Part shown: positions 1 through 64,000 of the stretch, one piece after another | Position numbering within the stretch: position 1 is the stretch's first letter | Layout of the letters: each line of letters starts with the position of its first letter | Assembly: GCA_964016885.1 (NCBI GenBank) | Contig: OZ024740.1 | Location: 40,424,001 to 40,488,000, forward strand | From: Eledone cirrhosa | Taxonomy: Eukaryota | Length of the DNA stretch: 64,000 nt | Reading direction: 5' to 3' | Position numbers and translations under genes: made by a program | Notes under the pieces: model-generated | Told to the model about the DNA's origin: nothing | What the model saw: the letters and a program-made list of their open reading frames with translations, nothing else | Database searches by the model: none

Positions 1-41
1 TTTGAGAACAAGTTTCCAACCATTGATGCAGGCATGGCCAA
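1..41 (-). CDS. RNF185: RNF185/RNF5-like RING E3 ubiquitin ligase, coding exon 2 (runs off the window start)
   Basis: Minus strand reads ttgtatgtttgttttAG|T TGG CCA TGC CTG CAT CAA TGG TTG GAA ACT TGT TCT CAA = (C)WPCLHQWLETCSQ. It has a polypyrimidine tract plus AG acceptor (43-42), and the phase matches the donor at 46536. Confidence 0.92.
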   Translation of the reverse strand, partial: MAMPASMVGNLFS

Positions 42-118
42 CTAAAACAAACATACAAACACAAATCAATAAATAATTTTTTTTAAATAATTATATTGAC
101 ACTGTATTACTGTATGGT

Positions 119-300
119 CCAAATATCTGCATACACCCACTCATATATAGTCAAATATCTGTATACACCCACTCATATATAGTCAAATATCTGTATACAC
201 CCACTCATATATAGTCAAATACCTGTATACACCCACTCATATATAGTCAAATACCTGTATATACCTACTCATAGTCAAATATTTGTATACACCCACATAT
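119..300. repeat. ~30-bp minisatellite (caaatatctgtatacacccactcatatatagt)n, segment 1
   Basis: About 6 tandem units. The same array resumes at 4287-4443 and 6826-6860, split by two RTE insertions. Confidence 0.9.
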
Positions 301-3300
301 CATCATCATCATCATCATCTTCGTTTAACGTCCACTTTCCACGCTAGCATGGGTTAGACGGGAGTTGTCCCACTTGAGGCAAGGTTGGTCGGGTGACCGT
401 GTCTCGCTCATATAGGACTAGCTGGCAGGTTTTCTACGGCTGGATGTCCTTCCTAACACCAACCACATTTACAGTGTGGAACTGGGAACTTTTTACCGTG
501 TTACCTACATGGCCACATTACAGCGTGGAATGTGTGTTTTTTTTTCTCGTGACACAATCTCGATCTCATTTATCTCATTTATTTGGACTGGATGTTGTAG
601 TACCAACTTTATAGAGAGAGGGTGGTGTTGGTTTGAGTGGGAGGATAGGGTAGGGGTAGTGGATTGGAGTGTATTTGGTTAAGAGGTGCCTACTGACTGT
701 AGGTTTCGCTGTGTACATAGGCAAGGCGGGTCTTCTGTATTACTGCGTAGCGCCAAAGATCTCGGTCCAGTGACATTGTCTTAGAGAGGTGCAAGTGTGT
801 AAGGTCAGAATTTATCAGATCGTCCCAGGTTTTTCTGGGCCTACCTACTCCGTAACTACCATCAATTTTGATCGCCCTGTACTTTTTTATACAGCTGTCG
901 CGGCCATACCAACGTAGTCTTCTCTCGAGTAAACAGCATCTGATCCCTCTTATTCCTAATTTTTCACTTAGTTCATTTATGCTTTGCCATTCACGTATAT
1001 TACTATTACACATCTAACGGAGCATGCATGCTTCGTTCCTTTCCAGTCTACGCAGGTCCTCTGCACGCAATGCCCATGTCTCACTGCCATGTAGCATTGC
1101 TGTTCGTATACAAGCATCATACAATCTGCCTTACATTTTTAGAGGGAAACCTTTTGTGGCCAACAGCGGTATAAGCTTTCTGAACATTTTCCATCCCGTT
1201 CTGACTCTGGCTACTGTACTTTCAGAACACCCTTCACCACTGCTGATTTCGTCACCCAGGTAACAGAAAGTGTCTACTATTTCTACAGAACCATTTGGGC
1301 AATAGAAGGGGCTAGTATCCTGTGGACACTTGCTACCTATTGCACCTGAGCATTGGCCACATATAAAGTCTACGTTCTTAGATAGTTTACCTGTGATCCC
1401 ACTACATCTTTTATCTACCCATACTTTGCATTTGGGACATAAAATTGAATTTCTGCCTACTCCTTTCCTACACACTGAGCAAGGCCATTTCCCTGAGGGT
1501 ACCTGTGCCTTATTTTCCTTTCTACAAACTAGGACTTTAGTCTTAGACAAGTTAACTTTAAGGCCTTTTGATTCTAGGCCATGCTTCCATGTTTGGAATT
1601 TCTTCTCTAGTTCGGTCATTGATTCAGCTATGAGCGTTAGATCATCTGCGTATAGGAGTTCCGATGGGCAGCCGGTCTTGAACTCCTCTGTTATAGCCTG
1701 AAGGGCAATAATAAATAGGAAGGGGCTAAGGACAGAGCCTTGGTGAACACCAACTTTTACACTAAATTCTTCACAATATTCATTGTTAATTCTAACCTTA
1801 CTAACTGTTTCATTATACATAGCTTGTATAGCTCTCACAAGCCATTCATCTACACCTAGTTTTCTAAGAGCCCACCAGATAATGGAGCGGGGGACTCTGT
1901 CAAAGGCTTTCTCTAGAGCATCTCCTTTACCCTTGTCGCAGTTAATGATGCTGCTACTACGCCAGTCTTTTGGTATGACCCCATTCTGTATTACTTGGTT
2001 AACTATACGGGTGACCATAGTATGTCCCACCATTCCAGATGCCTTCAACATCTCAGCAACTATCTCCGAAGGCCCAGCTGCCTTACTTATTATACTACCT
2101 TTAACTTGCACTGCTGGTCCTTCTATTGGATCGATTTGGGGCAGACTATCTTTTTCCCACTTATTCTCCTCATTTAATAGTCTCTCGTAGTGACACTTCC
2201 AGGCTATCTTCTTATCAGCATCAGTGAGGGCAAGTACACCGTTATCATTACGGACACACTTCTCCCTGACAATATTACGGTTTTCCTTGACACATTGTCG
2301 AACAATCCTGAACACCTCGCGTTTTTGGTCCTCGCGTTGTAGAACATGCTTGAACTTTCTGTCCTCTGCTTCCCTTTTTGCAAGGTACACTTGTCTCCTA
2401 GCTTTTCTCCTGACCACTTGATAGTGCTCTCTACTTTCCCCATCCTGCCATACTTTCCAAACCTGCTTTTTGGCCTTGATTGTCTCTTCTACCTTACTGT
2501 TCCACCACCAATTTTCTCTCCTCCTGCCAATAGGTCTGCTCCAGTCACAGATTTCATCCGTTGCTTTCAACAGGTTCACTTTCAAGAATTGCCACTGTTC
2601 AGCTATATCACACGTCTCTAATTGCTCTTCCTTATTGTCAAAGGCATCAAGTAATAAGCTTTTAAATTTGTCACTGGCTATGGGGTCCTTCAACTTCCAT
2701 ATTCTTCTCCTCAAGGTAGGCTTCCTCTGTCATCGAGTACGTCTATTTCTGACTGTGAGGTCACTAACTACTAGGCTATGTTTGGAGGTGCATTCTTCAT
2801 GGGGGAGGGATTTAGTGTTTACAAGACACTTTGTCCCGTCTTCTAGTAAGGATATAATCTATCTGGCTGGCGTGTTCCCCTGATCTATAGGTGATCAAGT
2901 GGTTTTCACGTTTTTTGAAGTTTGTGTTACAGATAGTTAGGTTATTGGCGTCACAGAATTCCAGGATTCTGAAGCCTTCCTCATTTCTATTTCCAACCCC
3001 ATAGCCTCCATGGATTCCATCATAGCCATCACTATGTTGTCAAACTTGACGGTTTAGATCGTCAGCAATAATTAGGTAGTCGCTGTCAGTTATTTGGGAG
3101 GTAGTGTGCATTAGCGTCGCATAGAACCTGTCCTTTATAACGTCAAGTAGACCAGATTGGGGTGCATAAGCGGATATTATTGTCACAGTAGTTTTATTTA
3201 GAACTAGCCTTATTTTAATTATTCTGCAATTTACTCTATTTACGTCAATTGCGTTATCTACCCATTTTTCAGCTAACATAATAATTCCTACTCCACCCAG

Positions 3301-4286
3301 TCCGTTGTCGTTTCCCACCCAGAAAAGTTTATAGCATTATAGCATCGTTTTTTACCCACGATGAATCTGGCAGACCACTCTCTCCACCTAGTCTCTTGAA
3401 TACAACAAACATCAACTTCTTTACGTTCAAGCATCTCTACAACCTCATTTGAGCGACCTTTCAATGTGCCTACATTCATGGTACCAACTCTGAAGTTGGG
3501 AGGGTGGGATGGATGGGTTGGAGGGGGGGGGGGGGGGGGGGGGGGGGTAGGTAGGAGACGGAATTTTGTTGGTCATCCGTGTCTGAAATAAAGAGGGGTC
3601 CTTGTATTCTCGTCTTGCAGCGGGAGGTGAATTTATCTTTATCTGTGACATTGTCATTGAGTGCTTGGACTTTTCAAATTTCCGCAATCAACCCATCAAA
3701 CAGGTCTAAACTTAAGTAGTAACCGAGGTGGTAGCTTTGCTATACTGATTTGTTAGAGAACTTACTAAAGCCGCTGAGTTCTGATTGGACCATATAGCAA
3801 TGGTGGTGAGTGGGGGCGGGTAGGCGGGAAATGGGTAACTTTAGGAGAAAGTTAGTTTTTAGGAAGGGTCCAACAGATTGAGACATATTAAAAACATGTA
3901 AAATAAATAATTGAAAATCAGAGAGGAAAACGGAGAATTTGAATTTTAGACTGGCATAACTAAGAGTTTAAAACACTGCTTATTTAGAAGACTACGGATA
4001 GAAGAAAAGACAAGTATTGCTTACATTCTCAAAATCGACAGATCGCCTGTAAGATAGATTAGATAGATAAATTCTGTCCTTGGGACTAGCAAGATTTATT
4101 TTATACTTGCGATCAGGCGGGGGGGGGGGGGGGTATGAGAGAAGGAGCAAAGTGTTTACAAGTAGGGAGCGAGATGCAGGAAGGTTCTAGAATAATTATT
4201 CAATAACAATACTAGAAGGTTAGTTTTTAGGAAGGGTCCAACAGATTGAGACATATTAAAAACATGTAAAATAAATAATTGAAAAT
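301..4286 (-). mobile_element. RTE-clade LINE (PHD-RT family), near full length, degenerate
   Basis: APE endonuclease fragments (GTMNVGTL, CCIQETRW, AYAPQ, DDLN; 3040-3490), RT (KAFD, HQGSVLSP, YADD; 1131-2714), RTE C-terminal GRPRKTW, and a (GAT)n 3' tail at 301-320. Stops, frameshifts and deletions present. Confidence 0.92.
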
Positions 4287-4443
4287 ATATATAGTCAAAT
4301 ACCTGTATACACCCACTCATATATAGTCAAATATCTGTATATACCTACTCATAGTCAAATATCTGTATATACCTACTCATATATGGTTAAATATCTGTAT
4401 ACACCCACTCATATATAGTTAAATATCTGTATACACCCACTCA
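4287..4443. repeat. ~30-bp minisatellite, segment 2
   Basis: Same unit as 119-300, about 5 copies. Confidence 0.9.
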
Positions 4444-6825
4444 TCATCATCATCATCAGGTTTAGCGTCCGTGTTCCACGCTTGCATGGGTTTGGACGGG
4501 GGTTTTCCCACTTGAGGCAAGGGTGGTTGTCTTGCTCGCATAGGACTGTCTGGCGGGTTTTCTACAGTTGGATGCCCTTCCTAACACCAACCACATTTAC
4601 AGTGTGGGGCTGGGAGGTTTTTACTGTGTTGCCTACACGGCCACATTACAGCGTGGACTGTCTGGCGGGTTTTCTACAGCTGGATGCCCTTCCTAACACC
4701 AACCACATTTACAGTGTGGGGCTGGGAGGTTTTTACCGTGTTGCCTACACGGCCACATTTACAGCGTGGACTGTGTGTTTTTTTGTCGTGACACCTACAC
4801 GATCTCATTTGTTTCGGCCTGGATGTTGTGGGACCAACATAACTTTACATTGAAAGGGGCGGTGTGGATGGGGTGGAGGTGGTGGGACGGGGGTGTGTTT
4901 TGATAGAGATGCCTACTGACTATAGTAGGTTTTTACTTTGTATTTAGGTAAGGCGGGTCTTCTCTATTACTGAGTACCGCCAAAGGTCTCGGTCCAGTGA
5001 CATTGTCTTGGTGAGGTGTAAGCGTGTGAGGTCGGAATTTATCAGCTCGTCCCATGTTTTTCTGGGTCTGCCTACTCCGTGGCTACCGTCTATCTTTATT
5101 GCCCTGCACTTTGTTATACAGCTTTGCCCTGCACTTTGTTATACAGCTGTCGTCTTTCATGCGCATCACGTGACCGTACCAACGTAGCCTTCTCTCGAGT
5201 AAACAACATCTGATCCCTCTTATTTCTAATTTTTTCCTTAGTTCGTTTATGCTTTGCCGTTCACGTATATTACTATTGCACATCCAGCGGAGCATGCAAG
5301 CTTCGTTCCTCTCTAGTCTGCGTATATCCTCTGCACACAATGCCCAGGTCTCACTGCCATGCAGCATTGCTGTTCGTATGCAGGCATCGTATAACCTGCC
5401 TTTCATTTTTAGGGAGAACCCTCTAGCGGCTAATAGTGGTATAAGCTCTTTGAACTTTTTCCATCCAGTTCTGACTCTAGCTACTGTACTTTCAGAGCAC
5501 CCTCCCCCACTGCTGATTTTGTCACCCAGGTAACGGAAGCTGTCCACTATTTCTATAGAACCCTCTGCGCAGTTGAAGGAGCTAGTATTTTGTGGGCACT
5601 TGCTGCTACTTATTGCACCAGAGCACCGGCCACATGTAAAATCTATGTTCTTAGTTAGCTTACCTGTGATCCCACTACATATTTTATGCACCCATACTTT
5701 GCATTTGGGACATAAAATGGAGTTTCTACCTACGCCTTTCCTACACACTGAGCATGGCCATTTCCCAGATGGGACTGCCGCCTTATTTTCTTTCCTACAA
5801 ACTAGAACTTTAGTCTTAGCCAGGTTAATTTTAAGGCCTTTTGATTCTAGGCCGTGCTTCCATGTTTGGAATTTCTTCTCTAGTTCGGTCATTGATTCAG
5901 CTATGAGCGTTAGATCATCTGCGTATAGGAGTTCCCATGGGCAGCCGGTCTTGAACTCCTCTGTTATAGCCTGAAGGGCAATAATAAATAGTAGGGGGCT
6001 AAGAACAGAGCCCTGATGGACACCAACTTTTACGCTAAACTCTTCACTATATTCGTTGTTAATTCTAACCTTACTGACTGTTTCTTTATACATGGCTTGT
6101 ACAGCTCTCACAAGCCATTCGTCAACACCTAGTTTTCTAAGAGACCACCAGATAATGGAACGGGGGACTCTGTCGAAGGCTTTCTCCAAGTCGACGAAAG
6201 CTAAGTATAGGGGTTTACTTTTAGCTAGGTACTTCTCCTGTAGTTGTCGTACAATGAAAAGAGCGTCTGTGGTACTTTTGCCTGACACAAACCCGAACTG
6301 CATTTCATCTAGATCAATTCTCTCTCTGATTAGTTGCGCTATTACTTTTTCCGTGACCTTCATGACCTGGTCGATTAATTTAATGCCTCTATAGTTACTC
6401 CTATCTAGGGCATCTCCTTTTCCCTTATAACAGTTAACGATGATGCTGCTACGCCAGTCCTTCGGAACAACCCCATTCTGTACGACTTGGTTAACTATCC
6501 GGGTGACCATGGTGTGTCCCACTGAACCAGATGCCTTCAGCATCTCAGCAACTATTTCCGAAGGACCAGCCGCCTTACCCGTCTTCATATCTTTGATTGC
6601 CTTGCTTATTGTACTACCCTGGACTAACACTGCTGGTCCCTCTATTGGGTCGATGTGGGGGAGACTGTCTTTCTCCCATTTGTTCTCCTCATTTAGAAGC
6701 CTTTCGTAGTGACACTTCCAAGCTACCTTCTTAGCGTCGGTGATGGCAAGTATGCCATCATCGTTAAGTACACACTTCTCTCCGACAATATCACGGTTTT
6801 CCTTGACACATTGCCTGGCAATCCT
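4442..6825 (-). mobile_element. RTE-clade LINE (PHD-RT family), 5'-truncated
   Basis: Open RT frame 5083-~6825 (NYRGIKL, QFGF, VDLEKAFD, YADD, PHD finger) and (GAT)n tail at 4442-4458. TSD-like tacac(c/t)cactcat at both ends. Internal tandem duplications at ~4545-4760 and 5099-5147. Confidence 0.93.
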
Positions 6826-7632
6826 ACACTCACTCATATATAGTCCAAATACCTTTATACAAAAACTAAACCTCACAATAAAAATGATAAAAGACTGCAA
6901 GGATTGGGGCTATGTTGTGCTGGTGAGGACCTGGCCTACAGCTGACAATGTGGCCTGATTTATCCATGTCCACCCCGTACCTATTTTGCTACTGCCCCCT
7001 CAAAAGCCACAAGACTCTCTCACTATTGTACTCTAGTAGCCACTCTCATTAACTCTTATGCACCCCACCCATGCCCCCTATGTATTCATCCATTAGCTGA
7101 TGTCTTCTCCCCACCAAAAAACCCTTTAGATGCCCTCACTATCGCACCCTAGTAGCTACTCTCTGCCTCTCACCAATGCCCCCTCCATTATCACCCCTTA
7201 GCTATTCTTTCCATCCGTTTATGGCAGAGAGTTCTCATCACCATAAAAAAGGGGGAGAGATCAGTCGTGCCACAGTATGGCTAACTCTCTAGTGTTGGTG
7301 ATCTACACGATAAATGCACATAGTACATGCTGTAAAGTGGTTTGGGAGGACCCTTCAGTTGTGTCAAATACATAACAACCACTCTTGCACTTGGTAGAAC
7401 ACAAGATCATATGTAAACAAGATGCAGATTCCTGGCCTATATGGGAGGTCAGTAGCCCAGCTTTAGTACTGACTTGGTCTATGTAGACCCATCCAACCCT
7501 TTCTAGCAGGGAAAATAGATGTTAAAACAATGATGATGGTGATGATGATTCCTTCATATATATAGTCCAAATTAACCCTTTTGTGACCATATTTCTAACA
7601 AGATTATACTGCTTTTGTGTTTTAACCATTAA

Positions 7633-7850
7633 CCCTTTAGCATTTAAACCGGCCATACCCGACAAGAATTCTCTCACCTCTTTCTGTTCAAACCAGTCGT
7701 AACCAGCCACTCATACTGATGTTAAGTTATTGTTCTCAAAATAGATATCAAAATTTCATAGATTTGATATTATGTGAGATAATTATGTGAAGTAAAGCCT
7801 TTACTGTGAAAATATAATAGTAAATATAGAGTAATGTGAATGCTAAAGGG
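7633..7850. mobile_element. piggyBac-type MITE
   Basis: TTAA|CCCTTTAGCATT...AATGCTAAAGGG|TTAA terminal inverted repeats. A second copy is at 22770-22978. It lies just inside a different TTAA|CCCTTTTGTGACCATATTTCT terminus at 7576. Confidence 0.85.
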
Positions 7851-8415
7851 TTAAAGTAATCAGAAGTTGAGTGAAATAAATATCTTTTGACTTAATAAAA
7901 GTCGAATATTTAACTATTCAAATTTAATATTATCTAGAATGTAGTAATGAAATTTTAAGCAAAGATTTGAATATAAATTTTAACACCTTCATAGACATAG
8001 TTTTGGACAGGCTAGTGTTTAACATTTAACATCCTATACATGAAACAGCATTATTAAGACATTCTTGAAAAGTATAAAATAGCTCTATGACTTCATTACA
8101 TTAAAAATTAGACTTTAATACTGAAAATGTTCACCACAATCTGTCCGTAATTAACGATACAAAAATTTGAATTAACAAACCTGTTTTTAGATGCTTTCTG
8201 CTACTTTACTACAGGATGTTAAAAGTTAAACATGTATATACTTTATTTTTCGGAATTAAAAATCAAAGTCTTTAGTCAAATTAAAAATCAAAGTCTTTAG
8301 TCAAATACAGTAGTAAAGACAGTATAGACATTTGAATTAACAGACCTGTTTTTAGATGTTTTCTGCTAAATCATTACAGGATGTTAAGAGTTTAAGGAAT
8401 AAAAGAACTATATAT

Positions 8416-8603
8416 AATTGTTTCTACTTTTGGCACAAGGCCAGAAATTACCCAGTGTATGACTGGTACTTTATTTTATCGACCCTGTAAGGATGAAAGG
8501 CAAAGTTAACCACAGCGGGATTTGAACTCAGATCATAAAGGGAAATAACTCTATACTTCAAAGCATGGCGTCCGACCCTCTACCGATACTGCCAATCCAC
8601 CAC
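8416..8603 (-). mobile_element. tRNA-derived SINE (Meta-domain-like core)
   Basis: Reverse complement of the SINE at 11016 and 43217: A box TGGCAGTATCGG, B box GAGTTCAAATC, core GCCTTTCATCCTTAC.GGGTCGATAAAATAAAGTACCAG. Confidence 0.85.
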
Positions 8604-8666
8604 AATGTTACATTTCATTACCTATAACAAGAAATAGAGAGGAAAATATACTTATTAGAAGTTAAG

Positions 8667-8895
8667 TTCACCAGAAAGTTCTGATGAGAGACAATGCAAA
8701 TATCTCAATGGTTGTAGTGGTTAATTTTGGGGTTTAGAATGGAGGTTAGATTTACCAGAAAGTTCTGATGAGAGACAATACAAATATCTCAATGGTTGTA
8801 GTGGTTAATTTTGGGGTTTAGAATGGAGGTTAGATTCACCAGAAAGTTCTGATGAGAAACAATACAAATATCTCAATGGTTGTAGTGGTTAATTT
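8667..8895. repeat. 84-bp tandem repeat, about 2.7 copies
   Basis: caccagaaagttctgatgagagacaat...gaatggaggttagatt repeated directly. Confidence 0.85.
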
Positions 8896-8983
8896 TTCAG
8901 TAAAGTCATCTGGCTATTTCTTCAGAGAAGGAAATAATCAAAGAACAAAATAACAGTTTTAATTTATATCAATCTACACTCTT

Positions 8984-10602
8984 TTGTCGACTTGGAGAAA
9001 GCCTTCGACAGAGTCCCCCGTTCCATTATCTGGTGGTCTCTTAGAAAACTAGGTGTTGATGAATGGCTTGTGAGAGCTATACAAGCCATGTATAAAGAAA
9101 CAGTCAGCAAGGTTAGAATTAACAACGAATATAGTGAAGAGTTTAGCGTAAAAGTTGGTGTTCATCAGGGCTCCGTTCTTAGCCCCCTACTATTTATTAT
9201 TGCTCTTCAGGCTATAACAGTGGAGTTCAAGACCGGCTGACCATGGAAACTCCTATACGCAGATGATCTAACGCTCATAGCTGAATCAATGGCTGAACTA
9301 GAGAAGAAATTTCAAACATGGAAGCATGGCCTAGATCCAAAAGGCCTTAAAATTAACCTGTCTAAGACTAAAGTTCTAGTTTGTAGGAAGGAAAATAGGG
9401 CACCGGTCCCATCCGGGAAATGGCCATGCTCAGTGTGTAGGAAAGGAGTAGGTAGAAACTCGATTTTATGTCCCAAATGCAAAGTATGGGTGCATAAAAG
9501 ATGTAGTGGGATCACAGGTAAGCTAACTAAGAACATAGATTTTATATGTGGCCGGTGCTCTGGTGCAATAAGTAGCAGCAAGTGCCCACAAAATACTAGC
9601 TCTTTCAACTGCGCAGATGGTTCTATAGAAATAGTGGACAGCTTCCGTTACCTGGGTGACAAAATCAGCAGTGGGGGAGGGTGCTCTGAAAGTACAGTAG
9701 CTAGAGTCAGAACTGGATGGAAAAAGTTCAGAGAGCTTATACCACTATTAGCCGCTAAAGGGTTCTCCCTAAAAATGAAAGGCAGGCTGTATGATGCCTG
9801 CATATGAACAGCAATGTTACATGGCAGTGAGACCTGGGCATTGTGTGCAGAGGATATATGCAGACTGGAGAGGAACGAAGCTTGCATGCTCCGCTGGATG
9901 TGTAATAGTAATATACGTGAACGGCAAAGCATAAATGAACTAAGGGAGAAATTAGAAATAAGAGGGATCAGATGTTGTTTACTCGAGAGAAGAATACGTT
10001 GGTATGGTCACGTGATGCGCATGAAAGACGACAGCTGTATAAAAAAGTGCAGGGCAATAAAAGTAGACGGTAGCCACGGAGTAGGCAGACCCAGAAAAAC
10101 CTGGGACGACTTGATAAATTCCGACCTCACACACTTACACCTCTCCAAGACAATGTCACTGGACCGAGATCTTTGGCGCTACACAGTAATAGAGAAGACC
10201 CGCCTTACCTAAGTACAAAGTGAAACCTACTACAGTTAGTAGGCACCTCTAACAAAATACACCCCCGTCCCACTACCCCCACCCCATCCACACCACCCCT
10301 TTCGATGTAAAGTTATGTTGGTACTACAACATCCAGTCCGAAACATTTGAGGTCATGTAGGTGTCATGACAAAAAAACACACAGTCCACGCTGTAATGTG
10401 GCCGTGTAGGTAACACGGTAAAAACCTCCCAGTCCACACTGTAACGTGGTTGGTGTTAGGAAGGGCATCCAGCCGTAGAAAACCCGCCAGACAGTCCTAT
10501 GCGAGCAAGACAACCACTCTTGCCTCAAGTGGGAAAACTCCCGTCCAAACCCATGCAAGCGTAGAAGATGGACGTTAAACGATGATGATGATGATGATGA
10601 TG
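8984..10602 (+). mobile_element. RTE-clade LINE (PHD-RT family), 5'-truncated
   Basis: Starts at FVDLEKAFD, with YADD, PHD finger 9421-9560, GRPRKTW, two premature TGA stops and a (GAT)n tail at 10581-10602. Confidence 0.93.
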
Positions 10603-11015
10603 ACTCTACTATACTGTCATCAAGAAACTCAATCTACACACCTACCCACACATACAACCTCCACTATATTTACACACACTTACAACCACTTATAATCTCC
10701 ACACATCCACTCACCCAACCTCTACTTCATCTCCATAATCACACACACTTACAACCTCCACACCCACACAACACCCACGCACCATCACACAATCTATTCC
10801 TAATTAGACTGTCTACAATACACCACACTTAACTGTATTAGACTGTCTACTAACTCCACTAAAACTTTGGTTATTGCAATCCACCCACTCTTTGGACATG
10901 AGAAATATTACTAAGACCCAGCAATATTATATAACTATCATAACTAACACCCAGCCATATTATATAATTATTATAACTACTATATTACTAACACCCTGCT
11001 AATATTAAATTAACA

Positions 11016-11203
11016 GGGCGGTGGATTGGCAGTATCGGTAGAGGATCGGACGCCATGCTTTGACGCATAGAGTTACGGCCCTTGTCATTCTGAGTTCAAA
11101 TCCCGCTAAGGTTAACCTTGCCTTTCATCCTTACGGGGTCGATAAAATAAAGTACCAGTAATGTACTGGGTATTTGCTGGCCTTATGCCAATAGTAGAAA
11201 CAA
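11016..11203 (+). mobile_element. tRNA-derived SINE
   Basis: GGCGGTGGATTGGCAGTATCGG A box, GAGTTCAAATC B box, conserved core, 3' end GTAGAAACAA. Confidence 0.87.
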
Positions 11204-11534
11204 ATATTAAATTAACAGCCTAATAGCCAGCAAAATTTTTAAGTAACTGTCAACCACTTTCTTGTGAAAATAAATTTATACTTCACATATATACATTGAA
11301 TGCTTTCTCAAGGTTTTAATGTACATCTACTCTCAGGTCTTGACTAATCACTCCCACCCTCATTAATTTTTCAGATTATTCCCCCCGCTGCCACTTATTA
11401 AATTTTGATAATCAATCCCTGGCAAAATTTTATTGTAAGTGATTCATATTGATACAGCAACTGGAGAATCTAATTTTATTTTACATTTAAAAAAATTACA
11501 AAAAATCTCATATTTACAAACGTACACTATACAA

Positions 11535-11565
<31 letters not shown>

Positions 11566-11570
11566 CATAC

Positions 11571-12180
11571 ATGGTGGCTGCCAACTCGTTTTCGAGTACG
11601 GCCACTACTTTATATCCATGTAGGAGAACCCTTACCGATGCAATGAACGAGTGTGACTTTTAGTCCAGCCAGCGACTTGAAAACTCTGGTACAAACACTA
11701 CACTTGTGACAATTATTGACACATAGTGCTGGGCCCATGGTACCATGTGACGACAAGTGCAGAGAGATCTCCAGATATAAAGCAATGCCTGTGCCGTGAA
11801 GCTTTTATAGTGAACAAAGGCACTGCACAAAGCCAGTCCCACTCTCTTAACCAAGATGATATTTACCAAAAAGAAGAACAAGTCAACATCATTGGATACC
11901 ATCAGAGTTGCAGGTGTTATATCAGAGTTTTCCTTCTCCTAAAATTCTACCTTGACAAAGGCTAAGGGGTCATCTCTCCCGGTGATTTTGGATGGCCATT
12001 GACTCTTAAGAGCTCCTTTGCCCTTTGACAGGTTTTGTTTTTCGTCCTGCACGATGTCCAAAGTCACCCTCCTCACCAAGAAACCTTGGTGGGGTTGCCA
12101 GTTTAGTCGCCAACGACCCGACCATGAGACAGGTTGTACTGGGATACATGTTACCAGTAGCACCAACTGGTGACCTGACA
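11571..12180 (-). mobile_element. ~610-bp non-autonomous RTE-derived retroelement, copy 1 (full length)
   Basis: Five near-identical copies in the window, with an (ATGT)n 3' tail. The 3' terminus and a C2H2 remnant resemble the RTE at 62185-64000. No pol III A/B boxes seen. Confidence 0.85.
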
Positions 12181-12198
12181 TACATACATACATACATA

Positions 12199-12835
12199 CA
12201 TCATCATCAACGTTTAACGTCCGTGTTCCACGCTTGCATGGGTTTGGACGGGGGTTTTCCCACTTGAGGCAAGAGTGACTGTCTTGCTCGCATAGGACTG
12301 TCTGGCAGGTTTTCTACAGTTGGATGCCCTTCCTAACACCAACCACATTTAAAGTGTGGGTTTGGGAGGTTTTTACCGTGTTGCCTACACGGCCACATTA
12401 CAGCGTGGACTGTGTGTTTTTTTGTTGTGACACCTACACGATCTCATTTGTTTCGGCCTGGATGGTGTGGCACCAACATAACTTTACATAGAAGGGGCCG
12501 GTGTGGATGGGGTGGGGGTGGTGGAACGGGGGTGTATTTTGTTAGAGATGCCTACTGACTGTAGTAGGTTTTACTATGTATTTAGGTAAGGCGGGTCTTC
12601 TCTATTACTGAGTACCGCCAAAGGTCTCGGTCCAGTGACATTGTCTTGGAGAGGTGTAAGTGTGTGAGGTCGGAGTTTATCAGCTCGTCCCAGGTTTTTC
12701 TAGGTCTGCCTATTCCGTGGCTACCGTCTATCTTTATTGCCCTGCACTTTGTTATACAGCTATCAACTTTCATGCGCATCACGTGTCCATACCAACGTAG
12801 CCTTCTCTCGAGTAAACAACATCTGATCCCTCTTA
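12199..12835 (-). mobile_element. RTE-clade LINE (PHD-RT family), short 3' fragment
   Basis: IRGIRCCLLERRLRWYGHV...GRPRKTW plus 3' UTR and (GAT)n tail, flanked by (CATA)n. Confidence 0.9.
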
Positions 12836-12858
12836 TACATACATACATACATACATAC

Positions 12859-13469
12859 ATGGTGGCTGCCAACTCGTTTTCGAGTATGGCCACTACTTTA
12901 TATCCATGTAGGAGAACCCCTACCGATGCGCTGAACGAGTGTGACTTTTTAGTCCAGCCAGCGACTTGAAAACTCTGGTACAAACACTACACTTGTGACA
13001 ATTATTGACACATAGTGCTGGGCCCATGGTACCACGTGACGACAAGTGCAGAGAGATCTCCAGATATAAAGCAATGCCTGTGCCGTGAAGCTTTTATAGT
13101 GAGTAAAGGCACTGCACAAAGCCAGTCCCACTCTCTTAACCAAGATGATATTTATCAAAAAGAAGAACAAGTCAACATCATTGGATACCATCAGGGTTGC
13201 AGGTGTTATATCAGAGTTTTCCTTCTCCTAGAATTCTGCCTTGACAAAGGCTAAGGGGTCATCTCTCCCAGTGATTTTGGATGGCCATTGACTCTTAAGA
13301 GCTCCTTTGCCCTTTGACAGGTTTTGTTTTTAGTCCTGCAGGATGTCCAAAGTCACCCTCCTCACCAAGAAACCTTGGTGGGGTTGCCAGTTTAGTCGCC
13401 AACGACCCGACCATGAGACAGGTTGTACTGGGATACATGTTACCAGTAGCACCAACTGGTGACCTGACA
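12859..13469 (-). mobile_element. Non-autonomous RTE-derived element, copy 2 (full length)
   Basis: Colinear with 11571-12180 and has the same 5' end (tgtcaggtcaccag). Confidence 0.85.
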
Positions 13470-13475
13470 TAATAC

Positions 13476-13890
13476 ATGGTGGCTGCCAACTCGTTTTCGA
13501 GTACGGCCACTACTTTATATCCATGTAGGAGAACCACTACCGATGCGCTGAACGAATGTGACTTTTTAGTCCAGCCAGCGACTTGAAAACTCTGGTACAA
13601 ACACTACACTTGTGACAATTATTGACACATAGTGCTGGGCCCATGGTACCATGTGATAACGAGTGCAGAGAGATATCCAGATATAAAGCAATGCCTGTGC
13701 TGTGAAGCTTTTATAGTGAGCAAAGGCACTGCACAAAGCCAGTCCCACTCTCTTAACCAAGATGATATTTACCAAAAAGAACAAGTCAACATCATTGGAT
13801 ACCATCAGGGTTGCAGGTGTTATATCAGAGTTTTCCTTCTCCTAGAATTCTGCCTTGACAAAGGCTAAGGGGTCATCTCTCCCGGATGAC
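13476..13890 (-). mobile_element. Non-autonomous RTE-derived element, copy 3 (5'-truncated)
   Basis: Matches the 3' ~415 bp of copy 1. Confidence 0.85.
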
Positions 13891-13924
13891 ATAATACATA
13901 CATACATACATACATACATACATA

Positions 13925-16900
13925 AATGGCGACCGTTGTGGTCAGTGTCGGAAAATCGGACATGTGTAATTACGGCTTACATGAAGGCAACATACCATAT
14001 ATTGGAAAAAGTTGAGCTTCATTACGCGGTAAGATTACATGCAATAATTCTACATAAGTGTTTGAACTGTAAGTGTGTTGTAAAACACCTATTTATATGA
14101 ACGATACATACACTTATGATATATGAACGATACATACACTTTAACATAAATGCAACGTTGTTATATTACATTTATAAAGAAATATACAAGTAACGTTTTC
14201 GATTCAGAAACAAAAATATAAGTGTTTGAACTGTGAATAGGTTGTAGAACACCTATTTATATGAATGATACATAAACTTTAACATATAAATACCGCGTTG
14301 TTATATTATATTACATTCATAAAGGAATATACTAAGTAACGGTTCTTTTTGTTCTCGATTCAAACGATTCAAGAACGTTTAAAACACAGTTGTAGAATTA
14401 AAAACTAACTGAAAAGAAATATTACCCAAGCTGTGAATAACTTTAAATTTGATTCTGACAGAACTTTGTCGTAACTTTTAAAGAAGATCATCGACTATTT
14501 TGAAAAATAAATACGAAATATTAGTGAATAGACGAACTCATCATGGCAAAAAGTACAAGTCTCCTTCGACCAAATCGCAACTACAACCGTTGTATACAGT
14601 GGAGCTACGAGCTTAACAAAGTATTATATGAAGCATACAAACAATCTGAACCCCAAAAGTTCGGTTTTATGCAAAAGCTAAAAACTTTATGGAACTCCAA
14701 ACACCCAGAATTAGACTTTTCTCCAAAGCATTTAAATGAACAGGCAAAACATATCATTAGATGTAAATTGATACATCTAACGGAATTGAGTGATACTACA
14801 AATACAGCCCTTGTAGACAACCACCCCACCTCCACTGACAGACAAAGAGAATGGCCAGCTAAATCTAACAGTGAACAGCTCACCAACAATTTTGCTGAAA
14901 TCCATCCCACTTCCACTGAAGAACAGTGAGAAAGGTCAGCTGACTCTAGTAGTAATTGTCACCACATCAACAACGAGGCTGAAATTCATGCCTCTACTGA
15001 ACAAACAGAGCACCAAAAACTTGTGGGCACCCTACAAGTGATATGGAACAATATGTTTCAAGAGATACACAGCCTTAATGTGAGTGACAGACCATACAAC
15101 ACTAGAATCAGTAAAGAACCCACTAAATTGGAATTGGAAGCGGTGAACGAAATAGCTGGCAATTATCTGAAGGCTATACGATCTAAAGGTGTAGAAACGA
15201 CATTTGAAACGCTCAATGTTTTGTTATATGTTTCAGCTGTCACATTGCTATCATATAACACACATCTAAAACCACGCAATCAAGATACAAACAGAAAGCC
15301 TGAACCAGCGTGGATGCGAAATTTAAAAACCAAAATTTTGTCCCCGAGACGAAGTATCTCACACATCGCAGTCGTTATGAAATGCAACATAGAGAGCAAC
15401 TTCACACGACACCAGGAAGACCTAAAGAAAAAGTTAGAGAGACGATTTGGAGATACAAAATTTAAAACTTTGAACTCCAAATTACACCAGTTGAAACAAC
15501 AACTCATAGCTACAACAGAAAGACTAAAATATAAGTCAACAGCACATAAACGACAAGTGCTAAATAGATTGTTTGCCAGAGATCCTAAATCAGTTTATCG
15601 CAGCTTCGGTGGCAAAAGCTCAATCCCTGTAAACGACACCCCTTCAAAAGAACAGGTTGAGAGCTACTGGAGATCTGTATGGGAAACGGATGACGGATTC
15701 AACAGACAAGCTAAAAGAACTGGAACAGGACTACTGCCAACATGTCCAGACAAAACAATATGACATAGATGGGTCAATACTGGAAACAGCTCTACAGAAA
15801 ATGTCGAATAGGAAATCGCCAGGTCCAGACCTCATTACAGGATACTGGTTGAAGAATTTCACTTTCTATCGGCAAGATCTCATACGGCTGTTTACAGAAA
15901 CCATTAAGGGCACACAAGAACTGCCCAGATGGTTATCAACTGCCACTACTCTCCTCATTCCCCAAAATAGCCAAACCACCCTTGCTAAAAATTACCGCCC
16001 AATTACCTGCCAAAACATCATGTATAAATTATATACTGGGTGCCTTAACCTGTTCTTACAGGATCACTGTGCTACCAACAACATCATAACACCTGAGCAA
16101 GCTGGTGGAAAGAGGGAGGTGTGGGGTTGCATAGATCACCTACTAACTAACAAAATGATTCAGGAAAAAACAACAAAGAATCGCAGAAACATGACTGTCG
16201 TGTGGCTGGACTATCAAAAAGCATTTGATAGTGTACCTCATGGGTGGATTATTAAGGCTTTACAGTTAGCTAAAGTCCCACAACTATTGGTAGCTGCTGT
16301 TGAACGCCTGACCAAGAACTGGTACACCAATTTGATCCTTAGAGGTGAGAGGGAGCAGGTTAAGACTGATAAGATACATTACCAGAAGGGCATCTTTCAG
16401 GGTGATAGCTTGTCGGTGCTACTCTTCGTTCTCTCACTGAATCCACTATCTTACCTACTCAGGAAACAAGGTGGACAAAGAAGTGGGCCCAGAAGTATCT
16501 CCCATCTTTTCTTTGTTGATGACCTGAAGTTGTATGGGCCAAATATCAATGACATCAAGAAACAATTGGACCTTATTACACAATTTTCAACCGACATCAA
16601 AATGAAATTTGGTGAGTCCAAGTGTGCATATTTGGCAGTAAAACGTGTAAGAGCTGTGCCCTCCTCTAGAAATCTAGAGATGAACGGCCTGACAATACAA
16701 CCTCTGCAGTCAGGTGACAACTACAGATATCTTGGACAGGATGAGAATGTCAGATATGATGGACCCATAAATAAGGAGAGAACCAGAACTGAATACCTCA
16801 GAAGAGTAAAGAAAATATGGTCATCAGAACTGTCAGCATACAACAAATACATTGCCCACAATACTTATGCTGTGCCAATTCTAACGCCAACATTTGGCCT

Positions 16901-18111
16901 ACTGAACTGGTCATTGCAAGAACTAAGTGAGATGGATGTTAGAATTCGAAAACTTCTCAGTGTTACTGGCAACTTTAACATCAATGGTGATGTGGATAGG
17001 CTATACTTCTCACGCAAGGAAGGTGGCCGGGGTCTAAAATCAATATTAACAACATATGAGACCCGGATAGTAACACTGAAGCAACACCTTCAACAGAAGA
17101 AAAAGGTTGGCAACCATCTTGCCCAGGTTTATGAGCATGAAAAAAGAAATATCATTAGAATAGCGACTGATCTGGAGGAGAGATATGGAATAAAGCCTGA
17201 TATAAATCTCTCAGAAGATCCTATTCAATGTTCAAACAAGATAAGAAAATTGACCAATTTACAGAAAAAGTTGTGCATGGATACTTGAGGCGTAAAACAC
17301 AGACCATAGAGGGGATAAACTACTCAAAAAGCCTGGCATGGAGTTCCGACAAGTTTATGACATCACACCTTGAAGGATATCTCTATGCAATACAGGAACA
17401 AGAACTCCTTACCAAATATCTGCTGCACAAAAGAGGAGGGCCAGCAGCTGACAATAAATGTAGGCTATGTAAAACAAAGATCGAGGATGTAAGCCACATT
17501 GTTGCCAGCTGCGAAAGAATGTCATCTCGCTACTACCTCCCCATGAGACACGATGGGATAGCTAGAACCATCTGGAACGCACTTCGGAAAACAAAATTAA
17601 CAACAAACGAGGAAGAATATATCGAGACAGATGGCACTAAGGAATACTGGTGGAACCTGAAAATAAAAACTGCCACCAAATTAAAGCACAACCGGCCTGA
17701 TATTGTAGTTTGGGACCACACATTGAAAACGTGTTCTGTTGTGGAGATCAGCTGCCCACTTGATGTAAACGTTGTCAGAAAAATACAGGAGAAGGAGGAC
17801 ATCTGCAGACCATTGATGAGGAGTTTACAAATCCAGTATCCAAGATACACCTTTAGCTTCATACCCATCATTATTGGTGCTACGGGTTATATACCAACCC
17901 ACTTGGACCAAAGTATGACTGAACTTGGATTTGCGGACAAAAAGCGCAGCTCCCTAATTCATAGTCTGCAGATGGCTGCGATAGCTGGCACCTTCAAAAT
18001 TTGCAAAACATTCTTGCGATTCAAGGGATGACAATTTCTTTTCTTTTACAACCTTGCCACCAGGAAGGTGGACGGTCAAAAAAATTTACTCGAAATTAAG
18101 AGAAAGAGAAA
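13925..18111 (+). mobile_element. R4/Dong-clade RLE non-LTR retrotransposon, probably full length (family A)
   Basis: Single disrupted ORF 14543-18031 (stop at 14927, two frameshifts): N-terminal W...N..LYEAY..S.P motif, RT (SPGPD, YRPITC, DYQKAFD, GIFQGDSLS, FVDD), CCHC knuckle CRLC...H...C, RHD, and RPD...E...K endonuclease. Flanked by (CATA)n. Confidence 0.9.
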
Positions 18112-18180
18112 ACATACATACATACATGCATGCATGCATGCATGCATGCATGCATACATACATACATACATACATACATA

Positions 18181-20047
18181 CCCCTTGTCCTTTCTGCTCA
18201 AGAAATGTGAGGGATACATCATTGGCTCACAGGAGGACAGAAAAACGAACCTAACCCATAACTTCTTTGTGGACGATCTGAAACTCTATGCCAAGAACAT
18301 GGATGGGATGAAGAAAAATCTTGACCTGGTTACAACGTTCTCAAAAGATATAGGAATGGAGTTTGGCCAAGATAAATGCTCATACATGACTGTAAAGCGG
18401 GGAAAAACAACAACCCAATCTAGCAACATTGTCATCAATGGTCTAACTGTTTCACCGATATCTGATGAGGACTGCTACAGATACCTGGGGATAGATGAGA
18501 ACATATCCTATAATGGTATCTGTAATAAAGAACGCGTAACCAGGGAATACTACACCCGATTAAGAAAGATCTGGTCATCGGAACTCTCTGCGCAAAATAA
18601 AACAGTGGCTCACAATGTGTTTGCTGTGCCTGTCCTAACACCAACGTTTGGAATACTCAATTGGACGATAGATGAAATCCGAGCAGTTGATGTTGGAACT
18701 CGAAAAATACTGAACAACACCAGAAATTTCCACATCAACAGTGACATAGACCGCCTTTACTTGAAACGTAAGCAGGGAGACAGGGGCCTAACATCAGTCC
18801 AGACAACATTTGAATGTCGCATCATATCTCTCCGACAACATCTACGAACCTCGAAGCGTAGGAGCCCGCTTCTCGAGCAAGTCTATCTGCATGAAACAGA
18901 TAAGATCATGAGAGTTGGGAAGGAACTCCTTGAGAGATATTCCCTGTGTGATAATCAAAAACTCACACCCAGGGATGTCGCTCAGCAGTATCGCAGTGAA
19001 TCCATGGATGAAAAACTGCATGCCTATCAGCAAAAAATCATGCATGGATATGTTGCCAGGAAGCTCCAGAGTGAGAGTAATATAGATAAGGAAAGTAGTC
19101 TATCTTGGACCAACAACCGCTATATTGGCTCCCACTTTGAAGGATACGCTTTTGCAATCCAAGAGCAGGAGATTAGCACGAAATACCTGATTCACAAAAG
19201 AGATAGGGATGCAGGCAAAACACCTAGATGTGATAACAAGTGCAGACTCTGCAGAACTAACATCGAGGATATCACCCATGTCATCAGCAGCTGCCCAAAG
19301 ATGTCATCGCGGTACTATCTACCTATGAGGCATGATGTAGTGGCCAAAACACTGTACAATGCAGTTCGTAAAAAAGATAGCCTCGATAATAAACACATTA
19401 AAAGCTACAACAATGTGGAAGACATCCATATACATAATATGAAAGAGTACTGGTGGAATGTTCCAGTAAAAACCCCAATAAAATGCAGGCATAACAGACC
19501 AGATATTATGATATGGGACAGGGAGAAGAAAACATGCACAGTAGTGGAAATTAGCTGCCCAGCAGATGCCAATATAATATCAAAGATTAGTGAAAAGGAG
19601 AATATTTATGCAGAACTGATGAGAAATCTGCAGATACTCCACCCTACCTTCAGATTTATGCCTGTGATTATTGAGGCACTGGGATATGTTAGTAACTGCC
19701 TCAATACAAATCTTGAGAAGCTAGGCTTCACAGGAACAGAAAGAACACAACTAGTTAGGAAATTACAAGTACAATCCATTAATGGAACAGTAAAAATATG
19801 TAAAACATACCAAAAATGTTGCATCTAATAACTGCATATACACATGTACAGATACAAAGCATATACACATGCACACATACAACTCAAAACATACACATCC
19901 ATACATACAATAACATCCATATCTACACATGCATGCATGCAGACATACATAGTTGATGTTTAAATTCCAATGAGAGTCTTGTGTCTATGTTAGAAACCGA
20001 CTCTCTCTCTATTGGTAAAACTTTGTGAAATTATAAAACCAGAAGAA
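18181..20047 (+). mobile_element. R4/Dong-clade RLE non-LTR retrotransposon, 5'-truncated (family B)
   Basis: Uninterrupted frame 18182-19828: FVDD, YRYLG, CRLC...HVISSC, RHD, HNRPDIMIWD...VEISCP. (CATA)n on both sides. Confidence 0.92.
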
Positions 20048-20060
20048 CATACATACATAC

Positions 20061-20630
20061 ATGGTGGCTGCCAACTCGTTTTCGAGTATGGCCACTACTT
20101 TATATCCATGTAGGAGAACCCCTACTGATGTGCTAAACAAGTGTGACTTTTTAGTCCAGCCAGCGACTTGAAAACTCTGGTACAAACACTACACATGTGA
20201 CAATTATTGACAGTGCTAGGCCCATGGCACCAGATGACAAGTGTAGAGAGATCTCCAGATATAAAGCAATGCCTGTGCCGTGAAGCTTTTATAGTGAGCA
20301 AAGGCACTGCACAAAGCCAGTCCCACTCTCTTAACCAAGATGATATTTACCAAAAAGAAGAACACGTCAACATCATTGGATACCATCAGGGTTGCAGGTG
20401 TTATATCAGAGTTTTCCTTCTCCTAGAATTTTGCCTTGACAAAGGCTAAGGGGTCATCTCTCCAGGTGATTTTGGATGGCCATTGACTCTTAAGAGCTCC
20501 TTTGTCCTTTGACAGGTTTTGTTTTTAGTCCTGCAGGATGTCCAAAGTCACCCTCCTCACCAAAAAACCTTGGTGGGGTTGCCAGTTTAGTTGCCAACGA
20601 CCCGACCATGAGACAGGTTGTACTGGGATA
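20061..20630 (-). mobile_element. Non-autonomous RTE-derived element, copy 4 (slightly 5'-truncated)
   Basis: Colinear with copy 1 and ends in (CATA)n. Confidence 0.85.
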
Positions 20631-20664
20631 CATACATACATATGGTTGTACATACATACATACA

Positions 20665-20700
<36 letters not shown>

Positions 20701-20855
20701 TATATATAAAAATATATATATAATAATATTATTTATAGTTATGTATACACTAGTTTGGAAGAAACGATTGTCAGTAATTAAATGATATAAACATAGCTTT
20801 GATTATTTTGTAATTTATATATATATATATATATATAGTGTATGTGTATATATTA

Positions 20856-21464
20856 TGTCAGGTCACCAGTTGGTGCTATTGGTAACATGTATTCCAGTAC
20901 AACCTGTCCCATGGTCGAGTCGTTGGCGATAAACTGGCAACCCCACGAAGGTTTCTTGGTGAGGAGGGTGACTTTGGACATCCTGCAGGACTAAAAACAA
21001 AACCTGTCAAAGGGCAAAGGAGCTCTTAAGAGTCAATGGCCATCCAAAATCACCGGGAGAGATGACCCCTTAGCCTTTGTCAAGGCAGAATTCTAGGAGA
21101 AGGAAAACTCTGATATAACACCTGCAACCCTGATGGTATCCAATGATGTTGACTTGTTCTTCTTTTTGGTAAATATCATCTTAGTTAAGAGAGTGGGACT
21201 GGCTTTGTGCAGTGCCTTTGCTCACTATAAAAACTTCATGGCACAGGCATTACTTTATATCTGGAGATCTCTCTGCACTTGTCGTCACATGGTACCATGG
21301 GCCCAGCACTATGTGTCAATAATTGTCACAAGTGTAGTGTTTGTACCAGAGTTTTCAAGTCGCTGGCTGGACTAAAAAGTCACACTCGTTCAGCGCATCG
21401 GTAGGGGTTCTCCTACATGGATATAAAGTAGTGGCCGTACTCGAAAACGAGTTGGCAGCCACCA
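20856..21464 (+). mobile_element. Non-autonomous RTE-derived element, copy 5 (full length, inverted)
   Basis: Reverse complement of copy 1 with the same 5' start. Encodes a residual CSVCTRVFKSLAGLKSHTRSAH C2H2 finger. Confidence 0.85.
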
Positions 21465-21749
21465 CATATATACACACACACACATGGCAAGTGATAAATT
21501 TTTAAGCTGGATGCCTGGCTTGCAGAGAAAGCTACTTTTTCCCCAGCTGGAATATAAGAATGTAGAGCACTATAGATTGACATTCTGACCATATATACAT
21601 TACATCAGTATAATCAGGGCTCTCCTGTCAAAAGCAACAACTATAAATATTCCAAGCCAATAAGAAATCCTTTATGTCAGTGATTTACAACACTTCCCCC
21701 ATCATTTAACCCTCAGCTAGATGTATTTTGTCATTTTCCTCTCCACCTT

Positions 21750-22383
21750 ACTCTTCTTCTTTGCCCACTTATTCCTGAGAGGGTCGTGGGGGCAGAGTCT
21801 TCAAACACTCCTTCCAGTGGGTCCTGTCAAAAGCAACCGTCTCCAATTGATCTGGCTGGATCCCCAAGCATGACCAGCCAAGCTCATGGATGTTATCCAA
21901 CGATCTTGCTCGGAGTCTACCCCTGGATCTCCTGCTGGTTGGTTTTTGCCCATAAAATCTCTCCAGTGATTCTTTCCTGAGACATTCTAACCTCATGCTC
22001 ATAGTATTGGAACTGTGGTCTCTCAATTTGAAGTAGCAGCTCTACCTGGAGTAACTCTCTGATCTCTGACCTACACACTATATCAAGTAACATTACTCCA
22101 AAGACCCTTCGGGGGAACCCCATTTTGGCTGCTTGTATTCGCAATCATATTCTTTCAGTCATTACCCAAAATTAATGACCATAGGTAATACCAAATTGAA
22201 GATAGCGAGTTTGGCCTTTACGCCTACCTCCCTTCTTCTGATGACTGAATGCTGAAGTTGGCGTATTACTGCACCAGCTCCTGCAATTCTTACACTTAAT
22301 TCAGCCTTCGGCCTTCCATCACTCATGAACACAACCCCGAGATACTTGAATTTCTGTACCTGCTTCAGAGGAATTCCATTCAT
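21750..22383 (-). mobile_element. RTE-clade LINE 3' fragment (second family)
   Basis: QKFKYLGVVF, RIQAAKMGF, RRSRGRLRAR.LD. Homologous to 54270-54850. Confidence 0.8.
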
Positions 22384-22769
22384 CTTACTATCATGCAAAA
22401 ATATACAATAAATAATTCCTAAACATATAATAGGCCATGTCACTGCTAAAATACTAAGATAGCATGTTAGAGCTGGTGAGTATATATTAAGTTTGATACA
22501 ACGAAGCTTCACTTTAAAATGTGTTTATTGAATATTGATTGTCACGTTTTACAGGTGATTGGCTCAAGACCTATATGAATGTGACTCCAGTGTATATCTG
22601 CTCCTCAGACATGTGAACTCAATCAAAATGATATATCTGAATAGCAGATCGATTCTGGAGTCAAGTCTATCACATTACTACATATCTTGAGCCAATCATC
22701 AATGAAACATGTAACGGTTGATATTCAATAAAAGCATTTTAAAATGAAATTTTGTTGTATCAAACTTAA

Positions 22770-22978
22770 CCCTTTAGCATTTAAACCAGCCGTATTCAAC
22801 TAGAATTCTCTCACCTCTTTCTGTTCCAACTGGCTGCCCATACTTACGTTAAGGTATTGTTCTCAAAATAAATAACATCAAAATCTCATAGATTCAATAT
22901 TATGTGAGATAATTATGTAGGATAAAGTCGTTACCACAAAAATACAATAATATATAGAGTAATGTAAATGCTAAAGGG
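22770..22978. mobile_element. piggyBac-type MITE
   Basis: TTAA-flanked CCCTTTAGCATT TIRs; paralog of 7633-7850. Confidence 0.85.
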
Positions 22979-23837
22979 TTAATATATACACACTGTTATA
23001 GCATTGAGTGCTCACATTGGTACAACTTCCAGTAATCAACAAAATTACTGAATATGTTTAGATAAAGAGAATACTCTGATTTGATATGTTATCATTGTAA
23101 CAGACTAAGAGCTGACTCAAAAGAAATAAAAACTGTTGTAATGTCAAACAACAGAGCATATACTATATAAGAATATATACTCAACCTTCTTTTAAAATAA
23201 TTTCTGTCCCATTACCAAAGGACCACAATATGGGCAATAAAATGAATTATAGAATCTTTTCATATATTCTATGGTACATTACCTAATTTTTCTCATACTT
23301 ATTCCAAAATCAATATCATTAAATGATTTACTCTGGATACTGATTATCTAAGAGAGAACAGATAACTGTGATTATGATGCCAAAGATGAATGAGACCCAT
23401 CTAGTTTGAATCATTCGTTAGATTGGGAGGTTTTCTCTCTGGAATACTAAAGTATTTTAGAGAAAGGCTATTTATACATTTTTATACAGAATTCTAGCGT
23501 ATACGCAAATATTTTAGAGCAAGGCTATATATATACATTTTTATACAGAATTCATAAACTCTAGTGTAATGTAATCATTCCAGACCCTTATTGCAATATC
23601 TACACCACAACTTGATTTATTCAGAATTTAGCTTTTCTTTCTCACATTTATTTTAGTTAACTTTTCAATAGCCTCTATATGAAATGTTAACACTAACTTT
23701 TTCTTTCTCTTGCAAATGATGTCCTGGAATTATTTATTCTTAAAATAACTCTAGATTCCTACACCAACTATTCTCAGGTCAAAATATGCATGAAGTTGTC
23801 TCCTGTAATTGCTATAAAAATACAAATAATATTGATT

Positions 23838-26800
23838 TCTTTATTAGCCACAAGGGCGCAACAAGAAAGGGGACAATACAAAGACATGCCGGGGATTTTA
23901 CATACAGTCGTGTAAAAAATATAAAAACAAACAATTTCAACAATCGAAATCCCCAATAGGGGGGAGGCGCCACAAATGGGTTGTTTAATACCCCGTCGAT
24001 AGAACAACCCTCAACTCAAGGAGCATGTTGTGCAAGTGCTCCTTTCTTCCTTTTGCTCTCTTCCTCAACCTACAGGCTTATAAACAGAGAAGGCCCAATC
24101 ACTCGGGCCATTTTCGCTTCATTCACCCACCTTTCAGTAAATTTACTGGGGTGCAGTGCCTCTCTCTCCACCCTGATTCTCCTTCTAAAGTGATACTTAA
24201 AGAATGGAATCAATTGTTGTCCGGAGAGAAAGGCATCTGTCCTCAGTCCTCTCAACCTCGTCCACCATATAACTTCTTTCACCATAGCCACCGTACAGAG
24301 GAAAACCGCCTCTCTTTCGTTTTTGAAAGAGTCTGGCGGTTTGATCCTTACTATGGATTCGGCAGTCAACTGTATTTGTCCCATACGCGACAGCAGTTGT
24401 TCTGCATAGTTCCACAGGTCGCTTACGCCCGGGCAGTGTACAATTGCGTGCAGAACTGTTTCAATGTCCTGCGCACATCTTGGACACGTCCTCTTGGAAG
24501 GATCCCTGCCAGGGCGTCCGTGCCTGTAGATCTTGTCACGAACCGGTAGAGCTCCTCGGTAGCACTGCCAGGCCAGGGACCTCTGGAAGTTGTCCATAGG
24601 TCCCGGGCGGAAAGTCCTACCAAACATACTGGTGAGCTCATCGTCTTCGACGCCCAGAGTCTCTCCGAGCACGTCGTCGCCCTTGTAACGTACAATCCCT
24701 CTATAGAATGTCGAAGTGGAGTATCCACTGATTGCTGCGCCCGCTTGCCAGAGGACTGTGAGCGCCTGAGCGCATTCAATGTGCCAGGCGCCCATCGTTT
24801 TCGGTCTTTTCTTCACCCAGGACTGCAGCTCCGTTAGCGAGACGAGCTGTGGGAAAGCCTGTCTCACAAACGGTGCCCACACCGGTTGGGGGTCGGTGAG
24901 GAATACCTGGAGATGCCGCAGCCTCAGCGCATGTTTGCGCATCATCAGCCACGGCATTCCCAGCCCTCCGTTGGAAGGGTGCTGACAGCAGACGGATCTC
25001 CTCACCAGCGGAGCCTGCTTCTTCCACAGAAACTGGAAGAGCATGCGTTCCATCTTGGCGAGGTGTTCACGGGGACAAGGCACGACAGTCAAGCGGTAGT
25101 AGATGACGGACGCTATGAAAGTGTTCGCCACCTCCGCTCGACCTTTCAAGGACAGTTTGCACTCTGCCCACTTCTGAGTGAGTGCAAACACCTTGGCCGT
25201 GACCTCGTTCCAGTTTTTCTCCACCTGGAGGTCTGGACCGAACCAGACCCCGAGCAATTTCACCGGTCCGTCCGTCCAGCGTCCAACGACGCTGTCGGAT
25301 GTCATCGGTTTGCCTCTCCACGTACCGAGTTGCAAACCGACAGACTTGTCTGGGTTTAGTTTTGCTCCCGTCAGCGTTTCGTATTCTTTCAGTATGTTGC
25401 CGATCACCCCGATTTCCGAGGTGCTCGACACCATTACTGTCACGTCGTCGGCATAAGCCGACGCCGCTTTGCGCAGTCCCGGTTCTAGGGGGGTGCCCTG
25501 CAACAGCTCCAATTTCCGCAGTAGTGGCTCTAGAGTCAATACATACAGAATGGAGGAGAGAGGGCATCCCTGTCGAATGAAACGCGTGATTGCGAACGGC
25601 TCCGATAGGTAGCCGTTCACCTTGACCCTCGAGCAGATGCTGGTGTGCATCGCCTCGATCCATCCTCTGAACACGGGACCGAAACCGGCCGCCTTGAGAA
25701 CCGCTTCCAAGTATCGATGGTCGACCCTATCGAATGCCTTAGACTGATCCAAGTTGATCAGAGCCCCACCGAAGCCGGGTTTACTACCCACCCTCTCTAT
25801 GATGTATCGCATGAGGTGGAGGTTGTCGTGTATGGACCTGGTCGGGATTGCACACGTTTGCGCTTTCCCTACCAGGTTCTCGACGACAAGCGCCAACCTC
25901 GTCGCTAGCACCTTGGCCAAAATCTTTAACTCTGTGTTGAGCAGAGTTATGGGCCTGAAGTTGTTAATTTCGTCCCCCTTGTTCTCGTCTTTCCTGATCA
26001 GCGTTACTACGCCCTTGCCTGCAGAACTGGGAATTCTCCCGTTCTGCTGCCAATTGCAGTAGACGGCTTCGAGGACGCCAGAGAACAAGTCCGGCATGCC
26101 TATGTAAAATTCGTAGGGTAGACCATCTAGACCGGGTGACTTGCGTTTCCCGCAGCGGCCCAGAGCGTCCCGTATCTCAGTGTCCGTGATCGGTCTTTCG
26201 CAGAACTCGGCGTCCGTGTTCGAGAGACGCGGCAGGCCGTCGAGGTATGAACTAAAGTCCATTGCCCCGTTCGGCTCACCGTCGTTCTGCTCAAACAGTC
26301 GCGCAAAGTGCCGCTGAAAGGCCGCGCACATTTGCTTGGGGTCAAGTAGCACGCGTCCGTTTTGGTCTTTCAAGGACCGAATCGTGGACTTGTTGCCACT
26401 TTTTGCCTCCGCCACTCGGGCCCAGCTGACAGCTTTCGCTCCTTCGTTTCCTAGAGCACGTGTTTTGCTTCTGACCACGCAGCCTTCGTGTTTCGCATCG
26501 AAGAACTGGTCCAGTGCCGTTCTCGACGCTAACACTCTAGCCGCGTTGCCACTTCTAAGTGCCTCCTCTACCTTGGCTACTAGTTCTCTTTCTATTCTGT
26601 TTTTCTCTAAGGCTAACTCTCTGCTATACCCTATCGATTCTATTCTAATTGCTTTCTTGAGAGAGTACCACCATCTATTGTTGACGATGGCTCCCGTTAA
26701 CTGTTGCTTGACTAGTTTACTTATCCGTTCACTGTAAGCTTTACGTGCCGGCAACGACACATTCAGCTTCCAGTATCCGGGACCCTGTCTATGTATTCTA

Positions 26801-28129
26801 TCACGGTTGACTAAGCAGACGACTAACTTGTGATCTGAATAGGCAACCATGTGCATTCGTGGACAGCTTAACATATCCTTGTCCCTTTCTCTAATGAAGA
26901 ACCTATCTAAATACGATCTAGATGTCCCACTGCGGTTTACCCACGTCCACTGTGGTGCAGTCGGGAAATCCAGTCGATACCTATCGGCCAGTTGGAATTG
27001 GCCAATTAAAGTTTTGAGGCTGTTGCACCCCGCTCTACTGGGACATGCTCCCACATAGTCCCATCGTGCATCTAGGATACCATTCCAGTCCCCCACTAAA
27101 AGTAAGGAGCGAGACGTTCCCAGAAAAGACTCTAGACGCTTAAAGAAGTCTGGCCGTGATTGCGATTGCCCGGTCGGGGCATAAACGGCCACCAGTCTGA
27201 AGGCTCCACCTCCGATACTGTTCACGTCTAGGACTACCAGTCTACCCTCCGGGTCCAAGTGTACTTGCTGTACTCCGACGTCCAGGTTCTTCCGAAACAT
27301 AACAGCCACTCCACCTCCACCTCCTGGCTGACAGAGAGATGCGTAGATCTCAAAGTCGTCGAAGATGGGGGTTAGTTGCTGCCTGTTGTGGATTCTGGAC
27401 TCGGTGATGGCTATCACATCCATACTGTGTGACCTAAGGTCGTTTAAAAGTTGGCCCTGTTTCCAGGGCATCCCTAGGCCACGCACATTCACGGTTCCAA
27501 CTCGTAAACCAGCCATGTTGGTGAAGAAAAGTTGGAGAAAAAGGACGAAAGGTGCACTTACCTTTTCGTTTCCTGGAGATCGGGTTGTTCAATCTCCATT
27601 TGGGTGCTGGATGGGGTGGGGAAACCTTTCAACAGGACGCGGTTGATGGGTTTGTGGCAGGGGTTGCCCACGTCCTGTGAAAATTTAATTTTCAGGTCTT
27701 TATAGGTTTCCATAGAAACCCTTATAAGTTTAAGGTGTGGAGACGATTCTGCCTTGACGAAAGTTTTGCCCTCCGTCTCCACCTTGGGGTTTTGGGAGAT
27801 GACCTCCATCAAACTCTTGTTGTTTGTGTTGATGTATGCGTATTGTTGTTTGTGTTTTTGTTGTATTGTTTTAGTTTGTTGTTCATCTGGGAGTTTTCTT
27901 TTTATGGTGGGTGCTTGTGTTTGGGGTGGTGTTGGTGCTGGTTTTGCTGATAGGGGGGTGTTTGACTGTAGTGTTGTTTGTGTTGTTGTTCGTGTCTGTG
28001 GTTGTGTGTTGGTGTTGGTGATTGGAGTTTTGGGGGTTTTGTGGTGTCTCTTTTTTTGTTTTTTGGATTTCCGCGGTTCTCCCTCTTCTTCACTTAAAGA
28101 AGGAGAAGCAGCTTCATCCGTTATTAATC
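23838..28129 (-). mobile_element. Tx1/L1-clade LINE, truncated in ORF1, ORF2 intact
   Basis: ORF1 3' remnant at 27558-28093, ORF2 at 24070-27516, 3' UTR ending AATAAAGAA. Candidate TSD AATCAAT at 23831-23837 and 28130-28136. Confidence 0.88.
24070..27516 (-). CDS. Tx1/L1 ORF2: APE endonuclease, reverse transcriptase and C-terminal Cys/His knuckle (1148 aa)
   Basis: GTVNVRGL, ITES, VYAP, GDWN, YLDR, YSDH (EN); SPGLDG, FRPITLLN, LDQSKAFD, RQGCPLS, AYADD (RT); CPRC...H...HC. No stops. Confidence 0.95.
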   Translation of the reverse strand: MAGLRVGTVNVRGLGMPWKQGQLLNDLRSHSMDVIAITESRIHNRQQLTPIFDDFEIYASLCQPGGGGGVAVMFRKNLDVGVQQVHLDPEGRLVVLDVNSIGGGAFRLVAVYAPTGQSQSRPDFFKRLESFLGTSRSLLLVGDWNGILDARWDYVGACPSRAGCNSLKTLIGQFQLADRYRLDFPTAPQWTWVNRSGTSRSYLDRFFIRERDKDMLSCPRMHMVAYSDHKLVVCLVNRDRIHRQGPGYWKLNVSLPARKAYSERISKLVKQQLTGAIVNNRWWYSLKKAIRIESIGYSRELALEKNRIERELVAKVEEALRSGNAARVLASRTALDQFFDAKHEGCVVRSKTRALGNEGAKAVSWARVAEAKSGNKSTIRSLKDQNGRVLLDPKQMCAAFQRHFARLFEQNDGEPNGAMDFSSYLDGLPRLSNTDAEFCERPITDTEIRDALGRCGKRKSPGLDGLPYEFYIGMPDLFSGVLEAVYCNWQQNGRIPSSAGKGVVTLIRKDENKGDEINNFRPITLLNTELKILAKVLATRLALVVENLVGKAQTCAIPTRSIHDNLHLMRYIIERVGSKPGFGGALINLDQSKAFDRVDHRYLEAVLKAAGFGPVFRGWIEAMHTSICSRVKVNGYLSEPFAITRFIRQGCPLSSILYVLTLEPLLRKLELLQGTPLEPGLRKAASAYADDVTVMVSSTSEIGVIGNILKEYETLTGAKLNPDKSVGLQLGTWRGKPMTSDSVVGRWTDGPVKLLGVWFGPDLQVEKNWNEVTAKVFALTQKWAECKLSLKGRAEVANTFIASVIYYRLTVVPCPREHLAKMERMLFQFLWKKQAPLVRRSVCCQHPSNGGLGMPWLMMRKHALRLRHLQVFLTDPQPVWAPFVRQAFPQLVSLTELQSWVKKRPKTMGAWHIECAQALTVLWQAGAAISGYSTSTFYRGIVRYKGDDVLGETLGVEDDELTSMFGRTFRPGPMDNFQRSLAWQCYRGALPVRDKIYRHGRPGRDPSKRTCPRCAQDIETVLHAIVHCPGVSDLWNYAEQLLSRMGQIQLTAESIVRIKPPDSFKNEREAVFLCTVAMVKEVIWWTRLRGLRTDAFLSGQQLIPFFKYHFRRRIRVEREALHPSKFTERWVNEAKMARVIGPSLFISL

Positions 28130-28854
28130 ATTGATTAGTAGTTTTTTCCCCTCACTATATATATTTCTTATTAGCTTTTTCATGCTCACTGCAATAAATA
28201 TAATTAAATTTTTTTTTTTACTCAAATTTCTATATACTCTCCCAGTTATTCTAAGATTTGGTAGGTTTGAGTAACACTGTATTTCACTGTGGAGGTCTAA
28301 TAAGACCAAAACATCTCCAGAGTTATCACTGTACCTTCCAAAGACTAGACTCACTCACCACTGCATGATCACTTCCCCATCATAATTATTTTTTTATGGA
28401 TTGATGGATGATTGGATGCAACAACAACCAGATCATTAGCATATAAAATTCTCAAGAATAGCCAGCTTTTAATTGCCAGGCTTAAGAATAATTAGTTTTT
28501 AACTGAAGTATTTACCTGAAGTACAACAATGAAGAGAAGAAAACTAAGAGAAATACTTGATGGATATTCACTTGCAAGCTAAATTCTTTACTGAATTCAT
28601 ATCTAATGATTTTAATTAGACTAAGAAACAATACAAAATACTGGATATAAAACTACATATTAAGCTACCAAGCCTATGTAGTGTACAAGAAGATCAATTT
28701 CAGAACCTGCAATTTCCCAAATGAGTACCACAAGGATCTGTCTTCTCATCCTTTCTTTTCAACCTATACCAAGTTGACTGTCTCACACCTCCATATAATA
28801 TACATATAACATTGTGTACATATGATATCACATTCATATCTTCTCACCATTCTC

Positions 28855-29005
28855 TAGACACTGACAACAAATATATCATTATGTATCACTATAGATCACT
28901 GGCAATAAATATATCATTATGAATCACTAGATCACTGACAACAAATATATTTATATCATTATGTATCACTGTAGATCACTGACAACAAATATATTTGTAT
29001 CATTA
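28855..29005. repeat. Short tandem repeat, ~35-42-bp unit (tagatcactgacaacaaatatatcattatgtatcac)
   Basis: About 4 imperfect direct copies. Confidence 0.75.
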
Positions 29006-29322
29006 TCCTCATCGTTTAACATTTGTCTCTCCTGCTAGCAAAGTTTGGGCAGGTCTATGAATATACTTTGGAAAATGGACGTAAAACGGTGATGGTGATG
29101 ATGTATGGACATCCTAAATGTTATAAACTCACTGTCATACAATTGAAATGTTTCATTTATCTCAATACCAACAATAACATTTATGAACTTATTCTATGTC
29201 TCTCTCTCCCAGCCTAAAAATAAAAATGCTACTTGAAATAGGTTGTTTTGTTTCAATTGTTGGTTACAAAAGTTTACATATTTTATTACAAACTGCTTGA
29301 GAACACTTTTTTTTTAATACAA

Positions 29323-30041
29323 AACCAGTCTGGAACTCCTATCTTGCTCAGAACATTGACCGCCTGGAAACTGTTCAGGGACATGCAACCAAGCAAATAC
29401 CCTCCATCAAGCATCTACCATACTCTGAACGCCTTGCTTCCCTGGGCTGGATACATTGAAGCTCCGACGTCTGGCAACTGACTTGGTAAACACCCACAAA
29501 ATTATTAACCATCTTGCCAACAACAACCCTGAGTACCTTTTTGATTTCCATGTGTCTAACATATGTGGGCATGCCCACAGCTCCTGTGACTTTTGGAAAC
29601 ATTTTTTCACACTCAGAGTTGCTGAAGCAAGGAACAAACTACCTGCATCAGTTGTTAGCTGTCGAGACACTGCATCCTTTAAAACCTCCATGCTTCCTGA
29701 GATTCGCCAACACTACACCTAATATTCCCTCTCCATACACACGCACACATGTATATCATGACTCACACACTGTTCACTTCCCTGACATTTGTATATTATT
29801 CTATGGACGCCATGCTTTGATGTATCGAGTTACGGCCCTTGCCATTCTGAGTTCAAATCCCGCCGAGGTTAACTTTGCCTTTCATCCTTCCGGGGTCGAT
29901 AAAATAAAGTACCAGTAATACATTGGATAATTGCTGGCCTTGTGCCAAAAGTAGAAACAATTATTCTATGTACTATGCATACACCTTTGACGAGTTGTAG
30001 TGCACCTGAGCACTGTACACAATAATTTCATTATTATTATT
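29323..30041 (+). mobile_element. CR1-like LINE 3' fragment interrupted by a SINE
   Basis: LETVQ.HATK...YSERL..L / KLRRL..DL..THKI / FFTLRVAE..NKLP (CR1 C-terminal pattern) and an (ATT)n tail at ~30030. Confidence 0.7.
29806..29960 (+). mobile_element. tRNA-derived SINE, 5'-truncated
   Basis: B box plus core; TSD attattctatg on both sides. Confidence 0.85.
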
Positions 30042-31044
30042 ATATTATTAAAAATTAACCATTTTAAAGTGTTCAGATTTAAATCATAACTTTCCTTTAT
30101 AATTTTACGCAAGAACCTCTCATGATGTCCAAAACACCAGCTTAATAAATTAATGTGAAAGGCTATTAAATCCCTTCAAATCATTCATTGATGTTTGAAC
30201 TAATTGAAACAAGCAGTGTTTTTGTTAGAAATGTGGTCAGAAAATGAACTCACTTTAATGATTAAATTTTCAAGGATCAAATTTCAAGATCATAACATTG
30301 GTACTACTTTTATATTAGTAATAGGAAACAATTAAAAATATTACTGGAGATAAGAGAATCTATCTGCCTCTTGTGATTTATTAAAATAAAACTCATTAAC
30401 TTTCCTCAAAACTAGGGTTATGTAAAAATAGGATATTAACAGAAACATTAAGTATCTATATATCATCACTATCATTTTTATATCATTTTCTCATGCTAGA
30501 AGGTAAGTATTGCCAGTAGAGGAAGCTATCACCTATGTTGGCAATAAAGTACTTCTCCCTGTATAACATGGTAGAGGGAGCTATCACCTCCATTGTCAAT
30601 AAAATACATATCCCTGTATAATGCCTCTGTATAAAGTGTGATATTACATGGTAATGAGGTACAGGTGTTGAATGTGACAATATAAAAGACTAGATAGAAT
30701 TGGGGCCAGCATGCTCTGCTGGATGTGTGATGTTAGTGAGCATGAACAATGATGTATCAGTGTTCAGAAAAAGACTACACTAGTATGGAGATGTAATACA
30801 TATGAAGAATGGATAGTTGTGTAAAAATGTAGTTTGAAGAAGTAGTAGGTGTGATCTCAGGAAGTTGGACCATATAAAAATGTTGAAAGACGAGAGAGAT
30901 GTGTTGAAATGGACTCATCCACAAAGTCGATGACAAAGGACTGTAGAGACATGCTGTGTTGAAATAGACCCGCCCACATAAAAGAGGTGATGAAGGACTG
31001 TTAGAGAGATACTGTGTTGAAATGGATCTGTATGTGAGCCCGCG

Positions 31045-31636
31045 TGTGATCAGTCTGCTTTCTAGTGGCTGTCTCTTCTCTTCCTCAATCACGTCGGGGT
31101 CACCACTTTAGCAGTGTAGCAGTATGAAGGTCGTTAGTGTGGCAGTGTCCAGTGTGGTAAAGTGATAGTATCCTAGTTGGATTGTCTTGTCGACATAGAC
31201 GTGAGGGAAGGTCCCTCGATCTATTTACCATCTTTGTATTTACAATATTCCTTTTGTCAGGTCGCCAAGTCCAGCAGCATGGATTATAGATGTCATTGAG
31301 ACACGAGTAACATAATAATGATTTCAACAGCAGAAATTAGAGATGAAATGTATGTTTATTTTTGATGTAGCACAAACAATGTTTGTTAACTTATATGGTT
31401 GAAGTTACACATAAAAAGAGGTTACAAAAGGGAATGTGCCATTGCGCCGGAAAGCCGGCGAGACTAGGGGTGCAAAATCTCACCGTTACATTATGCGTGT
31501 TGCTGGTTCGAAGTTCCCGGTACAAGAGAGAGGTTCTTCAAATCTTCGCGGGGAATTTCCTCCTCAGGGCGCGTAGGGATACATCCTCTTCTACTGGCGC
31601 TGATTGGCTGAACTGAGCCAAATCACGCACAGAGAA
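31045..31636 (-). mobile_element. LTR-retrotransposon fragment with tRNA-Trp primer-binding site
   Basis: 31087-31105 AATCACGTCGGGGTCACCA equals the 3' end of tRNA-Trp including CCA (PBS TGGTGACCCCGACGTGATT on the minus strand). Upstream on the minus strand are AATAAA (~31360) and CCAAT (~31605). Bounded by the 16-bp direct repeat tgtatgtgagcccgcg. Confidence 0.7.
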
Positions 31637-31814
31637 TGTATGTGAGCCCGCGGAATGTAGGTCACTACAGATCCACCCACATAAAGGAGATGATGAAGGA
31701 CTGTAGAGAGATGTAGAGTACTCATTCACATAACGGCGATGGCAGAGGACTGTAGAGAGATGTTGTGTTGAAATGGACCCACCCAATCCAGCTTAACAAG
31801 GAAAATTATGATGA

Positions 31815-32043
31815 TTTAACACTTGATATCAACCTAACCAAAATCAGTTTGGGTTCTATGAAATAAAATCACCTATTTTAAACAGTTTCTAATTTAAATT
31901 AAAATCTTCTAACATAATTTTATAAGAATCATCTATTACAAATACTACTTTAATAATGAAATAAATAACTTTAGTAAGTCCATCTAAACCTTCATTAATA
32001 AATTGAAATACATTGTGTCAGTAGAAATATGGCAACAAAAGGG
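31815..32043. mobile_element. Degenerate piggyBac-type MITE (second family)
   Basis: Ends AGAAATATGGCAACAAAAGGG|TTAA, complementary to the terminus at 7576. Related sequence at ~30057-30245. Left boundary uncertain. Confidence 0.5.
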
Positions 32044-32145
32044 TTAAAAGCCTGATTATTTACAAGATAAGAAAAAATACCAAAGCAAAAAAGAAACATG
32101 TTTATTATGGTCTTTGCCAGTCTTCCTTAGTGCCATTATTTCTCT

Positions 32146-32640
32146 CGCCAAGGTTAACTTTGCCTTTCATCCTTACGGGGTCGATAAAATAAAGTACCAG
32201 TAATGTACTGGATAATTGCTGGCCTTGTGCCAAAAGTAGAAACAATTATTTCTCTCATAGGAGTGGATTGGCAGTATTGGTAGAGGGTCGGACACCATGC
32301 TTTGCAACATAGAGTTACGGCCCTTTATGGTCTGAGTTCAAATCCCGCCGAGGTTAACTTGCCTTTCATCCTTATGGGGTCGATAAAATAAAGTACCAGT
32401 AATACACTGGGATAATTGCTGGCCTTGTGTCAAAAGTAGAAACAATTATATTTCTCTCATATTGGTAGAGCATCAGACACCATGCTCTGCAGCATAGAGT
32501 TATGGCCCTTTACGTTCTAAGTTCAAATCCTGCTGAGGTTAGCTTTGCCTTTCATCCTTACGTGGTCGATAAAATAAAGCACCAGTAATGTACTGGGGTA
32601 ATTGCTGGCCTTGTGCCAAAAGTAGAAACAATTATTTCTC
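32146..32640 (+). mobile_element. Tandem array of three tRNA-derived SINEs
   Basis: Copies at 32146-32248 (partial), 32258-32448 and 32461-32633, each followed by attatttctctc(at). Confidence 0.87.
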
Positions 32641-32991
32641 TCATAAACCAGACAAAAGTACAAAATATTTCTTACATAATAACTGGCTGCACATGCACAC
32701 TGCATGTCAACAACAAAACAGAGGGGTGAGAAATGCAACTCGTGGACAGTTAGTTTCAAGCCATAAAGTATACGATGTACAGAATCAACAATAATATAAC
32801 TTCCAGCTGCAAACAATCTTAAGACTTTTATGACAACTGAAAAAGTTAATCTCAAGTGAAAGCTACAAGACACCGGAAAACAATAAGTATGGACAAAAAT
32901 TATTTTAGTATAGCAAAAAACATAAAAAATGAAGTCTATCTTCATTGGCAAGGGTGTAGTGAAAGGAACTGAGTATTTAAGATACTTTATA

Positions 32992-34302
32992 TGAAGGGGG
33001 ATCAAAAAGTTCGCGGAATTTTTCAGAAAATATTCTATTTTTCAAAAAATATGATTTACCTTCAATTTATTTTTCTACATAGTTGCCAACCAGGTCAATA
33101 CACTTCACAAGGCGATGCTTCCAGCTTCGTAAGCCGTCTCTAAAGAAAGTTGAAGGCCTTGTTCGAAGCCATGTGTTGGCAGTGTTTTTAGCTTTTTCAA
33201 CACCACTAAAACGGGTTCCTTTTAGCATTTCTTTGAGTTTTGGAAAGAGGAAAAAGTCTGATGGGGCTAAATCTGGACTATAAGGCGAGTGAGGAAGCAC
33301 TTCCCATCGAAATTCTCGAAGAACTTCTTTTGCAACCCGCGCAGAATGCGCTGGTGCATTGTCATGGTCAAACAAGATCCCACCATGAAGTTTCCCTTTT
33401 CGTTTCTTGACTAATGCCTCTTTCAGGTTCCTTAAAACATTTGCATAGTAAGCTCCTGTCACAGTTCTTTGACCTTCAAGATAATCTATTAGTATAACCC
33501 CATCTGAATCCCAGAAAATGGTGGCCATCACTTTTTGATCCGACTTTTGAGATTTGAACTTGATTGGCCCCGATGATCCACGTGGAAGCCACTGTTTTGA
33601 CTGCTGTTTGGATTCAGGATCATACTGGTAGATCCAGGTTTCATCTCCGGTGATGATTCTGATCAGGAAATGCTCTTCATCAACTTCAATTTTGTTTAAT
33701 ATCGCCAAAGACAGATCACTTCGAAGAATCAGCTGATCAGGGCGCAACGCTTTTGGGACCCATTGCACTGAAAGCTTGCTTAGTCCCAAATTATCGTGCA
33801 GAATTGAATTTGCCGAACCATATGAAATGTCTAGGGACTTAGCTAACTGATTAACTGTTATTCTTCGATCTTCTTCAATTAAAGTCTGAGCAGCCTCAAC
33901 GTTTTGGTCATTTTTTTATGTTCCTAGTCTTCCACTGCAATGGTTGTCTTCAAGGTCGTCTCTCCCTTGTTTGAATCGCTGAATCCACTTGTAGACAGCA
34001 GTTTTCTTTGGAGCAGTAGTACCGTAAACTTTAACTAAAGCCTCCATAATCTGTGTCCCTTTCCATTTGAGTTTCACCAGAAACTTGATATTCGATCTTA
34101 TCTCAATAACTATTTTCCATTGTTCCAAAAAGAGGTTTTTTAAAGAGTGTCAGTACTGTACAATAGTCCACGCATAACTGACTGCAAGTGACTAATAGCA
34201 AGGTAAACACTCAGTGACAATATTCTGACATGTTTAATATTGTTTTAACCTATTTTTTTCTTACTACGATAAAATTCCGCGAACTTTTTGATCCCCACCT
34301 CG
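32992..34302 (-). mobile_element. Full-length mariner (Tc1/mariner DD34D) transposon
   Basis: ~31-bp TIRs (GGGGATCAAAAAGTTCGCGGAATTTT) with TA duplications at 32990-91 and 34303-04. Confidence 0.95.
33067..34128 (-). pseudogene. Mariner transposase, 353 codons with a single in-frame TAA at 33916-33918
   Basis: HTH N-terminus (IRSNIKFL...VYKWIQRFK.G), WVPKAL, TGDETW, HDNA, YSPDLAPSD. The intervening 33790-33915 is in frame and open. Confidence 0.92.
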
Positions 34303-34349
34303 TATCTCACGAAAGACAAGTACTGGAAAAATAGTGTAGTAAATGCTAC

Positions 34350-34565
34350 CCTTGGTGATGTGTAGAAACTACAACATACTCTATTGTAGGTGTTACTACT
34401 GTAAGAGAAATGTACCACTGTATCTCTCACTGCTGTGGGAGAAATACTCTATTGTACTTCTGACTGCTGTAGGAGAAATACTCTATTGTGGGTCTCACAG
34501 TTGTGGGAGAAATATATTATTGCATCTCTTACTGTTGTGGGAAGAATATTCTATTGTGGGTCTTA
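34350..34565. repeat. Diverged ~35-bp minisatellite (ctgtgggagaaatactctattgt...)
   Basis: About 6 imperfect direct copies. Confidence 0.65.
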
Positions 34566-35384
34566 TTTAAGCTTTCTAGAAGGTTAATAATTGCTGCTGT
34601 GGTACAGTTTTTGCTGTATTGTGGATGTAAAAGAACTTATCAAGATTATTGGTAGTTGTGAGGCATGACATTTATAGTGAAAGTACCAAACAATGGTGGT
34701 GGTGGTGGTGATGAGGTAGGGGTTTGTTAGTGATGGGGTGGGTGGGGAGAGGACTGATAGACTTAGCATTAGACACCATTAAACAGATATGAAATCTTCA
34801 GATCATGCTGTGACTTGTTTTTCTAAAACAAAAACTGACAAATTACATTTGTTTTTGATTGGAAAGTGGATCAGAAAACAATCTATTCTAGTAAGGAAAG
34901 ATATCCTAGAAAGATTCAACCAAAGATGTGTATTCTTAAAGTTTGATTTCATTATGTGTTACAATCAGGAACAAATATGTTATGACCTTCTACAATTCTG
35001 GAAAGATCAATTTCTTGTTCTCACTAAAACCAAGAAAAAGAAAACAAACACAAAAGCTAAAGAATATGTTTGATTAGACTGCACATTGAAACATGCAGTG
35101 ATGCTGTGCAGCAACAGTGCAGCATCTGAAAGGATGATAATTCTTGCTCTCTCTCTCTCACCTGACAGTGTACAATACTGTAACTATATATTTTAAGAGA
35201 CTTTATAGAGAGGAAGAAATATAGCCACCACCAGAATGTACAAGTGTACAGAAATAAAGTGGAGAATGCACAGAGTGTACACTGATACTGCACTGCATCA
35301 CTCCATGTTTCAGTGTACAGAATGGTCCTCAGTTACACAGTTACTACACTGCATGTTTCAATGTGCATTATAAGGATCACTGTG

Positions 35385-35510
35385 ATGGTGTATGACCTAA
35401 TAGTTTGGGTGTTAGTCATTATTGTAAAGTTGTAGGTTTGATCTCCTGGCTGGGCAGAGCATTGTGTCCTTGAGCAAGGCACTTCATGCTGCTCCAGTCC
35501 ACTCAGCTAA
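35385..35510 (+). mobile_element. Degenerate CORE-like tRNA SINE
   Basis: Degenerate B box GGTTTGATCTCC followed by the TTGTGTCCTTGAGCAAGGCACTT core motif. Confidence 0.5.
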
Positions 35511-35616
35511 AAAAGCAGGCATAAAACCACTGAGTGTAGAAGCCAGTATGAGTAATATTAATATTAAGGGGATAATAAACGAGATTTCAGAGAAAATCTA
35601 AATAGTAGTTGAGGTA

Positions 35617-35777
35617 CCGTATTTCCCGACGCTGAAGACGCTTCGTCCTCAAGGACGCACCCTAATTTTGACAACCAAAAATTTGAAAAAATAAACAACC
35701 TTCGACCTCCAGGACGCATGGTAGATTTTTAGACTTATTTTAGGAAAAAGTAGTGTCTTCGACGCCAGGAATTATGG
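35617..35777. mobile_element. pogo/Tigger-type MITE
   Basis: TA|CCGTATTTCCCGACGCTGAAGACGC ... GTGTCTTCGACGCCAGGAATTATGG|TA imperfect TIRs. Confidence 0.7.
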
Positions 35778-37468
35778 TAATTGGTTGCAAAATCTAGTTA
35801 TTAAGAGAATCAGCAAGAATACTTAGACACATCATCATCATCACCGTTTAATGTCCATTTTTCCACACTAGAATGGGCCTCATATCCCCTAAAATAAACT
35901 ACTGCTAAAAATACATTCTATGATATTTTACCTGACAACTGTATATGACCATGGTGTTTTACCTGGTTTTATCTGACAAGATATGACTGATGTTTTTTCT
36001 GACAGCAGGTAGGACTATGAAAATTCTCCTAATCAAAAGATGTTATTGAAACTTTTTTTTTTTGTTAATTTAATCAATTAGAAGAGAAGTTTGTTGTAAG
36101 AGGGAACTAAAAGGGTTGACACCAGAAGGAACATCCAGGTGTAAAACATTGCTTTGACAAGGGTTATGATGGGTTCTAAAGTTTGTTATAGGGACTGCAA
36201 CACTGACCCATACTTGAGCACTACAGAAGGAAAATCTGGGTGTAAAACATTGCCATGACAAGGACTATGATGGGTTATGAAGTTTGTTATAGAAAGTATC
36301 ATACTTGTATATAGAGTCAGAAGAAAAGTATCCATGATGTTACCACTACCTCTCTGTCACACCTTGGCTAGTGTCATTGATGTAGTTGATGGTTTGAATG
36401 AATATGTGTACGGAAAATGTGGCCAAGGAAGAGAAGTTCAATAAAATGTCGGCTCATAGTGATTAGTAAAGTTGAGATAGAATCCCGAATATAGAGATAG
36501 AAAAGGCAAACAGAAGAAACACTGAATCAAAGGTTATTGTGTGATGGCATTCATGGACTAGACAAGCTACATTGTTAGGCTGAAGCAACTGGAGAAGTCT
36601 TTGCACTTGGCAACTGAATATGTACCATATATACTCAAATATAAGCTGAAGAATATGTGACAATTAAAAAAAAAAAAAATTAATTGATGGTAAAATGGAG
36701 GATCGGCTTATATTTGGAGTCAATATTTTGACGATTTTCACCAACTTCAAATTCTACGTAAATAAGGTGCTAAAATATCTGGAGTGATTATTTCACAATG
36801 AAACACTATATCTACATTTCCTATATCACCAGGAGTTTTATTTATGCATTGCCTTGAGAACATTCCCACAAAGTTTTATTTGAACTTTTTAATACATAAA
36901 TATCCCCCATACATATACATAAACACATATGCAGCATCTGATTTTCTCTGTGACTTAGGTAATTATACTTTTCTTTCAATCTTGTTTTGTTTTATTTCGC
37001 TTTCTCTCTCCCTTCTCTTGCTTTGCCTACCCTAAACCTTTAATACTTGTTCAATGGTAAATTGTTTTCAAGTTTTTCACAGTACACATTTCATTCGATG
37101 TGTATATTAAATAAAAATCTGTTCCATTCGGGAGATACAGCTTTTGTCTGCTTTTAAAAAAATTACTGATACGTGAAGAAAGCAACTTTTTAATTTGACT
37201 ATACATCACATATTAAAAATGAATTGACAAAATCATAAATTATTACAAATTGAACCTTGATGCTGTCAAAACATGTGACAAATAGCTGAGATTCCTATCT
37301 ATAGTTATAAAGTACAAAACATTTGATACAATCAATCTACTTAAAATTGGGTTGATATTCCAGGGAATTTAAATAGGAACAGTTCTGGAAGGAAAGGATT
37401 GGGTAAAAAAAACAGTGTGGAACCTTGGAGATGAAACAGAGTAGGCTGATGAGATGAAAGACATACTT

Positions 37469-38255
37469 GGGTGGAGTTGGTAGGTTAAATCTGTTACCTG
37501 GTTTAACAACACTACCTGATAGTTTAGGTGGAGTTGGTAGGTTAAATCTGTTACCTGGTTTAACAACACTACCCGACAGTTTAGGTGGAGTTGGTAGGTT
37601 AAATCTGTTACCTGGTTTAACAACACTACCTGATAGTTTAAGTGGAGTTGATAGGTTAAACCTGTTACCTGGTTTAACACCACTACCAGGCAGTTTAGGT
37701 GGAGTTGGTAGGTTAAATCTGTTACCTGGTTTAACAACACTACCTGATAGTTTAAGTGGCGTTGATAGGTTAAACCTGTTACCTGGTTTAACACCACTAC
37801 CAGGCAGTTTAGGTGGAGTTGGTAGGTTAAATCTGTTACCTGGTTTAACAACACTACCTGATAGTTTAGGTGGAGTTGGTAGGTTAAATCTGCTACCTGG
37901 TTTAACAACACTACCTGATAGTTTAGGTGGAGTTGGTAGGTTAAATCTGCTACCTGGTTTAACAACACTACCTGATAGTTTAGGTGGAGTTCGTAGGTTA
38001 AATCTGTTACCTGGTTTAACAACACTACCAGGTAGTTTAGGTGGAGTTGATAGGTTAAACCTGTTACTTGGTTTAACACCACTACCAGGTAGTTTAGGTG
38101 GAGTTGATAGATTAAATCTGTTACCTGGTTTAACACCACTACCAGGCAGTTTAGGTGGAGTTGGTAGGTTAAATCTGTTACCTGGTTTAACACCACTACC
38201 AGGCAGTTTGGGTGGAGTTGGTAGGTTAAATCTGTTACCTGGTTTAACAACACTA
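37469..38255. repeat. 51-bp minisatellite, about 15.5 copies
   Basis: ggtggagttggtaggttaaatctgttacctggtttaacaacactacctgatagttta in tandem. Confidence 0.95.
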
Positions 38256-38504
38256 TCTGGCCCTTGGGTGACTCAAGCAGTGTCCATTCTGTTTCAAGTA
38301 TACATGCCATGTCATTGGTTTTAGGGAACTTTCCTCCATCCCAGCAGGCTAATGAAAGGAGTCATGGGTATAGTCTCTCCCTCCCCAACTAAATAGCAAA
38401 ACAAAAAACAAGCTTATTCAAGAAAACAAGGTCCATTGTAGTAGAAACAGAAGATGAAAGGGGATACAGGATGCCTGGAAATCTTTATTCATGTCATTAC
38501 CTTT

Positions 38505-41500
38505 GGTACTGCCTAACAACAACAGCACTGTTGTACACATAATACTGCCTAACAACAGTACTATTGTACACATAATACTGCCTAGCAACATCACTATTGT
38601 ACACATATTACTGCCTAACAACAGTACTATTGTACACATAATACTGCCTAACAACACTGTTGTACACATAATACTGCCTAGCAACAACATCACTATTGTA
38701 CACATAATACTGCCTAACAACAGTACTATTGTACACATAATACTGCCTAACAACAGTACTATTGTACACATAATACTGCCTAACAACAGTACTATTGTAC
38801 ACATAATACTGCCTAGCAACAACATCACTATTGTACACATAATACTGCCTAGCAACAACATCACTATTGTACACATAATACTGCCTAACAACAGTACTAT
38901 TGTACACATAATACTGCCTAACAACAGTACTATTGTACACATAATACTGCCTAACAACAGTACTATTGTACACATAATACTGCCTAACAACAGTACTATT
39001 GTACACATAATACTGCCTAGCAACAACAGTACTATTGTACACATAATACTGCCTAGCAACAACATCACTATTGTACACATAATACTGCCTAACAACAGTA
39101 CTATTGTACACATAATACTGCCTAACAACAGTACTATTGTACACATAATACTGCCTAACAACAGTACTATTGTACACATAATACTGCCTAGTAACAACAT
39201 CACTATTGTACAAATAATACTGCCTAACAACAACATCACTATTGTACACATAATACTGCCTAGCAACAACAGTACTATTGTACACATAATACTGCCTAGC
39301 AACATCACTATTGTACACATAATACTGCCTAGCAACAACATCACTATTGTACACATAATACTGCCTAAAAACAGTACTATTGTACACATAATACTGCCTA
39401 GCAACAACACTGTTGTACACATAATACTGCCTAGCAACAACAGTATTGTACACATAATACTGCCTAACAACAGTACTATTGTACACATAATACTGCCTAG
39501 CAACAACAGTACTATTGTACACATAATACTGCCTAACAACAACAGTACTATTGTACACATAATACTGCCTAACAACAGTACTATTGTACACATAATACTG
39601 CCTAGTAACAACATCACTATTGTACACATAATACTGCCTAGTAACAACATCACTATTGTACACATAATACTGCCTAACAACAACAGTATTGTACACATAA
39701 TACTGCCTAACAACAACAGTATTGTACACATAATACTGCCTAACAACAACAGCACTGATCTAGACATAATACTGCCTAACAACAACAGCACTGATCTAGA
39801 CATAATACTGTCTAACAACAACAGCACTGATCTAGACATAATACTGTCAAACAGCAACAGCACTGATCTAGACATAATACTGCCTAACAACAACAACACT
39901 GATCTAGACATAATACTGCCTAACAACAACAGCACTGATCTAGACATAATACTGTCTAACAACAACAACACTGATCTAGACATAATACTGTCTAACAACA
40001 ACAGTACTGATCTAGACATAATACTGCCTAACAACAACAGCACTGATCTAGACATAATACTGACTAACAACAACAGCACTGATCTAGACATAATACTGTC
40101 TAACAACAACAACACTGATCTAGACATAATACTGTCTAACAACAACAGTACTGATCTAGACATAATACTGCCTAACAACAACAGCACTGATCTAGACATA
40201 ATACTGTCTAACAAAAACAGCACTGATCTAGACATAATACTGCCTAACAACAACAGCACTGATCTAGACATAATACTGTCTAACAACAACAGCACTGATC
40301 TAGACATAATACTGCCTAACAACAACAGCACTGATCTAGACATAATACTGTCTAACAACAACAGCACTGATCTAGACATAATACTGCCTAACAACAACAG
40401 CACTGATCTAGACATAATACTGCCTAACAACAACAGCACTGATCTAGACATAATACTGCCTAACAACAACAGCACTGATCTAGACATAATACTATCTAAC
40501 AACAACAGTACTGATCTAGACATAATACTGCCTAACAACAACAGCACTGATCTAGACATAATACTGCCTAACAACAACAGCACTGATCTAGACATAATAC
40601 TGTCTAACAACAACAGCACTGATCTAGACATAATACTGTCTAACAACAACAGCACTGATCTAGACATAATACTGTCTAACAAAAACAGCACTGATCTAGA
40701 CATAATACTGCCTAACAACAACAGCACTGATCTAGACATAATACTGTCTAACAACAACAGTACTGATCTAGACATAATACTGTCTAACAACAACAGCACT
40801 GATCTAGACATAATACTGCCTAACAACAACAGCACTGATCTAGACATAACAACAACAGCACTGATCTAGACATAATACTGTCTAACAACAACAGCACTGA
40901 TCTAGACATAATACTGTCTAACAACAACAGCACTGATCTAGACATAATACTGTCTAACAACAACAGCACTGATCTAGACATAATACTGTCTAACAACAAC
41001 AAGCACTGATCTAGACATAATACTGTCTAATAACAACAGCACTGATCTAGACATAATACTGCCTAACAACAACAGCACTGATCTAGACATAATACTGTCT
41101 AACAACAACAGCACTGATCTAGACATAATACTGTCTAACAACAACAGCACTGATCTAGACATAATACTGGCTAACAACAACAGCACTGATCTAGACATAA
41201 TACTGTCTAACAACAACAGCACTGATCTAGACATAATACTGTCTAACAACAACAGCACTGATCTAGACATAATACTGCCTAACAACAACAGCACTGATCT
41301 AGACATAATACTGCCTAACAACAACAGCACTGATCTAGACATAATACTGTCTAACAACAACAGCACTGATCTAGACATAATACTGTCTAACAACAACAGC
41401 ACTGATCTAGACATAATACTGCCTAACAACAACAGCACTGATCTAGACATAATACTGCCTAACAACAACAGCACTGATCTAGACATAATACTGTCTAACA

Positions 41501-41620
41501 ATAACAGCACTGATCTAGACATAATACTGTCTAACAACAACAGCACTGATCTAGACATAATACTGCCTAATAACAACACTGTTGTACACATAATACTGCC
41601 TAACAACAACAGCACTGTTA
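38505..41620. repeat. 3.1-kb 30-36-bp minisatellite with two sub-domains
   Basis: Unit A (ctattgtacacataatactgcctaacaacagta) to ~39750, unit B (ctgatctagacataatactgYctaacaacaacagca, 36 bp) from 39750 to 41575, then unit A again. Confidence 0.97.
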
Positions 41621-41784
41621 CTATATAGTACCTTTGATACTGCCTAGCATTATTTTTGTTGATAGTTGTCACATATAACGAGGGATGTTCAAATTCATGA
41701 AATAGGAGACATATGAAGTCCTTGGATTGGTTGATTAACTAGGAGATTCATAGTTTCTATTCCCCCAATTGACCAGGAGTTGGA

Positions 41785-42030
41785 GGATTAACTATAGACC
41801 ACCAGACCAATGGTTAGTGGGTTAAATATAGACCACTTGACCAGTGGTTGGTGGATTAACTATTGACCACTGCTTGGTGGGTTAACTATTGACCACTGAT
41901 TAGTAGATTAACTATTGACCACTAGTTAATGGGTTAACTATTGACCAGTGGTGGGTGGTTTACTATTGACCACTGGTTGGTGTGTTAACTATTAACCATT
42001 GGCTGGTGGGTCAACTATAGACCACTAATT
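41785..42030. repeat. Diverged ~27-bp minisatellite (gggttaactattgaccactggttggt)
   Basis: About 9 imperfect copies. Confidence 0.75.
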
Positions 42031-43216
42031 GATGGTTTGGGCAATGATATAGGTTAGCTCTGGTATATATTAAGGGTTGTGGGACATTATGTGGGACAGT
42101 GGCAGTTAGCTCTGGTGTACATTAAGGGTAGTGGATGAGTCATTATTAGGGAGGTGGTGAATGATAGGGATTAGTTCTGGAGCCAACTGAGGGAAGGGTC
42201 ATTATCAGAGGGAGGCCAATGATAGTGGTTAGTTCTTGAGTACCTTGAGGGTAGTAGAAGAAACATTATCAGTGATAGAGGCCATGTCAATCTGAAGAAA
42301 CTGAAGGAATGTCTTCCTATTTGAAATGTATGAGAAGGGGAAGGAAATGTTTGAAAGAATTTTGTCAAATTTCTGTAATGTAGCTTTGGGCTATAAATCA
42401 AGCATCAAATATGAGATCTCAACTGCAATATACCTTGGTGACCTTTGATAAATCTTTATTTAGAAGTAATGGTGACATCAACCATGATATACTGGTGACT
42501 ATCAATACGGGCTCCTTAACAGAGGAATGGTGCGAAGGAAGGTATTTACAATATTGGTATAAAGATCCTTTTGGCAATGAACTCACCACCCACCCCGCCA
42601 CACGCCCCAAAAAAACAAAATAAAACAGTTGATTGGGGGGGGGAGTGAGAACTTGCATGTAATACGGTGTATGAAAGCATCTTTTGTATTTCAGATGGTA
42701 GGTAGTCTTTCAAGTGTTGTGGAGATGGTTAAATGCTATCCAGTTATTACTTTTGTTTACTAATGACCACTTCAAAGAATCTTTAACCTACTCATCATTC
42801 ATGTGAAAAAAGAATAGGTAAATAAATAAATCAGTAAAGAGAATATAAAATAAACTGATAATAAATACTAATTATATGTAAAACAGAAATCTGTATAACA
42901 AAACAAGAGTTTAAGGCCATTTTCCCTACTAAAGCAGGAGATAGGCATGTGTGACCCTATAACAAGTATCTCAATTTCCCACAATGTCTATAACCTCTTC
43001 TCACCAATCCCCTGGCTTTCATTTCCTCCACTATCATTTTTAGCAATATCATTCTTGGTTTTCCTCTTCCTCTACTTTCATCCACATTCATTTACGTCGT
43101 CCCTCTCACCCAAACACTTTCATCCTTCCTCAACACATGACCCAACCATTTCTCTTTATAAGATTCGTCACAGGGCTCTATTCCCACCATCCTCTGCAAT
43201 TCATTATTTGTCACAG

Positions 43217-43596
43217 AGGGCGGTGGATTGGCAGTATCGGTAGAGGGTCGGACGCCATGCTTTCCAGCATAGTTACGTCCCTTTACGATCTGAGTTCAAA
43301 TCCCGCCGAGGTTGACTTTGCCTTTCATCCTTACGGGGTCGATAAAATAAAGTACCAGTAATGCACTGGGTAATTGCTGGCCTTGTGCTTAAAGTAGAAA
43401 CAATTATTTGTCAGTGAATTGACAGTATCGGTAGAGGGTTGGGTGCCATGCTTTCTAGCATAGTTACGTCCCTTTACGGTCTGAGTTCAAATCCCGTCGA
43501 GGTTAACTTTGCCTTTCATCCTTATGGGGTCGATAAAATAAAGTACCAGTAATGTACTGGGTAATTGCTGGCCTTGTGCCAAAAGTAGAAACAATT
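43217..43596 (+). mobile_element. Tandem pair of tRNA-derived SINEs
   Basis: Copies at 43217-43404 and 43413-43596; attatttgtca recurs before, between and after them. Confidence 0.88.
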
Positions 43597-44469
43597 ATTT
43601 GTCATTCCTCTCTACAATACTCCACTCATCCACCAAACCATTCTTATTTCTGTGCTTTCCAGTTTCACTGACACACACCACTCCTCAATGAATCACTCAA
43701 TTCCCAGAACTTCTTCCATGCACATCTCACTCTCTAGATACTATCACAAAGTCTGATCCACCCGTTCCAATATAATAATCCCTTCACACCATTCCTATCG
43801 TCAAAATCAACATCCTCTTCATCTGCAGCTCCCTCCACTTTATACTTCAATGTAGTTGCTATATTATTTAATACTCCCTTCACATCATTACATTTTCAAT
43901 GTACCCACCCAGTACATATTGAACATTTAATATAGTTTCCTCCAACACCATCCCTTCACACAGCCACCCTACTGTTCTTTCCATCTCAATAAATGTTTTA
44001 CTATACTTATCACCCCCTTCGCCTAGTTGCTAATAGAAACAATTATATCTAAAAAAAAGTAGAAACAATTATTCAGAGTCAAGTTGGAATAAACAGTGTA
44101 GACTGAACTGTAGATAATATTGACTAAGACAACCTATGCCTAAAAAGACAGATGGGTCAGGACTGAAACCCTTTTGATCATAAAACTGCTGATAAAGGGC
44201 AAGGTAAGAACAAACCACCTGTTGTTTTTTTCCACTTCCAGTAGTTTCCTCTAGTATCCACACTGACCACAGCTTTCAAACCAGTTATGTCTCTTGCATC
44301 CTCTTACTCCACCAACCAGTGTCTTAGTTCCCAAGGACTGTCACAAGTCAACGAAATCCTAAAATGTTCACGGATATTTACAAAAGACAAAAAAAAAAAA
44401 AGAAAAACAAGTACTTCTAATGTATAAGTTAGATATAGATTTTATGAAAGAGTAGTCAATAATATCGCT

Positions 44470-44612
44470 TCCAGTGTTTATTATCGACCCCAGAAAGATG
44501 AAAGCTACAGTTTACTTCGGCATGTTTTGAACTCGCCACGTAAAAAACACAACTACGTGTCACAACACATTTATTTTGTCTAATTCTCCACCGATTATTC
44601 CAACACACTGCC
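44470..44612 (-). mobile_element. Diverged tRNA-derived SINE
   Basis: ttatcgacccc...gatgaaag...tttgaactc...cactgcca, the reverse complement of the SINE core and boxes. Confidence 0.6.
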
Positions 44613-46536
44613 ATTCTTAGTCATTAATAATTTACACATAATTGACATTTATAAAAACTGAACATTTATTCGTATAGAATAGATTCGGATATGGCTGACA
44701 ATAATAAATGCCAATTTATTTATTTAATTTTTTATGATTTTACCAAATTACCTAAATTAGTAACAGACAAGACACACTGACTTGTGGAAACTAGTTAAAT
44801 AGATTAGTTTGTTAATCAGAATTATATCTATTTTTGTTTTTAATCTTCTTAAAAATTAATAATTGCAGCACTTTGGAGAATAGCTATTAGCCATAAAACA
44901 AAAGAGAAAACAATAAAATATTACAATTAAGATCGTTCTATCAACTAGTAATGGAACATTAGAAAATGATGGGCCATTAATTTATACAGAAATGTTTCAC
45001 TGGCGAAAATAAAAATATAAAGCTGTTAAATCGTGACAAATACAGTTTTGAGATAGAAATTTACGGTGGGCTAGTCTATTTAGGACAAGCGATAAAATAA
45101 TAACAAAATAGCCTAAATAACGACTAGAGGAATATATTTGACTTATTAGAAGGCGTTAATGATGGGTCGTTGGTGAAACTGCTTCGAATATAGAGGAAAT
45201 TTTTGACAACACAAAAACTGACTACAAAACATAAAACCACTACTAACTCGTATCTTATCAAGAAATACTTATTAAATCATAACCTACATTGGGTGTAAAT
45301 ATAGTTTATTATGTGTATACACAAACACACATTATATATGTGTGTGTGTGTGTTGTACATTAAAATGCAGTGATTGTTTAACCCTAGGACAGCTCTAGAC
45401 GAATAGACTTATGATCAAAGACAGCCCAGAGGTGACCATTCTACCTTTTTTTTTTATCTAGGCACAGTACACCAAGCAGAACATTATACAATGTCATTGG
45501 ATGTAATATGAGGGAGATTTGGCTGCTATTTCTAGCGGAAATGGTTAGAATATTAATGTTTAATCAATCTAGTTGTTATTTATGCTATCTATGTCAGTAG
45601 AAGCTATAATATTACAATATATATTCATGGAGTAGGTAATATAAATAAGTAGATATAACATAACCATTATATTGTAAGGTTTAGTGTGTAAATGTATCAT
45701 CACACAGCAAATATTTCAATTATTTCACTGGATCAAGAGTTCGTGACTTCTCATTCAGGATACAAGATTCTCTGAAATATTCATACAATTCTCAACATTG
45801 TTATCTTCTACTTCTATTGATTTAATAAACCAAACAGCATAAATTTACTACTTTAGCTACTTAATTTATAGTAAAGCACATTATTATATCTGCTACCCTA
45901 GTTTCTGTCGTGTGAACAGTCATGTAAATAGCAAAGTACAGTTTACTAAGCTAAAATGGAAGGAAGCTTACCTTACCACGTCTGTAGATTCTATTTAGAA
46001 TTCTTTGTTAATTCCTTTTTACCTTTTAACAAATATGTATTGTTAATAAAGAACATTTAAAAATGTTTGCCTATGTATACCTGTATAAACTTTAAGGTAT
46101 TATGTCCACACTAGTGTCCAATATCTATATAAACACTATTATGTGTCAAACTGTTGTCTTTATTCACAAACTGGTTCCCTTTACAAAATACAAACAAATT
46201 ATTTCCTCCCATGATATTTAGAACGGGAAATCATTTGTTATACAATTAACTCCACATTAGATGAAAAGCTGAATTAAAAGAGAAACACACCAATATAAAC
46301 GTTATCATGTAGATATTTTATGTCTACATTAATGTATTGGATCACATAACTAAGTTAAGACTATTTCAATCACAGTGTTGACAAGTGTAAATTTGAAACA
46401 AAATATTGCACAAAATATAACTTAAGAACGTAAATGTAGATATAAATGCTGTATGTTATTATTAATATGAACAGTTTGTGGTTAATAAAGAAATAATTAT
46501 TAACAATAACAGTAATAAAACAAAAAGATAATTTAC

Positions 46537-46694
46537 CAGAATAAATGACCACATTTACTGACTACAGCATCTCGTGCCGAGTCTAAGCAAATATTACATT
46601 CATAATCTGAATTTGTTGTATCACTTTGTCGATATCTTGTATCCTCACTTCCTTGACCATCTTTTGAAGATGATCCAGTGTCCCATTCACTCAT
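46537..46694 (-). CDS. RNF185: RNF185/RNF5-like RING E3 ubiquitin ligase, first coding exon
   Basis: ATG at 46694 gives [52 protein letters not shown]+TG, then a GTAAAT donor. ECNICLD..A.DAV.S.CGHLFCWPCLHQWLET is the RNF5/RNF185 C3HC4 RING. RNF5 versus RNF185 cannot be resolved. Confidence 0.9.
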
Positions 46695-46779
46695 TTTGGA
46701 GCAGTTTTTTTTTAAGGCCAAGAGATTAAAGAAGACGACGCTCTTCGCACTAAAATGTTTGTTGTATGTTTAACAAGTT

Positions 46780-46885
46780 TCCCACTGCGCATGTCACAAA
46801 CAAGGGACATAACACGTGATATCATCTTAACAAGAAATTATTCAACCTTACAGCGAACATAAATAATAAGCCACACGTGTTTCTA
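46780..46885 (-). promoter_or_regulatory. Putative proximal promoter motifs of the RNF185-like gene
   Basis: NRF1-like TGCGCATG (~46787) and two CACGTG E-boxes (~46813, ~46874) within 200 bp upstream of the ATG. Motif-only evidence. Confidence 0.35.
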
Positions 46886-48971
46886 TATTTATATTTATAT
46901 ATACATATCCGTCTGTAACGCTTTCAAATTTACGCACATACACACAATGCATTGCCTAACTCAGTCATGTTGCTACAATAAAAAGTTCGCTCACCAACTA
47001 CAAGGCCCTACATTTGTCTCCGTAAATAGTGTGGGGGTTAAAAAAAACATCAAATATAAAATTAAAACGAAAGATAAATTTATTGAAGAACACCCCGATG
47101 TCAGTGGAGAAATAATTATTTTTCCTGTTTTTTTTTATGCTATTAATTAAACTTAACTCCGAATATGCAACAAAGGATTTTTCCTGGTAAATAGGGGAGG
47201 GTGGGCTTCGTACTTTTCTCACACCCCTCCCGAAGTATTCTTTACCATTTTCTCCCTCCTGTTTTTGTTGTTGATGTTGTTTTTGTGTACTCCCAACTAA
47301 TCTTACCTCCGAACTTTTTTCCTTGGAAATCGAAAGACGACGGTGGGCTCATACCTGCCTCCCCTATCGGAGTTTTCTTTACTCCCTAACAACAACCCAA
47401 AACCTAACTCAACCCCAACCCTAACAGTCCGAACGTCTTCCTCTTCCCCCTCCGTTGTCCAGGTCAAAAAAATCCTTTGCGGCATGTTCAGGAGTTAAAT
47501 TAATTAGTAGCACATGAAAAAAAAAAAAAAAACCAAAATAATTATTTCCTACTGAAATTGGGGGAGCTGTTCTATAATAACACCTAAAAGAAAATATTAA
47601 TTCAATCACACATCACAAGGGACACCAGTGCTTCCCTTTAATATATATATATATTTTTTTAGGTATTCCAACAACACTGGCAGCATTAGCGTGGGTGACA
47701 GTGATACTTGGTGCTGGAATAATCAAGCACCCTTGTAGCGAAATCTCTTCGCACACATTGTCCCCCAAATGACATCTGGCTGCTATTTCTCTTTATCTGA
47801 GTTGGCGTCAGTTGTCTGGAGTGGCTGGTTAGCTTGGAGTGAAGTTCTTCTTTGGGTCATTCGACTCTGGTAACTTGGAAGAGAAGTATCACTTCGACCT
47901 GCACAAGCAAGTAGCGAGATGTAGCATTTAGCAAAAAAACCTTCGGCCCTGTTGACAAGGGTCTGAGAGAAATTCTTCCATCAGCACTTCGACTACACAT
48001 AGAATTATCTGCCTCTTCATATAAACAACACAGCTCCCTTGCACTGCGAGCTTACTACTATCTATGCTAGTATGTACATCCTGAAACAACTTGTCACTTT
48101 GTAATCTAACGTAACATAATAAACACATTTTTCCCCCCTTTATAAAGAACTGAAGTAAAGTTACATATCAAGCTGAAATTATTGTATTTGTTGTGTTTAT
48201 CATCTTCTTCCATAAAAACTACTAACTTCGCTTCACCCTCATACCTCGGTATGGCTGGGTGATAGCAAGGCTAAGACACTGAAACCACCAAACACCCTCA
48301 TGGGCATCACCTCATACCTCAGTAAGGTGAGCTGCCAATAATGCCAAGAACTTCATTATCAGTGACTCAGCTCCCCCAAACGTCTTGAATGCCACAGACT
48401 GGAAGAACTAGTTTTTCTGATAATTCCCAGTATTTTAGAATGTTATTCTGTTCAGCTACAGAAGATGTGACCCTCACAGAAGGTGGGATGGAGCAAAAGA
48501 GTCACTGACACTGATATATTTAATGCTGAACATTTATGTAATTTTATCTTAGAAATAAATTACTAAAATATCATTGTTATTTTTAATCACTTCCTTGTGT
48601 CAATAATCAATATAAACTATGGAGTGTTTCTTATGCAAACTATTAATTTATCAAAATGTAAATTTCCCAGTTTGTCTGATTGTTTTGATAATCCTGGTAT
48701 ATATGACATACCAATCCTGGATGCAAAGATTAAATATGTTCAATGCTATTGCTGTCATTACTGATGGTACTGGTCTTAATCTTTAGCATGCTGAATTTTT
48801 TTTATGAATTACTTCCCTTGACACTGTATTATGTATTAAGAGGAGATGACTCTATTGGCGACATAAGGCACCTAGAGCGCGCTGAAGATTAAATAAACAA
48901 ATTTAATTTAATTTTCATATTTTGCCTTGAAAAGAAAATATATTTTCTGTTAATTTTCATTTTATAAAATA

Positions 48972-49567
48972 CTAGCTGAGGTACCCGACTTTGCCCGGGA
49001 GAACAGTTAAGAGAAGATGGATAAAAGAGAAACCGACTGTATTGGATGTGTTGTCTGGTATGAGGTGAGACTGAAATGTGTGTGTGAGATATATATTAAA
49101 AAAAACAATCATAAAACTTCCTTATTAGGCTGCGAGTGTAAACTGCCGATTAAATGGTAGCATTAGCCTTGGATTTTAGATGTTGTGAAATAACCACAGT
49201 CAGTATGATTTTTTTCAGCTCCAAAGGACGTCATCTGAAACACAGCAATATACCACATAACATTGCTTCTGAAGTGTTTAGCTTCGTTAGTACGGTCTGT
49301 AAGTAGTATATGGATAAAAGCTGGAGGGTAGATTACTTTTTCTTTGTTCTGTAAAATCAAAGACTGTAAAACGAATTTATAAAAGCTAACGCAATATTGT
49401 TAAACCAAAAGATCTATAGTTTAAGCTGTTTCTAGACTTTTGTGGGACGTTTCTCTCTCTCTCTCTGAATATCTAACACTTTAATTGTATCTCTCTCTGT
49501 ATAACGGCCTATCTCTCTCTTTCTGCCTCTCCCTCTGTGTCTCTCTCTTTAGATGTGTGTGTATGTA

Positions 49568-49602
<35 letters not shown>

Positions 49603-49656
49603 TTTTTGTGTGATTCAACCAGCCAATAAACATCTTTCTTTTATATTATATATAGA
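48972..49656 (-). mobile_element. Non-autonomous Helitron carrying microsatellites
   Basis: Minus strand: A|TCTATATATAATATAAAA ... CCCGGGCAAAGTCGGG hairpin, then TACCTCAG and CTAG|T. Internal (CA)n and (GA)n. Confidence 0.8.
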
Positions 49657-49754
49657 TTTATTGAGACTAGAATAGTATCTGTCAAAAATGACCAGGTTTA
49701 TAATAAAAAATATTTAATTTAATAATTTCTTGATTACAACATTCTATGTAAAGA

Positions 49755-49999
49755 TCATCATCATCATCATCATCATCATCATCGTTTAACGTCTATCTTC
49801 CATGCTAGCATGGGTTAGACAGGAATTGTCCCACTTGAGGCAAGATTTGGTCGGATGACCGTATCTCGTTCGTATAAGACTGTCTGGCAGGTTTTCTACG
49901 GCTGGATGCCCTTCCTAACACCAACCACATTTACAGTGTGGACTGGGAGCTTTTACCGTGTTACCTACACGGCCACATTACAGCGTGGACTGTGTGTTT
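49755..49999 (-). mobile_element. 3' UTR fragment of the PHD-RT RTE family
   Basis: (CAT)n plus sequence colinear with 321-540. Confidence 0.85.
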
Positions 50000-50755
50000 G
50001 ATGTGTAACAAAATTATCCTTTAGTGAATGTTGCTATGATAACGAAATTCAACGTATTTTCCTATCATATTTGATATTCATCATTTCTGAAGAAAATTTA
50101 CTAAACATGATAACGTCACTCCCAAATATAAAGGCAAAGACAGCAATCATACAGTCTCTTTCCTCTTCTTCATTGCATGTGACACATGATGGTCACCTAG
50201 GACTGCTAGCCGTGCTGGACATTTTTTACCAGACAGTCACAGATATAAGCTGTTACGGCTCTATTTCCTTACTTCCTTACTTCCTTACATTCTCTTCACA
50301 TACACACGTCTTTCTCTCTGTAAAAGGTAATGGCATATTGCTGAGGGGTGTGTAGGTGCAGTGCATGCCCCAAAAGTTGTTGTTAGAAAATGAGTCATTT
50401 TTGTTGGAAAATGAGTCATTTTTGTCAAAAAATTATGAACATCTGCACCCCACAAAATGATAGGAGCAATTCACTTATGGTAAATGGTATATATGATACT
50501 ACATATTTTTCACTAATACAATTTCACCTAAAGAACTTGCAAATGGTTTCATTGTATTCCATAGTCAAAATAAAAAAAATATAATTCCTTGTTGGTCCCT
50601 ATTCGCTCACTTTCTCCATTTCAATTACAAAGCAACATCGACTATTGATTGACCCAAGAAACATTTCTGTTTAAAATGCCTGACTTCTCAATTATCCTTG
50701 ACCCTCCAGCCATGTCCATATGTTCATTCTACATGCATTATCATTATCAAATATA

Positions 50756-50953
50756 TGAGGGCAGGCTGAAAAGTTCATAGACTGACTATAAAGGAATGAT
50801 GCTAGAGCTGTAATATCTTGCATGCATTAATTTCAACTCTTCTTATTAATAACTGCATTGTTTCTTTCCTAGGACTATGTTGAAAAATAAACTTCATTTG
50901 TTCATTCCATGAGAATATCTTGGTCAGCCTATGCTCTTTTCAGCTGACCCTCA
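50756..50953. mobile_element. mariner-type MITE
   Basis: TA|TGAGGGCAGGCTGAAAAGTTCATAG ... CTATGCTCTTTTCAGCTGACCCTCA|TA. Confidence 0.8.
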
Positions 50954-51005
50954 TATATAAACTAAATTACAATGACTATAATCTATCTATCTATCTATCT
51001 ATTTA

Positions 51006-53866
51006 CTTATATACAGTAGACGGATTAGCACTTTAGTTAAACAGCACTTGACAGGGGCCATTGTCAACAACAGATGGTGGTACTCTCTGAAGAGGTCAGT
51101 TAGATTAGACTCGTTAGTTTTTAGTAAAGAATTAGCGTTAGATAGAAATAGGACAAAGAAGGAACTGGTAGATAAAGTAGAAGAGGCAATTAGAAGTGGC
51201 AACGTAGCCAGCGTGCTAGCAACGAGAACGGCCTTGGACCAGTTCTTCGACGCAAAGCACAAGAGCTGCGTTGTCAGAAGCAAAATACGCACTCTGGGTT
51301 ACAAGGGAGCCAAAGCTGTTAGCTGGGCCCGGGTGACAGAGGCAAAAAGTGGCAATAAGTCCACGATTCGGTCTTTGAAGGACCAAGACGGACACGTGAT
51401 ACGTGAGCCGAAGCAGATGTGCACGGCCTTTCAGTGGCATTTTGCTCAGCTGTTCGGGCAGGGTGGCGCACCGGGAGAGGCTATGGATTTCAGTCCATAC
51501 CTCGACGGCCTGCCGCGACTCTCGGACAGCTAGGCGAAGTTCTGCGAAAGGCCGATTTTAGCCGCTGGGATAGGGGACGCGCTGAGCCAATGCGGCAAAC
51601 GCAAATCTCCAGGTCTCGACGGTCTACCCTACGAATTTTACGTAGCAATGCCGGACTTGTTCTCTGTTCTCCTGGAAGCGGTCTACTGCAACTGGCAGCA
51701 GAACGGGAGAATTCCCAGTTCTGTGACCAGGGGTGTAGTCATGCTAGTCAGGAAGGACGAGAATAAGGGGGAAGACATAGGCAACTTCCGGCCCATAACT
51801 TTGCTAAACACAGAGTTACAGATTTTGACCAAGGTGTTGGCAAAGAGGCTGGCGCTTGTCAAAAATCTGGTGGGAGAAGCGTAGACATGCGCAATCCCGA
51901 CCAGGTCCATACACGACAACCTCCACTTCATGCGATACATCGTAGAGAGGGTTGGGTGTAAACCCGGCTTTGGTGGGGCCCTGATCAACTTGGATCAGTC
52001 TAAGGCTTTTGATAGGGTTGACCATCGTTACCTGGATACGGTGCTCGAGGCAGCAGGCTTCGGACCCGTGTTCAGGAGCTGGCTTGCTACAATGCACAGC
52101 AGCAACATCTGGTTAAGGGTCAAGGTGAACGGCTACCTCTTGGAGCCGTTCCATATCACGCGATCCATTCGACAGGGATGCCCTCTCTCCTCCCTTCTGT
52201 ATGTACTGACTCTTGAGCCACTACTGCGGAAGTTGGAGCTATTGCAGAGCATCCCTCTGGAACCGGGACTGCGGAAAGCGGCATCGGCCTACGCCGACGA
52301 CGTGATAGTAATGGTGTCGAGCACCTCACAAATCGAGGAAGTCAGCACCTTACTGAAGGAATACGAAAGGTTCACAGGAGCGAAGCTGAACCAGGTTTGC
52401 AACTCGGATCGTGGAGAGGCAAACTGATGCCTTCCGATGGCGTTATCAGACGCTGGACGGAAGGACTGGTAAAGCTGCTCGGGGTATGGTTTGGTCCAGA
52501 CCTCCAGGTGGAGAAGAACTGGAACGAGGTGATGGCCAAGGTGTTTGTACTCACCGAGAAGTGGGCCGAGTGCAAACTATCCTTGAAAGGTCGAGTGGAG
52601 GTGGCGAACACTTATAGCGTCCGTCATCTACTACCGCTTGACCGTCGTGCCTTGTCCAGCCAAAAGGCTCACCAAAATGGAGCGCGCGCTCTTCCAATTC
52701 TTTTGGAAGAAGCGGGCTCCTTTGGTGAGAAGATCCATCTGCTGCCAACACCCTTCCAATGGAGGGCTGGGGATGCCGTGGCTGACGATGCGCAAACACG
52801 CGCTCAGGCTGCGGCATCTCTACGTATTCCTCACCGGACAACCGGTGTGGGCCCCGTTCGTGAGGCGAGCCTTCCCACAACTCGTTTTGCTGACCGAGCT
52901 GCAGTCCTGGGTCAAGTAAAGACCGAGGAAAATGGGCGACTGGCACATCGAATGTGCTCAGGCGCTCACAGCCCTCTGGCAGGCGGACCCGGCGATCAGT
53001 GGAGACTCCACTTCATCATTCTATAGAGGGTTGATCCGCAGAAAGTGCGACGACGCGCTCGGAGAGACTCTAGGTGTAGAGGAAGATGAACTGGCCAGTC
53101 TGTTCGGTAGGACCTTCCGCCCGGGACCGATGGACAACTTCCAAAAGTCCCTGGCCTGAGGAGCTCTACCAGTTCGAGACAAGCTCTACAGACATGGGCG
53201 CCCGGGCAGGGACCCTTCGAAAAAGATCTGTTCGAGATGCGTGCGAGACGAAGAAACCGTCGCACACGCATTCATACACTGCCCGGGCGTTATCGACCTG
53301 TGGGGCTATGTAGAACGACTATTGTCGCGGGTGGGACCAATCTGATTGACCACCGAGTCCATTGTCATGATCAAACCGCAACGAAAGAGAGGCGGTTTTC
53401 CTTTATGTGATAGCTATGGCGAAAGAAGTTGTATGGTGGACGAGGTTAAAAGGGCTGAGGTCAGACACCTTTCTTTCCGGCCAACAACTGATTCTTTTTT
53501 TCAAATACCACTTTGGAAGAAGAATCAGTATGGAGAGAGAGGTGCTGCACCCCAGCAAGTTTTATGAAAGGTGGGTGAAAGTGGCGAGAATGGCCCGAGT
53601 GAATGGGCCTTCTCTCTATATCAGCCTGTAGGTTGAGGAAAAGGAGGAGAGGAAGGGATTACAAACTCTTCGTACTCCTGGAGATGAGGGTTGCACATTT
53701 TTTCGGAGGTATGTGTTACCCATATGAAATGTCTCCTCCTATTGGGGAAAATCGATTAATTTTTAAATTGCATTTGTGATAGTATTTTACACGTTTTTAT
53801 TGTATGTAAACTTCCCCCTTTGTATTTGTCCCCTTCTTTTGTGCCCCTGTAGCTAATAAAGAAACA
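51006..53866 (+). mobile_element. Tx1/L1-clade LINE, 5'-truncated, degenerate paralog of 24070-27516
   Basis: TGAIVNNRWWYSLK, DQSKAFD, RQGCPLS, AYADD with stops and frameshifts. Ends AATAAAGAAAC. Flanked by atctatctatctattta on both sides. Confidence 0.92.
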
Positions 53867-54269
53867 TATCTATCTATCTATTTATCTATCGATTTATCTA
53901 TCTGTTTGTCAGTCTGTATGTCTACCTGTCTACCTTTCTATCCATCAATCCATCCATCTACCTTGGAAGGTAGGCAGGAAGGTAGATGTTGTTTTTATTG
54001 TCTAAAAATAGATATATAATAAGATAGCTGTTGTTCTACAACTCCCCATGCTATATGTGAAAGCAGTTCAGTCGGTGCCAGGTGGCAAGAGAACACCCTG
54101 GTTCAACCAGGAGGTTAAAGAAGTCATCTAAGCAAAGAAAAAGGTTTACAAAGCTTGACTTGGAAATAAGTCTTCTTTCTTGCACATGCAGTTCTTCTTC
54201 TTCTTCTTCTTCTTCTTCTTCTTCTTCTTCTCCTCCTCCTCCTCCTCCTCCTCCTCCAAAAAACAAGAC

Positions 54270-56870
54270 CAAGCAAGCTCATGGATGTTATCCAACCACC
54301 TTGCTCAGAGTCTACCCCTAGATCTCCTGCTGGTTGGTTTTGCCCATAAAATCTGTTCAGTGATTTTTTTTCTTAAGCATTCTAACTACATGTCCATAGT
54401 ATCGGAGCTGTGATTTCTCAATTTGGAGAAGTCGCAGCACTACCTGGAGTGATTCCTTGATCTTTGAACCACCTACACTATCAAGTAATGTTACTTCTAA
54501 GACCCTTCAGAGGAACATCATTTTGGTTGCTTGTACCTGTAATCGTATTCTTTCAGTCATTACTTAAGATTCATGACCAAAGGTAAGGGTAGACACAAAC
54601 ACTGAACTGAAGAAAGTGAGTTTGGCTTTACACCTACCTCCCTGCTGATGACCAAATGTGAGATAAAACCCATTTTGATTGCTTGTATTCGTAATCATAT
54701 TTGTTCAGTCATTGCCCCAGATTCATTACCATTGCTGAACCAGCTCCTGCAATTCTTGCATTTAATTCAGCCTCCTGCTTTCCATCACTCATAAACATGG
54801 TCCCAAGATATTTGAACTTCTCTCTCTGCTTCAGTAGAACTCCACTCACATGCATAGAGCACTGTGCAGGCTTCCTTGAGAGGCCAAGTGTCTCAGTCTT
54901 CACAGCTCTGATTTTTATTCCAACCATGCAGCACACAGCAGCAAATGTATCAAGAGCATATAGGAAATAACCTTTTGATAAGTTATGTTATACCATGTCG
55001 CTCACAAATTCCAACTGACTGATCCTACACCTGCCAGTTTTGATACTACTTCCAGCCCACTTATCAATCCTGTCCATGAAGAGTATGAACAAGAGAAATA
55101 ACAGCACACACCTTTGGTGGAGTCCAACACCCTCATTGAATGGTTTCAACTTAGCAACATTTATCCAAATATAAATACTGTAGCATTTGTATAAGGATTT
55201 TATGGCAACAAGAAGCTGTCCATCGATCTTATACTCCTGAAAAAAGTTGTGTGGAACACAGTTGAATGCGTTTTCGAGGTCCATGAAACAAGCATTCGCC
55301 TCTTGGCAATACTCTCATGATTTCTCAAAGACCTACAACAAAGTGAATATTTGGTCAGCTCTGCTGCATCTGAGGAGAAAACTACACTGTTCATCAGTGA
55401 GCTTGGACTTAATAATATCCCTACGTTCCTTTGCCACACACTTTACCAGACTTTACTGAGATCGCTTAACAAGGAGATCCTTCTATAATTGGAGCAACCT
55501 CTCTTGTCTCTCTTTTTGAAAATTGGGATTATCATTCCCAATTGACATTGCTTAGGTGCCTTTCCAGCGATCCAGGCCACACAACACACACAAGTCAGCC
55601 AGAGAATACCGTCTCTATTTAAGGCTTCTAACATCTCAGGCCAAATTTCATCCTCCCCAGCAGCCTTGCCATATTTGAGCTCTTTTATTGCTCTGATGAC
55701 TTCAGCCACTGAGAGGTTAGTCACACTCCCAGATGTACCTCATGTACATCAGAAGATATTACTGTGACTGGATGTAGGAGATCAGCAAAGTATTCTCTCC
55801 ACTTCACTAGGATGTATCCTAGAAAAGTTCCTGATAGCAGGTGTATGGGAGGGCTTCTTATTACAAAGTCAGTGGATGTTCTGCCAGAACACTTTATTTG
55901 CTGATCTAAAATCAGATTCCAGCTAGACCCTAAAGTCCTCCCATAACTTAACATTGGACACCTTTACTGTCTCTGCTGTAACTTTTCATGCCTGCTTGTA
56001 CCACAAGTGCAAGAAGGAGGACTTATTTCCAAGCCAGGCTTTGTAAGCCTCCTTCTTTGCTCAGATGGCATCTTTAACCTTTTGATTGAACCAAGGGGTC
56101 ATCCTGCCACCCTGTGACATGCCAAGCCATTCTTTCCCACAGCATTCAACAGCAGCTAAAGCAGAAACCCCCAAGCTGAACAGTCTTCATTCTGACTCAA
56201 TATTCCCAGTTAGTTCAGGCAGTTCTCTGAATTTCGATGCAATAGTATCCATAAATCAGTTCTTGACTTTCTTATCTATCAGCACTTACCACTTTAACCT
56301 GAAGGTCATGTTGGACCTGTAAGTTTTGTGGGCTCTCTTGGTTTTAGGTAGTCTCAAGTTGCAGATAACTAGATGGTGATCAGTTGACAGCTCAGCCCTG
56401 CTCTTAACATGAACATTCATCACAGACTTAAAGAGATCAGAGACAATAAAAAAAATCAATTATTGATCTCTCTCCTCAATTCCCTTAAACCATGTGTATT
56501 TATGGATGTCTTTGTGTTGGAAGAAGGTGTACATTATAAAGAGCCCATTACTAGAACAGAAGTTTAATAAGGCCTCTCCATTTGTATTTAAACTGGGATC
56601 CCGTTCATTCCAATCACTCCTTTCCATGTCAGGTGGTCAGTGCTAACAAGTGCATTGAAGTCTCCCATTAGGATATATGACTCAATATTTTCTAATTCTG
56701 CAGTGACTTCATCAAGGAAGAATCTGTATTCACCCACAGAGAACTTTCTTTCAATGTAATCTTCAAGAGGCAAATCCTTTCTCTCACTGAGATCCAGTCC
56801 ATAAGAGATTCTGATAGCTGGGGGCCTGTGAGTATCCCCACTCCTGCCTCTGCAGTCATTTCTGGTGCGA
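54270..56870 (-). mobile_element. Degenerate RTE-clade LINE (EN plus RT), second family
   Basis: LMGDFNA, LSTDH, GKAAGEDEI, CSNYRRISLL, DLENAF, HQRCVL, FKYLG. An inverted fragment of the same family lies at ~54060-54190. Confidence 0.85.
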
Positions 56871-58330
56871 CACCTGAATAATGGGGTTTCCATCGTCTAT
56901 TTAAATGTTTCCATCCTCCATGTAAATGTACAGGACCAAAGTCATGGAATTTTGTTGAGGAAACATCAACTATATAAAATCAATAACATATGGCATTCTC
57001 CCTTGTTCTTGCTCCTTGCATATAAATGTTGTAACATTTCAGTTTCCAATTGTTAATGTTTTCTCCATTCTGGTTCCACTTTGGGATGTTTGGATATGCA
57101 ATTTTTGTTCATCCATCACACGCCTCCCAAAACAGTTTCAGCGTTAGCTGGATGGAGATTGTAAAATTTATTTTTCAAACATGCCTCTTTACTTAAGGTC
57201 CAAACATATCCTTTCTTACACCACGTGAAGAACAATACAGTATGGTGTATTTTTATTTAATCTGACTACACTATAGTTTCGATGGTCTTATTCACGTCAG
57301 TCAGCAATTTGGTAATTTTCTCAGACCCTCAAAGATGAGGTATTTTTAGAGGTGGCTTTGTCTCACCTCATCATAACTACATTACTGGGTTGGGAAAGGT
57401 TTCTTGAGAGCTAACAATATCATCCATTTCCCCATCTTCCTTAATAGCTTACTGCTGTTTGATCCAGGGTGACTTATTTGTCTGGCAAGAGCTCAGTTAT
57501 ATTGCAACTAACCACTATATTTGGTGGCCGTATCACTGTCAATGATGCCACCCACACATCCATGACTACAATCATACATCAATGTCCAACCCACATCCAC
57601 ACATCAATGTCCACAGACATACACCCATGTCCACACCCACACATCAATCTTCACACACCCATATACCCATATCCAACCCCAACCCCCATTTATTTCCCAC
57701 CTTCGTTTCTTTTCTGATGAAGGACCATTATCTGATACATAGAAGACTCTTCTTTTTACTTTTCAGACAAGTATTAACCTCAAACATTTTTTTAAGTTAT
57801 TCTCTGAGTTTGTCTTCATTGTTTTTGATTCTTGACCTGATACGTATATACATACATACAAAGTTAAAAACAGAGAAGGAGGACTCTATTTTTACTGATA
57901 AAATAGAATATCACAGGAGTATATTTCAAGGAGACAGTCTCTCCATGCTACTATTTATTGTCATTAAACCCCTTGTCCTTTCTGCTCTAGAAATGTGAAG
58001 GATACATAATTGGCTCACAGGAAGACAGAAATACGAACCTAACCCATAATTTCTTTGTTGATGACCTGAAATTCTATGCCAAGAACATAAATAGGATGAA
58101 GAAAAATCTTGACCTGATTATGAAATTCTTGAAAGATATAGGAATGGAGTTTCTCCACAATAAATGTTCATATATGATTGTAAAATGGGAAAGAACTACA
58201 AGCCAATCTAACAACATTTTTATCAATGGCCTAACTGTTTCACTGAGATCTGACAATGACTGCTACAGATACCTGGGGATAGATGAGAATATATCATATA
58301 ATGGTGTCTGTAATAAGGAACACATAACCA

Positions 58331-59921
58331 AAGATGATATCCTTGATATCATTTAGCTGGGCTAAATTCTATGAAGAACTGTACTTCAGCAACTCAGAAC
58401 CAACGACCATTCATGATTCAACATCAGATGCCATTCCATCTATCTTAGCTAGCGAGATATCTCATGCCATAAAAAATTTGAAGTGAGGAAAATGCCCTGG
58501 ACAACATATACTCAGAATTCATCAAAGCTGGAGGTGAACCAATTATCAAAGCACCTCAACATCTTTTTAACTGTATTATCAGTACAGGAAAAAGCCCAAA
58601 CATGTTCAAGAAAGCATTAATAGTTGTACTCTACAAAAAAGGTAGCAGACTTGATGGTGGGAACTATCGTCCTATCAGCCTATTGAGTCACGTTTACAAG
58701 CTTTTCATGAGTATCATTGCAGCATGAGTGAAGTCAGACCTTTACGCCTGAAACACAAGCTGCGTATCAGCCTGGAAAAGGTACCATTGAGCAGATCCTA
58801 GCTATTGAACTAATCATTGAGAAATCAATAGAATTCAACGACCATGTGCACATCGCCTTTATTGACTTCACAAAAGCATTTGACAACGTGAAACTCTCCA
58901 GCTTGTGGCAACTCTTAAACAAGACCTCAATTTACAAAAAATACATCAACCTACTGAAAGAAATTTACATCAACTTAACAGCATATATCAAAACAGATTT
59001 GGGAACTACATGATGTATAGACATCTTGAAGGGAGTTAAGCAGGGGGATGTATTATCAGCACTTCTTTTCTGTATAGTTTTAGCTGCACTTACCTACCAA
59101 ATTGAAGAAGAATGCTCCTCTGGCTATCAAATAGGAGGTAAAATCCTATCAAATCTTAGCTATGCAGACGATCTGGCTATCATGAGTTATTCTAGAACTG
59201 ATCTGCAAGACTTTCTGAATGTACTGACGAAACATTCGCTGGAGGCTGGCTTACACATCAACATCTCCAAAACAAAGTGCATGACAACTGATAAAAACAA
59301 TGCTAATCTCTAACTCACAATCTACAACCAGCAAATTGCTCAAGTTATGGAGTTTGTATATCTCGGTCACAAACTATCTTTAAACAACAATGGAATGGTT
59401 GCTGCACAGTATCGCATCACTCTAGGTTGGGCAGCTTTCAACAAGAACGAGGAACTACTAACATCAAAACAAGTTTCCTATCATTTGAAGGCTAAGATCT
59501 TTGATACTTACATCCTACCAGTTGTGTTATATGGTCTTGACTGTGTTAATTGGATGACAAGGTCACTTCAGAAGCTCTCTACATTCCAGAATCACATCAT
59601 GAGACTTATGACTGGCAAGAGGCTCAGCGACCATATCTGTATCCATGAGCTGCTCAACATTACCAAACTTAGACCAATTACATCAATTGTCAAGTCAAGA
59701 GTACTCAAACTATACGGTCATATAAAAAGATCAACTTGTGGTGCGAGTAGGTTATGCCTGGAAGGAAGGTTAGCTGGTAAGAGAAGCAGAGGCCGGCAGT
59801 CAAAACAATGGCTTGATAATGTCAACTTATGGACTGGACTTGATCTTTGCTCTTTAAACTCTGCTGTGTTGGTGATCAAACTTTGTGGAGAGAGATATCA
59901 CATGTTAATGCGCAGTAGTAA
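58331..59921 (+). mobile_element. RTE-clade LINE fragment (third family) nested in Dong copy 3
   Basis: NYRPISLL, DFTKAFD, KQGDVLS, YADD, FVYLG, GKRSRGR...W. TSD TAACCA at 58325-30 and 59922-27. Confidence 0.85.
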
Positions 59922-60765
59922 GTAACCAGGGAATGTTACACCTGATTAAGAAAAATATGGTCATCTGAAATCTCTGCATACAATAAAACAGTAGCTCACA
60001 ATGTTTTTGCTGTGCCTCTCCTAACACCAATATTTGGAATACTTAATTGGACGATAGACGAAATCCGAGCAATTGATGTTAGAACTCGAAAAATACTAAA
60101 CAACACCGGAAACTTCCACATCAACAGTGACATAGACCGCCTTTACTTGAAACGTAAGCAGGGAGGCAGAGGTCTAACATTAGTCCAGACAGCATCTGAG
60201 TGTCGCATCATATCCCTCTGACAACATCATGAACCTCCAAGTGTAGGAGCCCATCTATTGAGCAAGTCTATCTGCATGAGACAGATAAGATCATGAGAGT
60301 TGGGAAGGAACTCCTTGAAAGATACTCCCTGCATGATAATCAAAATATCACACTGAGGTAAATTGCCAGCAATACCACAGTGAATCCACAGATGAAAAAC
60401 TGCATGCTTATCAGCAAAAAAATCATGCATGGATATGTTGCCAGGACAGGAGGCTCAAGTGTGAGTGTAATATAGATAAGCAAAGTAGTTTATCTTGGAC
60501 CAACAACGGTTATATTGGCTCCCACTTTGAAGGATACACTTTTGCAATCCAAGAACAGGAAATCAATACAAAATACCTGATTCACAAAAGAGATAGGTTG
60601 CAGGCAAAACACCTAGATGTGACAACAAAAGCAGAATTAACATTGAAGATGTCACCCATGTCATAAGCAGCTGTCCAAAGATGTCATCGCGGTACTATCT
60701 ACCTATAAAGCATGATGTAGTGGCCAAAACACTGTACAATGCAATCTGTAAAAAAGCCCCGACAA

Positions 60766-61392
60766 TCTATATAATACTAAAACTCTGTAATTGCCTGTTT
60801 CATGCTTGTCTGTAATGTAATACAGCCAAAAGGGTGCATAATGGGGAAATATTTTGAAAGGAAGTTGACCCTGAAATGGGAATACAAATGGATTAAAACA
60901 AGTTTTGCATAAATCAAAGCACATGCTCCTGAGATATGGGGTTTTTCTGGGTACCTTCATAAACAGAAAGAGAGAAAGATAGAGAGGAAGAGATAGTGGT
61001 TGTGAGAGAGTAGATTGAAAGAGAGACATAGAGAGGGGAAGAGAAGACAGAGAAGAAGAATGGGAGAAAGAGAGAGAGAGAGAGCTGGTGGTATTGTTGT
61101 GTATATATATGTGAGTGTGTGTGTATACATATGTGTGTGTGTGTCTATGACCAGTGTATATAGATCACAGACACTCACATATATATATATACACACACGC
61201 ATACATATATATGTATACACTCGCACATACATTTATATATACATTCACACATACGTATATATATGGGCCTTCCAGTTTCATTTCACATTATATACATGTC
61301 TGTATAATTATCTAAAAATTATTTTCAAGTGAACATGATTTTAAAAAAGTATTTTGAAGTCAATGTGACCCAACGGGACACTGGTGATCTAG
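60766..61392 (+). mobile_element. Non-autonomous Helitron nested in Dong copy 3
   Basis: A|TCTATATAATACTAAAA ... GTGACCCAACGGGACAC hairpin, then TGGTGAT and CTAG|T. Removing it restores colinearity with 19380-19405. Internal (GA)n, (GT)n, (TA)n. Confidence 0.82.
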
Positions 61393-62063
61393 TAGACATT
61401 AAAAGTTACAGCAATGTGGAAGACATATATATATACATAATATGAAAGGGTACTGGTGGAATGTTCCAGTCAAAACTCCAATAAGATGCAAGCATAACAG
61501 ACCAGATAATATGAGACAGGGAAAAGAAGGCATGCACAGTAGTGGATGTTAGCTGCCCAGCAGATGCCAATATAATATTAAAGATTAGTGAAAAGGAGAA
61601 TATCTATGCAAAACTAATGAGGTATCTGCAGATACTCCACTCTGACTATACCTTCAGATGTATACCTATGATTATTGGGGCACTGTGATATGTTAGTAAC
61701 TGCCTCGGTACAAATCTTGAGAATCTGGGCTCCATAGAAACAGAAAGAATATGACTAGCTAGGAAATTACAAGTACAATCCATTAATGGAACAGTAAATA
61801 TATGTAAAACATTCCAAAAATTCTACATCCAATAACACCATATACACATGTACAGAATCAAAGCATATACACATGCACACATATAACTCAGAACATACAC
61901 ATCCACACATACAATAACATTCATACCTGTACACACATGCAGACGTGCATACATATCTACCTAGTTGATGTTGTGTAAATTACAATGAGAGAGTCTTGTG
62001 TCTATGTTAGAAACCAACTCTCTCTCTCTATTGGTAAAAATTTATAAAATTATAAAACCAGAA

Positions 62064-62184
62064 CATACGTACATACGTACATACATACATACATACACAC
62101 ATACATACATACATACGTACATACATACATACATACATACATACATACATACATACATACATACATACATACATACATACATAC
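62064..62184. repeat. (CATA)n microsatellite, the 3' tail of the adjacent RTE
   Basis: About 30 units directly abutting the RTE 3' end. Confidence 0.9.
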
Positions 62185-62251
62185 ATGATGGCTGCCCCCT
62201 CGTTATCGAGTATGGCCATTGCACGAGGAGAAAGAAAAAAAAAAAAAAGAA

Positions 62252-62325
<74 letters not shown>

Positions 62326-64000
62326 TAATAACAATAACAACAATAATAACAACAACAACAATAATAATAACGACAACAACAATAATAATATACATATACA
62401 TATATATATACACACACGCACACACATAAGCATATCTACACACACACACACACACACGATAGCAACTAACAGCGCTGCGATCGAATGTGGCTTTTTAGCC
62501 CAGCCAATGATCTAAAATTTCTTGCACAGAGTCGGCAACCAAAACATTTACTGGGAATAGTCGGCTGTGGTTGGAGTTCGTGTACTTTTGCATGTCGCTT
62601 GAGCCCTCCTGCTGATTTACATTCTCTACCACATGTTTGGCAAGCATGATGAGTATCATCTCCAACAGCAGCCTGGTAGTCAACCACTGGTCTTACTTTA
62701 TGACTGCGAAGATGACTTTCGAGTCCAGCTTTGCTTAGGCAGAGTCTCGCACATACGCTGCATTCCGTCTGGAAGTGCAACAGCAATGCTCTTCCTCACA
62801 TCCCGCTTTACTTTCTCGTATGCGATTCGAGATGCCTCAAAGGCAACTTTTCCCTCATTTATTACGATCAGCAGCAATATTCTTCCATGTATCAGCAGAG
62901 ATGTTAGCGTCTTTCAGAGAGGCTTTCAAGGAATCCTTATACCTCTTTTTTGGTTTATGTGGCGGTCGTTTTCCTTTAACCAACTCTCCATAAAAGAGTT
63001 GTTTTGGTATTCTAGAATCCTTCATCCTGGCAAGGTGACCATTCCAACGGAGTCGTTGCTTAAGCACAAGAGCTTCTATACTGTCACACATAGAGCTTTC
63101 CAAAATCTCGACATCACTGATGTGGTCCCTCCAGTGAACGCCATGGATCCATCTGAGACACATCTGATGAAAACGCTCCAATTGCTTAAGGTGGTGTCGA
63201 TATGTGACCCAGGTCTCGCAGGCATAAAGAAGACAAGAGAGCACACATGCCCTGTACACCTTTACCTTTGTCCTCCTGCATATGTCTCGCCGACCCCAGA
63301 GTCGCCTTTCTAGCTTTCCGAAAGCATCACTTGCTTTCCTAATCCTAAGTGAGATTTCACTGTCAAGGTTGCTGTATCGATTGACAGTGCTTCCCAGGTA
63401 GACAAACTGATCAACCACTCAAAGTCGTTTGCCATACACATAGATGTTTGGTTCAGTGTACTGCTTACCAGGGGCAAGTTGGTACATGACGACGGTTTTC
63501 TTGAGACTGACAGTCAATCCTAGGGCAGTGCAAGCGTCAGAAAATGCATTCAAAATGTGCTGCATATCACTCTCTGTGTGCGCTACAAGATCGCAATCAT
63601 CTGCATACAAGAGGTCTCTTATGATTGATGTAAATACTTTTGTCTTCGCAGCAAAGGGCCTGATGTTAAATATGCTGCCTGAGGTTCGATATCGGATGTA
63701 AACACCATGCTCGCAATTCCTGAATGCAATACAGAAAACCATTGCAAAGTATATGGCAAACAGGGTCGGTGCTGGAATATCCCCGTTTCACTCCATTTTT
63801 TACTGAGATAGGCTCCGACATGTTACCCCCAACATTAACCCAAGCCTTCATATCATCATGGAAAGACCTAACTAAAGCAAGGAACTTATCAGGGCAACCA
63901 AGTTTCTGGAGAACCTTCCATAATGCATCTCTGTTAACAGTATCGAAAGCTTTTGTCAGATCGACAAAAACCTGATACAGATCCAAGCCTTGTTCCATGC
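62185..64000 (-). mobile_element. RTE-clade LINE with C-terminal triple C2H2 zinc fingers (runs off the window end)
   Basis: DLTKAFD, LLYADD, FVYLGS, YACETW, PKQLFYGEL, then CSVC..HLRSH, CQTC..HAKVH, CRLC..HIRSQRC. (ATGT)n tail; compound microsatellite in the 3' UTR. Confidence 0.9.

Follow-up and report, generated by a model that had tools for sequence, protein, structure and literature searches.

R4/Dong-like retrotransposons of Eledone cirrhosa lie in (CATA)n microsatellites in a fixed orientation

A train of insertions in CATA arrays

In the window, a 64,000-nucleotide stretch of the Eledone cirrhosa genome, seven insertions follow one another in CATA arrays between 11536 and 20706 as a single train. 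Its left limit is a (CATA)n array at 11536–11572, followed by a full-length copy of the non-autonomous partner of an RTE-type LINE (11573–12177, minus strand), which is 97.5% identical to a copy at 12864–13466. Next come the 3' piece of an unrelated retroelement with a (GAT)n tail (12202–12834, minus strand), with CATA arrays on either side and matches at 310–953, 4655–5223 and 9958–10593, and a second full-length partner (12861–13469, minus strand), whose last ~35 nt and part of whose 5' UTR (about 69%) are common with the RTE. A 5'-truncated partner (13478–13885, minus strand) then stands head-to-head with an R4/Dong-like element of family A (copy 1; 13925–18111, plus strand) across the (CATA)n array that forms the 5' flank of that element (13889–13924). 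Copy 1 is full length and 97.4% identical to an intact genomic copy, with its ORF (~14543 to 18031) interrupted by stops and frameshifts. A (CATA)n/(CATG)n array (18112–18181) separates it from an R4/Dong-like element of family B (copy 2; 18182–20047, plus strand), which is 5'-truncated within the RT, open up to a stop at 19828, and 97.7% identical to a near full-length copy. Beyond a short (CATA)n array (20048–20062), copy 2 meets tail-to-tail a partner truncated at its 5' end by ~28 nt (20063–20633, minus strand), which has a CATA array at its 5' end as well (20628–20706).

Far to the right lies a second family B element (copy 3; 57860–62063, plus strand), old and decayed, in three pieces of 86–88% identity separated by insertions at 58331–59921 and ~60767–61395. 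Its 5' array is short, ~2.5 perfect units preceded by variant units, and its 3' array of ~31 units (62064–62186) leads to the 3' half of the RTE-type LINE (62187–64000, minus strand), whose family encodes APE, RT and, at the C-terminus, three C2H2 fingers. Beyond the end of the window this RTE goes on to reach a (TATG)n array, which is followed by a head-to-head family A fragment. The partner copies and the RTE also bear the CATA/TATG repeat at their 5' ends. The first-pass annotation had described three RLE elements of two families here, in one orientation with (CATA)n on both flanks, 3' junctions of the form GAA(AA)|CATAC, and tail-to-tail neighbours. We confirmed the positions of the elements, the arrays and the junctions, which read GAGAAAA|CATAC, GAAGAA|CATAC and CCAGAA|CATAC for copies 1 to 3, and the neighbours are a partner for copy 2 and the RTE for copy 3.

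Flanks and polarity of families A and B

The specificity for (CATA)n with fixed polarity proposed from these three elements held up among the genomic copies retrieved by searches. CATA-class sequence followed 141 of 154 3' ends (87/95 for A, 54/59 for B), compared with 1 of 154 for the AT class, none of 154 for the AAT class and none of 154 for the TATG class, the reverse polarity. At the 5' junction, CATA-class sequence was present in 131 of 146 cases (A, 102/112; B, 29/34), as against a chance level of 1.6%, the frequency with which a CATA-class 16-mer follows a random position on a given strand. Outside this class were 15/146 5' junctions and 13/154 3' flanks. The 102 family A junctions comprise 66 truncated and 36 full-length copies, and truncated 5' junctions alone gave 91/102 (66/73 for A, 25/29 for B), with truncation points spread over 62 (A) and 39 (B) distinct 5-nt bins. 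In an 800-kb sample, (AT)n arrays outnumbered (ACAT)n arrays by 559 to 44, and families A and B were nonetheless almost never followed by AT-class sequence. Another Dong family in the same genome, used as a control, was followed by (AAT)n at 28 of 33 3' ends and by CATA at none.

The searches kept the matches with the highest scores, a choice that favours young copies; the unselected 800-kb sample, with older copies included, had CATA-class 5' junctions in 7 of 11 cases. Intact 1169-aa ORFs, and a mean identity of ~99.6% among twelve copies chosen for intact ORFs, point to recent activity.

Could (CATA)n be a tail of the Dong elements themselves, or could the elements simply have survived in repeat-rich regions? 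The genome is rich in microsatellites and the 3' UTR of family B contains CATA-like sequence, but a tail cannot yield CATA at truncated 5' junctions with scattered positions, and passive accumulation does not account for base-exact junctions, the absence of reversed copies, avoidance of (AT)n although it is much more abundant, or a control family confined to TAA. On these grounds we rejected both ideas, which together we regard as scarcely credible. We conclude that (CATA)n is a target rather than a tail, because it occurs at 5' junctions produced mostly by independent truncations and in fixed polarity. A search of public contigs for the empty site of one young insertion returned contigs that end at the repeat, none spanning it, and a search of the fetched loci for paralogous empty sites of 150 copies gave, among the matches listed, only recurrent neighbour types and self-matches.

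Protein features and relatives

The single ORF of families A and B encodes, in order, a Myb-like region, RT, CCHC and RLE. Pfam detects RVT_1 and a weak zf-RVT in an intact ORF, and the top PDB sequence matches are R2 proteins. The protein has the motifs C-x2-C-x8-H-x4-C, RH and PD..E, and of K..KY it has the first lysine, with motif roles as set out in passages of PMC4838377. Neither Myb nor C2H2 was detected in a Pfam scan of the N-terminus; residues ~17–78, which form three confident helices in the predicted structure, can be aligned to the N-terminal ends of proteins from TAA-flanked elements and from Pediculus. Those Atlas look-alikes that have a family are of Myb type, at scores under 0.9 that make them a lead only.

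In a quick-mode RT tree of 51 rows, which left out named Dong, R4, HERO, NeSL and R2 sequences, A and B grouped with TAA-flanked elements and with Pediculus and Sitophilus proteins (SH-aLRT 97), and the RTE and L1-like outgroups fell away from them. The same two species are named in the legend of an R4/Dong alignment in PMC7998251, possibly for other accessions. Relatives also occur in metagenomes: 7 of 12 close loci had (CATA)n or (CTTA)n at their ends in identical polarity (both ends in 3), 5 lacked any array, and none had TAA. The CATA/CTTA-flanked relatives form one clade with A and B (support 100/100 in a careful-mode tree of a 21-row subset, midpoint-rooted without an outgroup), distinct from the TAA-flanked elements at ~30–35% identity. 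All 8 tetranucleotide-flanked rows carry another residue in place of the second lysine of K..KY in the RLE, a difference from Dong.

According to passages of PMC7998251 and PMC3812793, Dong elements (Bombyx Dong, DongAg, snail DongBg and ostracod Dong) insert in microsatellites with the A-rich strand as sense and are heavily 5'-truncated. Families A and B resemble them in these respects and in their single ORF with a Myb/SANT-like region at the N-terminus, RT, CCHC and RLE, but target (CATA)n, and their relatives (CATA)n or (CTTA)n, instead of (TAA)n. An HDV-like ribozyme is reported at the 5' end of Bombyx Dong in the part of PMC3774820 consulted. In A and B we detected none: an HDV-like descriptor gave 0 matches in 10 5' ends, but these included a TAA-flanked control, whose negative result leaves the descriptor unvalidated. 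An Rfam scan of 11400–21600 found no ribozyme, only microRNA-like repeat matches, all below gathering score.

The first-pass annotation knew of no described (CATA)n specificity. For R4/Dong this stands, in that our literature search, outside of which lay the Repbase and Dfam entries, found no ACAY or CATA targeting. Beyond that group it does not: the available text of PMC3812793 gives ACAY microsatellites, a class including (ACAT)n and hence (CATA)n, as the target of the R1-clade elements WaldoAg1, WaldoAg2 and WaldoFs1. Waldo, unlike A and B, has an APE endonuclease and insect hosts; since its enzyme is unrelated, a shared target would be convergence. Togen, specific for (TG)n, and the microsatellite-specific families of HERO (both from excerpts of PMC4640811) are RLE-type like A and B, but are NeSL/HERO-related and classed apart from Dong, use a different repeat and are absent from the RT tree.

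The C2H2-RTE and the source of the arrays

The neighbouring LINE, which enters the tree as an outgroup only, we take to be an RTE from its sequence type and from the label it was first given. RTEs commonly end in short repeats and have short non-autonomous derivatives, and the group is generally regarded as weakly specific. This family has a 1004-aa open frame with Exo_endo_phos_2 (weak and partial), RVT_1 and C2H2 fingers, and its partner shares its 3' end and a portion of its 5' UTR. APE and RT in one ORF and a short partner with a common 3' end are as in the RTE clade; the family differs in carrying three C2H2 fingers at its C-terminus and in strongly preferring (ATGT)n/(AT)n at either flank. 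A literature search found no paper on an RTE with three C2H2 fingers and this preference.

The first-pass annotation had read (ATGT)n as the tail of this RTE and proposed that one LINE builds the landing pads of another. The flanks argue against the first point. Although ATGTAT follows 26 of 35 RTE 3' ends, the 5' sides of RTE and partner also carry (ATGT)n or (AT)n: (TATG)n lies at the 5' junction of 17/24 truncated RTE copies, and TATG or AT at 65/80 partner 5' flanks. The partner is followed by (AT)n in 22/108 copies, and its 3' flank tracks the local repeat type at its 5' flank (Fisher p=0.0007). In 9/92 partner copies TATG lay at the 3' flank and no repeat at the 5' flank, as expected of a tail, but the mirror class, TATG at the 5' flank and non-repeat at the 3' flank, was of similar size (10/92).

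Nor did the second point, that RTE and partner tails are the chief source of Dong arrays, survive counting. Tails do adjoin Dong: of 120 Dong 3' arrays, 21 run up to the 3' end of an RTE or partner copy (a looser by-eye tally, from a set including loci retrieved via RTE/partner searches, gave ~34/141), and in the unselected 800-kb sample 4 of 9 Dong 3' ends were tail-to-tail with RTE or partner, more than in the searched sets. However, background arrays carried such tails equally often (7/50; p=0.66), with 31/50 having none of these elements adjoining, and head-to-head contacts, an RTE or partner 5' end by a Dong 5' end, were as frequent as tail-to-tail ones (29/131; p=0.43). Copy 3, with nested insertions and a nearest relative at 92%, also appears older than the adjacent RTE, which has relatives at 99%, and relatives of A and B in other organisms use the same target. 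We therefore rejected the RTE tail as the main target source, an idea we now consider quite improbable; the RTE, lying in the same arrays in reverse orientation, is more likely a co-tenant than a builder.

A different source of targets would be feedback, in which arrays arise by slippage and each insertion splits, and maybe duplicates or extends, its array, so that both lineages multiply mutual targets. Many-element trains exist, 27 of 120 Dong 3' arrays run into another Dong 5' junction, and long arrays are often retained on both insertion flanks. Long arrays are, however, simply larger targets, and perfect repeats hide target-site duplications, for which a search by variant repeat units gave 2 weak candidates only. 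We give this scheme somewhat less than even weight.

The reading that we favour with considerable confidence, from sequence comparison, is that A and B are R4/Dong-like elements inserted in (CATA)n at fixed orientation, likely through target recognition and nicking by their own protein, and that the C2H2-RTE and its partner are likely independent users of the arrays. The single Dong protein would recognise (CATA)n, nick the (TATG)n strand and prime reverse transcription there; by analogy with R2-type target-primed reverse transcription, the nick would fall at GTATG^T or one base further on the TATG strand, the junction A being ambiguous. The RTE and partner would occupy the same arrays, and also (AT)n, in opposite orientation; under the same R2-type model the RTE would nick the opposite strand, and a target end in AT there could base-pair with the short (ATC)n end of the RTE. 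Repeated insertion into arrays flanking earlier copies would produce the mixed trains. A broader scenario, which we hold to be rather unlikely, is that an undescribed, widespread R4/Dong sub-lineage exchanged (TAA)n for C-W-T-A tetranucleotide repeats with a change in the K..KY helix of the endonuclease, and that an RTE with three gained C2H2 fingers is itself targeted to the opposite strand of that repeat, so that two unrelated enzymes would read one microsatellite from both strands and multiply each other's sites.

That retrotransposons target microsatellites has long been known in principle, and the more striking claim, of a LINE building another LINE's target, was not upheld. Our data suggest that an RTE can be microsatellite-directed. 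The R4/Dong group, whose described targets so far are rDNA and (TAA)n, gains a tetranucleotide target, and TAA, CATA and CTTA form a natural series of related endonuclease and Myb-like domains for studying change of RLE target, with two of these types coexisting in one genome as intact young copies.

(CATA)n arrays at the flanks of families A and B

The window, from a 3.0-Gb animal assembly, contains three R4/Dong-like elements on the + strand, one of family A (13925-18111) and two of family B (copy 2, 18182-20047, and copy 3, 57860-62063). On re-inspection, their flanking arrays, orientation and 3' junctions were as the first-pass annotation had described. Two of the three belong to a train of insertions at 11536-20706. 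Its inserts are, in order, a partner (a short non-autonomous derivative of a C2H2-finger RTE element), a fragment of some unrelated element, two adjoining partners, the family A copy, family B copy 2 and a last partner; a CATA array stands at each end of the train and between all neighboring inserts except the two adjoining partners. The Dong-like copies in the train lie on the + strand and the partners on the - strand, CATA arrays are found on both sides of the partners, and one partner copy faces family A head-to-head.

Other repeats were seen in the window. One retroelement family, in which a PHD finger comes after the RT and the 3' end is (GAT)n, is present at 5083-6909 (-); 299-2309 and 8981-10603 hold related copies, and a fragment lies inside the CATA train at 12202-12834. 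A partner copy in reverse orientation at 20839-21472 (+) has (AT)n/(GT)n-type sequence on its 5' side and makes up, together with the 20063-20633 copy, a long inverted pair. Family B copy 3 is interrupted by a decayed RT-bearing fragment (58331-59921) with a 6-bp direct repeat at its bounds. An intact-looking 1172-aa APE-RT-zinc finger ORF at 24070-27588 (-), which we take to be L1/Tx1-like, has a decayed, 80% identical relative at 51012-53864. Large tandem arrays with units of 57, 36 and 26 bp occupy 37470-42035, and both strands of them stay open over long frames.

Copies from across the genome came from searches (best 30 loci each), extended stretches, and an unselected sample of 80 evenly spaced 10-kb stretches on 19 large contigs. 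We scored the first 16 nt of 3' flank at all own-genome loci, window copies included, after merging duplicates by junction sequence. CATA-class flanks followed 87 of 95 family A and 54 of 59 family B 3' ends, with TATG-class flanks in 0/154 and AT-class in 1/154; a short or variant repeat unit opened 11 of the 13 non-CATA-class flanks. After exclusion of alignment breaks caused by internal deletions (7 in A, 5 in B), 5' junctions were CATA-class in 102/112 family A and 29/34 family B cases, and 91 of these were truncations, at dozens of different positions. The unselected sample gave 7 of 11 (2 dropped). By chance, a CATA-class 16-mer follows 1.6% of random positions. In number, (AT)n arrays exceed (ACAT)n arrays ~13-fold (559 vs 44). 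A third Dong-like family of this genome had (AAT)n after 28/33 3' ends and CATA after 0/33. Copies that were truncated independently of one another could not have a tail on their 5' side, so (CATA)n is the target of these elements and not their own tail. We conclude that the (CATA)n target specificity of families A and B, as first proposed from the window, is real and robust.

Affinities of the two families

Intact family A copies encode a single 1169-aa protein with an RT, a CCHC knuckle and the endonuclease motifs RH, PD..E and K..xY, retaining the first lysine of the last motif, which is reported as catalytic in R2Bm (PMC4838377). Its N-terminal region is homologous to the N-terminus of TAA-flanked elements, with three helices predicted, and by sequence it matches R2 proteins best among PDB entries. 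Families A and B are ~54% identical over the RT-RLE part, and comparison of two full-length references gave no DNA match. Mean identity was 99.6% among 12 family A copies selected for intact ORFs; family B copies were 89-94% identical to the window copy used as query, among the best 30 loci. Among named proteins, the closest relative of family A comes from Argonauta hians, a cephalopod, at 66% identity across a part of the query, which makes an octopod the probable host. A 5' start motif, GGACGTG or a near variant, is common to family A and four of its relatives in other organisms, after a small GC-rich stretch (in locus coordinates, L336:340-400, L307:115-160, L309:110-160, L303:100-135 and L302:58-95); it is a possible promoter or RNA signal.

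A metagenome scan returned 34 loci on contigs from few data sets; identity was 47-53% for 12 of these loci. Among these 12, (CATA)n flanked both ends in two and (CTTA)n both ends in one; in four, (CTTA)n stood at the sole end with a visible array, and five had no array. None of the 12 had a TAA flank; several more distant loci do. In a 21-row, midpoint-rooted tree, A, B and six of the close loci formed one clade (100/100), nested in a 12-row clade (100/100), with TAA-flanked rows outside; CATA and CTTA rows were not cleanly split, and family B joined CTTA rows (88/88). The second lysine of K..KY is replaced in all eight rows of the inner clade and kept wherever the pattern could be read in TAA-flanked rows or in insect proteins with a name; one deeper row, assigned to neither target class, also lacks it. 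Across these related sequences the replacement correlates with a tetranucleotide target, a correlation that is no evidence of cause. One metagenome contig, L318, carries a distant RLE element with rDNA-like sequence beyond its 3' end, presumably the 3' end of 18S rDNA; this is possibly an rDNA-specific family.

The RTE, its partner and the origin of the arrays

The RTE family, represented at 62187-64000 (-), encodes an APE, an RT and three C-terminal C2H2 fingers, and shares its last ~35 nt and part of its 5' UTR with the partner. The first-pass annotation had proposed that RTE and partner tails build the (CATA)n targets of the Dong-like elements. In its strong form this is unlikely. (TATG)n stood at the 5' junction in 17/24 RTE copies truncated inside the ORF (13/19 for loci from the RTE search alone). 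The window RTE likewise abuts a (TATG)n array at its 5' end, with a family A fragment head-to-head beyond. Partner 5' flanks were TATG- or AT-class in 65/80, and 3' flanks TATG in 69/108 and AT in 22/108. Among 92 copies with both flanks, the repeat type on one side agreed with that on the other (38 TATG/TATG and 10 AT/AT, against 7 and 6 of mixed type; p=0.0007), and copies with a repeat on one side only were evenly divided (9 vs 10). In RTE copies, 1 to 6 ATC units at the 3' end precede ATGTAT (26/35) or ATATAT (5/35); thus the RTE's own end looks like (ATC)n.

Tail-to-tail arrangements were not in excess, with an RTE or partner tail past 21/120 Dong 3' arrays vs an RTE or partner 5' junction past 29/131 5' arrays (p=0.43). 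Such a tail was also present at 7/50 background arrays with four or more units (p=0.66), of which 31/50 had none of these elements as a neighbor. On the other side, 4/9 Dong ends in the unselected sample were tail-to-tail, and the tail-finding pattern misses some, ~34/141 Dong arrays having a tail by eye. The nearest relative of family B copy 3 is 92% identical and the copy holds two nested insertions, whereas the RTE beside it matches relatives at 99% over the piece searched; therefore the RTE probably arrived second there.

A second short RTE derivative, with 5' UTR and 3' end sequence ~90% like the RTE, adjoins (ATGT)n (L221:5367-6115, L242:2611-2916, L254:8170-8388). Several RTE copies are broken at (ATT)n runs of the RTE's own, in the 5' UTR (L172, L176, L183, L186, L189) or 3' UTR (L094, L100, L103, L118), as though these microsatellites were insertion sites for elements that target ATT/TAA. 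If true, one LINE would here genuinely carry the target of another.

Target choice and its precedents

Flanks, polarity, domains and clade are results of the analysis, and from the R2 model we infer the enzymatic steps. The Dong-like protein would bind the repeat, probably via its Myb-like and RLE regions, nick the (TATG)n strand and use it to prime cDNA. The RTE would nick the opposite strand with a looser preference, and there a target ending in AT could pair with the (ATC)n end of the RTE. Because the two nicks would fall on different strands, the insertions would face in opposite directions.

We found no CATA- or CTTA-specific R4/Dong element in the literature searched; Repbase, Dfam, supplements or Fell et al. 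2025, reportedly a large screen of RLE elements, may list one. Dong-R4 elements are described as expanded in coleoids (PMC8967140), and Table 1 of PMC13282606 indicates recent activity of Dong-R4 and RTE families in Octopus vulgaris. For Dong, PMC7998251 reports an N-terminus of Myb/SANT-like type and, in most insects, molluscs and cnidarians, TAA as the target; PMC3812793 also gives (TAA)n as its target but, in disagreement with PMC7998251, classes it among APE elements. Families A and B resemble Dong in their Myb-like N-terminus and differ in targeting (CATA)n. Waldo also targets a microsatellite, ACAY (PMC3812793), but belongs to the R1 clade and uses an APE, unlike the RLE of families A and B. 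Other RLE elements are reported to have microsatellite targets (PMC4640811). Microsatellite targeting is a known habit, of which (CATA)n is a new variant.
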